From contig OZ024740.1 of the NCBI GenBank assembly GCA_964016885.1, positions 270,754,001 to 270,818,000 on the forward strand: a DNA stretch of 64,000 nt, in the 5' to 3' direction. This stretch comes from Eledone cirrhosa (lineage: Eukaryota). The translations under genes were made by a program, and so were the position numbers. Below the pieces are notes generated by a model. The model saw only the letters and a list, made by a program, of their open reading frames with translations, was not told the DNA's origin and did no database searches. This document shows positions 1 through 64,000 of this stretch, in pieces (the stretch's first letter is position 1; each line of letters begins with the position of its first letter).

Positions 1-75
1 TTTATCGATCCTGAAAGGATGAAAGGTCAAGTCGACCTCGGTGTTGTTTCAACTTAGAGCGTAAAGAGCTGGAAC
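1..75 (-). mobile_element. tRNA-derived SINE fragment (octopus OK/OR-like family)
   Basis: Matches the TTTATCGACCCCGTAAGGATGAAAGGCAAAGTT core shared by about 10 SINE copies in this window. Confidence 0.7.
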
Positions 76-84
76 AATAATAGA

Positions 85-530
85 CCAATCCATCTTCAGG
101 CTTTGGGACTCCCGACGCTGGAGTATAGGAGGCCGAGGTCAGACATCATACAAGCTTTTAAAATACTAAAAGAGTTCGATAAAGTAGAGTACGCTAGAAG
201 GTGTCCCATCTGCGTCAATATACTGTTCGGAGAGGCATTCAACAGGACTACCCGAGAACACAACCGGAAGCTCCAGGTGCAACACCAAACAAGTCCTAGG
301 AACCACTTTTTTCTGCACATGCATCCAACCACTGGAACAACCTCAAACTAGAAACAGTTGACACAACCCTCAGTCAACATTTTTAAGTCAAGGCTCGAGA
401 AGGAGTGGACCAACCACACGCTCAAGTCTAACTATCGCTTCTCGTATTGATGCCCATCTGGGAGACATTGATACCAAGTGATGCTAGATACTCAGAAGAG
501 GATCATCTCTACCTTGGTATGAGTCTAATT
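85..530 (+). mobile_element. CR1-like LINE 3' end, degenerate
   Basis: LGLPTLEYRR.RSDIIQAFKILK...TREHNRKL...RNHFF...WNNL...VNIFKSRLEK (across a frameshift) is typical of the CR1 ORF2 C-terminus. Confidence 0.75.
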
Positions 531-1088
531 ACCTTTAACAGGAACCAAATGACCATACTTAAGATATACTATATATACACAATAAACATACATAGGTGCT
601 ACAAATCGTGGGACCAAGAACAAAGGAAAATTGTTGAAATAGAGGGGAGGAGAAAGACATTTTACAATATAAGTTAAACATTTAAAAGTTACGCAGATGA
701 ATAAGACAAAACTAAAAATTATAGAAAATACATATAGTTAAAAAAAGATATATTTTAAGATAAATATAATTGAATGACCAACCTAGACACGGATGTAAAA
801 TCATTACCAGAGTTCAACGATCATCCTTCCAATGCCTTTCTCGGATGACTTCAACCTCCCGAATTTCATATAGCCAGATTATCGCATCCTTTCAGGAATG
901 TGACTCCAATGAACAAAGACAAGCAGCCATCGAACGTTTTTGGTAAATTCGCGCCAAAATGGAATATTATGGTTCCTCCAATTTCACCGACTTACGATTG
1001 TGAACCGAAAACTCTAACCACAAAGCCACGCGCCTACACACACACACACACACACACAGATATCTCTCTCTCTATATATATGTGTATA

Positions 1089-1206
<118 letters not shown>

Positions 1207-1737
1207 GGTATATATATAAAAAGGAGGTCAATATTACCACAGGTACTAAGTACCCCTGGAAATATATAGGGTGTCTATGGTACAGTTGTTGTTCTATGGT
1301 ATCAATTTGACATACCAGAACTATAAAATTGAGATAAGCGGAACAAGTAAGATTCAAAAATGTTTTTAATAAATTAAAAAATATAATTTAAATATTTACC
1401 TATTTATTCCTTTTGCCTTTACCGACGGTTTCACCTCACAAAAGACTGGAAATCCGAGGGTCTTCCAATGGAAATGTTCGGTTTTTCAGAAAGCATTTTC
1501 CCTACATAGGACGTAAAGTCCCGCGAACGGCAAAATATATTGCCTTCTGCCAGCTAGTGTAGAATCGAATGAGGCCGTAATCTTGACCTACATATGAACT
1601 AGCCCTTAGTAGAAGCGGAAGTAAACATAGACGTGTTGTCTATCACGCCACTAAAATTAGTAGCTAGATCTCAATTATATATATATATATATATATATAC
1701 TGTATATATATACTGTATATATATATATATATATATA

Positions 1738-3402
1738 GTACCATAAAATATTCAACAGGCACACGGTTACCCAGCCAACCCCGAGTGATGGTAACCACGC
1801 GGTACATGTGGTGGAGCCTTAAGAAGTCATGTAATTGCAGAGACCCATCACTATGCCCCCTTAGTAATTAATGCATGACGAAAAACGTAGTCTACGGGTG
1901 CAAGGTCACAACCCCTAACTCGGAGCACCACTACATAGGATCCACAGCGACGAGCTTCAAATATCGGTGGTATAACCATCGCCATTCCTTTAACAGAATA
2001 GATAAGCCCTTTCTGAATTGATCTGGAAGCTCAAACTTGAAAAGACCCCACACTCTCTGCTCTGGTCCGTGGTTAGAAAGGTTCCCCCAGACAGAGGCGG
2101 GTCTGGTATTTGCAACCTCTGTCTTAGTGAGACACTCGAGATTCTTCATGGCGGAACCAAGCTATTAAACAGAAGGGCTGACTTATTCGGTGCCTGCAGA
2201 CACCTAAGGACGGGAACTTTCCTTAAGCTATATGAATAAACCCCGGTTAAAGCCTCCCACAACGCCCCCCCCTGTAGGTCCCCTACACCCCGTACCAATG
2301 ACCAATGGACAACAACAACCACCCATAGTTTGTGGTCCCTATGGTGGATGGTCCACCGGATCCTCTACTGGTTAGGAGTCATCAAAACCACGTTTTATTG
2401 AACCTGATTTTATATATATATATATTATATGTATATATATATATATTTTATATGTGTATATATATGTGTGTTTTATATGTATGTATGTATATATATGTAT
2501 GTATTTTATATATATATATGTGTATTTTATATATATATATGTATGTATATTTTATGTGTGTATATGTTTTATATATGTATATATTTTATATATATATATA
2601 TTTTGTATATATGTATATTTTATGTATATATATGTATTTTATATATATAAATGTATACTTGTGCGTACATATATATATATACACACCTGTATGGATTTGT
2701 GTGTGTAGATGTGTGTGTGTCTGAGGGGGTAGGTGTGAGTGTATGTACAAGTCAACCAACATAAGCTATTTATTTCTAAATTTTCTAAACTATCTAAGTA
2801 TTGGACTCTAACCATTATTTTAAGTATTACCACCCCACATTAATTCCTCAATTTGTATGTGTGGATGTGTGTGTGTGTCTGTGGTGCTGGGTGTGAGTGT
2901 ACGTGCAAGCCAACCTACATAAGTCTTTTTATTTGTAAATTCTCTACTCTAACCATAATTTTCAGTAGCACCATTCCACATAAATTCCTCAATTTAAGAA
3001 TGACCTGTAGTATCTATTTCATACTATTAACCTTAATTGAATATATATCTGACCAGGAATGCTTTTTGTGAAAATCAGTCATATGGAACTATTGTCATCT
3101 TGCCTGATGGTTTCAACTTTACAACACCACCTGCCTCTTTGAGGTTAAATACCAACCCTACTAGCATCTACAAACTGACCAATGAGAATTAACACTATTC
3201 CTGCTGACAACATTAAATTATTCCTAACAAGCTCATATGTCCCAAGGCTCTGATACCATCAACACTATAAACACAGAGCTGGCATATCTAAGAACTGACT
3301 AACTGCCTGATGAGGTCATAGCCATTCAATTGTTATCATCGAAATATATATAGCAGTAAATAAAGGATTGTGAGTTCATGCAATTGACTTATGTTTCGTC
3401 AC
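1738..3402 (+). mobile_element. 5'-truncated Penelope-like element (GIY-YIG remnant + 3' UTR with HHR) between (TA)n tracts
   Basis: CNCRDPSLCP linker, NVVYGCKV..HYIGSTATSFKYRWYNH, IWKLK..CNLCLSE..LLNRR..CRH; HHR at 3302-3357; TA runs on both sides. Confidence 0.85.
3302..3357 (+). ncRNA. Type I hammerhead ribozyme
   Basis: Stem I ACTGC/GCAGT, core CTGATGA (3307), GAAA, palindromic stem III ATATATAT, cleavage triplet ATA; stem II weak. Confidence 0.7.
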
Positions 3403-4133
3403 TATATATATATATATATATAAACTAGAAATAAATTGACATATATATATATATATATATAAAATAAACATAATAGAACAATCACAAACATATGGAACAA
3501 TCTCAATCTATTCATTGGAATCTTTGAGGTTATTCTACAGTGGATATGGTGCATGTCTATCAGACACTACAACCCTTAATTTAATTTTGGATATATACAC
3601 GGCCCCTTAATTGTAGAGCCAACTCAGTTGAATGGACTCGGCTGCTATTTCTAGCTGTCGACAATCCTATTCACGCCACTGGGATGATGCTGTGCGATGT
3701 GTGTATTTTTTAAAAATGCAACACGTGGTTCGAGTCATTCACAGATTTGCATTTGCTTTGTAAACGCAGATAGTTATCTTCTTCTCCTTTGGTGACCATC
3801 CAGGATTTGACTACTGTGATTTACTGATTAATAGGTGAAATATATTTTTTACTTAAAAAAAATATATACAAAGGAGATTAATCATTTTAAAAGGTATTTA
3901 AAAAGATATTTGAAGTTCTAGTTAAACTTTAATTGGTTACCTACCTAGCTATGTGTGATTACGTTCTTTACAAATTATTCCGTGATGGTTCCATATGTTT
4001 ATTTTATATATATATATGTCAATCTATTTCTAGTTGATATGAAATGCTCGGATCTATTCATTGGAATCTTTGAGCTTATTCTACAGTGGATATGGCGCAT
4101 GTCTCTCAGTCATGACAACCCTTAATTTAATTT

Positions 4134-4186
<53 letters not shown>

Positions 4187-4362
4187 TTCAAGAGTAACCA
4201 ATCTTAAAGAGAGAGATGGAGATAGGAGAGGAGATATTAGAGGTGAGATTGGTGAATTAGTTGAAGCCAAAGCGTAAAGGCATGTGCTCAATGGGCAATA
4301 TGCAGTAGAAAGTAGCTAGGTGGCTGGGGGGTTCATGCAGAAGTTAGGTGCGCAGAGCTGGA

Positions 4363-4782
4363 AATATTCATTAGTTAAGCAAAACAAGACCACAAATTTT
4401 ACAAGGAAGACATTATTAAAGGATTGTCAACATATTTTAGTTTGATGTAAGGAATGTAGAGAATAATAATTATTATTATTAATAATATTAATAATAATAA
4501 TGTCCGTTTACAATTGTTTCGCTACTCCATATGATATTTCTGGATCAGATGACTATATATCATAATTGATCTGGTTCAGTTGAAAATAATTAACATATTT
4601 AAAAGACAGAGCGGCTCATCGGAACTTCAAAGGATATAAATTAAAATAATAATATTATTATTAATATTATTAATAATTATTATTATTATTCTCTACATTC
4701 CTTACATCAAACGAAAATATGTTGACAATCTTTTAATAATGTCTTCCTTGTGAAATATGTGGTCTTGTTTTACTTAACTAAT

Positions 4783-4787
<5 letters not shown>
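4363..4787. repeat. Inverted PLE 3'-end pair carrying a minus-strand HHR (4506-4625)
   Basis: 4363-4500 is the reverse complement of ~4645-4787; minus strand reads GTT-CCGATGA-GCCGCTC...GGAGTAGC-GAAACAATTGTA-AAC; homologous to 57200-57457. Confidence 0.75.
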
Positions 4788-4823
<36 letters not shown>

Positions 4824-4827
4824 CATA

Positions 4828-5095
4828 TCATCATCATCATCATCATCACCGTTTTGCGTCCGTTCTTCCACGCTAGCATGGGTTAGACGGGTTGTCCTGT
4901 TGTGGGCAGTGTCTGGTCGGCTGACCATGCCTTACTCATACAGGAACTGATTTGGCTTGATTTCTACAGCTGGATGTCTTTCCTAACACGAACCTCATTT
5001 ACAGTGAGTGGTGGGTGCTTTTTTGTGGTGCCTACCAGTCCACTTTACAGTGTGGGCTGGGTGCTTTTTTGCCGTGGCACCTCCACGACCACCTA
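4828..5095 (-). mobile_element. RTE-type 3' tail (SINE or LINE end) with (GAT)n terminus
   Basis: Minus strand CCGTCTAACCCATGCTAGCGTGGAAGAACGGACG...(GAT)n. Confidence 0.55.
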
Positions 5096-5110
5096 CATAC
5101 ATATACATAC

Positions 5111-5216
<106 letters not shown>

Positions 5217-5328
5217 GTATATGTATATATATATGTATATATATGTATGTATATATACATACATGTATATATATATATACATATATATATACATACATAT
5301 ATATACATATATATATATATATATGCAT

Positions 5329-5359
<31 letters not shown>

Positions 5360-5425
5360 CATATATACACATATATATATATATAATAAAGATAAAATAA
5401 AAGATGGTTATAAGAGTGCCATATA

Positions 5426-5491
5426 TTTTATTATACATATTTCGAATACAAAATCATCCTGGGACAGATATTGTGTTCTCTTCAGATAAAA
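5426..5491 (-). ncRNA. Type I hammerhead ribozyme
   Basis: TTTTAT-CTGAAGA-GAACAC...GTATTC-GAAATATGTATA-ATAAAA; same family as 38487-38553. Confidence 0.75.
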
Positions 5492-5672
5492 AAATAAGGT
5501 ACAATGATATGAGGTATACTTGTTTATAGGAAAGTACTTGTTTATAGGAAAGTGCTAAGTCTACATATGACAGAAATATATGTGTTAATACTATAGTAAG
5601 AAATATATAGGAAAATAGAAGAAAAGGAAAGAAGAAGAAATAAAGGAAAAAGAAAGAAAAAAAGAAGAAGGA

Positions 5673-5733
<61 letters not shown>

Positions 5734-5927
5734 TTGATCAGGAACGCTGTCAAATTGAAAACAGTTTTAAATAACGGGGTAAAAAATAAGTTGATGAGGT
5801 GTATGTGCGAATATTATAGAAGGTATTTAAATCTTAGATGTCTAAATATAGAAACTGGGTATATTATTTTATATTGGGTTTAAATACTAAAAATTGGATT
5901 AAGAAGTGTAAAAATGTATTAATAAAA

Positions 5928-6489
5928 TAAACCGAACATTATAATATAATGTTCGGTAAACCCATGCGTACATATATATATATGTGTGCATGTATGTATG
6001 TATATACATACTACTGTACGTCTGTATACATATATGTATGTACGTATACATACTTATATTTAAGTATCAGCCGTATTAAGAGGGAGAAATGAAATTTCAT
6101 TTTTTCCATTTATCGTTTTCGGTACACCCGGCCGACTAACTCACTCGATATGCAAATTAGGCTGCTCAGCCGTTAATATGCATAAGGAAAGTATATACTT
6201 TCAAACGTCCAATCGACTGACAGGAAGGTATACGGTGCTGATGACAGCTAATAAGCTAGAAACTAGTTCATCGTTCCTTTGTCAGTGTTGAACAAAAGGG
6301 CAACGATGGTTGCCGAACACTGTACGGATTAATTCGGGCTGTTTGTTTACAAACAAACCGAACATTATAATAAATGTTCGGTAAACCCATAGGTACACAT
6401 ATATATATATATGTGCATGTATGTATGTATATACATACTACTGTACGTCTGTATACATATATGTATGTACGTATACATACTTATATTTA
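5928..6489 (+). mobile_element. Retrozyme-like non-coding element, ~1.3 units of ~427 bp
   Basis: Terminal direct repeat (5928-6062 vs 6354-6489), central HHR, homologous to 59070-59684 and to the 49363-51751 array. Confidence 0.8.
6232..6274 (+). ncRNA. Minimal type I hammerhead ribozyme
   Basis: ACGGTG-CTGATGA-CAGCT AATA AGCTA-GAAACTAGT-T-CATCGT; palindromic stem III ACTAGT. Confidence 0.85.
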
Positions 6490-6653
6490 GATATAAAACG
6501 ATTTTTATAAAATAAAATAAAAATAGTCTATCTAAGTCAAAATTAATCATTTCAAGTAAAAATATATATGTGGGGTATACTATTTAATTTTTATTTTATA
6601 TCAACAAGTAAATAAAGGAAATAGCTAGAATGATTTATAAACGTAGAAAAAAC

Positions 6654-6721
<68 letters not shown>

Positions 6722-6734
6722 ATATATATATATA

Positions 6735-6890
6735 TGATGCCTGTGCGAGGTGCGCGATGATGCATGGTCGTGAAACATGGGCAGCAACTGCAGCAGAGGA
6801 TATGCGACGGCTGGAAAGAAATGAGGCAAGCATGCTCCGTTGGATGTGTAATGGCAATGTGCGTGAACGGCCGAGCATGGATGTGTTATT
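6735..6890 (+). mobile_element. RTE-clade LINE fragment
   Basis: Translates as [38 protein letters not shown], matching the RTE post-RT motif ETW...E..MLR.M. Confidence 0.7.
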
Positions 6891-6896
6891 TTAATA

Positions 6897-6941
<45 letters not shown>

Positions 6942-6946
<5 letters not shown>

Positions 6947-7091
6947 TATGTATATATATGTGAAAATGTATATAAATAAGTAAATATATATATATGTTTG
7001 ATGTGTATAGTTAGATGTAAGTGTATTCATGTATTAAAGTGCTTATATATATATATATATGTGTGTGTATGTGTATGTATGTGTATGTGTG

Positions 7092-7175
<84 letters not shown>

Positions 7176-7899
7176 AGTGTGTATGTATGTATGTGTATAT
7201 GGATGTGTATGTATGTGTATGTGTGTACACATGGACTAGAGTATGTATGTATATATGTGTGTGTCTATACGTGTGTATATATAAAGATAAGTTGAGTATG
7301 AAAATGTATACACATGAGCGCGTATGTATGTACATGAATACATGTGTGTATATATATGTGTATGCATGTGTATATATATGTAAGTATGAATATGTGAATT
7401 GTGAGTATATGTATTTTGTAGAGGTGTGCAAATATATTTGTGTGTGAATGCGTGGGTGAAAGAATACGTACACTTGAAAGAAAAATTTAAGTCTGAATGT
7501 TAAGTGCAAACACAAAACCAACCACGCATATCTTTACTATCTCTAATCCTTCTATAGATTTAGAAAAATAACCAATAATATATTCCATAAAAAATGTCAA
7601 AACAACAGATGGGAATCTAATTACTCACTGCCACCAAGAATTCTCACTGCTATCGAAAAACCACTCCTTCAACTATTCTTCTAACAACTTCACCCCTCCC
7701 TCCTAATATTCTCTATAAAAACTAAATAGGTCCTCAGTAATATTATTCTGATGAAATGACAGTAAATAATAACATTGAAATATTGAATGTCTGCATAACT
7801 AAAAGTTTGTAGATAGCTGTTTTAGGTTATGTAACTGTTATAGAAACACGTGTCAATAAATTCCTTTCAACTAAACTGTATCCATTCAAATCTTTCTAT
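6942..7899 (+). repeat. 5' pseudo-LTR
   Basis: Matches 10553-11516 apart from microsatellite length differences. Confidence 0.95.
7743..7859 (+). ncRNA. Type I hammerhead ribozyme with extended stem II
   Basis: TTATT-CTGATGA-A-ATGACAGT[~70 nt]ACTGTTAT-A-GAAACACGTGTC-AATAA; palindromic stem III ACACGTGT; GUC site at 7852-7854. Confidence 0.85.
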
Positions 7900-8063
7900 T
7901 TTTCTCCGGATTACTTTTGGAACTACAACTGGAACCGTCGAGCAAACTCTACGTGAGCTGATAATCTACTGTGTGTAATATTTATATTACAACACAACGG
8001 AAAATACTGTATATTTATCTCCTGTAAAGTCGAGCAACCCACACAGCAAACGCAACCACAACA

Positions 8064-10385
8064 ATGGAAAAACACTACCTGGATATGTCACTCAAAAACA
8101 TACCAACCCAAGGTAGAAAGGAATATTTATTGAGCATGATTCAAAAAACTAATGAATTCATTCGACGTGTCAGGTGGAAAACGCTCCACTATGATAGAAG
8201 CCGTATGAACTCAACATTAGAAAGTGGTGTAAACAACAAATTCGGTTTTAGGACTTGTAAAAACCCACCCACCAACCTACTATTAGATGCATTTGAGCAG
8301 GACCTTATGAACTTAATCCTTAAAATTAAATTCAAAGGACGCAACACCAACAGCAAATTACAGAAAGATATAAAAAAACTACTGGACGACCTTAAAAACA
8401 CCAAAGGAATTGTAGTAAAAGCGGACAAAACATCAAACCTGTACACTATGGATTGCACTACATACAACAACTTCATTCGAAAAGAATTACATAAAAAATA
8501 TAGAAAAACGAGTGAAGTAACCCTTAAGCACATCAATGATGAGGCATGCGAAATAGTGAAAAATCTCGGAATCGAAGATAGGACAGGACCACTCTTACCG
8601 GCGGTACCCACCTTCAATCTTAAGGACCACAAGGTAAACTTTGATAATGACCCTAAAATAAGATTAATCTGCCCCTCTAAATCAGATATAGGTAAAATAA
8701 GCAAATATATCTTAGATAGAATCATCCCCCAAATTAAGGCTAAGGTTAACATTAAACTCTGGGGGAAGACCCAAGAAGCAATAAGATGGTTTAATAGCAT
8801 TAGCAATAAGAATGAATCTAAGTTTATCCAGTTTGATATCGATGAATATTACTCATCGATATCACCTGAAACTTTGAATAGAGCCATTAAGTTTGCTAAG
8901 GATAACTCTGACCTTACAAACGATGAAATTAAGATTATATTAGAAGCTAGGAAAACTATAGTCAAATTTGAAAACAGTTATTGGGTACGTAAAGATAGAC
9001 CCTCTAACTTTGACATAACAATGGGCTCTAACGATTCGGCGGAAATAACTGATATTGTGGGGTTATTTATCGCCTTTAGACTCCAGGAAAAATTCAGCAA
9101 TCTCCACGGCGGAATATACCGCGACGATGTTCTCCTCCTAGCTAAAAACCTTAATAACCAAAAACTAGAAAAACTACGCAAAGATATAAGAAAACTACTA
9201 CTCGAAATAGGACTAACTATAACATATGAATACAACCTTAAAGTAGTTAACTTCCTGGATGTCACACTCAATTTAAACTCTGGTTTGATTAAACCGTTTC
9301 ATAAATTGAATGAAAATCTCAAATACGTAAATGTTGGGTCTAACCACCCCATCTCTATAATTAAATCTATCCCTAAAAATATTTCCCTTAGAATCTCGGG
9401 TCTATCTTCTAACATACAAGTATTTAAGGAACACGCCGAGTACTACGATAACGCCCTTAGTAAAGCAGGCTACCTCAACAAAATAGAGTACATAGATGGG
9501 AACAATCAAAACACCCAAAATAAATCCCACATAGGTAGATATAATAACACAACACCAAACCACACTTACTACCATAGTATGCACACCAGTAAACCAACAA
9601 ACAAAACTAATAGAAAGCGATGCAAAGAGTACTTATGGTATAACCCCGAATACAATAGCTCCATTAGTACAAATTTACCAGTACTCTTCTTTAAAATAAT
9701 TAAAAGACATTTTCCCACATCACACAAATACCACAAAATCCTAAACCCTACCACTATAAGACTGTCATACTCTACAGCGTTAAACCTTGAACAACACATA
9801 AAAAAGATCAATACTAGAAGGTTAAACGAAAACACTAAGAACTTAAGTACAAAGAACCCCAAAAAAACAGTAGACAATACACTACAGAACATAAATAAAC
9901 CACACCTAAGTTCGTCCGCAATACTACTCCAGAGAAAACCCAACGTACACAACTGTAACTGCACCTATCCTGACAACTGCCCCCTCGGCAATAACTGCCT
10001 GGAAAAAAATATTATTTATAAGTGTACCATTAAATCCGGAGGCAACGAGTGGTATTACGTGGGATCAACGGCAACATCGTTTAAATCTCGATTGTATAGG
10101 CATTCTTACTCAATAAAACACCAGAGCCAAAGAAATGTAACAACTTTAGCAGAAAAAGCTTGGACGCTTAGGGATAGCAATCAAAAGTTTACCCTAAAAT
10201 GGGAAAAATTAGCTAAAACCCAAAGCTTTTCCAGGAGCCAAAATTTCTGCAAATTGTGTAATCTTGAGATTTATTACATAATCACACACAAGAAGAAACT
10301 GCTGAATAACAGAATTGAACGAACATTATTCTGCCGTCACAGAACTAAAACCCTTTTTTCCCACTACAAGCCGAATATTACATAA
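8064..10385 (+). CDS. PLE polyprotein: reverse transcriptase + GIY-YIG endonuclease (773 aa)
   Basis: VVKADKT, LKDHK, IRLICP, FDIDEYYSSI, FDITMGSNDSAE, GIYRDDVL, VNFLDVTL, SNHP; CNCx5CP linker; IIYKC..YYVGST..FKSRLYRH; CKLC..E..LLNNR..CRH; no stops. Confidence 0.95.
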   Translation: MEKHYLDMSLKNIPTQGRKEYLLSMIQKTNEFIRRVRWKTLHYDRSRMNSTLESGVNNKFGFRTCKNPPTNLLLDAFEQDLMNLILKIKFKGRNTNSKLQKDIKKLLDDLKNTKGIVVKADKTSNLYTMDCTTYNNFIRKELHKKYRKTSEVTLKHINDEACEIVKNLGIEDRTGPLLPAVPTFNLKDHKVNFDNDPKIRLICPSKSDIGKISKYILDRIIPQIKAKVNIKLWGKTQEAIRWFNSISNKNESKFIQFDIDEYYSSISPETLNRAIKFAKDNSDLTNDEIKIILEARKTIVKFENSYWVRKDRPSNFDITMGSNDSAEITDIVGLFIAFRLQEKFSNLHGGIYRDDVLLLAKNLNNQKLEKLRKDIRKLLLEIGLTITYEYNLKVVNFLDVTLNLNSGLIKPFHKLNENLKYVNVGSNHPISIIKSIPKNISLRISGLSSNIQVFKEHAEYYDNALSKAGYLNKIEYIDGNNQNTQNKSHIGRYNNTTPNHTYYHSMHTSKPTNKTNRKRCKEYLWYNPEYNSSISTNLPVLFFKIIKRHFPTSHKYHKILNPTTIRLSYSTALNLEQHIKKINTRRLNENTKNLSTKNPKKTVDNTLQNINKPHLSSSAILLQRKPNVHNCNCTYPDNCPLGNNCLEKNIIYKCTIKSGGNEWYYVGSTATSFKSRLYRHSYSIKHQSQRNVTTLAEKAWTLRDSNQKFTLKWEKLAKTQSFSRSQNFCKLCNLEIYYIITHKKKLLNNRIERTLFCRHRTKTLFSHYKPNIT

Positions 10386-10552
10386 AAGAGGGACATCCCC
10401 CAACTATATAAACCTTAATCTAGTTAGAAAAATATAAAAACAATCTCTTCTCAACATATATTAATAACCTTAAATTACCATACTAATAATGAAAAGATAT
10501 GCTGATGAGAATAGGTACAAATATGCGATAATGAATGTGTCTAAAAACGTCC

Positions 10553-10704
10553 ATAAGTATGTATATATATGTGAAAATGTATATAAATAAGTAAATATAT
10601 ATATATGTTTGATGTGTATAGTTAGATGTAAGTGTATTCATGTATTAAAGTGCTTATATATATATATATATATGTGTGTGTATGTGTATGTATGTGTATG
10701 TGTG

Positions 10705-10792
<88 letters not shown>

Positions 10793-11510
10793 AGTGTGTA
10801 TGTATGTATGTGTATATGGATGTGTATGTATGTGTATGTGTGTACACATGGACTAGAGTATGTATGTATATATGTGTGTGTCTATACGTGTGTATATATA
10901 AAGATAAGTTGAGTATGAAAATGTATACACATGAGCGCGTATGTATGTACATGAATACATGTGTGTATATATATGTGTATGCATGTGTATATATATGTAA
11001 GTATGAATATGTGAATTGTGAGTATATGTATTTTGTAGAGGTGTGCAAATATATTTGTGTGTGAATGCGTGGGTGAAAGAATACGTACACTTGAAAGAAA
11101 AATTTAAGTCTGAATGTTAAGTGCAAACACAAAACCAACCACGCATATCTTTACTATCTCTAATCCTTCTATAGATTTAGAAAAATAACCAATAATATAT
11201 TCCATAAAAAATGTCAAAACAACAGATGGGAATCTAATTACTCACTGCCACCAAGAATTCTCACTGCTATCGAAAAACCACTCCTTCAACTATTCTTCTA
11301 ACAACTTCACCCCTCCCTCCTAATATTCTCTATAAAAACTAAATAGGTCCTCAGTAATATTATTCTGATGAAATGACAGTAAATAATAACATTGAAATAT
11401 TGAATGTCTGCATAACTAAAAGTTTGTAGATAGCTGTTTTAGGTTATGTAACTGTTATAGAAACACGTGTCAATAAATTCCTTTCAACTAAACTGTATCC
11501 ATTCAAATCT

Positions 11511-11516
<6 letters not shown>
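10553..11516 (+). repeat. 3' pseudo-LTR
   Basis: Copy of 6942-7899. Confidence 0.95.
11360..11476 (+). ncRNA. Type I hammerhead ribozyme (3' pLTR copy)
   Basis: Identical to 7743-7859 at offset 3617; GUC at 11469-11471. Confidence 0.85.
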
Positions 11517-11545
<29 letters not shown>

Positions 11546-11548
<3 letters not shown>

Positions 11549-12065
11549 GCGAGAAATAGATCGCCAAGAATTAACAATTAATACATTATTTATTAGATCT
11601 ACATATGCTTCATTCTCAAAAAAATATTCTTTACAATACCTTTATAGAGAAATCATCAGGATCAATTATATACAACATATAAAAGGTGTTTATATACCGA
11701 CCGACGTGTTTGCGCACCATCGTAGTTGAAACGACGCAATGTAAATACTGTATTTGCATTAACTATAATCATATTGTTTATTAATTTCAGAACACGAGTG
11801 CTGAAAATACCTGACAGAATAACTATTGAGAACAGTACCGTTAAATAATTCCGGCACTTCCAATCTTCCATAATATTAGAGAAAAGAACTTAGTTTACAT
11901 TTCGTCGCTTCAACCAAGATGGTACGTACACACATATGTTGTATATAATTGATCCTGAAGATTTCTTTACAAAGATATTGAAAATAATATTCTTTGGAGA
12001 ATGAAACATATATAAATGTAATAAATAATGATTAATTGTTGAATCTTGGTGATCTATTCTTGTGT
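11546..12065. mobile_element. Non-coding element with inverted HHR-bearing ends (HHRs 11596-11663 minus and 11951-12018 plus)
   Basis: Diverged inverted repeat ~11546-11675 / ~11940-12065; minus GATC-CTGATGA-TTTCTC..GAGAAT-GAAGCATATGTA-GATC; plus GATC-CTGAAGA-TTTCT..GAGAAT-GAAACATATATA. Confidence 0.7.
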
Positions 12066-12223
12066 TATTATATGTTCTGTGATTATAAATCTAAGATGAC
12101 GGAAAGTATACCAACTGAATTTACCTCTGAAATACCTTTCGGTGATTAGGAAATAGAGTAAACCACATCTGAGCCTTACATATCTGAATGGCATACTGTT
12201 GTATTATCAACTCATAGAATTTA

Positions 12224-12269
<46 letters not shown>

Positions 12270-12565
12270 CCGCATGTATCTGTGTGTTTCTAATTATATT
12301 GTTAATAACTCCCTCTGGTCGAGCAATCTTTGAAGTGTGGGGACAGCTGGAAGGCTTCCATTACTCATACTTCTCGCCTTCTTCACCACCTCTTCTGCGG
12401 CCTCGATATAAATACCCCCTCCGCCTCCGTGGTATTTTCTTCGGGGTTATAAGAGGCTTAGCTCTGTTTCTCGACCGTTATATCGCGTGACTATCTCCCC
12501 CTCCGCCTTTTGGGATTCTTTCTCACGTCGTGTAGACGCGTTCTTGAGACTAGTAAAATGAGGTA

Positions 12566-12655
12566 TCCTCTTGATAAGTCGGCAGACCTCGCAAGGACTC
12601 TATGTCTTTATGATATATTGTTTTTGTTTATGCCACGAAACTACGTAGTCGAGGA
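12566..12655 (+). ncRNA. Type I hammerhead ribozyme, U3-A8 core variant
   Basis: TCCTC-TTGATAA-GTCGGCA...TGCCAC-GAAACTACGTAGTC-GAGGA. Confidence 0.8.
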
Positions 12656-13160
12656 ATTTAGGAGCAGTTTAGGTATGATACATTTTATTACTAATTATAT
12701 CTAAATGTTTCTTCTCTCTTCATAATGTATTTTTAACTCTGATACTGGTTCAGTCTAGTTCAACTGAATTGGTCTGTCCCAGTCATTCATTGAGCAACAT
12801 CGGTGAAGTTGGCACCCTTAACTCACAGTTGGGTGCGGATGCATTCATGTATATATGTGTGTGTCCGCATGTATCTGTGTGTTTCTAATTATATTGTTAA
12901 TAACTCCCTCTGGTCGAGCAATCTTTGAAGTGTGGGGACAGCTGGAAGGCTTCCATTACTCATACTTCTCGCCTTCTTCACCACCTCTTCTGCGGCCTCG
13001 ATATAAATACCCCCTCCGCCTCCGTGGTATTTTCTTCGGGGTTATAAGAGGCTTAGCTCTGTTTCTCGACCGTTATATCGCGTGACTATCTCCCCCTCCG
13101 CCTTTTGGGATTCTTTCTCACGTCGTGTAGACGCGTTCTTGAGACTAGTAAAATGAGGTA

Positions 13161-13250
13161 TCCTCTTGATAAGTCGGCAGACCTCGCAAGGACTCTATGT
13201 CTTTATGATATATTGTTTTTGTTTATGCCACGAAACTACGTAGTCGAGGA
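13161..13250 (+). ncRNA. Type I hammerhead ribozyme, U3-A8 core variant (copy 2)
   Basis: Identical to 12566-12655. Confidence 0.8.
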
Positions 13251-13319
13251 ATTTAGGAGCAGTTTAGGTATGATACATTTTATTACTAATTATATCTAAA
13301 TGTTTCTTCTCTCTTCATA

Positions 13320-13351
<32 letters not shown>

Positions 13352-14354
13352 CTAGGGAGTGTAACGTACAGTTATTGTAGGTTCACCCTAGTGAGCACTC
13401 GATGCGTAATCCCCCGTCTGTAACGAGGTGTAGAATTAAACAGTGTAAATATAATAATAAAATGACGATTTGTTATGTCTTCAATACGTCTATTGAGTAG
13501 TGACGCGCGTTTCGCTACTGCTCAGCTCAAGGTTCGATCTGGCCCGACTCTGGAATAAAAAAAATGTATATATATATATTATGAGGGCTGTCGTTGTATT
13601 TTACGTGGTAAATATTTGCACGGAAGATGTGTCGTCAATTCCAAAATTTGTGGTTGGTCCTACACAAGCCTTCACCACTTAAAACAAAACTTTGTGTGGG
13701 TAGTTCAACATCAGTTCACCTTCTCATATTCCCGCCGGTCTTTTGCAGGATTGAAATGTCACATGAGACACCGCCATCCAGAGAGCTGAATTTTTGTTGG
13801 ACACTCATACGTCGGATTTAACGGGAGGGTCCATCATATATATATATATTCGGTTTGTGTAAAGGATTTAAACCCTTTGTTCAAATTTTGAATTTGACCG
13901 CCAAAACTGGAGGGTTACCTCCCTTCGGAGAAACCACGTGACTACTAGCAGTGTTTACTACTAGTTCTTGCAACAGGCGGCGGCAGAACGAAAACTTGTT
14001 GACGAAGTAAATTCCACTGTTCTATCTTCCAAAGACCAATTAACTTGCAGGCCCCTGCAAATGGATTTTGTTGATTTCAGATTTACAGAAGTCTAGTGGA
14101 GATGTTATATAATATTATGTAACATGTCCCCGATGGTCCAGGTAATTGTCAAACATTTCCCTGAGTCGGTTTTTTTCGTTGTTCTGGTCCTAGCGGCTCG
14201 CATTTCGGACGCTGTCTTCAATTTGCATAGCTGTCTAAACGTAATGTTATAACTTTAAGGTGAAATTCCTTATTGAGTGCTTTTGGCTGCACTTCCCGAC
14301 AGCATTCGTTAGCTTGCCCGCAACCAGAGCTTCGATTATGCTGTACTACATTCT

Positions 14355-14390
<36 letters not shown>

Positions 14391-15645
14391 TCATTTAAGA
14401 AAAGTATACTAAACATTTTCTTATCACTGATGGCCATAGCTAAGCTGTCTCATTTCCACCCCTCTCTCTCTTGCTAGCTCTCTAGCTATCTATTTTATTC
14501 ACCTTGTGATTATCGTTTTGTTTTAACTCCGGTAGATTTTACTTCTTCCCAGTTTAAAAACACGTACTTATCTATATTTTTTAGTTTATGGCTGACCGTT
14601 AGCTTTGCTAACATTTAACTTCACCAATTATATTATTCTACTGGCACCAATATTTTTCGACACATTATCCAATTCATTTAGTAAAACTTGAAAATATATA
14701 TGTACATTATCTACAAAGTTTTTTGCAACATAAATTGTCTAATCAATTTCTACATGTATAATTTTACAAATACATTTGTATATATCTTGTTTTGATTGAT
14801 GTTGTAAATTAAGAACTGGTGCATTTACAATGTTGGAATATTTTCGTATTTACTGTGTAAATATAATTAGTAAATTCTGTCAATAAGATATTCTGGAGTC
14901 CAGAAATAGCCATTGAAACGGCTTGAGCTCTGCCGTAATGTAACTCACCCGTCTTCGTTTGTGTAGTTGGTGGTGCGAGTACGGAGTTAATTATTATAAA
15001 ATAACAGGAGGCTGGACTGGTGTAATTCCTTAAAAGGTTTATTATCCTATGATCATTTCAATGACCGGGTTCAGTATGAATATATATATATATATGGATA
15101 TTCCTAACTTCTATTTCTAATTATTCATTTTTTATACATACCTGCAACAACACAGCTCGCCATTTTTTTTTATTCATATATGCTTTCCCCTTTGCTGTGA
15201 CCTGTCTTTTTTCACTTCCCTTGCAGCTATCCTCTTTCTCTCTCCCCCTCCCTCTTACTTTCACTCACCTCCTCTGCTAGTCACCCTCTCTCGGCTAGCC
15301 TCTTCCTCGCACTTTCACACACTCACTCTCTGCTACTCACCCTCTCTCTCACTTCCTCCATCGTCCCACACCGTACGCGATCTTTCTTCTCGCTCACATC
15401 CGTACGGTTAAGATGTGTCTTTGTTCTCCTCGTCAATATTCGCCTGTTCTTATGTTCGAAATGAATTATTGGGTTAATTTTTTTCATTTTTTCCTCTTTA
15501 CGTTGCCTCACCATTCCTGTCTGTTTACTTGTATTTCTCTTTCTCCACCCAACTCTTTTTATCCCAATAACATATTTTAGTTGTTGTATCGCCCTAGGCG
15601 GTGGTATATTGTCTGTAATGCGAAGAAATACCTAGGATGCCTAGT

Positions 15646-15739
15646 AGACAACTGATGATGGATATTCCTAACTTCTATTTCTAATTCTTCATTTTATATA
15701 TACGTATATATATATGAATTAGCGTCCGAAACGTTGTCT
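15646..15739 (+). ncRNA. Degenerate hammerhead-like motif
   Basis: AGACAA-CTGATGA-TGGAT...GTCC-GAAACG-TTGTCT; stem III too short; a direct repeat of its stem II start lies at ~15095. Confidence 0.45.
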
Positions 15740-15813
15740 CTTTTCCTACTATTTAACGCGTAAAACGAATATATTTCTTCATTGTACTTAGTGTTTACTT
15801 TCATGCACATAGT

Positions 15814-15884
<71 letters not shown>

Positions 15885-16414
15885 CGAAAACTGAATTTAA
15901 TGTTGCCATTCCCTTTCGTTATCTTGGATGTGACATCGCAGACAATACAATTAACCTGGGTAGCAGCACACATACTTTATAGTAATCAAAATTGTTCAGT
16001 CAGCTAATTAAATTGCCATCTTTCAAAGCTTTCATGAATCTATTAGAATACTATGAAAGTGAAAGAGCATTTAATAGATAAATGACAAAGCATTCATAAT
16101 GGCATGGAAAAAGAACCGCTTAATGTAATACTGTCATAATTAAGATAACTTTATTAATGTGAAATATTTGTATTGTTTAAATAGGCATAATTATCATTGC
16201 TCAAGCAATATATTTCTTAAACTCTCGTGGGTAAAATTCTTGGTGCTATCATACCACATTTAGATGAGATCTTGTTTAATAATTGTTTCTACTTTTGGCA
16301 CAAGACCAGCAATTACCGCAGTGCAGTGGCGGACTGGGTCTAAAAATATTGGTTGCCAGGAGATAAAGTGGGCCCACCCATATATATAATGCTATCGTTT
16401 ATCTTTTATAATGA

Positions 16415-17052
16415 ACTAGCAGCAGTACCCAGCATTGCCTGGGTAGGTAAAATGATATCTGCTTTGATGAAAAGGTGTTGATCTTAGCGACTGCTTCTCG
16501 ATGACACCTATGGCCACACACAGGCCATGCGGAGTGGGTAATGATGACCTCTATCACTGAGAAACGCGGGTGACTGACGAAGGGGCATGCTGGGGAGGGA
16601 GTTTCGAATTTGAACGAAATCGGTTGAAAAATATGGGAGCTAGAGCCGAAAAGGCGGAAATTTGAGTCTAAAAGTGGTATTTTTGAATATTTATGCAGCT
16701 GCCACGCCGTGCCTGAACAACAAATTCAAAATATAAAGCCATTACATGATGTGCAATGATAAATTCTATTTTGCTTTAAAATTTGAATGAAATCGGTGGC
16801 AAAATGTGGGAGCTAGAGCCAAAAATCTTATTTTTCGGTACCTAAAAAAAGTGACCCCCCATCGATTTTTATCTGCAGAGTGACCCCGGAATAAAAACAA
16901 AACGATACGCTGATATATAGAAAACACTCCCCCATGACTAATCTATAACCTGTAAAGTTTCATGAAAATCGGTCGTAAGATGTAGGCCCCTATAGGTAAT
17001 ACACAAACACACACACACACACACACACACTTAATTTTATATATACACAGAT
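16415..17052. mobile_element. DINE-1/HINE-like (non-autonomous Helentron) element
   Basis: Starts ACTAG...ACCCAGCATTGCCTGGGT (hairpin); internal repeated TTTGAA.GAAATCGGT blocks; ends (CA)n-TTTTATATATACACAGAT; A-rich flanks. Confidence 0.55.
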
Positions 17053-17444
17053 AAATAACATTTTCAAAAAATACATAAGTGAAAACAAAACAGTGCAATC
17101 AAATTTTTGCGGAAAAAATATGTAATTTTTACTAATTATCGTGTATATATACTGTACACATTACTGGCAGTATACAGTAATACTAAATGTTAATACAGAA
17201 TGTTACAATTGAAATTTTAAATAATTGTGAATGTATAGTATACTGTATAGTATACTATATAGTATACTGTCTTACCCTATCCAATAAAAAGTACACACAT
17301 CCAGAGACTTTCAATAATAAACTTTGGTCTTTCACACTCACTCAATATATATATCTGGGAGTGTGTGTATGTGTGTACATGTACATGTACATGGGTATAT
17401 ATAGATTTATATATATGTATACATACATGCTTTCAACATGTACA

Positions 17445-17633
17445 AACGTGGATTGGCAGTATCGGTAGAGGGTCGGACGCCATCCTTTACAGCAAAGAGT
17501 TACGGCCCTTTATGATCTGAGTTCAAATTCCACCGAGGTTAACTTTGCCTTTCATCCTTACAGGGTTGATAAAATAAAATACCAGTAATACACTGTAACA
17601 TTGCTGGCCTTGTGCCAAACGTAGAAACAATTA
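17445..17633 (+). mobile_element. tRNA-derived SINE
   Basis: A box TGGCAGTATCGG, B box GTTCAAATTCC, core GTTAACTTTGCCTTTCATCC, tail GCTGGCCTTGTGCCAA. Confidence 0.8.
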
Positions 17634-17973
17634 TTTGACTAATTCTCCCTAGGGACTTTAGACTGAAGAACTGGCCACTAATTGATTTTATATGTGTCTT
17701 TAAACCAATGATATTAAAAATTATTTGGCCAGCAGCTCATGGCAGCTCGTGTACATGTGTATAACCTGTTAGTTCTTTCGTTACTTTGGTATTGTATGGT
17801 TGGGTTTTGCCTACCGCAATGTTCAATTTGTCAAGCTATTTAAACGTATGTTATTACTCTACGGACCTAACCTTATTGAGTGCTTTGCTAACTCATTCCG
17901 ATTGTAGGTCGACTTTGCTTGGCCACAGCCAAAGCTTCGATTTTACTAAGCTTCCACTTATATATAGTATATA

Positions 17974-18011
<38 letters not shown>

Positions 18012-18443
18012 CTAGCATTGATATGCATCTGTATGTATATAAATGTTACTAGATATAAATTCTTTATAATTATCTCCAATAGTAGGTAGGCCGCTGTCTT
18101 ATTAACAACTCGCTTTCCACTGATTGACCTCGATGTCACGTGATTGATTCTTTTTGAATTTTCCACGGACGTAGAGACAGTGATTTTCTCAATGGCTAGG
18201 ATTTCAGTCCACGCTTCGCTATTTCCTCTCCACTGAATTATTTTTTTTAATAAGTTTCCAGAGTCCTCGCTATGCCTGGAAACTTACATGAAAAGAGACG
18301 TTCCTGACGACGGAATGCTTTTCCATATGTTCTTCGGAAAATATATTTACTCAATTCCAGAAACTAATTAGTTGGAAGTGATATTTTAGTAAGTAAGTCA
18401 ATTTTATAATTTTTTTATAATTTTATAATTTTCTTATCTTAAG

Positions 18444-18497
<54 letters not shown>

Positions 18498-18549
18498 TAA
18501 TAAAAATAATGAATAAAAACAAAGAAACAGTTCCTTATATTAAAAAATT

Positions 18550-18685
18550 CATCATTTTACGATCGGTTCTAGGATATATATGTGTGTGTTGGTATGTATA
18601 TCATATAGATATATGTAAAATTTTTACAAACTATCAGAGGGAATATACATAACTACACATATATATGCTGTCTTCAGAAATAATG
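18550..18685 (-). ncRNA. Hammerhead with long stem II and one core mutation
   Basis: CATTATTT-CTGAAGA-[long ATATATATGTGT..ACACATATATAT hairpin]-GAACCGATCGTA-AAATGATG; A15.1 changed to C. Confidence 0.6.
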
Positions 18686-18744
18686 ATATTTGTTTATCGA
18701 AAAAAAAACAACAAAGATTTAATATAATAGGTCTGTTTGTGAAC

Positions 18745-18900
18745 AGGTTTTATCCATTGTATTACTGGTACTTTATTTTATCGACCCCGTAAGAATGAAA
18801 GGCAAAGTTAACCTCGGCGAGATTTGAACTCAGACCATAAAGGGCCATAATTCTTTTCTGTAAAGCATGGTGTCAGACCCTCTACCGATACTGTGCCAAA
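18745..18900 (-). mobile_element. tRNA-derived SINE
   Basis: Same family core as 17445-17633. Confidence 0.75.
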
Positions 18901-20907
18901 ATAATGATGAACTGTATGAAGTTTCTTGCGAACCACTTCGGTCAGCAGCATCAGCGATTGGGAAATGGAGAATGATGCTGTTATGACTAACAATAATAAA
19001 GCTAAATATTCCCGATGTTTATGCTTTTTGTAGGAGAATTGACTTTATTTAGATTGTAGGGGTTCATACACATCAATTACAATATTGTGATATTGAGTAT
19101 AGTATTTGTTAGATATCAACATGATCTATACCGAACTAGACTTAATCCATCACCCTGTTTAATACCTTCACCTGGCTCTTGAGTATATTCCGTAGGTCAT
19201 AACACGTCTATGTATTTCAGCCAGCCTCCGATGTGAGGATAAGCTCTGTTTCTTGCAACAGTACCCTGTGGGGACCATGCTATGCCATTCCACTTTACGT
19301 CTTGCCTACTGCTCCGCTCTGTGTGGGTATTCCTAATTGAACTTATATGGTAATTATCCTTCTCTCTCTCTTCTATTGTCTTTCATCGGACGAACGGACC
19401 GACACACATCAAGTATTATATATTAGAGATACAAGATCAATATTACTTACAGCGATGAACTATACAAGTTTTGGTTCACTGATGTAACTGTTCTATTGCT
19501 TTATGGCTAATTAGTCTACAGTATGAGTGAGATAATAGCTCTGAGAGGTTTGTATTATACACATTTTCATATTTGACTTTCTTCAGTCGAGTATCGACTG
19601 AAAAGTTAAAAAACGGAAAACTTCATAGGCTGACCAAGATACTCTCATGGAATGATCAAATGAGGTTGATTGTTCAACATAATGCTTGAAAGGCAACAAT
19701 GCAATTATTAAGAGTTGAATTTAATGCATTCAAGATTTCACAGCTCTAGTTTCACTCCTTCATAGTCATCTTTTCAACTAATTCTCGTATTTTAAAGATC
19801 TAACAATGTTTATCATTGCTTACACGAACACAAGAATAATTGTTGTCGCGAACCTAGAATGTTAACATCTAAGAACATTGACTACTGAATGTATAAGACA
19901 GAATTGAAAATGTTAATGTAATTAGTCAGTCTTTTCAAATTACTAGTTTGGTTACGTACTTCATCTTTGACTATTCAAAATAATAATTCTCTCCATACAA
20001 AAAGCGATGACAGCATGGTGCAAATAACTGCAAGGAATGTTATATATTCTATATGTGTGAATCGAATGTGAGGTATATTGATATTGTATGTAACTTCCTA
20101 CTAGACATTGAATAACATGGCCCACTGGCTGACGGATGAGTTTTAAATAAGCTGAGATTGGATGAGACCTGATGCTATCTTGGAATTAAATATTTCAACA
20201 GCTATTTGCTCGCAGCAATACTTTATGTGCATAGATATGTGACAACGGAAGAATACAAAACATTGCTGATAAGTAGTAGCCAGAGAAATATTTTTACGAT
20301 AGATATTCAGTATAATTGGTGAAAGCTGATCTCAATGAGATAATACGTGTATAGAAATCCTGCAAAGACAGAGCAACACTAACAAAAAAGAATATCGGAA
20401 ATTCTTCAATAATATTTGCTAATGTGGAAAGAAAAAAATATACACGGTAATATTGATGAGAAAAGAGTGGAAGAACAACTTTAGTAAATTATTTAGGAAA
20501 AAGTGTGTAGGTCTGTGCATGTATGTAGGGGTGCAGACTGAAAGTAATGTGAATTGTTAAACCTTTTAATGAAAGGTGACCCTGACACAGACAGAGAGAC
20601 AGACAGACAGACAGGCAAGCATACAGACCGATAGAGAGGCAGACAGACAGACAGACAGGGATAGACAGACAGAGACAGACAGACAGCTACCTAGCTAGCT
20701 TTGTCAAGGTCATAGTAGTGTGGCAAATAATTTTGAAAATCTGTTGCCAATGAAGAAGTAAACTCAGAACAAAAACAATAGACTATAATCAATGCTTGTC
20801 TCTTTTAGTTGACAATGTCTCTCTCCAAAGCACAATATTTATTACAAGTGGTAATACAAAAATCTCAGGAAACAAATACACAATCGAAATTTTATGTATT
20901 TATCTAT

Positions 20908-21100
20908 ATAATTGTTTCTACTTTTGGCACAAGTCCAGCAATTGTCCCAGTGTATTACTGGTACTTTATTTTATCGACCCCGTAAGGATGAAAGGCAAAG
21001 TAAACCTCAGCGGGAGTTGAACTCAGAATGGCAAGGGCCGTAACTCTATGCGTCAAAGCATGGCGTTCGACCCTCTACCGATACTGCCAAGTCACCACCA
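20908..21100 (-). mobile_element. tRNA-derived SINE
   Basis: Same family, nearly full length. Confidence 0.8.
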
Positions 21101-22033
21101 TATATAATATTGACCTTACAGACATGATATTCGTGTAACAAGTAGTGCTCCAAGGAATAAACATGTTCTAGATCTTTACTTTGATGTCAATTATTGGTGT
21201 CACCTTTGATGTAAAGCTGACAACAATAATTTTGTGGGACAATAACGTAGTAGAACTAACAATGTATGCTTCATGGGAAACTGTGGATATGACGCCTACA
21301 GGAAGTGCTTGAGTTCTATCCAGCCTGCATTTTTACAAAGCTAACTGGAAAGGGATGCAAAAAGTGGACTTTTCGTCTCTCAGTGTGAGACATTTATATG
21401 AGACGTAAGCATTTTATGACCGTAATGGAAGCTATATCCATAAGATTTGCTCCAGATAGAAAAGGCCAACAGTCACAAAATTATTGTTCCCAGAATATCA
21501 ACAGTCTTATGAGGAACAAAGATCCCAAATCGCTTAAATACACGACTAAAAGACAGTGAACAATAGCGTTTGAGGTGAGCACTGCTTAAAATTGAAAATG
21601 CACTCAATACACTAATGATAAGGAGAGGAGAGAAAGAGAATCCAGGGTTATAAAAACTTTCAAATTAATCCTTAAAGCCTTCCTTGCAATTGCAAAAGAC
21701 TCTGCTTCAATACACCATGACATATGACCTGGTTCTAAGAAGAGAGCTCACAGACTGAAGACTCCCAATGGATAAATGAAATACTGAATAACATCGTCAG
21801 TGAGACATACGCAAATAAACCAGGCAGATTATTTGATATCACAACTCTACGTAGAAAAATGGTCACCATCAATTATATTGGCATAAGGAGGAAGATGGTA
21901 ATTTACCTCAGTTAACAGTTTTATCAGCATAAGTGTTATCTGCACTTCCGCAAATCTCCCGTTGCATAATACGAATTATTAATGTCATGGGAAAACAATG
22001 CCACATGGGGGCACTGCAATGTCATTGTCATTT

Positions 22034-22088
<55 letters not shown>

Positions 22089-22214
22089 GTGTGTGTGTGC
22101 ATATATATATGTATGTATGTATGGATGGATGGATGGAAGCAGAAATAACAACACAATCGGTACAGTATATGGTAGGAATATATTAGGTTAACGCTTGAAA
22201 TAGCTAGAAGAAGG

Positions 22215-22251
22215 TCTTAACGTTTCGGACGCTAGTCCTTCATCAGAAGAA
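22215..22251 (-). ncRNA. Minimal type I hammerhead ribozyme
   Basis: TCTT-CTGATGA-AGGAC TAGC GTCC-GAAACGT-T-AAGA; same family as 54384-54421. Confidence 0.75.
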
Positions 22252-22449
22252 AGAATGAGAAATTAAAAATATTGAAGGGACGGGCGGGGTGGAATTGGAG
22301 GGCATGGTGAAGGTACTAAGGTTGGAGAGAAAAATAGACGGGTGAGAAGGTGGGAGTAAGAAGATTACAGTAGAGGAAAAGTGATAGAGAGTCGTGATAT
22401 ATTTAAATAATGCAGGAAACAAAGAAAATATCAGTGATACGAAATGATT

Positions 22450-22524
<75 letters not shown>

Positions 22525-22558
22525 TAGATGGAAAATATTTTTATAATACCCTATTTAT

Positions 22559-22612
22559 TTTATTATACGTATTTCAAGTACACAAAATTTTAGTGTGCTT
22601 TCATCAGATAGT
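22559..22612 (-). ncRNA. Type I hammerhead ribozyme
   Basis: TAT-CTGATGA-AAGCACAC..GTGTACTT-GAAATACGTATA-ATA; stem I short. Confidence 0.7.
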
Positions 22613-22654
22613 ATATAATATTTGAAATTGCTGATAATGAGGTTCTAAACTAAA

Positions 22655-23088
22655 GATAACCAAAGATGTGGGTTCGACTCCCATGTACGTCAATACTCAT
22701 CTTTTTCCATTTATCTGAGGGTTCTAAACCCCATTATCAGGCTAAAATTCCTTTAGTCAAAAATACGGTGAAAGCTATTCTATTTTCTAATTTCAAACCT
22801 GCTCACTGTTTCAAAACATACTTACTTGCCATTTAAACTCGCTAAGAATGTAGCTTCTAATTTAAATGGAAAGAGACGGGTGATGTGTTGGTGTAATGGT
22901 AGCACAGTGGTCGCGATAACCAAAGATGTGGGTTCGACTCCCATGTACGTCAATACTCATCTTTTTCCATTTATCTGAGGGTTCTAAACCCCATTATCAG
23001 GCTAAAATTCCTTTAGTCAAAAATACGGTGAAAGCTATTCTATTTTCGAATTTCAAACCTTCTCACTGTTTCAAAACATACTTACTTG
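22655..23088 (+). repeat. 260-bp tandem duplication containing a tRNA-like head
   Basis: 22655-22828 repeated at 22915-23088. Confidence 0.85.
22882..22952 (+). pseudogene. tRNA-like cloverleaf (SINE head or tRNA pseudogene)
   Basis: A box TGGTGTAATGG, B box GGTTCGACTCC, acceptor GATGTGT/GTACGTC; anticodon loop CGCGATA is non-canonical. Confidence 0.6.
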
Positions 23089-23119
23089 ATATATATGTAT
23101 ATATATGTATATATATGTG

Positions 23120-23154
<35 letters not shown>

Positions 23155-23197
23155 GTATATATATATATGCATATATATACATATGTATATTTATATG

Positions 23198-23262
<65 letters not shown>

Positions 23263-23267
23263 ATATA

Positions 23268-24263
23268 TGAGAACATCAAAATTGCTCCTGTAGAATCAAA
23301 AGTGAATGCTCATTGCAATGTAAATGCAACACCAAAGCCATTGTATATGCGGCTAAAGTGACAGCCATCAGCAACAACCAACCAGCCACCAGTGAACGAT
23401 ATGTGGGTATGACGCAAGACAAATTCAAAACGCGTTATTACTCACATGTCGCATCCTTTCGACACCCAGAAAAAAGATTCACAACAGCTCTGGCTAGCAG
23501 AATATGGTATTTGAAAGACCAAGGTATCCAATATAAATTGGATTGGTCAATTTTGAACCAATCTAAAGAATATGCAAGAGGAAAAAGAAAATGCACGCTC
23601 TGCATAAATGAAAAATATTGGATTTTGCAAAACCTTAAATCACCAAAGACCTACCTAAACACAAAGACAGAAATGTTCACCAGTTGCCCACACATGAAAT
23701 CACACCTACTTTCCAGCTCATATAAACTTAACACACTTTCAGATACTTATCCTCCATAAGCTCATATTCTTCACTTAAATCATTCTCTTTAAGACTACCT
23801 TTTCTGGTTTACTTTCATTTTTAACCTTATTATTAATTATATTTTTATTTTTATTTTTATTTCACATCCACCACTACCCCCCCTTTATTCTCCGATTCAC
23901 TTACCTAATATCTTCAGTTTCCACTTTTTACTTCCCTATTTTCTTCCCTACCTGATTACTCAAATCACTTGCGTTTTCCACTCCAGATATTTTCTGTTAT
24001 TTCGCAGCCAAATTTATATTTTTATATTTGTACTCACTTATTCACAAGGCTGTTTTTTACACCCTGTATCTATGTGTCTGAGCGTCTTTATGTGTGTATA
24101 CTTTCTGTATATGTACACGAACGCCTACGTATGTGCGCGCGCGTGCGTGTATATATATATGTGTATGTATGTGTGTTTTTATATCTGAGTTTTTACATCT
24201 ATGTTTTTTTACATTCTTATTTTTATGTGTGTGCATGTAAGCGGGTCAACGTGCGTGAGTGTA

Positions 24264-24304
<41 letters not shown>

Positions 24305-25155
24305 ACTGCATGTATGGATGTGTATGTGTGCGTTTGTATATATATATATATATTTATGTGTGTGTATATGTGTGTGTGTATGTAGTCGCATACGTACGCG
24401 TGATTAGATATAGATGGGGCGATGTGTATGTATATATATATGTGCATCCTGTGTGTGTATGTACGCTTGCATACGCTTTTGTCTGCACGTATTGCGTGTA
24501 TATATATATTTTTTATAGATATATGTTTCTTATAGATATATGTGTATGTACGCGTGTACCTTGTTTGTTTCCTTTTCTTTACTTTGCAATTTTTTCTTTC
24601 TAAATTATTGTTCCATTTTTATAAATATATCGAGAATGACACTTTCTTTTTACTATTACACTCCCTTACCCCTTTTTCTTCCGCATATAAGTGTACGCGC
24701 GTGTGTGTGTGTTTATACGCGTGCCTTCATATTCTTATAATGTATCTAATACCCTGTTTTTCTGTATACCTGTCAACCGGACACTCATGTTATGTCTGTG
24801 TCTGTGGTTACCTATACACAGATATACTTGCCCTCATCTATATATTTACGCACACATTTTCACTATACACGCACATTTGTACGTACATACATATGTACAT
24901 CTGTGAGTGTATATACATACAAATACACACACCTAACTATATTTCCTTAAACATTTTTTTATTTATTTATATGTATATTGTATTATTTATATATATATAA
25001 TTTTTTTTTGCATTTCTTGAGGAGACTTTCCAAATATTTCACTATGTTTTATATTACCTCGTCCGACGAACGAATGAAGACGTTTCTTTCGTATTCGTCT
25101 TATTCGGGAAACCTCTGGTAATGAGGTAATTATATTGTATTGTTTTTTATACATT
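23268..25155 (+). mobile_element. 5'-truncated PLE: GIY-YIG domain (ORF 23313-23759) + long 3' UTR + HHR
   Basis: [54 protein letters not shown]; TA-flanked. Confidence 0.85.
25053..25130 (+). ncRNA. Type I hammerhead ribozyme (CCGACGA core)
   Basis: 10-bp stem I ATTACCTCGT/ATGAGGTAAT, stem II CGAATGAAGACG/CGTCTTATTCG, GAAACC TCT GGTA. Confidence 0.8.
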
Positions 25156-25192
25156 ATATATATATACATATATATATATACATATATATACA

Positions 25193-25289
<97 letters not shown>

Positions 25290-26301
25290 GAAAATGTGTG
25301 TAATCCTTGGTACAGTTAGGTATATTAAGACAGGGGGAAGAAAAAATGGCTTCACTTGTGCTTTCAACAAATTTATTTTCTTCACAAAATCCAAAAAGAA
25401 TTTTTCTTAAAAAAATTATTTTATAAATTAAGTTGTTGGTTGTTGGTTAGGTCTTAGGAGTTCTTGGTTAACGTAGGAGGTATTGTTTCGTTTTTAGAGA
25501 GACCTTTCACGCTGAGGTGCGCTTGTCAAACTGATGTGTATGTGGTGTGTTGTTCTATATATAGGGATTTAACATGTCTGTGGTGTGGTGGGGGTTTCTT
25601 TTCTCCCCCTTTAATAAGTGCATGGGTGTAGGTGTGTTGAAAAAGTGTTCATAGCAGTAATGAGTTGAGACGGTGAGTAGGGTTGGGTGGGGAGAAATGT
25701 AGCAAGTGCGGCCTGCCCCGGTCATTCTCGAAAAATTCCTTTATTCAGGGGAAAAAGCTTTTAGCATTGCTTTTGTGTTGAAAATGGTCACAGGCAAATC
25801 GCACCTGTCAAGTTTGTGAATAATTATGATATTTAGACTTTACATATCATGTTAGATGTCTGTATATTTTTTTCTGTAACATCATATTTTTTCTGTAACA
25901 TCATAATTTTTCCCTGTACCATTATAGTTTTTTTGAGTATTATATGATTTATATTTCCTCATTTATTATGTAACCCAGTATGAATCATTTTGTATATATT
26001 GTTTATGGTACTTGTTAATATAATGTTAACATTTTATCATTGTATTTCATTGTGACATCTATATTGTTTCTGTAAATTAACCGGGGATTATCTATTCTAC
26101 TTTATTATATTGTATTGAATTATATAATTTTGTTGTTTATTATTTGTTATAAGTGTTTCTTGTAATTATATCATATTATTGCCTCATGTATATTGGGTAG
26201 ATGTATTAGTATTATTTTCACTATTACCATGCTTATTTTTAATATTCAAACTTCTAATAGGGCTTAATTTCTGTGTAATAGAACATGGATATGTGTATTG
26301 T

Positions 26302-26337
<36 letters not shown>

Positions 26338-26672
26338 CATATATACATGTATATATTGTACCTTTTGATTTTTAATTTGGAATTTTAATGTTGGTATAAA
26401 TATATTATTATTATAATGTATTATATTGTGTTATATATAATTCCTGCTCTATATAATGAAATTTGTTTAGATTTAGGTTGGTGGCTTTGGACTATATTTG
26501 TAATATGGTTCTTAATGTTATCTGCATCCTTAGTTATTATAATTTTATTATTTTTATCTTTATTTTCATTTTTATTATCGTATATCTTTGCAAGACATTA
26601 GTGTATGTACACTCCATATTCTTCAGAGTTTCTGGCTTGTATCTGCCGATATTACCTCTTGTTGTTTTGATT

Positions 26673-26710
26673 GCCCTGATGAGTCCTTAATAGGACGAAA
26701 CATTGTCGGC
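26673..26710 (+). ncRNA. Minimal type I hammerhead ribozyme
   Basis: GCC-CTGATGA-GTCCT TAAT AGGAC-GAAACATTGTC-GGC; fully canonical core. Confidence 0.85.
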
Positions 26711-26833
26711 TAATAAAAACTTTTGATGTATTAAAGGATTCTTTGTTTTACTCTCTTAATATATATGTATATACGTATATATATGTGTATATATATCTAT
26801 CTATATATATATATGTATATATGTATATATATT

Positions 26834-26944
<111 letters not shown>

Positions 26945-27082
26945 GTATATATATATATATATATATATCTGTATATATATATATATATATATATCTGTAT
27001 ATATATATGTATATATATATATGTATATATATATATATGTATATATATATGTATATATATATATGTATATATATATATGTAT

Positions 27083-27169
<87 letters not shown>

Positions 27170-27615
27170 TAACATTTTCACAGGGACCCGCATCTTAGCA
27201 GAGGTGAATATATTGGGAGTCAGTGTGTTACAATGTTTAGACTTATAGGATGAAATTAAAAAATTAATAATCAATATTCAATATAAAAGAGGTTAGAAAA
27301 CTTAAAGTTAAACAGTTTAACATTTTCGGGTTGATATATCTAATAGTTCCAATTTGATCTGTAATTTAAAGGTACTATGTGGCGGTTAAAACACCGGCCG
27401 TGCTCCGTGCCCCAGGGCGAATTAGGCTACGCCGAGTATTTTCATTTACGGAAAGAAGGGGAAATTTTTTTTCCAAGCACTCCAGGTAAGCCCGTGCGCC
27501 AGGGTGCTGGTCGCGCCGCCATTAAAACCCACCCAGCAGTCCGACTGAATGTTGGAACCTTAAAATATTGCTTAACTTTATAGGATGAAGTTGAAAGAAT
27601 TCAAAATAACATTAT

Positions 27616-27676
<61 letters not shown>

Positions 27677-27741
27677 TAAGGTAATGAATTCTTTTACAAT
27701 GGAATCAGCTCGAATGAGGAAAAAATATCCCCTGAGCAGTG

Positions 27742-27872
27742 TATAAATTAATATGTAAGTGATGAAACACAGATACCAACACATCTGTATATATATTGCA
27801 AAAGAAAAATTTTCTTTTGCAATATATATACAGATGTGTTGGTATCTGTGTTTCATCACTTACATATTAATT

Positions 27873-27876
<4 letters not shown>
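27742..27876. repeat. Perfect palindrome (~67-bp arms, 1-nt spacer)
   Basis: Arms are reverse complements centred on 27809. Confidence 0.9.
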
Positions 27877-27926
<50 letters not shown>

Positions 27927-27945
27927 CAAATATATATATATATAA

Positions 27946-28003
<58 letters not shown>

Positions 28004-28032
28004 GTATATATATATATGTATATATATATATG

Positions 28033-28066
<34 letters not shown>

Positions 28067-28142
28067 TATGTATATAAATATATATATATGTATATATATA
28101 GATATGTATATATATATATATATATGTATATATATAGATATG

Positions 28143-28207
<65 letters not shown>

Positions 28208-28224
28208 GTATATATATATATACG

Positions 28225-28259
<35 letters not shown>

Positions 28260-28312
28260 GTATATATGTATATATATGTATATGTATATATAGATATATG
28301 TATATATATACA

Positions 28313-28363
<51 letters not shown>

Positions 28364-28455
28364 GTATATATATGTATATATATATATGTATATATATGTA
28401 TATGTATATGTATATATATATATATATGTATATGTATATATATATATGTATATGT

Positions 28456-29120
<665 letters not shown>

Positions 29121-29180
29121 GTTTTAATATAGATGAGATTCTACAGGACTAGAACTGTTTCATTCATTTGAAATCATCAG

Positions 29181-29233
29181 GAGATTCCTGATGATTTCAA
29201 ATGAATGAAACAGTTCTAGTCCTGTAGAATCTC
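29181..29233 (+). ncRNA. Type I hammerhead ribozyme within a palindrome (29120-29248)
   Basis: GAGATTC-CTGATGA-TTTCA AA TGAAT-GAAACAG..CTGTA-GAATCTC. Confidence 0.8.
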
Positions 29234-29314
29234 ATCTATATTAAAACTGTTATACTCTGCTATGTATTGAGTACCTTACTTACTGTGGTTACCTCCGATT
29301 CAACCCGGAATAAC

Positions 29315-29409
<95 letters not shown>

Positions 29410-29412
<3 letters not shown>

Positions 29413-29575
29413 GGACACACTAGAAGAGGAAGACCAAGGTTAACGTATGTTGATGCCCCCAGGACAGACACTGGTCTGTTGGAGATGCAGGACATGGCAG
29501 CGATAATGAGGGACAGAGACCGCTGGAGAGAACTCGTCCATCGATCTCGGGAATTTTACCCGCCTTAGATAGATA
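29410..29575 (+). mobile_element. RTE LINE 3' end
   Basis: [19 protein letters not shown]...MRDRDRWRE followed by a (TAGA)n tail. Confidence 0.75.
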
Positions 29576-29576
29576 G

Positions 29577-29662
<86 letters not shown>

Positions 29663-29731
29663 GTATATATATATGTATATATATATGTATATATATATAT
29701 ATGTATATATATATATGTATATATATATATG

Positions 29732-29762
<31 letters not shown>

Positions 29763-29815
29763 GTATATATATATATGTATATATATATATGTATATATAT
29801 ATATATACATATATG

Positions 29816-29848
<33 letters not shown>

Positions 29849-29910
29849 GTATATATATATGTATATATATATATATATATATATACATATATATATACAT
29901 ATATATATAC

Positions 29911-29967
<57 letters not shown>

Positions 29968-30356
29968 CATATCTATATATATATATATATATGTATATAC
30001 ATATATGTATATATGTATATATATATATATAATGTGTGTGTATGTATGTATATATACATATAATAGCCAGGAAAAAAGAATCAAGATTGCTTATTATATA
30101 CGTTCTATTGTCATATGACATGTGTTTCGTTCCGGATCAGCTCACGGGAAGGCCGTATTAACTGCATCCGTTACAACCGCTGATATCCGCTGAAAATACT
30201 CATGACGAAATCCACTACGATAGTTAAACCCATGTAAGAGTATCGAGTACTCAAATTGGTGCACCAGCTGTAACTAACGTTACACAGAACTATAAATATA
30301 TATATATATATATACGATATTAAATAAATGGAAATTATATTTATAAAACCATATTT

Positions 30357-30420
30357 ATTTCATTATATATATTTCAGGGATATCATATTAACAATATGTT
30401 ATGCCTTCTTCAGACAAAAT
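30357..30420 (-). ncRNA. Type I hammerhead ribozyme
   Basis: ATTTTGT-CTGAAGA-AGG..CATATT GTT AATATG..CCT-GAAATATATATA-ATGAAAT. Confidence 0.75.
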
Positions 30421-30526
30421 ACAATATAGACAGTTTTATAAATAAATAGATTTGACATACCTTTCAACATCGACTTGTATTTGAAAAGTTGATTTGGCAG
30501 TAAAAATATTATGGATAGTTGTAAAC

Positions 30527-30565
<39 letters not shown>

Positions 30566-31769
30566 AAAACGAAGAAAAAGAAGAAATGCATGCAACTAAA
30601 TAGAGAGAGATGGAAAGATAGATAAAGAGAAAAACTTCATGTAAAGAAACAGAGAGAGATATATAGAGAGAGGAAATAGATAGAGATAGATAGATATAGA
30701 TAGAGAAAAGTAGGTAGTTGAACATCAGTTGAATGACGTATCAATGATACATTTATTTATTTATTTATTTATTTAGCTCTAGTATTAATGTAAGGGAGAT
30801 ATATGTGGTTAGGAGAGAAAACAGCCGTTATATAGAGAGAAAAAAGAAAAATGAAAAGTAACCAGACATAGGCGAGGCAGAATTTAAAACACTATGTTTC
30901 AATGTAGAAATATTAGTTCGTATAAAAACAGGCACTATAATGTAAATATCAGTATTTATGAATGAGACACGTATCTATAATGTGTGAAAAGTAATGATCA
31001 TATGTCTAGTTTTAAGAATTCATATGTTTATATCATAACTATAAACATCGATGTGAATTTACGTGATCAGCTCTGCAAACTCCTATTTCACACGGAAAAC
31101 ATTCTCATTGTGCTATAAAAATTCAAGTATACATATATGTGTATATATACACACATATATATAGAGTCTATATTAATTTTAACAATACTATTCTTGTCTT
31201 TACTCTACATGATTATCGATCAAGCAGAAATAGAGAACAGATTTCAATATATTAATAAAAATAAAAATATCAGAAACAAAAACAAAAATAAAAATAAAAA
31301 TAATAAATAAATAAAACAGAAAACTAAAAAATATTAAATATTAAAAATAAAAATAAAAATATTAAAAATATTAAAAAAATATTAAAAAATAAAAAAATAT
31401 TAAAATAATAAAAAAATAAAAACATAGTATGCCCCGCAAATCGACCACAAAGATCAACCCTTCAAAGTTAATTGACAATATATTGCCAAGTTCATTATAA
31501 GCATCAGAGTCAAAAACAGATAAAACCAAAAATTATTTACCAAATCCCGTCTAGCAGAAATCATTTCAAAAGTTTAGGATACCCAATTGGTCTACATATG
31601 TTCTTATATTTAATATAGAAGTTTATCTAGTGTAACATTTATTCGATATATTTGGAGCATCAACTTTTAGGGTAGTTTAATTATTCATGAAGAATGTTTA
31701 AAATAAAAAGAAGAAATCGAAAGATTTATCGGCTAGTTTCATAAATAATTACAAATCAAACTAAATATA

Positions 31770-32564
31770 CTACATTTTAAATTTAAATTTATATTTAAAA
31801 GTTGAGTTCAATCTATGTCTGCAGCAACTGAATAAATTTGTCCGTAGATTAAGGGAATTTTTAGATTTTAGTATAAAGAATATCTCCTCCGCACAGAGGT
31901 CACATGTCTCAGAGGATGAATTAAAAGGGATCCCTCTTGAGACTATATTCCAAGCCGTCGAATATCTAACGTTATCATGCCTAAGTTGCCAGAGTACGCC
32001 TGATAGTGCTGTTGAAGATTTTTTGCTTGGATCTGTGAAAGAATTCTTGTGGTTATTATAGCGAAGTTTAAATTCCGTCGATGTGGAACCAACGTAGTTA
32101 AAAGAATTAAAGTCCGTTTTAACATTACAGTTGTATATTATATTTTTAACTAAGCAGTTGTTATTTAACGGACATTTCGATCTATCTCTACAGTTACATT
32201 TGTTAACTTGGATATTATTTATGCTATTATCGCTAGGTTTTAAGTTCCTATTATTTATTCTATTAATATTTTGTGCTAAATTTTTGGTGGATGAGTAGGT
32301 TAATTTTATAGTATGTCTATTGAAAATTGAGTGATACCTATGTGTTCTAGGGAAGCGATTATCAAGAGCTTTAAAAAATAGTTTAGCGATGTGGGTTTTA
32401 ATGTTTAGTGAGAAAGGGGGGGCAAACCATATTATATTCCTAGTTCTATTTCTTTTTTGGCTTTTGGAATTATTGTAATGCTTTCTATTATAGTTGTTAA
32501 GGTTGTGGCCGTAATTAAAATAGTTGTTATTTTGTTTAGTTTGTCTATCATTATCTATGTACAT
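31770..32564 (-). pseudogene. Truncated PLE ORF (thumb end, linker, GIY-YIG)
   Basis: IIWFAPPFS, CNCRDRSKCPL, IIYNC..NYVGSTSTEFKLRYNNH, CDLC..E, CRH. Confidence 0.9.
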
Positions 32565-32695
32565 AATTTTATCACTATATCCTGCTCTAGCTAACGCTTC
32601 ATTGTAGTACTGGGCTTTTTCGTCGAAAATCTTTCGACAAAAAAGCCCAGTACTACAATGAAGCGTTAGCTAGAGCAGGATATAGTGATAAAATT

Positions 32696-33490
32696 ATGTA
32701 CATAGATAATGATAGACAAACTAAACAAAATAACAACTATTTTAATTACGGCCACAACCTTAACAACTATAATAGAAAGCATTACAATAATTCCAAAAGC
32801 CAAAAAAGAAATAGAACTAGGAATATAATATGGTTTGCCCCCCCTTTCTCACTAAACATTAAAACCCACATCGCTAAACTATTTTTTAAAGCTCTTGATA
32901 ATCGCTTCCCTAGAACACATAGGTATCACTCAATTTTCAATAGACATACTATAAAATTAACCTACTCATCCACCAAAAATTTAGCACAAAATATTAATAG
33001 AATAAATAATAGGAACTTAAAACCTAGCGATAATAGCATAAATAATATCCAAGTTAACAAATGTAACTGTAGAGATAGATCGAAATGTCCGTTAAATAAC
33101 AACTGCTTAGTTAAAAATATAATATACAACTGTAATGTTAAAACGGACTTTAATTCTTTTAACTACGTTGGTTCCACATCGACGGAATTTAAACTTCGCT
33201 ATAATAACCACAAGAATTCTTTCACAGATCCAAGCAAAAAATCTTCAACAGCACTATCAGGCGTACTCTGGCAACTTAGGCATGATAACGTTAGATATTC
33301 GACGGCTTGGAATATAGTCTCAAGAGGGATCTCTTTTAATTCATCCTCTGAGACATGTGACCTCTGTGCGGAGGAGATATTCTTTATACTAAAATCTAAA
33401 AATTCCCTTAATCTACGGACAAATTTATTCAGTTGCTGCAGACATAGATTGAACTCAACTTTTAAATATAAATTTAAATTTAAAATGTAG
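32696..33490 (+). pseudogene. Truncated PLE ORF, mirror copy
   Basis: Same 264 aa with one difference (GIP vs GIS). Confidence 0.9.
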
Positions 33491-34695
33491 TATATTTAGT
33501 TTGATTTGTAATTATTTATGAAACTAGCCGATAAATCTTTCGATTTCTTCTTTTTATTTTAAACATTCTTCATGAATAATTAAACTACCCTAAAAGTTGA
33601 TGCTCCAAATATATCGAATAAATGTTACACTAGATAAACTTCTATATTAAATATAAGAACATATGTAGACCAATTGGGTATCCTAAACTTTTGAAATGAT
33701 TTCTGCTAGACGGGATTTGGTAAATAATTTTTGGTTTTATCTGTTTTTGACTCTGATGCTTATAATGAACTTGGCAATATATTGTCAATTAACTTTGAAG
33801 GGTTGATCTTTGTGGTCGATTTGCGGGGCATACTATGTTTTTATTTTTTTATTATTTTAATATTTTTTTTATTTTTTAATATTTTTTTAATATTTTTAAT
33901 ATTTTTATTTTTATTTTTAATATTTAATATTTTTTAGTTTTCTGTTTTATTTATTTATTATTTTTATTTTTACTTTTGTTTTTGTTTCTGATATTTTTAT
34001 TTTTATTAATATATTGAAATCTGTTCTCTATTTCTGCTTGATCGATAATCATGTAGAGTAAAGACAAGAATGGTATTGTTAAAATTAATATAGACTCTAT
34101 ATATATGTGTGTATATATACACATATATGTATACTTGAATTTTTATAGCACAATGAGAATGTTTTCCGTGTGAAATAGGAGTTTGCAGAGCTGATCACGT
34201 AAATTCACATCGATGTTTATAGTTATGATATAAACATATGAATTCTTAAAACTAGACATATGATCATTACTTTTCACACATTATAGATACGTGTCTCATT
34301 CATAAATACTGATATTTACATTATAATGCCTGTTTTTATACGAACTAATATTTCTACATTGAAACATAGTGTTTTAAATTCTGCCTCGCCTATGTCTGGT
34401 TACTTTTCATTTTTCTTTTTTCTCTCTATATAACGGCTGTTTTCTCTCCTAACCACATATATCTCCCTTACATTAATACTAGAGCTAAATAAATAAATAA
34501 ATAAATAAATGTATCATTGATACGTCATTCAACTGATGTTCAACTACCTACTTTTCTTTATCTATATCTATCTATCTCTATCTATTTCCTCTCTCTATAT
34601 ATCTCTCTCTGTTTCTTTACATGAAGTTTTTCTCTTTATCTATCTTTCTATCTCTCTCTATTTAGTTGCATGCATTTCTTCTTTTTCTTCGTTTT

Positions 34696-34730
<35 letters not shown>

Positions 34731-34836
34731 GTTTACAACTGTCCATAATATTTTTACTGCCAAATCAACTTTTCAAATGCAAGTCGATGTTGAAAGGTAT
34801 GTCAAATCTATTTATTTATAAGACTGTCTATATTGT

Positions 34837-34900
34837 ATTTTGTCTGAAGAAGGCATAACATATTGTTAATATGATATCCCTGAAATATATATAATGAAAT
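34837..34900 (+). ncRNA. Type I hammerhead ribozyme (mirror copy)
   Basis: Reverse complement of 30357-30420. Confidence 0.75.
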
Positions 34901-35028
34901 AAATATGGTTTTATAAATATAATTTCCATTTATTTAATATCGTAAATATACTCCAAATACTTGTTGAGTGCTTTTATATCAGTTATAAATATTTACTCGT
35001 TGTAACCCAACAATTTAAATATAACTTT

Positions 35029-35077
<49 letters not shown>

Positions 35078-35533
35078 TCAAGAAAGAAGAGTGACACGGT
35101 TTGCTATACAAAAAAAGTTTATTATTACTCCAAGTGTCTACAGCATAGGAATTACAGCGTACTCGCAGCATCACTATGGGAACGCTTTGTTGAGTCAAAC
35201 TTAGCCAAGCGTTGATATCATCCACTACCCGGAGTACCATAACTGGACTACGACTACACCTAAGTGGACTACATATAACAATAATTTGTTACCCCGTATA
35301 TATATATATATATATCAAGCGTTAACCTAATATATTCCTTCCATATACTGTACAGATTGTGTTGTTATTTATGTTTACCTTTTACATACATATACATATA
35401 TATATATATATATATAATGTCGCATCCATTACAGCCTGTAAATACTAAACTGTTGTTCCCAACATCAATATATATGTATCTATATGATTGTTCAGTTGAA
35501 TAGGAGGTTAATTATATGTACACACATTGATAA

Positions 35534-35580
35534 TGCTCCGATGATACCAAACTAAAGTTTGGAAGAAACAATTGTCAGCG
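35534..35580 (+). ncRNA. Type I hammerhead ribozyme (CCGATGA core)
   Basis: TGCT-CCGATGA-TA-CCAAAC TAAA GTTTGG-AA-GAAACAATTGTC-AGCG. Confidence 0.7.
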
Positions 35581-35616
35581 ATTAAATGATTTGAACATAA
35601 GTGTGATACTTGTGTA

Positions 35617-35683
<67 letters not shown>

Positions 35684-35684
<1 letters not shown>

Positions 35685-36395
35685 CAGATGCAGAGAACGT
35701 AACGTGATCTACCAATGCAACGTGAGGATGGAAAACTCCAACAGAGCCTATATAGGATTAACAGCTTGTGACTTTAAGACCCGGCTCTACCAACACCGAC
35801 ATACGTTCCGAAACCCGGCCCGGTGACATGCCACCACACTTTTGGGCCACATCTGGGACCTGCAACGTAATAACATAACATACCATCTTACTTGGAGCTT
35901 ACTGTGCAGGACTAACTCCTACACGGGAGGACGCCGTCCGTGTAACTTATGCTCGGAGGAAACAATACAAATGCTGTTTACGAAGGACCAACTCCTAAAC
36001 AAAAAAGACGAACTTGTAATGGCATGTAAACACCGATTGCGTAGGACTTACCTCGCCCTCAAACCCCCTCATGATCCAGGTGGGTAGACAACAGCTGAAA
36101 CATCCTTCTTTTCCCCACTTTCCGAACAATATAGGGGAAACACCAGCATACATAGGTAAATGTACTTCTTTCTTTTTCCCTCTTTCTCGACTTATCACTT
36201 CCTTCCGCCCCCTCTCCTCTTTCTTTTCCATTTTCCTCTTTAGCCTACCCTGAGGCAGCCCATCGGGCTTCTGTAGCCTCAGTACCCCCACCCCAGTAAA
36301 TTATATATAGCTTTGGCTGAAAACGCAATACCACCTAAAAATATAGCAGCTGCTTTAGACTCTGTAGGTTTATTTTATTATTCTTTTAATATTTA
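35684..36395 (+). mobile_element. PLE GIY-YIG remnant
   Basis: NVIYQCNV..AYIGLTACDFKTRLYQH..HIWDL..CNLCSEE..LLNKKDELVMACKH; internal stop. Confidence 0.8.
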
Positions 36396-36423
36396 ACGCA
36401 CACACACACACACACACACACAC

Positions 36424-36473
<50 letters not shown>

Positions 36474-36934
36474 CGAAGGAAGTGTGGTAAGGAACCAGAT
36501 GGACCATAACGCACCAAAGTACTCAATACTTAGGGTAGTAGAGTGGGTAATAGGAACGAGTGGGGTCCTAATCGTTCCTATATATATATATATATTCGTA
36601 GTTAACGGCTGAAGGAAAAGAGTACTTAATACCGAAGTGGAGTTTAAATATTTATTTTATTAAGGCTAAATAGTGAGTCTTGTTATTCTAGAGTTTCACT
36701 TGCTTATCATAGGATCATACAGGATCATCTTGCCTGATGACTGTGATAGGAGGTGAAACTCCAGTGTAACAAAACTCAGTATTTAGCCTTAATAAAACGA
36801 ATATATATATGTGTGTGTGTGGGGTGGTGTATGGGTGTGTATTCGTTTAAGTGTAAGTACTGGGTTTTGTTACACTGGAGTTTCACCTGCTTATCATACG
36901 GTCATTTTATAGATATGTATATAGATATCTATAT

Positions 36935-37070
36935 AAAGACCAACGGAAACATTGTTCCATCGGTCCGATTTGACGAAAGTCGATCGTCCTTTAAAAATAT
37001 ATATATATTTTTAAAGGACGATCGACTTTCGTCAAATCGGACCGATGGAACAATGTTTCCGTTGGTCTTT
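36935..37070. repeat. Perfect palindrome centred on a short (TA)n
   Basis: AAAGACCAACGG...TTTAAAA(AT)nTTTTAAA...CCGTTGGTCTTT. Confidence 0.9.
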
Positions 37071-37109
37071 CCAATTGCTAATACTATCTATCGGTCGCAA
37101 CTCCAGGTA

Positions 37110-38330
<1,221 letters not shown>

Positions 38331-38486
38331 ATATATATTTATATATATATATCCACACACACACATATATATATATATACCGAAAATGAAATAGTTCAAT
38401 ATATATGTATAAACACACATATATATATATATATATACATATATATATAATATAAGATCAAAAGATGGTTAAAGGAGTTCCATGTA

Positions 38487-38553
38487 TTTTATTATGCGCA
38501 TTTCAAAAACAAACATCATCATGCAATAATATTTGTGTTTTCATCAGATAAAA
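38487..38553 (-). ncRNA. Type I hammerhead ribozyme
   Basis: TTTTAT-CTGATGA-AAACAC..GTTTTT-GAAATGCGCATA-ATAAAA; its tail is duplicated inverted at ~38597-38647. Confidence 0.75.
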
Positions 38554-39089
38554 CAGGAGAACATGATATGAAGGCTAAAAAACACTTGTGGATAGTGCAT
38601 AATAAAATACATGGAACTCCTTTAACCATCTTTTGATCTTATATTATGTATACTCCAGTCCTACAAACTGTAGAGTGCTTCTTATCCGATATCTGCATTG
38701 CTTTATTGTACTACAATAAAACTCACCTCCTACATATATATATATATATATATATACGTATATATGCGTGTGTTTTTATACATATATATTGAACTATATC
38801 ATTTTTCGGTGATATGTTAATTATACAAGACACAGAAGAAAGTACAATAACAATACGTCTTCAATGTTAAATGTTTTATTGTCTTTTCTTTGATATAAAA
38901 ATATAACAAAAACGAATAAAGGCGAGAACAGCAGTTATTTGCAACTGTTAAAAGCGTGTTGATGAATGGATTCATTCGGAGCCATGGGGAGCAGCTGAAA
39001 TATATATAAACATATATATATATACATATTTACATGAAATGTTTAAAGGAATAATCAAATAACTCAGCCAAAATGATAAATTCATATTA

Positions 39090-39470
39090 ATAATAGTTTC
39101 TACATTTGGCACAAGGCCAGCTACTACCCAGTACATTACTGGTACTTTATTTTATCGACCCCGTAAGGATGAAAGGCAAAGTTAACCGCGGCAGGATTTG
39201 AACGCAGAACGTAAAGGGCCATGACTCTATGCTGTGAAGCATGGTGGCTGACACCCTACCGATTCTGCTAATTCACCGCCCTTCATATTAATAATTGTTT
39301 CTACTTTTGGCGCAAGGCCAGCAATTACCCAGTACATTACTGGTACTTTATTTTATCGACCTCGTAAGGATGAAAGGCAAAGTTAACCTCGGCGGGATTT
39401 GAACTCAGAATTGCAAGGGCCGTAACTCTATGGCGTCCGAACCTCTACCGATACTGTCAATCCACCGCCC
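39090..39470 (-). mobile_element. Two tandem tRNA-derived SINE copies
   Basis: ~39090-39282 and ~39290-39470, both with A/B boxes and the family core. Confidence 0.8.
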
Positions 39471-40759
39471 TTTGAACATTAATAATGCAACTATATCATA
39501 TATACACATACAATGTGTGTGTATGTGTGTTGTGTCTAAATTAGAATTCATTTTGTTATTGATTCAAACTGAACAGAATTATATAGACATTCCAATATGG
39601 CCAACCACCCGCATAGCCGCGTGAGAGCCGCGAATTATTTCACTAGCACCAGAATGTCATACACTAGTATGATAGGGATAAAAATCTGCTGAAGACTTTG
39701 CCTCAGTCCCGTTGTTTCTGTAATTGGTGTAAGTGTGCAGTTATACTATTAACTACATATACAGGTTTTGCATTAGAAATCGCTAACCGACCGAGTAACC
39801 TTGCTTTCACCTGGGTATTTATTGTTGTCTTCTATCCAAACTCCTGTTGTCGTTTAGCTCCAGTTCAGTCGTATATAAGTAGGTCTATGATTAAAGGTTA
39901 TTCAAGTCAAGACCATTCCATTTTATGCCATTTGGAAGGCATATGCCTCAGATTTATAGTAGATAACTGACATTGTATAGGACATCCCCTTTTCTCGTAT
40001 ATATTTTGTAATTAGAGTGCCAGTAAAAAATTTCTTATTCAAGTAATGTTTTGAGGGATTCAACTATACAGACCAATGGTCTCTGTAGTTATACAAAGGT
40101 TGAAATTGAAATTATTGCAGCCAGCTGAAGAACGTTAGTTAATTACTTCATGTTTCTGCTGCTTAAATCTGCCAACAATATTGCACCTTTCAGATATTTA
40201 TTTACAGTTAAATACATTGGAGTAGAGAACGCCAAGTATTCAGGTCAAGAAAACATCGCAGTTTATGCTTTTGCGATCTTGTCCGCCGGGCGCAGCCCCG
40301 ATACCACTGTGATCATAGAGCCCTTGTCTTTTCCGTTTTTATAACCACAAAGGATACTTGCATTTTTACATTATATTTTTGTTTTATTACCTAAGAAGAG
40401 CTGGATAGCGAACATAAATTATTTTTGATTAACAGAGTATCATTAGCTGATCCTAAATCCTAATATCCAAAAAATGTTTGATGCTGCCAATGCAAAATCA
40501 ATTTCAAATTTTGAAAACATTAAAATAAATAGGGTCTAATTTTAATCGTTTAGCTAAAATGACATATTATACTTACTTTCTTTATACATCACTGCAGGAA
40601 GCTTACGATCTGAAAATATAAGAGGGAACAGTAAAAACGAGAGAAAGAGGAAGTATTAAGTGTTAATAGATTACATAAGAGACACTAATAGTGTTTTACT
40701 TAAGGATGAGGCATTCTGTCTTATCAGCATGTGTATAGTCAATTTAAAGAATCGCATTA

Positions 40760-41097
40760 TCTATATCAAAGGCGGGTAAAATTCCCGAGATCCATGGACG
40801 AGTTCTCTCCAGCGGTCTCTGTCCCTCATTATCGCTGCCATGTCCTGCGTCTCCAACAGACCAGTGTCTGTCCTTAGGGCATCAACATACGTTAACCTTG
40901 GTCTTCTTCTTCTGTAGTGGAGTCTGTATGGTGGATGGGTGCTACACGAGAATGTTGAGGATGACTCTGAACATTAATCAGTATACACTGAGGATGAAAA
41001 ACTCAGAGCTGTATGGGAGCATCCCAAGAGTCAGCTCAAAAGTGACACAGAGGAGACTGAGGTTAGCTGGACATGCTCACCGACATCCAGAGTTAAC

Positions 41098-41100
<3 letters not shown>
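40760..41100 (-). mobile_element. RTE LINE insertion with 5' inversion
   Basis: 40760-40915 is the minus-strand 3' end (same as 29410-29575); 40920-41100 on plus encodes DGCYTRMLR...[15 protein letters not shown]. Confidence 0.8.
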
Positions 41101-41165
<65 letters not shown>

Positions 41166-41167
<2 letters not shown>

Positions 41168-41239
41168 GGATGAACCGAAAAATGTATACACACTTCAACA
41201 ACACTCTAATAAATATGTGTATACATTTTTGGTGACACC

Positions 41240-41242
<3 letters not shown>
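41166..41242. mobile_element. Tiny Tc1/mariner-type MITE
   Basis: Imperfect TIRs C.GG.TG...AAAAATGTATACACA, TA on both flanks. Confidence 0.6.
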
Positions 41243-44270
<3,028 letters not shown>

Positions 44271-46962
44271 ATTTATTAAATAACAGATTAAAGTTTAAGC
44301 AAAGAATCGCTGCTTTCACCCCTTAACGGGATCTTCTGAAACTAACAAAGTCAATCTGTAAACGCAGAAGTGGATATTTAAAAAAACGTTGCAACCGGAG
44401 GAAGACAGGAAGACGATACTTTGGTTCGTGGAAACGATCCCTGGCAAAGAACGGGAAAAAACGAATATAATACGTCATTAATAGGAGCGGTGAAAAACAA
44501 TTACACGCAAAGACAGAACCACATTTATGGTATAAAAGAAGTCGTAGACTAATGTTCTCTTAGGTGATTCTTAGAGACCTTCTCTGGCAATGAACGGAAA
44601 AAATGAAGATAATACGTCATATGTGGAGCGTGGAGAACAATTGCACGCAAAGACAAAACCACGTAAATGGTATAGCTGAAGTTGTAGACTAAAATTCTAA
44701 CTAGGAAACCGAAAGAAACTCCGCTTCAGAGTTAAGAATGAAGTAAATAAAATACAATACAGAGGTAATAGAAATTAAATAAATACATACACGCATGCAA
44801 ATACGTACATACACAAGCATACGCGAAAACACTTGCCATAGGTATACAAAACCACGCACATATAAATATGTATGTGTGTGTGTGCGTGTATACAAATAAA
44901 TAAATAAACGTATATAAATAAATAAATACGTATATAACAAGCGCACACACATACCTACATGTAAATACACAAATGTTCGGGTACCACGTCAACCAAAACA
45001 TGATGTACACATATACACACACCCTACATACGTACGAACCTGCATACTCACGCAGACGCAAAACTCCCGTATACACATAACCAAACCATATGTACCAGAA
45101 TATATAAAAAATTATACGCCATAACAATAACATATACAATCCTGGACCGGCCGAACCTCTGGACTCTATTTCTCCGCACTTTACCCTGAAGGATCACAAA
45201 TCCAATTTTCCGAACAACCCCTCTATTCGGCTTATTAACCCCACGAAGTCCGACTTAGGTAGACTTAGTAAAAGCATTCTTGATAGAATTATACCTGAAA
45301 TTAGAAGTTTGGCCCCTCTTGCACTGTGGAATAATTCTTTCGCAGTGATTGATTGGTTCAACGGCATATGCAACAAGGAACATTGCCGTTTTATCCAATT
45401 CGACATCAACAATTACTAATCCTCCATCACTTTACCACTTCTCCTTAGAGCTATCAATTTTGCTAAAACACTCACAGTGGTTAAGGATTTCGAAATTGAT
45501 GTCATCCTCAATGCCCGTAAGTCGGTGATTAATTTCGACGACTCTATTTGGATTAAAAAATCCAATAGTATCCCATTCGACGTGAGTATGGGCGCCAGTG
45601 ATTCTGCGGAGGTTACTGATTTTATCGGCCTTTTCCTTCTTTTCTCTATCAAGGACGAATTCCCCAACGTGGGCGGTGGTTTGTACCGTGACGATGGTCT
45701 TTTGACGATGACTAAGTGCGGACCTCGTGCTTGCGACAGGTTCAGAAAAGAACTCACCGCCTTCTTTAAAGGCTTCAACCTCTCTATACAGGTTGAGGCC
45801 AATCTCTCGGTCGTTAATTACCTCGACGTTACCCTCAATTTATCGAATGGCTTGTATTACCCGTATAGAAAGCCGAATGATACGCTTAATTACATAAGTA
45901 AGCATTCCAACCATCCTGCCAGCATAACCAAGAACCTGGTAAGAAACGTTTCGTTCAGGCTTTCCCGTCTATCTACTAACGAGCATATTTTCAACGACCA
46001 TTCCACTTATTACAATGAAGCACTTGCTCAGAGTGGATTTGTCGATAAGTTAGCATATACAGAGTACGAAAATAGACCTAGAAGAAATAGATCCTGTTGC
46101 ATTTGTTGGTATAACCCACCATATAATATGGAGGTAGCCACACCATTAGCTAAGATCTTTCTTTCCCTTATTACGAAGCATTTTCCCCCCTACACATAAA
46201 TATAGTAACATTTTTAATAGAAATACTATTAAAATTTCTTACTCTACGACTCCTAACCTTGCACATAACATCACAGCTTCAATTTTAGATAAACTACCTA
46301 GCCGTAGGAACACGTGCAACCCTGTAGTTAGTACTAACTGTAATTGTAGGAATCGGGTTGATTGATCCCTATCCGGGAAATGCCTCTCTAGTAACATTGT
46401 CTACAAATGTAAGGTTGAAACACCCACGTCCCGTAGGGCCTACATAGGATTAACCGCCAATAGATTCAAGCAGCGTCTTTACATGCATACCCATTCTTTT
46501 CGTTACCCTCTAAGAAGGAATATGACGTCACTTTCAGCTTATATCTGGAGTCTAAAAGACAACCACACCCAATATAAGTTACACTGGGAGATCCTAGCTA
46601 GGGCTAGATCGTATAACGGAAATAAAAGACCATGTGACCTCTGCGCCGTTGAGGCCCTGGAAATACTCTACGCCACAGACCACATCTTAAACAAAAAAAT
46701 CTGAGGCAATTTCGGCTTGTAAACATAAATTGCACAAAACCTTCCTGTATTACAGCCCCACATTATACCCTAACGGATAGTACGATCTATACGTGGATAT
46801 TTTACGTCCAGATGTGGTAGCTAAGTATATGTTATGTTTATACCATTACTTATTTGCTTAGGTAAGTATATATTACCTGTATGTTTTGTGAAGGTACGTA
46901 TACTTTCTCGTACGTATATTTGATTGTATATGTTATGGCGTATAATTTTTTATATATTCTGG
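44271..46962 (+). mobile_element. Degenerate Hydra-like PLE (RT+EN ~45150-46780) with inverted 3' UTR upstream (44271-45140)
   Basis: LKDHK..IRLINP..FIQFDINNY*..FDVSMGASDSAE..GLYRDDG..SNHP..YIGLTAN..CDLC with stops and frameshifts; 45095-45140 is the reverse complement of ~46922-46962. Confidence 0.88.
44292..44343 (-). ncRNA. Hammerhead motif (CAGAAGA core)
   Basis: AGTTT-CAGAAGA-TCCC GTTAA GGGG-T-GAAAGCA..TGCT-T-AAACT. Confidence 0.55.
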
Positions 46963-48995
46963 CCAGAATACTCAAACCCATCTTAGACACCTTGCCGGGA
47001 CACGTTAACAGCTCCGAGGAGGTGTTGAAGCGCCTGCATCAAATGGATATCGACACCAGAAGGAATAACAGGTATGCCTTCAGCCTCGATGTAGTCGCTC
47101 TCTACACCTCGGTCCCGGCACTCCCGGCCGTCAATATACTAATGGGACGCGTCCAATCCACCGACCTACACTGCTTCAGGCTCACCACCACTGACATCCA
47201 CCAACTCCTATCCATCGTCGTCGACAACACCTACTTCGGATTCCTTGACCAAATATACCAACAAACCTCGGGATTGCCCATGGGATCAAGCCTATCAGGT
47301 GTGCTAGCGATCTCTTACATGGACAACCTCGAACGCAAGGCACTCAACGCCTGCCACTCCAACGCCGTAGCCTTTTTCTCAAGGTACGTGGACGATATCC
47401 TCATCCTCACATCTTCCCAAGACACGGCGAACAGAATCTATGAGACGTTCAACAACACGGACGAGAACATTGAATTCAGTGTTGAACACCCCAACGAAGA
47501 CGGGTCACTTGCCCTCCTCGACTTCCGAATCAACATCACGGAACAGGGAAGGATCCACTGCAACTTCTACCGAAAGGCAGCCTGCAGGGACCTATTCGTT
47601 CACTACAAGACCGCCCTCCCTAACAGTGCCAAAAGAGGATACATTACGAACGAGATCGCGCGAATCAAAAACAGATGCAGCGATGGTGTCACTCATACCA
47701 AGCGATTCCTCGAGGTGCTGGAGACGAACGGGTACCCTACCTCGATCACAGACAGAATAGGAGACACCAGACGCAAGAGACAGAGAAGCACCCAAGGCAA
47801 GTGCTTCCTCAAAATGCCACACCTGGGCGAGAAAACCACCAACGCTATCCGCAAGGCTATACGGAGGGAGGGCCTCGACATCCACCTGGCCCACTCAGGC
47901 CCCTCCCTGCGAAGATGTCTCTCCAGGAAACCCGAAAAATCTACTGACGCATGCTCCCTCAGAGACTGCCCGATACGCCATGCGAACTGTTGCCTACGCA
48001 CATACGTCGTGTATAAGATAGAATGTGACAGGTGCAACCAATACTACATAGGTAGAACAATTCGATCTTTGCACATCCGGATTAAGGAACACACTAAAAC
48101 CAGGGCCTCGTCTTTCCGGAAACACATAGACAAATGCGGAAACAAAGACGGAAGGCCCATTGTCACAATTCTAGCGACTGAAAGAAACGTCGGCACGTTA
48201 CGTATCAAGGAAGCGCTTTTTATCAAACGACTGCAACCGCAAATAAACAACTGATCAGAGAGAAGCGAAATGAGATGGCTGGTTTAAGTTAACAAGCGAT
48301 GCAACAACACACAACACACACGCGCACACACACACACACGCAAACGAGACAACTACACACACACACGCACACACACACAGTAGCATTCCACCATACGAAC
48401 ATACTACACTGCCAATACACAGGAACAAGGCAACAACACACACACGCACACACACACACACACTCAAGCGAGACAACAACACACGCACACACACACACAT
48501 TAACATTTAACAAACAGGCAGAGAATGGACTGACAGCTAGCGCCATCCCACTCCCTCATTCGGCCGCTGACCTCTGTACGACAGACCCCATTTCACGCGC
48601 ACGCGCACTCTACCGAATACCTCAGATATTCAAAACAACAAACAGCGAAGGACGCGTTCCGCACTTGTCCGACAGACAACCCCCCCCCCGGAAAAAAACC
48701 CCAGTTGATGGATGTGAATCCGAAATATATAGGGACTATTAAATCTCTCCCAAGGTAACTCTCTCTTGTGTTGTTATATTTATTTAATCCTTTATACTCT
48801 TCCCTTCATTCTACACATCTCACACATCTTATACACACCACGCATCTCAACGTACACCCACTTACATCTCTCTCTCCACCACCGGACCTTGTTACCCGGA
48901 GATTTGCCCATTTGCATTGTCGAGGCTTCCATACGACTTAAAGATATTTACTTATTGTTCCACAATCCTTCAAGGAAACTTCAATACACTCTTAT
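46957..48995 (+). mobile_element. 5'-truncated Penelope/Poseidon-type PLE
   Basis: GC-richer RT+EN coding segment and 3' UTR ending at TA. Confidence 0.85.
46960..48254 (+). pseudogene. Penelope/Poseidon-type RT + GIY-YIG, 5'-truncated
   Basis: SLDVVALYTSVP, QTSGLPMGSSLS, RYVDDI, LLDF, NGYP, VVYKIECDRCNQYYIGRT..RIKEH..IKEALFI. Confidence 0.9.
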
Positions 48996-49008
48996 ATATA
49001 TGTATGTG

Positions 49009-49068
<60 letters not shown>

Positions 49069-49080
49069 TATATATATATA

Positions 49081-49173
<93 letters not shown>

Positions 49174-49193
49174 TATATATATATATATATATA

Positions 49194-49367
<174 letters not shown>

Positions 49368-49665
49368 TGAAACAAAATGAAAACGAAATTTCATTTCTCA
49401 CTCTTAGTATGGCACTTACTTAAATGTAAGTATGCATGTATACGTACATACATATATGTATACAGACGTAGAGTAGCATGCACATATATATATATATATA
49501 CATATATATATACATATGCATACAGGTACACATACATATATGCACGTATCAGTTTAGCGGCGCTAACGTCGCTTTGTTCGTTTGTAAACAAACTGAACAG
49601 CCTGAATTTATGCCATACGGTGTTAAGGCAACCACGTCACCTTTTTGTTCAACACTGACACAGGA

Positions 49666-49708
49666 ACGATGTACTAGTTTCAAGCTTGTTAGCTATCATC
49701 AGCACCGT
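49666..49708 (-). ncRNA. Minimal type I hammerhead (unit 1)
   Basis: ACGGTG-CTGATGA-TAGCT AACA AGCTT-GAAACTAGT-A-CATCGT; GUA site. Confidence 0.88.
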
Positions 49709-50133
49709 TTACCCATCTGCCAGATAGTTGAACGTTCGAAAGTATATACTTTCCTTATGAAAATTAACGGCTGAGCAGCCTAATTTGCATATTGAGTGAG
49801 TTAAATCGGTCAGGCATACCGAAAACGATAAATTGAAACAAAATGAAAACGAAATTTCATTTCTCACTCTTAGTATGGCACTTACTTAAATGTAAGTATG
49901 CATGTATACGTACATACATATATGTATACAGACGTAGAGTAGCATGCACATATATATATATATATATACATATATATATACATATGCATACAGGTACACA
50001 TACATATATGCACGTATCAGTTTAGCGGCGCTAACGTCGCTTTGTTCGTTTGTAAACAAACTGAACAGCCTGAATTTATGCCATACGGTGTTAAGGCAAC
50101 CACGTCACCTTTTTGTTCAACACTGACACAGGA

Positions 50134-50176
50134 ACGATGTACTAGTTTCAAGCTTGTTAGCTATCATCAGCACCGT
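50134..50176 (-). ncRNA. Minimal type I hammerhead (unit 2)
   Basis: Identical to unit 1. Confidence 0.88.
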
Positions 50177-50601
50177 TTACCCATCTGCCAGATAGTTGAA
50201 CGTTCGAAAGTATATACTTTCCTTATGAAAATTAACGGCTGAGCAGCCTAATTTGCATATTGAGTGAGTTAAATCGGTCAGGCATACCGAAAACGATAAA
50301 TTGAAACAAAATGAAAACGAAATTTCATTTCTCACTCTTAGTATGGCACTTACTTAAATGTAAGTATGCATGTATACGTACATACATATATGTATACAGA
50401 CGTAGAGTAGCATGCACATATATATATATATATATACATATATATATACATATGCATACAGGTACACATACATATATGCACGTATCAGTTTAGCGGCGCT
50501 AACGTCGCTTTGTTCGTTTGTAAACAAACTGAACAGCCTGAATTTATGCCATACGGTGTTAAGGCAACCACGTCACCTTTTTGTTCAACACTGACACAGG
50601 A

Positions 50602-50644
50602 ACGATGTACTAGTTTCAAGCTTGTTAGCTATCATCAGCACCGT
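50602..50644 (-). ncRNA. Minimal type I hammerhead (unit 3)
   Basis: Identical to unit 1. Confidence 0.88.
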
Positions 50645-51067
50645 TTACCCATCTGCCAGATAGTTGAACGTTCGAAAGTATATACTTTCCTTATGAAAAT
50701 TAACGGCTGAGCAGCCTAATTTGCATATTGAGTGAGTTAAATCGGTCAGGCATACCGAAAACGATAAATTGAAACAAAATGAAAACGAAATTTCATTTCT
50801 CACTCTTAGTATGGCACTTACTTAAATGTAAGTATGCATGTATACGTACATACATATATGTATACAGACGTAGAGTAGCATGCACATATATATATATATA
50901 TACATATATATATACATATGCATACAGGTACACATACATATATGCACGTATCAGTTTAGCGGCGCTAACGTCGCTTTGTTCGTTTGTAAACAAACTGAAC
51001 AGCCTGAATTTATGCCATACGGTGTTAAGGCAACCACGTCACCTTTTTGTTCAACACTGACACAGGA

Positions 51068-51110
51068 ACGATGTACTAGTTTCAAGCTTGTTAGCTATCA
51101 TCAGCACCGT
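51068..51110 (-). ncRNA. Minimal type I hammerhead (unit 4)
   Basis: Identical to unit 1. Confidence 0.88.
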
Positions 51111-51533
51111 TTACCCATCTGCCAGATAGTTGAACGTTCGAAAGTATATACTTTCCTTATGAAAATTAACGGCTGAGCAGCCTAATTTGCATATTGAGTG
51201 AGTTAAATCGGTCAGGCATACCGAAAACGATAAATTGAAACAAAATGAAAACGAAATTTCATTTCTCACTCTTAGTATGGCACTTACTTAAATGTAAGTA
51301 TGCATGTATACGTACATACATATATGTATACAGACGTAGAGTAGCATGCACATATATATATATATATACATATATATATACATATGCATACAGGTACACA
51401 TACATATATGCACGTATCAGTTTAGCGGCGCTAACGTCGCTTTGTTCGTTTGTAAACAAACTGAACAGCCTGAATTTATGCCATACGGTGTTAAGGCAAC
51501 CACGTCACCTTTTTGTTCAACACTGACACAGGA

Positions 51534-51576
51534 ACGATGTACTAGTTTCAAGCTTGTTAGCTATCATCAGCACCGT
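51534..51576 (-). ncRNA. Minimal type I hammerhead (unit 5)
   Basis: Identical to unit 1. Confidence 0.88.
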
Positions 51577-51751
51577 TTACCCATCTGCCAGATAGTTGAA
51601 CGTTCGAAAGTATATACTTTCCTTATGAAAATTAACGGCTGAGCAGCCTAATTTGCATATTGAGTGAGTTAAATCGGTCAGGCATACCGAAAACGATAAA
51701 TTGAAACAAAATGAAAACGAAATTTCATTTCTCACTCTTAGTATGGCACTT

Positions 51752-51951
51752 NNNNNNNNNNNNNNNNNNNNNNNNNNNNNNNNNNNNNNNNNNNNNNNNN
51801 NNNNNNNNNNNNNNNNNNNNNNNNNNNNNNNNNNNNNNNNNNNNNNNNNNNNNNNNNNNNNNNNNNNNNNNNNNNNNNNNNNNNNNNNNNNNNNNNNNNN
51901 NNNNNNNNNNNNNNNNNNNNNNNNNNNNNNNNNNNNNNNNNNNNNNNNNNN
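51752..51951. other. Assembly gap (200 N)
   Basis: Run of N. Confidence 1.
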
Positions 51952-52009
51952 TTTTCTCAATGTAAATAGGTTTGTTATTCTATGGTAAGCTATATTGCTA
52001 TCTTCTGCT

Positions 52010-52240
52010 TCTGCTTTTCATTCTTATTCTTCGTCTTCTCCCTTTTATTCCTGAGAGGCTCGTGGAGGCAGCGTCTAGGGGTTTCTGTCAGAAGCAACCG
52101 TCTCCAACTTATCAAGTGTGATCAGCCAAGCTCATGGCTGTTATTCAAACATCTTGCTCGGGGTCTACCCCTGGGTTTCTTGCTGGTTGGTTTTGCCCGT
52201 AAAATCTGTTCAGAGATCCTTTCCTGAGACATTCTAATCA
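52010..52240 (-). mobile_element. RTE-like LINE 3' end
   Basis: QERISEQILRAKPTSKKPRGRPRAR motif and a GAA-rich tail. Confidence 0.55.
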
Positions 52241-52894
52241 CATCTTCTATTAAACTTGAAAAACTTTTCGTTGCCGTTGCACTTCTGCGACCATGTGACT
52301 GAAAAAAATTCCAATATATGGGGGGCCTATATTCTTAACCGATTTTAATCAAATATTATAATTATTTCTACGACCAGCAATTTAAAGCAATGGGAAAGTC
52401 TATTAAATCAACCCCAGTGCATTTTATCGACTCGGCGGGATTTGAACTCAGAATAAAGCATGGTGTCTGATGCTCTACCAATTCTGCTAATCCGCCACCC
52501 ATATTAAATTTAATAATAATAAATATTTGTAAATATCCTCGAAATACTTAAATATTTTACTTTCCTGTGGAAGAAAGTTTGTTTTTTCTTCTTATGGTCT
52601 AATCCCCGTCATGAATTTGTAGTCTTCTATTTTATTATAGTCAATACTTTATAGCTCCACAACCCCTCAGAAATCCGTATAGTCTATCGGATAAATAACT
52701 ACCTGAATCAGCAATTTTCATTTTATTTTGGCAGGAAACATAAAGAACAAACGAATACCAGGCTAATTGAAGCAATCGATGATAATTTCAAGCTGTTTTA
52801 TTGCCAAAGACATATATACTGTTTTATGACACCCCCTCTCTCTCTCTCAAAATATACAATTTATATATATATATATACACTCACACACGCGTAC

Positions 52895-52997
<103 letters not shown>

Positions 52998-53002
52998 TGT
53001 GA

Positions 53003-53045
<43 letters not shown>

Positions 53046-53055
53046 TATACATATA

Positions 53056-53087
<32 letters not shown>

Positions 53088-53437
53088 TGAGAGAGAGAAG
53101 GGAGTCTTAAATAAATATATTTAAATCGCTATATACAGAGATTATCGAAATGTTAATAGCGTTTAATATAATATATTAACTAACATCTGCAAGACGCCAA
53201 ACATTAATTTTATATTCGTTAAAGTATGCCAATTACAGACAAATAAATAGTTATAGTTTTGTACATAAAATAGTCGTTTGGCGATCTATCATTCCGTTTC
53301 TTCATTTCTCTCTCTTTCTCTTTCTCTGTGTATATATGTATATATATATATTAAAAGTACAGCAATATAAAATACTATTTTCCCTAACAACTGTTTATTA
53401 CCAGCATCTGAATACCTATAGTTTTATACATGAAATA

Positions 53438-53649
<212 letters not shown>

Positions 53650-53784
53650 GTCATGAAGACAAACTGACCCAAGTTTGATAAATAAATCTTAAAAAATAAA
53701 ACTACTGTGTTAACTTTTCCTATACAGCAATCTTGCGAACAAATATCGTCCGCAGCCTGTATATACACACGCACACACACACTG

Positions 53785-54178
53785 TATATTGGTTATTAGA
53801 AAAACAAGACCCATATGTTGATGTTCAATTATACATTTTTAATATACTTGAGATTCTCTTACACTTGTTTCACTATGTTACGCAACGTCTGGCCTGTGAA
53901 ATGTGTACTATCATAGAATCCATTTTTCACACTACGCTATTTCCATCAGAGGATCCCCTGATGAAATCTATCAGAACAATGGCGCAGTGTGACCTCTGAT
54001 GAAGTACATTAGAAAAGTAGTACAGTGTGAAATAATGGAATTATATAATAGTACAGATTTCATTGACCAAAGGATACGTAACGTATTGAGACACTTGTAA
54101 GAGATTCTAAAGTATTAATACATTTATAATTGAATATCAATTGAATATGTGCCTTAATTTTCTAATAACCAATATATA
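53785..54178. repeat. Diverged inverted repeat with degenerate long-stem-II HHRs
   Basis: ~53785-53953 vs ~53993-54178; plus CTGATGA...GAGACACTTGTA-AGAG; minus CTGATGG...GAAACAAGTGTA-AGAG. Confidence 0.55.
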
Positions 54179-54228
54179 TCATATTACTCCGTAGATTAAT
54201 CATATTGGACCGATTTATCAGACTTGGT

Positions 54229-54264
<36 letters not shown>

Positions 54265-54383
54265 ACCAAGTGTATATATATATATATATTATATATATGT
54301 AAAAGGTAAACAGAAATAACAACACCTCGGTACAGTATAGGGAAGGTATATATTAGGTTAACGCTTGATATAGCAGGAAGAGG

Positions 54384-54421
54384 TTCTTAACGTTTCGGAC
54401 GCTAGTCCTTCATCAGAAGAA
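54384..54421 (-). ncRNA. Minimal type I hammerhead ribozyme
   Basis: TTCTT-CTGATGA-AGGAC TAGC GTCC-GAAACGT-T-AAGAA. Confidence 0.78.
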
Positions 54422-54554
54422 ATAATGAGAAATAAAATAGATTAAGGGGACGGGCGGGATGGAATTGGAAAAAATGTCTTTAGATAAAAATAACAGCTCC
54501 ATTCATGTTGACATCTCAAACTGTTGGTGCTGGCGTTATATATATATATATATA

Positions 54555-54634
54555 ATTGGGTAGTCCGTATGAAATTTGTAGAAATTTGTTGACAAAAGAC
54601 AAATCTCTACAAATTTCATACTTGACGCCCCAAT
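54555..54634. mobile_element. Tiny mariner-like MITE
   Basis: ATTGGGTAGTCCGTATGAAATTTGTAGA...TCTACAAATTTCATACTTGACGCCCCAAT. Confidence 0.5.
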
Positions 54635-54704
54635 GTCAACATGAATGGACCTGTTATTTTTATTTAAAGACATTTTTTTACAATTCTAACCCACCCGTCC
54701 CTTT

Positions 54705-54826
54705 GCAGCACAGTTCAAATCCCGCCGAAGTTAACTTTGCCTTTCATCCTTACAGGGCCGATAAAATAAAGTACCAGTAATGTACTGGGTAATTGCTGGC
54801 CTTGTGCCAAAAGTATAAACAATTAT
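54705..54826 (+). mobile_element. tRNA-derived SINE, 5'-truncated
   Basis: B box GTTCAAATCCC and family core. Confidence 0.75.
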
Positions 54827-55825
54827 TGTTATTATTAGCCGAGATGAAAAGTTTAAGAAATTGTGTGTTCCTGTAGGTGTTTATATATGTGTATATTTCC
54901 TTTAAAGTTCATCTCAAATACGTTAATGCGCAATTCAGTTTTCCGATGTGATTAAGTCGGGCCGAGACTAATCGTGTTTATATTACTTATAGAGTAATGC
55001 TCACTGCATTGTCTTAACAATCAGGAAAAGGTAAGTGAATCCGAAAAAAGATTTTAACGTCAAAACTTCTATGCCACTCGATATGTTTGAAATATTAACC
55101 AAATTGACATAATATACTTTACTGACTTAAAAGCTGGAAAGTTAGATTAGAGAATTTACTACTAAATGCACTATCATAAAGCGGGACAGTCATGGCCGGA
55201 ATGTTTTTTGATGATAGGTTTCCTCAATTGGAATGGAAATAAGGGTTAACAACATGTGATTCTTTTCATATCTTGTGCATGTTATAATGTGTCACGTAAG
55301 ATTTTATGGCGAATTATCAGACCATTTTGTTATATTATCACACAAGAAAATAATTGTTTTCTCAATTGTCAAGCTTCAGCACCATACAGAAGTAAAACAA
55401 AATGAGTACGTGATAACTTTCTTGAACAGTGTTAACTGATTACTTTTACTATTTGATCTAAGGGAATTTAGGTTGTTATTTTTATCAAGATGTGCGACTG
55501 CCGGGAATTTTAATAGTTTCCATGAATATATTCATTTCTTAGCATAGGTATCATTAAGTGAATCTTCCTTCCAGCTACTGTAGTGAGGTGTGACAGTGTT
55601 AGTGTTTCGAACGTATAAAGCATCTATGACTTATAGATTATAATACATACACACACACACACGCACACACACACATGTATATATATATATTGTAAAAATA
55701 TTGAGGTAATTCAAATCAAGAACTCAACGTGCATTTTCCACACGGGAGTGACGGAGTAATTTTAGAATAAGGAAATACAAAGTAGTTTTAGAATAAGGAA
55801 ATGATAAAGTCCTTTAATGATAAAG

Positions 55826-55900
55826 CGGTGATAGATATTCCGAGCATGACATTGGCTGAGCAATTCAGTGTAGAAGCCACTGTCATGCCCTCTTCAGCCA
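55826..55900 (-). ncRNA. Degenerate hammerhead
   Basis: CTGAAGA-GGGCATGACAGTGGCT..AGCCAATGTCATGCTC-GGAATATCTATC; A13G change and poor stem I. Confidence 0.5.
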
Positions 55901-56003
55901 ATCTTACATAATAAAGTCACGATCAAGGAGGTAATCCAAAATTGAAGTGACAAGGGAACGGACAAACAGCGATGTTCATTAATCAAATGCCCGTTCCCCT
56001 ATG

Positions 56004-56044
<41 letters not shown>

Positions 56045-56062
56045 ATATATATATATATATAT

Positions 56063-56170
<108 letters not shown>

Positions 56171-56260
56171 ATATATATATATATATATATATTGATATAT
56201 ATATATATATATATATTGATATATATATATATATATATATTGATATATATATATATATAT

Positions 56261-56315
<55 letters not shown>

Positions 56316-56327
56316 CATATATATATA

Positions 56328-57457
56328 CCTCCCCCATCTAATCCTTCTAGAATGCACCAACCGCATAGTTTAAACAACCCTACCCTCACTAACCGCAGCA
56401 GTAACTGCAAGTGCCATTACCCTAATGCATGCCCACTAAACGGTCAATGCCTTACATACAATATAGTTTATAGGTGCACAGTTAAAACAGCATCGCATAA
56501 CAGCTCCTATATTGGCTCTACCTCTAACCCTTTTAAGGTACGCTATAACGCGCACTCATTTTCCTTCCGAGACCCTAGCAATAGATGTTCGACATCTCTA
56601 GCTAGGCTCATTAAAACCTTAAATTAACCAACGTTGAACACTCACTAACATGGGATATCTTGGCTAGAGCCCAACCGTTCAATGGACGAAGAAACTCTTG
56701 TGATCTCTGCCTTACCGAAGCCTATTACATAACTCTATCACGACCTCTACCGATTAACGATAGAACGGAGGTAACTATTAGCTGTCAACATCGAAGAGCA
56801 AATTCCTTCGCCAACAGAATATTTGACCCAACATAGTCATCTAATCCCACTTTATCTTATACCTAACATGTTAAATAGTTATAGCTAACTTAGATAATTA
56901 TCATTTACCTCGCTTACATTGTCTCTCACTTAAACTCATTAGCACTTCTTAACTATAAACGACCTACAATTTCTAATTTCTCGAGGAGTTACTTCCCCTG
57001 AAACCAGTCTCTAATTAGTAAGATAAATATGTCCTTTAGCGGCCATCTTGTTACCCATAGGCAGATCTCGCATAACGCAGCCTCGACAGAAGAATATTGC
57101 TCGCCTATGGCAGACAATAAATAGACCCAGGACGACATACTCAAATACCAATATATGGAACATTACATTCATGTAACCATCTTTCTTTACCTCAATTTAT
57201 ATTCCTTTTGAAGTTCCGATGAACTGCTCCAATTTTACCTAAGTTAATTATCTTCAACTGAACCAGATCAATAATGATCTATAATCATTTGATCCAGAAA
57301 CATTATATGGAGTAGCGAAACAATTGTAAACGGACATTATTAGTATTATTATTATTATTCTTTACATTCCTTACATTAAACTACAACTATGTTGAAAATA
57401 TTTAAATAAAGTCTTCTTTGTGAAATTTGTGGTCTAGTTTTGTTTAACTAAAATGAA
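56328..57457 (+). mobile_element. 5'-truncated Hydra-like PLE (linker + GIY-YIG + 3' UTR)
   Basis: [53 protein letters not shown]; internal stop; TA-flanked. Confidence 0.85.
57213..57331 (+). ncRNA. Hammerhead with extended stem II (CCGATGA core)
   Basis: GTT-CCGATGA-A-CTGCTCCA[~75 nt]TGGAGTAG-C-GAAACAATTGTA-AAC. Confidence 0.7.
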
Positions 57458-57459
57458 TA

Positions 57460-59060
<1,601 letters not shown>

Positions 59061-59069
59061 TGCAATGCA

Positions 59070-59684
59070 GTCAGTGTTGAACAAAATGGCAACGATGGTT
59101 GCCGAACACTGTACGGCTAATAATTCGGGTTGTTTGGTTACAAGCAAACCGAGCATTATAATAAATGTTCGGTAAACCCATACGTACATATATATATGTG
59201 TGCATGTATATATATACATACTACTGTACGTCTGTATACATATATGTATGTACGTATACATACTTATATTTAAGTAACAGCCGTACTAAGAGTGTGAAAT
59301 GAAATTTCATTTTTTCCATTTATCGTTTACCGGCCGACTAACTCACTCGATATGCAAATTAGGCGACTCAGCCGTTAATATGCATAAGGAAAGTATATAC
59401 TTTGAAACGTTCAATCAACTGACAGGAAGATATACGGTGCTGATGACAGCTAATAAGCTAGAAACTAGTTCATCGTTCCTTTGTCAGTGTTGAACAAAAT
59501 AGCAACGATGGTTGCCGGACACTGTACGGCTAATAATTCGGGTTGTTTGGTTACAAACAAACCGAGCATTATAATAAATGTTCGGTAAACCCATACGTAT
59601 ATATATATATATATGTGCATGTATGTATATACATACTACTGTACGTCTGTATACATATATGTATGTACGTATACATACTTATAT
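59070..59684 (+). mobile_element. Retrozyme-like element, ~1.5 units of 413 bp
   Basis: 59070-59270 repeated from 59483; HHR at 59434-59476; TA-flanked. Confidence 0.82.
59434..59476 (+). ncRNA. Minimal type I hammerhead ribozyme
   Basis: Identical to 6232-6274. Confidence 0.85.
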
Positions 59685-59874
59685 ATATATATTTATGTAT
59701 GTATTATAATCCATAAGTCAGAGATGCTTTATACGTTCGAAACACTAACACTGTCACAACTCACTACAGTAGCTGGAAGGAAGATTCACTTAATGATACC
59801 TATGCTAAGAAATGAATATATTCATGGAAACTATTAAAATTCCCGGCAGTCGCACATCTTGATATAGATATTAT

Positions 59875-60058
59875 AATTGTTTCTACTTTTGGCACAAGGC
59901 CAGCAATTACCCAGTACATTACTGGTACTTTATTTTATCGACCCCGTAAGGATGAAAGGCAAAGTTAACCTCGACGGGATTTGAACTCAAACCGCAAAGG
60001 GACGTAACTATGCTGGAAAGCATGGCGTCCGACTCTCTACCGATACTGCCAATCCACC
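59875..60058 (-). mobile_element. tRNA-derived SINE
   Basis: Family core with A/B boxes; further degenerate copies at ~52370-52500 and ~60920-61080. Confidence 0.8.
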
Positions 60059-60426
60059 AATATTAATAATATTCTAAAAATAGAACAATATGAAATTTAA
60101 ATTCCCGTTGAAGAAAAAAGCCTTATTTTCTAATGTATTTTTTTATCTTTTGTTATGAAGAGTAAGTCAAAAGGAAAAGAAAACAAGAAAACGAATACAA
60201 GGGTGAGGTTTCTAATGAAATATTAGTTAAGTCTAAACGAAATGTTAAGTAAAAGTAAGTAATAAAAGTGATATGATGTCTGTATATGAAAAGATATTAT
60301 CTCTTACTGTTCATAGCATCTTGCAATTCCTAGCTTGGCATTTTCACAAACACAAGTGGAGCATCCATCCTGCCAAGTCTGACCTTCTGGAACTATCATA
60401 CCATTCACTGAACAGGAGCCTAATTG

Positions 60427-60462
<36 letters not shown>

Positions 60463-60469
60463 CTTTCTT

Positions 60470-60890
60470 TATTAATCACAAGGGTTTGCACAAAGTATAC
60501 ATTAAGGACAGTACAGGATAATACAGGACGGTACAAATGGGCATTTCTGCGTCTAAAAAACAAAAAAAACAAAGGATGTGACAAAAAAAGAACAATGAAA
60601 AATTCCCCAATAGGGGGGAGACTTCCGTGGGCCATCGTGGAGAAAGCCCATTAAAAAAAAAGCCACGGTGACCCTGACCACCAGGGCAAGTGCTCTCTCC
60701 CAGTTTTCCACCTTCAATTTACAGGCATATACTCAGAATAGGTCCATTCACTCGGGCCATTCTTGCCTCTCTCACCCATCTTTCAACAAAATGCTGGGAA
60801 GAGAGCACTTCCCTCTCTACCCTGATTTTCCGTTTATCCCGAACTGGCAAAGCTCCTCAGTAGCACTGCCAGGCTAGGGATTTCTGGAAA
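60470..60890 (-). mobile_element. Tx1/L1-like LINE 3' end
   Basis: KRKIRVEREVLSSQHFVE / RWVREARMARVNG C-terminus, T-rich 3' UTR, AATAAA, (ATT)n. Confidence 0.4.
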
Positions 60891-63800
60891 TATCCATGGG
60901 CCCCATAATAATAATAATAATAATTTCTGCATTAGGCACAAGGCCAGCAATTTTGTTGGAGGGGAAAGTCAATTAAATCTACCCCAGTGCGTGTCTAGTA
61001 CTTTATTTTATCGACCTCGTAAGCATTAAAGACAAAGCTAACCGCAGCGAGATTTGAACTCAGAACTTAAAAGTTCGTAAAGGTGATAGCTACGATCGAT
61101 GACCACGAGGCAGTTAACAGACTTAAGTCCATTCCATAACAAAACCAGACAGGAGAGTCCATGAATTTACAGGTTTTAGGAGCTCTTAAAATTATTGCTG
61201 GTATTCTCGAATTGTTCTGGCCAATTGAAGCTGGTAGTTGAGGTCAGGATGCTCAAATGCTACACTTACTTCAACCATCAAAGAAACAGACAATAACAGG
61301 AACACACGATAAAATATATGTACATCCACATACAGCGTGTTTCCGATTGCTGCCTTCCTCCAGATATACAAAAGGAATAAAACACTTTTAAGCCCAAATC
61401 CTGGCTTCCGAAATAATTATTGCACGCATCAACATCAATCACTACTCGTGCCAAAACTGTCAAATTTTATAATTGGGAGCTGAGCAAAATTATAAGAATT
61501 CTAAAGCCCAATAAATCCAAATTTATTTTCACAGTGCAGCTTATAATGTAATTTGTAGATATATCTACATTAACTTTATAAGACTTTCCAATACACAGTG
61601 TGTTGTACATAAATATTTAATATCTAAAGAAATAAAGTTTTTTACCCTTCCCCGTAACATTCAGAAGTGTGGTATATTCAGTTAAATCTAATTCATATTT
61701 ATTATAGAAAAGCAATGGGGTTTGTACTTAGAACGGAATGGACCGTGACTAAATACTGCTAGACATTTTATTAACCACTTTCTCGATCCTGCCAATAAAG
61801 AGAACTTGCCAAATGGAACTTCATCATTACTTAGTATCGATTGAGAATTAATTTTCGTAACTGAAATAGTGACCATATGAAAAAATAATGAGCGAATATG
61901 TAACTTTGGATCAAAGGAGAAATAATCAAATTTTCTAGTATCTATTTCACGCGTCTGTTAAATGGGGGTAATTTAGAAATCACACGAAACATTAGCAGCG
62001 GTTTTTATTTTAGAATCTACGAGGGATATTCCAATATTTTCGTTTAATTAGCCTATTTCCTAAAGTCAATACAACTATCAACATCCTACTACTGATCACT
62101 AATAAATTATGATGTGTTATGTATTTTCCATTCTCTCCGCTTCATTGTACATTTTTCTCTTTGAAGATTAGTCTATCCGACTATATGTATTGGCACGATA
62201 AAATTATTATTTACTTCCCGGACTATTTATGTATTTTTTCCTTTTTTTAATTCTTTTTGTCTGTTTATGAAAATAGATTTGCGAAGATATTTATTATTAT
62301 TTAAAATTTTGGGAAATATATGAATTTTATTATTTAAAATTCATATATTTCCCCAAATTTAAATAGAGGAGAACAGCTTTATATACTTCTCCAAATTTAG
62401 ATAGAGAAACACGGCTCGAGATTTTTTTTTTTTGCAAGCCTCTGGGGTGGTCAACAATTCATGACCGAAGACCTCATCCGAATGCTTACAACAGAATAGA
62501 TCCCACTAAAAGTGGTTAGTGGTGGTATTAAACTTACTACCCATATTTCTATGTCAATTTTAGAATGTCTCAGAGAGAATTCATTGAAGATTTTTATCAT
62601 TAACGTTTCCGGTTATACATGAATCAGAAGAGTTTTAGCAGAATGGAAACGTTGAGTCGCAGCTTTAAAACCTTCTCAATAATATTAAGCGTGAAAGAAA
62701 TTATATTGGAAACCAGTTTGCAGTAGTTGTATCGTGAAGTTATATATTTCCTAACATATTGTAATTTGGAAACTAAAGCATCAATGGTTATATGTTTCTT
62801 GCGAGTAAATCAATAGGTCCATGCATTTCTGATGGTGTAATGACAGGAGAGTGCCTGTACCTTTGGCGTAGAACAAATATCATTAGCCGACTTGCTTTAC
62901 AGTATTTTACACAGAATTCATGAATCCCATCCAGATTTTATTTAATTTTAATAAGATACCAACTACTGCTTTATGCTACTATTACTACTGTTGTTTCTGC
63001 TACGACTAACACTGTCGTAGCTACTAATACTATGGATGTTACCATTCTTGTTTACTTTTGTTGTGATGGTGTTGACTTGATGTTGTTTAATTTCTGATCA
63101 ACTCTCCTTGTGTGGGTAATTTAAGGTTGATCCAGTTGTGGTTTTCCCATTCTTCATCAAATACAATGCATCCAACATTGCATTAAGCAGTGTGTTCTTC
63201 CTTTATGAAATAGCTGGGTGTTATGTGAAGAGTTAGGTACTATTTGTTTATTAATTTCTCTATTGGGTCGAATTCATGAGCGTTTTTTTGCCTAAGTGTT
63301 TTGGTCTGCGAATTTAAAACAAAACGCTCAAGCTAATAATACTAGTAAGCATATTATAGTTGGCTTTGACTTTTCATTTTCAGTTGTTGCGCAGAGAAGA
63401 AGAAACGAACTTACTTTTCAGTGGTGTTACAGCAGTTGCTGTTAAAATAAAATTTGAAAACAATTATTAGAATGTATTTAATTGAACAAACACAACACTA
63501 ATTTACTTTAATAATCTCATAATCTGTATTCTTATTAATGTATATGTTTAGGAAGAGAATGCTACTGTTTGTATTCCAAATATATTGGTATCGTCAAAGC
63601 TGTTATATAAGTAGAAATCCTAGTATGTTTTATATATTCTTTATTAACAACTTTTACAACGTTGTTGATTCAGACACCACAGGGGTCAACATCAATTTTC
63701 AAACGCCCGAAGTTTGATATAATAAGTATCAGTAATTTGCTGAAGTTCATTCAATCAATTATACCCCATACCTACTAAATATCGGCTTTGTGCTTTGACG

Positions 63801-64000
63801 AAGGAAATTATTATTTATGTTGTTTCACTAAAGGTCGTGCCTGTTTCCCAATACCATGCCTGCTGTGCATAAAGTAAATTGATTTGAATATGAAATCAAT
63901 ATTTTTTCGCTGACGCCTTTTGATCTAGAACGTTTCGTAAACTGATAAACGTTATGATTTATTTCATAAACATTATTTACATTACCTCACTAATCTATGA

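Follow-up and report, generated by a model that had tools for sequence, protein, structure and literature searches.

Among the Penelope-like elements (PLEs), the Hydra clade with its (TA)n preference, including Hydra-1_Obim of Octopus bimaculoides, was described by Craig et al. (2021, PMC8557442). In the literature consulted, biochemical work on a full-length PLE concerns a Poseidon element, PAc from Anolis carolinensis, which was reconstituted in vitro (PMC11167929). PLEs have also been proposed as mobilisers of animal retrozymes (PMC7229834; bioRxiv 10.64898/2026.07.22.740005); which enzyme moves these retrozymes has there been inferred rather than demonstrated. The locus described here offers an intact and apparently young Hydra ORF whose RT start is defined, with two candidate client RNAs nearby, which makes both questions directly testable.

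The element was found in a 64-kb window, i.e. the whole stretch of DNA that was analysed. It resembles the Hydra clade (PMC8557442) in the single ORF, the C-terminal GIY-YIG domain, the motifs RWK, DKT, CxCx5C, CxxC and CxH, the absence of CCHH, the hammerhead near the 3' end and the insertion in (TA)n. YRDD is common to our protein and the reference sequences seen. In contrast to the Hydra clade, it has a 1.1-kb microsatellite-rich 3' UTR and a unit of 3617 nt, whereas Hydra elements are generally shorter than 3 kb. As the source says "generally", this length is read as variation and not as exclusion; the excess over 3 kb lies in the 3' UTR. Hydra-1_Obim has 2507 nt and no pseudo-LTR (pLTR) was seen there, whereas our element carries pLTRs. 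The helix II arm of 88 nt is new relative to the reference Hydra elements, with a loop 2 of 3–10 nt in 26 of 26 Hydra rows of the hammerhead table (PMC8557442).

PAc shares with our element RT and GIY-YIG domains, the partial tandem, an AT-rich target, a weak ribozyme (predicted in our case) and an internal RT start downstream of the hammerhead (presumed in our case). It differs in belonging to a CCHH-type clade, in a hammerhead overlapping the start codon, and in initiating at a target-non-homologous site and cutting at ATT, not in (TA)n (PMC11167929).

In all probability the element represents a new family of the Hydra clade in a genome that is probably octopod, preserved as an intact partial tandem after a recent (TA)n insertion, which would propagate by a cis cycle. 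Since the clade has already been published together with its preference for TA and its occurrence in Octopus, the element as such is not surprising; it is of value as a reagent and a pointer.

Protein and clade

An uninterrupted 773-aa ORF with RT and GIY-YIG domains had been predicted. It runs without interruption from the ATG at 8064 to the stop at 10385, and both domains were recovered, the RT by fold and profile and the EN by profile and residue evidence. This evidence was needed for their identity, because Pfam is blind to both: a search of the ORF at E 0.1 returned no family, neither for RT nor for EN. A profile search of PDB sequences yielded nothing real either, and both null results are explained by the divergence of the protein. 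The profile match to canonical PLEs spans RT and EN (probability 99.8), and the EN was aligned with that of PF01541-bearing PLEs. No insertion relative to canonical PLEs is present between RT motifs 3 and 4 of the profile alignment, hence there is no insertion-in-fingers domain; the EN is C-terminal. At least 90% of 121 sequences conserve the GIY-YIG residues Y, Y-G, R, H, E and N, all of which our protein retains (Y652, Y665-G667, R676, H680, E735, N748).

The AlphaFold model (pLDDT 90.3) contains two low-confidence inserts; the median length of the homologues is 705 aa. Telomerase was the top match of the model with Foldseek (E 7.4e-9) and with VIA (Z 16.1, rmsd 4.3, 301 aligned), and the modelled RT is telomerase-like. 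No GIY-YIG structure was listed among the whole-model matches, because the RT fills these lists. Atlas gave 0.95–0.96 to clusters named GIY-YIG. Modelled alone, the EN domain reached pLDDT 38, and a search found no EN-only homologues.

The YRDD, CxCx5C, CxxC and CRH motifs named in the original prediction are located at aa 352, 631, 729 and 757, RWK and DKT at aa 37 and 121. Every motif of the published Hydra definition (PMC8557442, section 11) is present: RWK without conserved GxKF/Y (no such N-terminal match was found), DKG changed to DKT, CxCx5C, and CxxC and CxH around E and N. The CCHH of Penelope/Poseidon, Neptune and Nematis is absent from the EN, and the N-terminal EN of Naiad/Chlamys does not occur. 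A CCHH-type Cys pair before YVG or inside the GIY-YIG core was found neither in our protein nor in any of the 120 homologues listed, which have YRDD (118), DKT (112), CxCx5C (104) and RWK (86). For the CCHH-type PLE at 47 kb, 72 of 120 sequences in the homologue set carry this pair.

In an RT tree of 54 rows, computed without named reference proteins, our protein was placed among 28 YRDD/RWK homologues, and the YVDD set of the 47-kb type was separate at 100/100 (rows P0121 and P0123, with an RT too short, were left out). Given a tree of this composition, motifs and a visual comparison with the published sequences form the basis of the clade placement; in this comparison the Hydra proteins agree with ours. 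In this way the suggested fit to the Hydra clade was supported. The closest database match shows 43% over 76% of the protein length, thus the PLE is regarded as a distinct family. For the 47-kb element, described beforehand as a YVDD/CCHH Poseidon type, YVDD and CCHH hold, but the label Poseidon is doubtful due to its Cys-rich linker.

Table 1 Features of the PLE, of further Hydra-type loci and of non-coding hammerhead elements in the 64-kb window
Feature	Position	Strand	Remarks
5'-truncated Hydra-type copy	1742..3404	+	TA at both ends; hammerhead core 3307
Relatives of the 466-bp array	5929-6494 and 59070-59692
5' (TA)n target tract	6894..6941	.	ATA microhomology with 5' pLTR start
5' pseudo-LTR	6942..7899	+	last 0.26 unit; internal (TA)22 and TG/TA tracts
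Type I hammerhead, copy 1	7743..7859	+	core 7748-7754; 88-nt helix II arm; palindromic helix III; predicted cut after C7854
ATG-free leader, cut to start codon	7855..8063	+	209 nt
Tandem junction TAT|TTTT	7897-7903		within PLE leader
GTCGAGCAA copies in PLE leader	7937 and 8029
Single ORF, RT and C-terminal GIY-YIG	8064..10385	+	773 aa; RT about aa 1-490
CxCx5C linker and GIY-YIG domain	9939..10382	+
3' UTR	10386..11513	+	1128 nt; 32% alternating purine/pyrimidine runs, including (TA)24
3' pseudo-LTR	10553..11516	+	direct repeat of 6942-7899
Hammerhead, copy 2	11360..11476	+	core 11365; helix II 11373-11458; GAA 11460; predicted cut after C11471
3' (TA)16 tract	11514..11545	.	common, tail-to-tail, to the 3' end of an opposite-strand hammerhead element (core 11659)
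595-bp non-coding unit, partial tandem	12252..13325	+	1.8 units; 3 mismatches in 479; TA on both sides
GTCGAGCAA in 595-bp tandem	12318 and 12913
U3-A8 hammerhead cores of 595-bp tandem	12571 and 13166		predicted cuts 12650, 13245
5'-truncated Hydra-type copy	23271..25155	+	TA at both ends; hammerhead with C4 core at 25063
Other Hydra-type family, head-to-head palindrome	30314..35031	.	4.65 kb, 99.2%; 3' tails 49 and 137 nt
5'-truncated Hydra-type fragment	35684..36400	+	starts at TA
5'-truncated Hydra-type fragment	37358..38327	-	starts near TA
Broken Hydra-type copy, other family	45096..46865	+	41% aa to the 773-aa protein
466-bp retrozyme array	49362..51751	-	at least 5.1 units; runs into N gap 51752-51951
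5'-truncated Hydra-type copy	56328..57460	+	TA at both ends; C4 core, 94-nt helix II arm at 57216

The PLE is single-copy in the window, and seven further Hydra-type loci occur beside it (Table 1). Hydra-type loci account for about 27% of the window; at the DNA level, none of the seven could be aligned to the PLE outside low-complexity sequence. The element had been proposed as candidate driver of the system. An intact, young and TA-associated Hydra PLE is indeed present, but with the seven other loci and the CCHH-type PLE it is not a unique driver.

Insertion at TA tracts

The pLTRs (958 and 964 nt) show 0 mismatches and 6 gap columns, which correspond to one 2-nt and one 4-nt TA-length difference. 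Hence the expected divergence in microsatellite length only was observed. The hammerhead cores at 7748 and 11365 lie 3617 nt apart as predicted, and the insertion amounts to 1.26 units (predicted about 1.27). The order pLTR-ORF-pLTR is the partial tandem known as a trait of EN+ PLEs. From its sequence, the insertion seems to be very recent and the element intact. Gene conversion or assembly polishing are alternative sources of identical pLTRs.

TA on both sides was likewise found as described: (TA)n tracts adjoin both ends of the copy (6894-6941 and 11514-11545). TA microhomology was detected at 4 of 4 3' junctions and at 2 of 2 5' junctions, namely those that could be checked via an internal copy. 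Among the long-arm hammerheads of the window, 8 of 11 have their end at a (TA)5 that lies no more than 60 nt from the cut (background 0.116, p 4e-6). At the 5' side, 5 of the 7 other Hydra-type loci start within 60 nt of (TA)5 (background 0.116, p 4e-4), a count inflated by tblastn alignments, which also stop at TA tracts. Related families are not independent in these counts. For the loci of the window the predicted TA preference of insertion sites was thereby seen at both ends.

A passive association would mean that elements land in AT-rich DNA and that tracts grow later from junction dinucleotides or from the element's UTR. (TA)5 or longer already makes up 13% of the window, the 3' UTR of the PLE itself holds (TA)22-24, and a target-site duplication is unreadable within TA. 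However, long and pure tracts already flank the copy on either side at a stage when it shows 0 substitutions, an older opposite-strand element shares the 3' tract, and (TA)n preference is listed for the reference Hydra families in 26 of 27 rows, so that passive association is very improbable.

With insertion into (TA)n as the preferred reading, the cis cycle would proceed as follows. The upstream pLTR would drive transcription, and the RT-EN protein would bind its own RNA and nick (TA)n. The freed 3'-OH would serve as primer for reverse transcription from a fixed UAU, 42 nt 3' of the hammerhead cut; the 3' end of the PLE is located 42 nt past C11471. Due to this position of the RT start, the template would have to keep the tail, either as uncleaved read-through RNA or as re-ligated circle. 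Copying would cover 1.26 units and stop on ATA microhomology. The sole PLE examined in vitro starts from a site non-homologous to the cut DNA (PMC11167929), which is counter to the microhomology step.

A CCATYY tail motif, chosen post hoc, was present at 5 of 20 hammerhead-linked TA junctions and at 1 of 138 others (p 1e-4). It may serve as a weak lead, being partly a hairpin arm in related families.

Hammerhead ribozymes with long helix II arms

With a strict descriptor 14 hammerhead cores were detected in the window, whereas 100 block-wise dinucleotide shuffles gave 0.01 on average and never more than 1. Both PLE hammerheads have the core CTGATGA, with the catalytic GAA 88 nt past it; using the GAA at 11460, helices of 5, 8 and 4 bp can form. 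A compact hammerhead via the first GAAA (11394) was ruled out, as helix I is unable to form. Only the helix II arm folds better than shuffles (z -4.3, 0 of 200 as good), whereas the whole 167-nt hammerhead region does not (z -0.95). Helix III is a loop-less palindrome with a self-dimer energy of -10.3 kcal/mol. The hammerhead-competent fold lies 3.8 kcal/mol over the minimum and the pairing probability of helix I is below 0.1, thus the ribozyme may be weak or inactive. It is predicted to be a poor cutter as monomer and to need a dimer or the RT-EN protein.

Enlarged helix II arms were also found in four other ORF-linked families of the window, and the arms of the long-arm hammerheads range from 25 to 94 nt. 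Covariation for the long helix II is thin, with 1 two-sided change in predicted pairs in three pairwise alignments. No hammerhead was reported by Rfam at the gathering score, and none at E 10 over 5800-13500; the miRNA matches obtained were TA/TG low-complexity artefacts. That Rfam misses hammerheads with long arms or variant cores even at E 10 suggests that ribozyme and retrozyme counts are too low in such genomes.

Cleavage would shed the tail, and with it poly(A) signal and RT start, so that only uncut RNA would transpose. The hammerhead could therefore be a regulatory off-switch and not a processing step, a reading we consider possible but less likely than not. Of the 11 long-arm hammerheads, 9 have an AATAAA no more than 8 nt away from the cut (5 of 7 families after pooling), compared with 1 of 9 short-arm ones; the background is 0.03, or 0.17 in A-rich matched windows. 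A putative hammerhead at 18304 was left out of the counts as doubtful; including it, 9 of 12 have AATAAA and 8 of 12 end at (TA)5. Furthermore, PAc could do without hammerhead cleavage in vitro (PMC11167929), and a mammalian hammerhead strips the poly(A) signal likewise (PMC6765202). In copy 2 of the PLE hammerhead AATAAA is the 3' arm of helix I, and it may be the mere complement of the U-rich 5' arm. The 209-nt leader past the cut, free of ATG where 2.6 are expected (P about 0.07), and the more-than-unit lengths equally fit a circle.

Non-coding elements as candidate clients

Mobilisation in trans by a PLE enzyme has already been proposed in print and is plausible. The 466-bp units are non-coding, repeat head to tail and each contain one type I hammerhead; their predicted folding is strong (z -8.1). 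Like the 595-bp units, they correspond in this organisation to the animal non-LTR retrozymes (PMC7229834; bioRxiv 10.64898/2026.07.22.740005). The idea that our PLE drives the 466-bp retrozymes did not find support: the unique parts of the PLE (pLTR, leader, hammerhead-plus-tail) showed no similarity to them above shuffles. Of 42 comparisons with the 466-bp family and four other repeats, 0 beat all shuffles, and 0 of the 18 with the three family members did. The apparent similarity between PLE and retrozyme consisted of TA/TG runs only.

It is quite unlikely that the 773-aa PLE family is the specific driver of this array and its relatives. Both are young, have a hammerhead and a TAT end at a TA tract, and the array hammerhead has an extra unpaired 10.1/11.1 position, like many reference Hydra hammerheads. 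On the other side, the helix II arm comprises 14 nt compared with 88 nt in the PLE, and the family ends about 220–305 nt past the cut, whereas most long-arm hammerheads end after 34–54 nt. The array also lacks GTCGAGCA, an 11-mer instead connects the family with two other long-arm families, in whose tails it occurs, and eight other PLE loci are present in the window. The same 11-mer occurs twice in a tRNA-like tandem without hammerhead (2 of 7 matches).

The 595-bp tandem, 0.7 kb downstream of the PLE, fits the client role better than the 466-bp array on circumstantial grounds. Its longest stop-free frame is 87 aa, a U3-A8 hammerhead occurs in both units (2 observed, 0 in 60 shuffles), the fold z is -7.1 and the helix II arm has 59 nt. 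As a non-coding tandem with one type I hammerhead per unit, whose self-cleavage is putative, it would qualify as a non-LTR retrozyme by its sequence features. The unit is longer than the 170–400 nt of retrozymes described as RNAs (PMC7229834; bioRxiv 10.64898/2026.07.22.740005) and within the range of 51–972 bp given in the latter. Compared with animal retrozymes, it is TA-bounded with a PLE-like tail, and its U3-A8 core and long arm would escape a C3-G8 descriptor. The U3-A8 core covariation is common to the Cercyon PLEs of Schistosoma (PMC4209133); those are mostly single minimal motifs, whereas in the 595-bp tandem the helix III palindrome is complete and helix II is long.

The 595-bp tandem could be a client of the 773-aa PLE family via GTCGAGCAA downstream of the RT start; we regard this as possible, if rather doubtful. 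The PLE leader and the tandem share a 9-mer. All 4 GTCGAGCA matches in the window fall in these two elements (0.37 expected), and the motif appeared in 0.4% of shuffled units. Both elements have the TAT|TTTT end junction, a long helix II arm, a GUC cut site that follows a palindromic helix III without loop, TA on either side and similar youth. The protein-binding region of PAc is likewise located 3' of the RT start (PMC11167929), and the 8-mer is present in the 5' UTR of Hydra-1_Ajap. Nevertheless, the motif was picked post hoc from only two independent families, to which its comparison is limited, as the leaders of the other window families are lost. The tandem otherwise has no alignable homology to the PLE, and its tail measures 77 nt and is devoid of AATAAA. 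Of the nine occurrences of the 8-mer in the published supplement eight lie outside Hydra, and the 5' UTR of Hydra-1_Obim is without it.

The non-coding, TA-bounded elements with hammerheads in the window would most likely be mobilised by the Hydra-type enzymes as a group. A joint reading, which we consider unlikely in full, would assume an octopod Hydra sub-lineage with helix II arms of 25–94 nt and a TA-centred system with clients, gating and feed-forward. Its enzymes would nick (TA)n and prime on a 2–3-nt UA(U) match. Long-arm non-coding clients such as the 595-bp U3-A8 element would be moved via a short motif past the RT start, and the ribozyme would gate the tail with poly(A) signal and RT start. 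The (TA)20+ tracts of the 3' UTRs would seed new targets, and such a feed-forward loop, if true, would help to explain a TA-rich, PLE-dense genome.

Structure and relationship of the element

The Penelope-like element (PLE) at 6942-11516 (+) contains one ORF of 773 aa (ATG 8064 to 10385) without interruption, regarded as full length because homologues share its start point. The direct repeats 6942-7899 and 10553-11516, its pseudo-LTRs (pLTRs), show no substitution and differ by TA-length indels of 2 nt and 4 nt. TA tracts directly adjoin both ends. Hammerhead cores at 7748 and 11365 set a unit of 3617 nt, and the insertion comprises 1.26 units. The original prediction had read the intact RT+GIY-YIG ORF, pLTRs differing only in microsatellite length, TA on both sides and hammerhead sites 3617 nt apart (~1.27 units); all four were confirmed, the ORF also by RT fold and endonuclease profile. 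For the pLTR divergence, which it had proposed as a check, 0 substitutions in ~950 sites give an upper 95% limit of 0.32%. With the octopus calibration (distance 0.09 for 25 My, quoted in PMC13282606) the insertion would be younger than ~0.45 My, provided that the host is an octopod and that neither conversion nor assembly made the repeats uniform.

No family was found in a Pfam search of the ORF. The homologue search with the protein gave 292 matches (best identity 43%), mostly unnamed proteins of ~705 aa. With the exhaustive search 436 clusters were obtained at E 1e-30 or better; thus, the homologue group is large. The AlphaFold model (pLDDT 90.3, alignment of 121 sequences) is closest to telomerase RTs (Foldseek E 7.4e-9; VIA Z 16.1, rmsd 4.3, 301 residues). 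This match to solved structures covers the RT; the endonuclease was identified by its GIY-YIG residues (Y652, Y665-G667, R676, H680, E735, N748), by profile comparison with the canonical PLE endonuclease (probability 99.8) and by GIY-YIG-named Atlas clusters (score 0.95-0.96). Three PLE proteins (P0105, P0129, P0144) are misnamed in public sets, either as 'GATA zinc finger domain-containing protein 14-like' (Argonauta) or by origin from bacterial MAGs. The latter assignment suggests bins contaminated with animal DNA.

Members of the Hydra clade, as defined in section 11 of PMC8557442 (Craig et al. 2021), carry RWK, DKT, a CxCx5C linker and a hammerhead, have lost CCHH, show CxxC and CxH flanking the conserved E and N, and insert into (TA)n. 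All these traits were found in PLE, in agreement with the clade named in the original prediction. Read by eye, published Hydra proteins also show YRDD and the same N-terminal pattern. In an RT-core tree of 54 rows without named reference PLEs (28 of 120 listed homologues, 23 of 120 listed relatives of the YVDD/CCHH PLE at 47 kb, three window sequences; two further rows were too short), homologues and 47-kb relatives were split at 100/100. PLE falls into a five-row group (100/99) with a broken Hydra-type copy of another family at 45 kb and an Argonauta hians protein flagged for odd composition. Judged from its sequence, PLE is a real, intact and young element. It forms a new family within a known clade and has a variant ribozyme and a long UTR. 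Hydra-1_Obim (O. bimaculoides, 2507 bp, (TA)n) is already contained in the PMC8557442 supplement.

A match from Octopus bimaculoides (55%) was obtained for the 47-kb element; together with the Argonauta hians protein it points to an octopod host. The 47-kb element is 5'-truncated. Its C-x4-C-x6/7-C linker also occurs in the nearest homologues and is absent from two insect-derived matches among those listed. Since Poseidon lacks the linker, this element may be Nematis-like. Its 3' region contains no intact CTGANGA core.

Hammerhead and proposed cycle

The hammerhead cores had been located before; the fold, with the catalytic GAA far off at 11460, was worked out here. The predicted cut follows GUC at 11471. 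Helix I has 5 bp. The 8 bp of helix II, with pair probabilities of 0.78-1.0, enclose a rod of 86 nt whose folding z is -4.3, matched by 0/200 shuffles. In contrast, loop 2 has 3-10 nt in all 26 Hydra rows of the published hammerhead table (PMC8557442 supplement). The Rfam search missed the PLE hammerhead. Helix III, a loop-less palindrome of 8 nt, is predicted to close as dimer only (-10.3 kcal/mol); the active monomer fold lies a predicted 3.8 kcal/mol above the minimum. Such dimer-only closure corresponds to the regulation proposed for PLE hammerheads (PMC4209133).

The table of long-arm hammerheads in the window has eleven entries (arm 25-94 nt); the internal copy at 7748 and a doubtful core at 18304 are left out of it. 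Longer loops are known from PLE-X1_sMoe (PMC8557442 supplement) and a mammalian discontinuous hammerhead (PMC6765202). The literature searched, without Lunse et al. and the supplements of bioRxiv 10.64898/2026.07.22.740005, contained no account of long-arm hammerheads in Hydra elements or cephalopods.

Transcription would start from the upstream pLTR, as described for PLEs (review PMC6765202). The DNA copy extends 42 nt past the hammerhead cut, which excludes a linear monomer cut at both sites as template. The RT template would be an uncut transcript or a circle, probably primed by a 2-3-nt match with nicked (TA)n. The Anolis Poseidon element PAc nicks AT-rich DNA and initiates RT internally, with hammerhead cleavage dispensable in vitro, but starts at a non-homologous site (PMC11167929).

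The poly(A) hexamer AATAAA is found at most 8 nt from the cut of 9/11 long-arm and 1/9 short-arm hammerheads. Hence, the cut may sever poly(A) signal and RT start together; alternatively, AATAAA may be no more than the complement of a U-rich helix I. A literature search for such a link gave only the review PMC6765202.

Candidate clients

PLEs were already proposed as movers of retrozymes (PMC7229834; bioRxiv 10.64898/2026.07.22.740005). The original prediction of PLE as driver of non-autonomous hammerhead elements is a reasonable hypothesis at class level; for this copy it was not established. With the 466-bp retrozyme family the test was negative. This family has no unique similarity to PLE in sequence comparison, carries another hammerhead and ends ~220-305 nt past the cut. 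The 466-bp family also carries an 11-mer found in tails of two further long-arm families, a weak lead from sequence. Because a 200-N gap adjoins the 466-bp array at its 5' side, the copies counted there are a minimum.

The non-coding 595-bp element is the better candidate client. Its hammerhead (2 observed, 0 in 60 shuffles) combines a U3-A8 core with an arm of 59 nt (z -4.3) and a palindromic helix III of 10 nt; the core variant is known from Schistosoma (PMC4209133). Hammerhead positions are numbered conventionally (3-8 pair, 10.1/11.1). The 595-bp element ends 77 nt after the cut with a TAT|TTTT junction identical to that of PLE. It contains GTCGAGCAA, whose two other occurrences in the window are both in the PLE leader (4 window matches against 0.37 expected; present in 0.4% of shuffled units). 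However, the motif was selected post hoc, is not confined to Hydra in the published set, where 1/9 occurrences belongs to that clade, and beyond it no alignable sequence is shared with PLE. Chlamys PLEs and their non-autonomous partners have similar 3' ends, a resemblance to PLE that neither client shows here. The 595-bp element is young, TA-flanked and retrozyme-like, and canonical hammerhead descriptors miss it.

TA targets and neighbouring elements

Besides PLE, seven Hydra-type loci were found in the window, with EN identities of 25-49% (RT 41% for the 45-kb copy) and no DNA similarity to PLE outside low-complexity sequence. All eight cover 27% of the window, with boundaries set by hand. 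For 8/11 long-arm hammerheads the end lies at (TA)5 within 60 nt of the cut, and 5/7 other Hydra-type loci have (TA)5 within 60 nt of their start (background 0.116). The two counts lack full independence, and TA tracts themselves terminate alignments. TA or TAT is common to element end and target at all four 3' junctions with an internal copy available for checking. The pLTR carries (TA)22-24, and therefore every insertion brings a new target. Among six measured 3' UTRs of other Hydra-type loci, a richness in alternating runs similar to that of PLE occurs in two but not in the other four.

The palindrome of a 5'-truncated Hydra-type family fits an inverted PLE insertion with two RT starts; a fold-back assembly artefact could also produce it. 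A solo copy of the 57216 hammerhead family at ~4.5 kb has the same core and the same long arm. Between PLE and the 595-bp element lies an inverted pair of hammerhead-bearing ends, in a region of hammerhead elements chained by TA tracts. The 260-bp tandem, in which no hammerhead was found, is possibly another TA-targeted non-autonomous element.

Coordinates of further features in the window
Feature	Position	Strand	Observation
595-bp element	12252-13325	+	non-coding unit, 1.8 copies, 3 mismatches in 479 nt, TA at both ends
47-kb element	46866-48254	+	YVDD/CCHH PLE
Long-arm hammerheads	3307, 25063, 30413/34844, 57216		at 3' ends of Hydra-type ORF fragments
CCGANGA (C4) cores	25063, 57216, 4365-4642 (-)		hammerheads
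Short/minimal hammerheads	22246 (-), 54416 (-), 15652 (+), 26676 (+), 29180/29188, 36734 (+)		near TA tracts; no ORF linked in window
Inverted pair	11546-12225		cores 11659 (-) and 11955 (+), 85% alike
Palindrome	30307-34950		4.65 kb, head-to-head, 99.2%, no spacer; tails 49 and 137 nt, both ending at TA
(TA)n-based tracts	41100-44276, 57460-59059, 27873-28573		0.7-3.2 kb
N gap	51752-51951		200 N
Fragment	6736-6890	+	between two TA tracts; translation presumably resembles C-terminal part of RTE-type LINE
260-bp partial tandem	22655-23088	+	98.9%; tRNA-Ser(CGA)-like gene at 22881-22953; TA on right side
SINE-like family	17448-17635, 18750-18893, 20908-21111, 39081-39486, 54696-54827, 59868-60073, 60983-61080		dispersed, 80-95% alike
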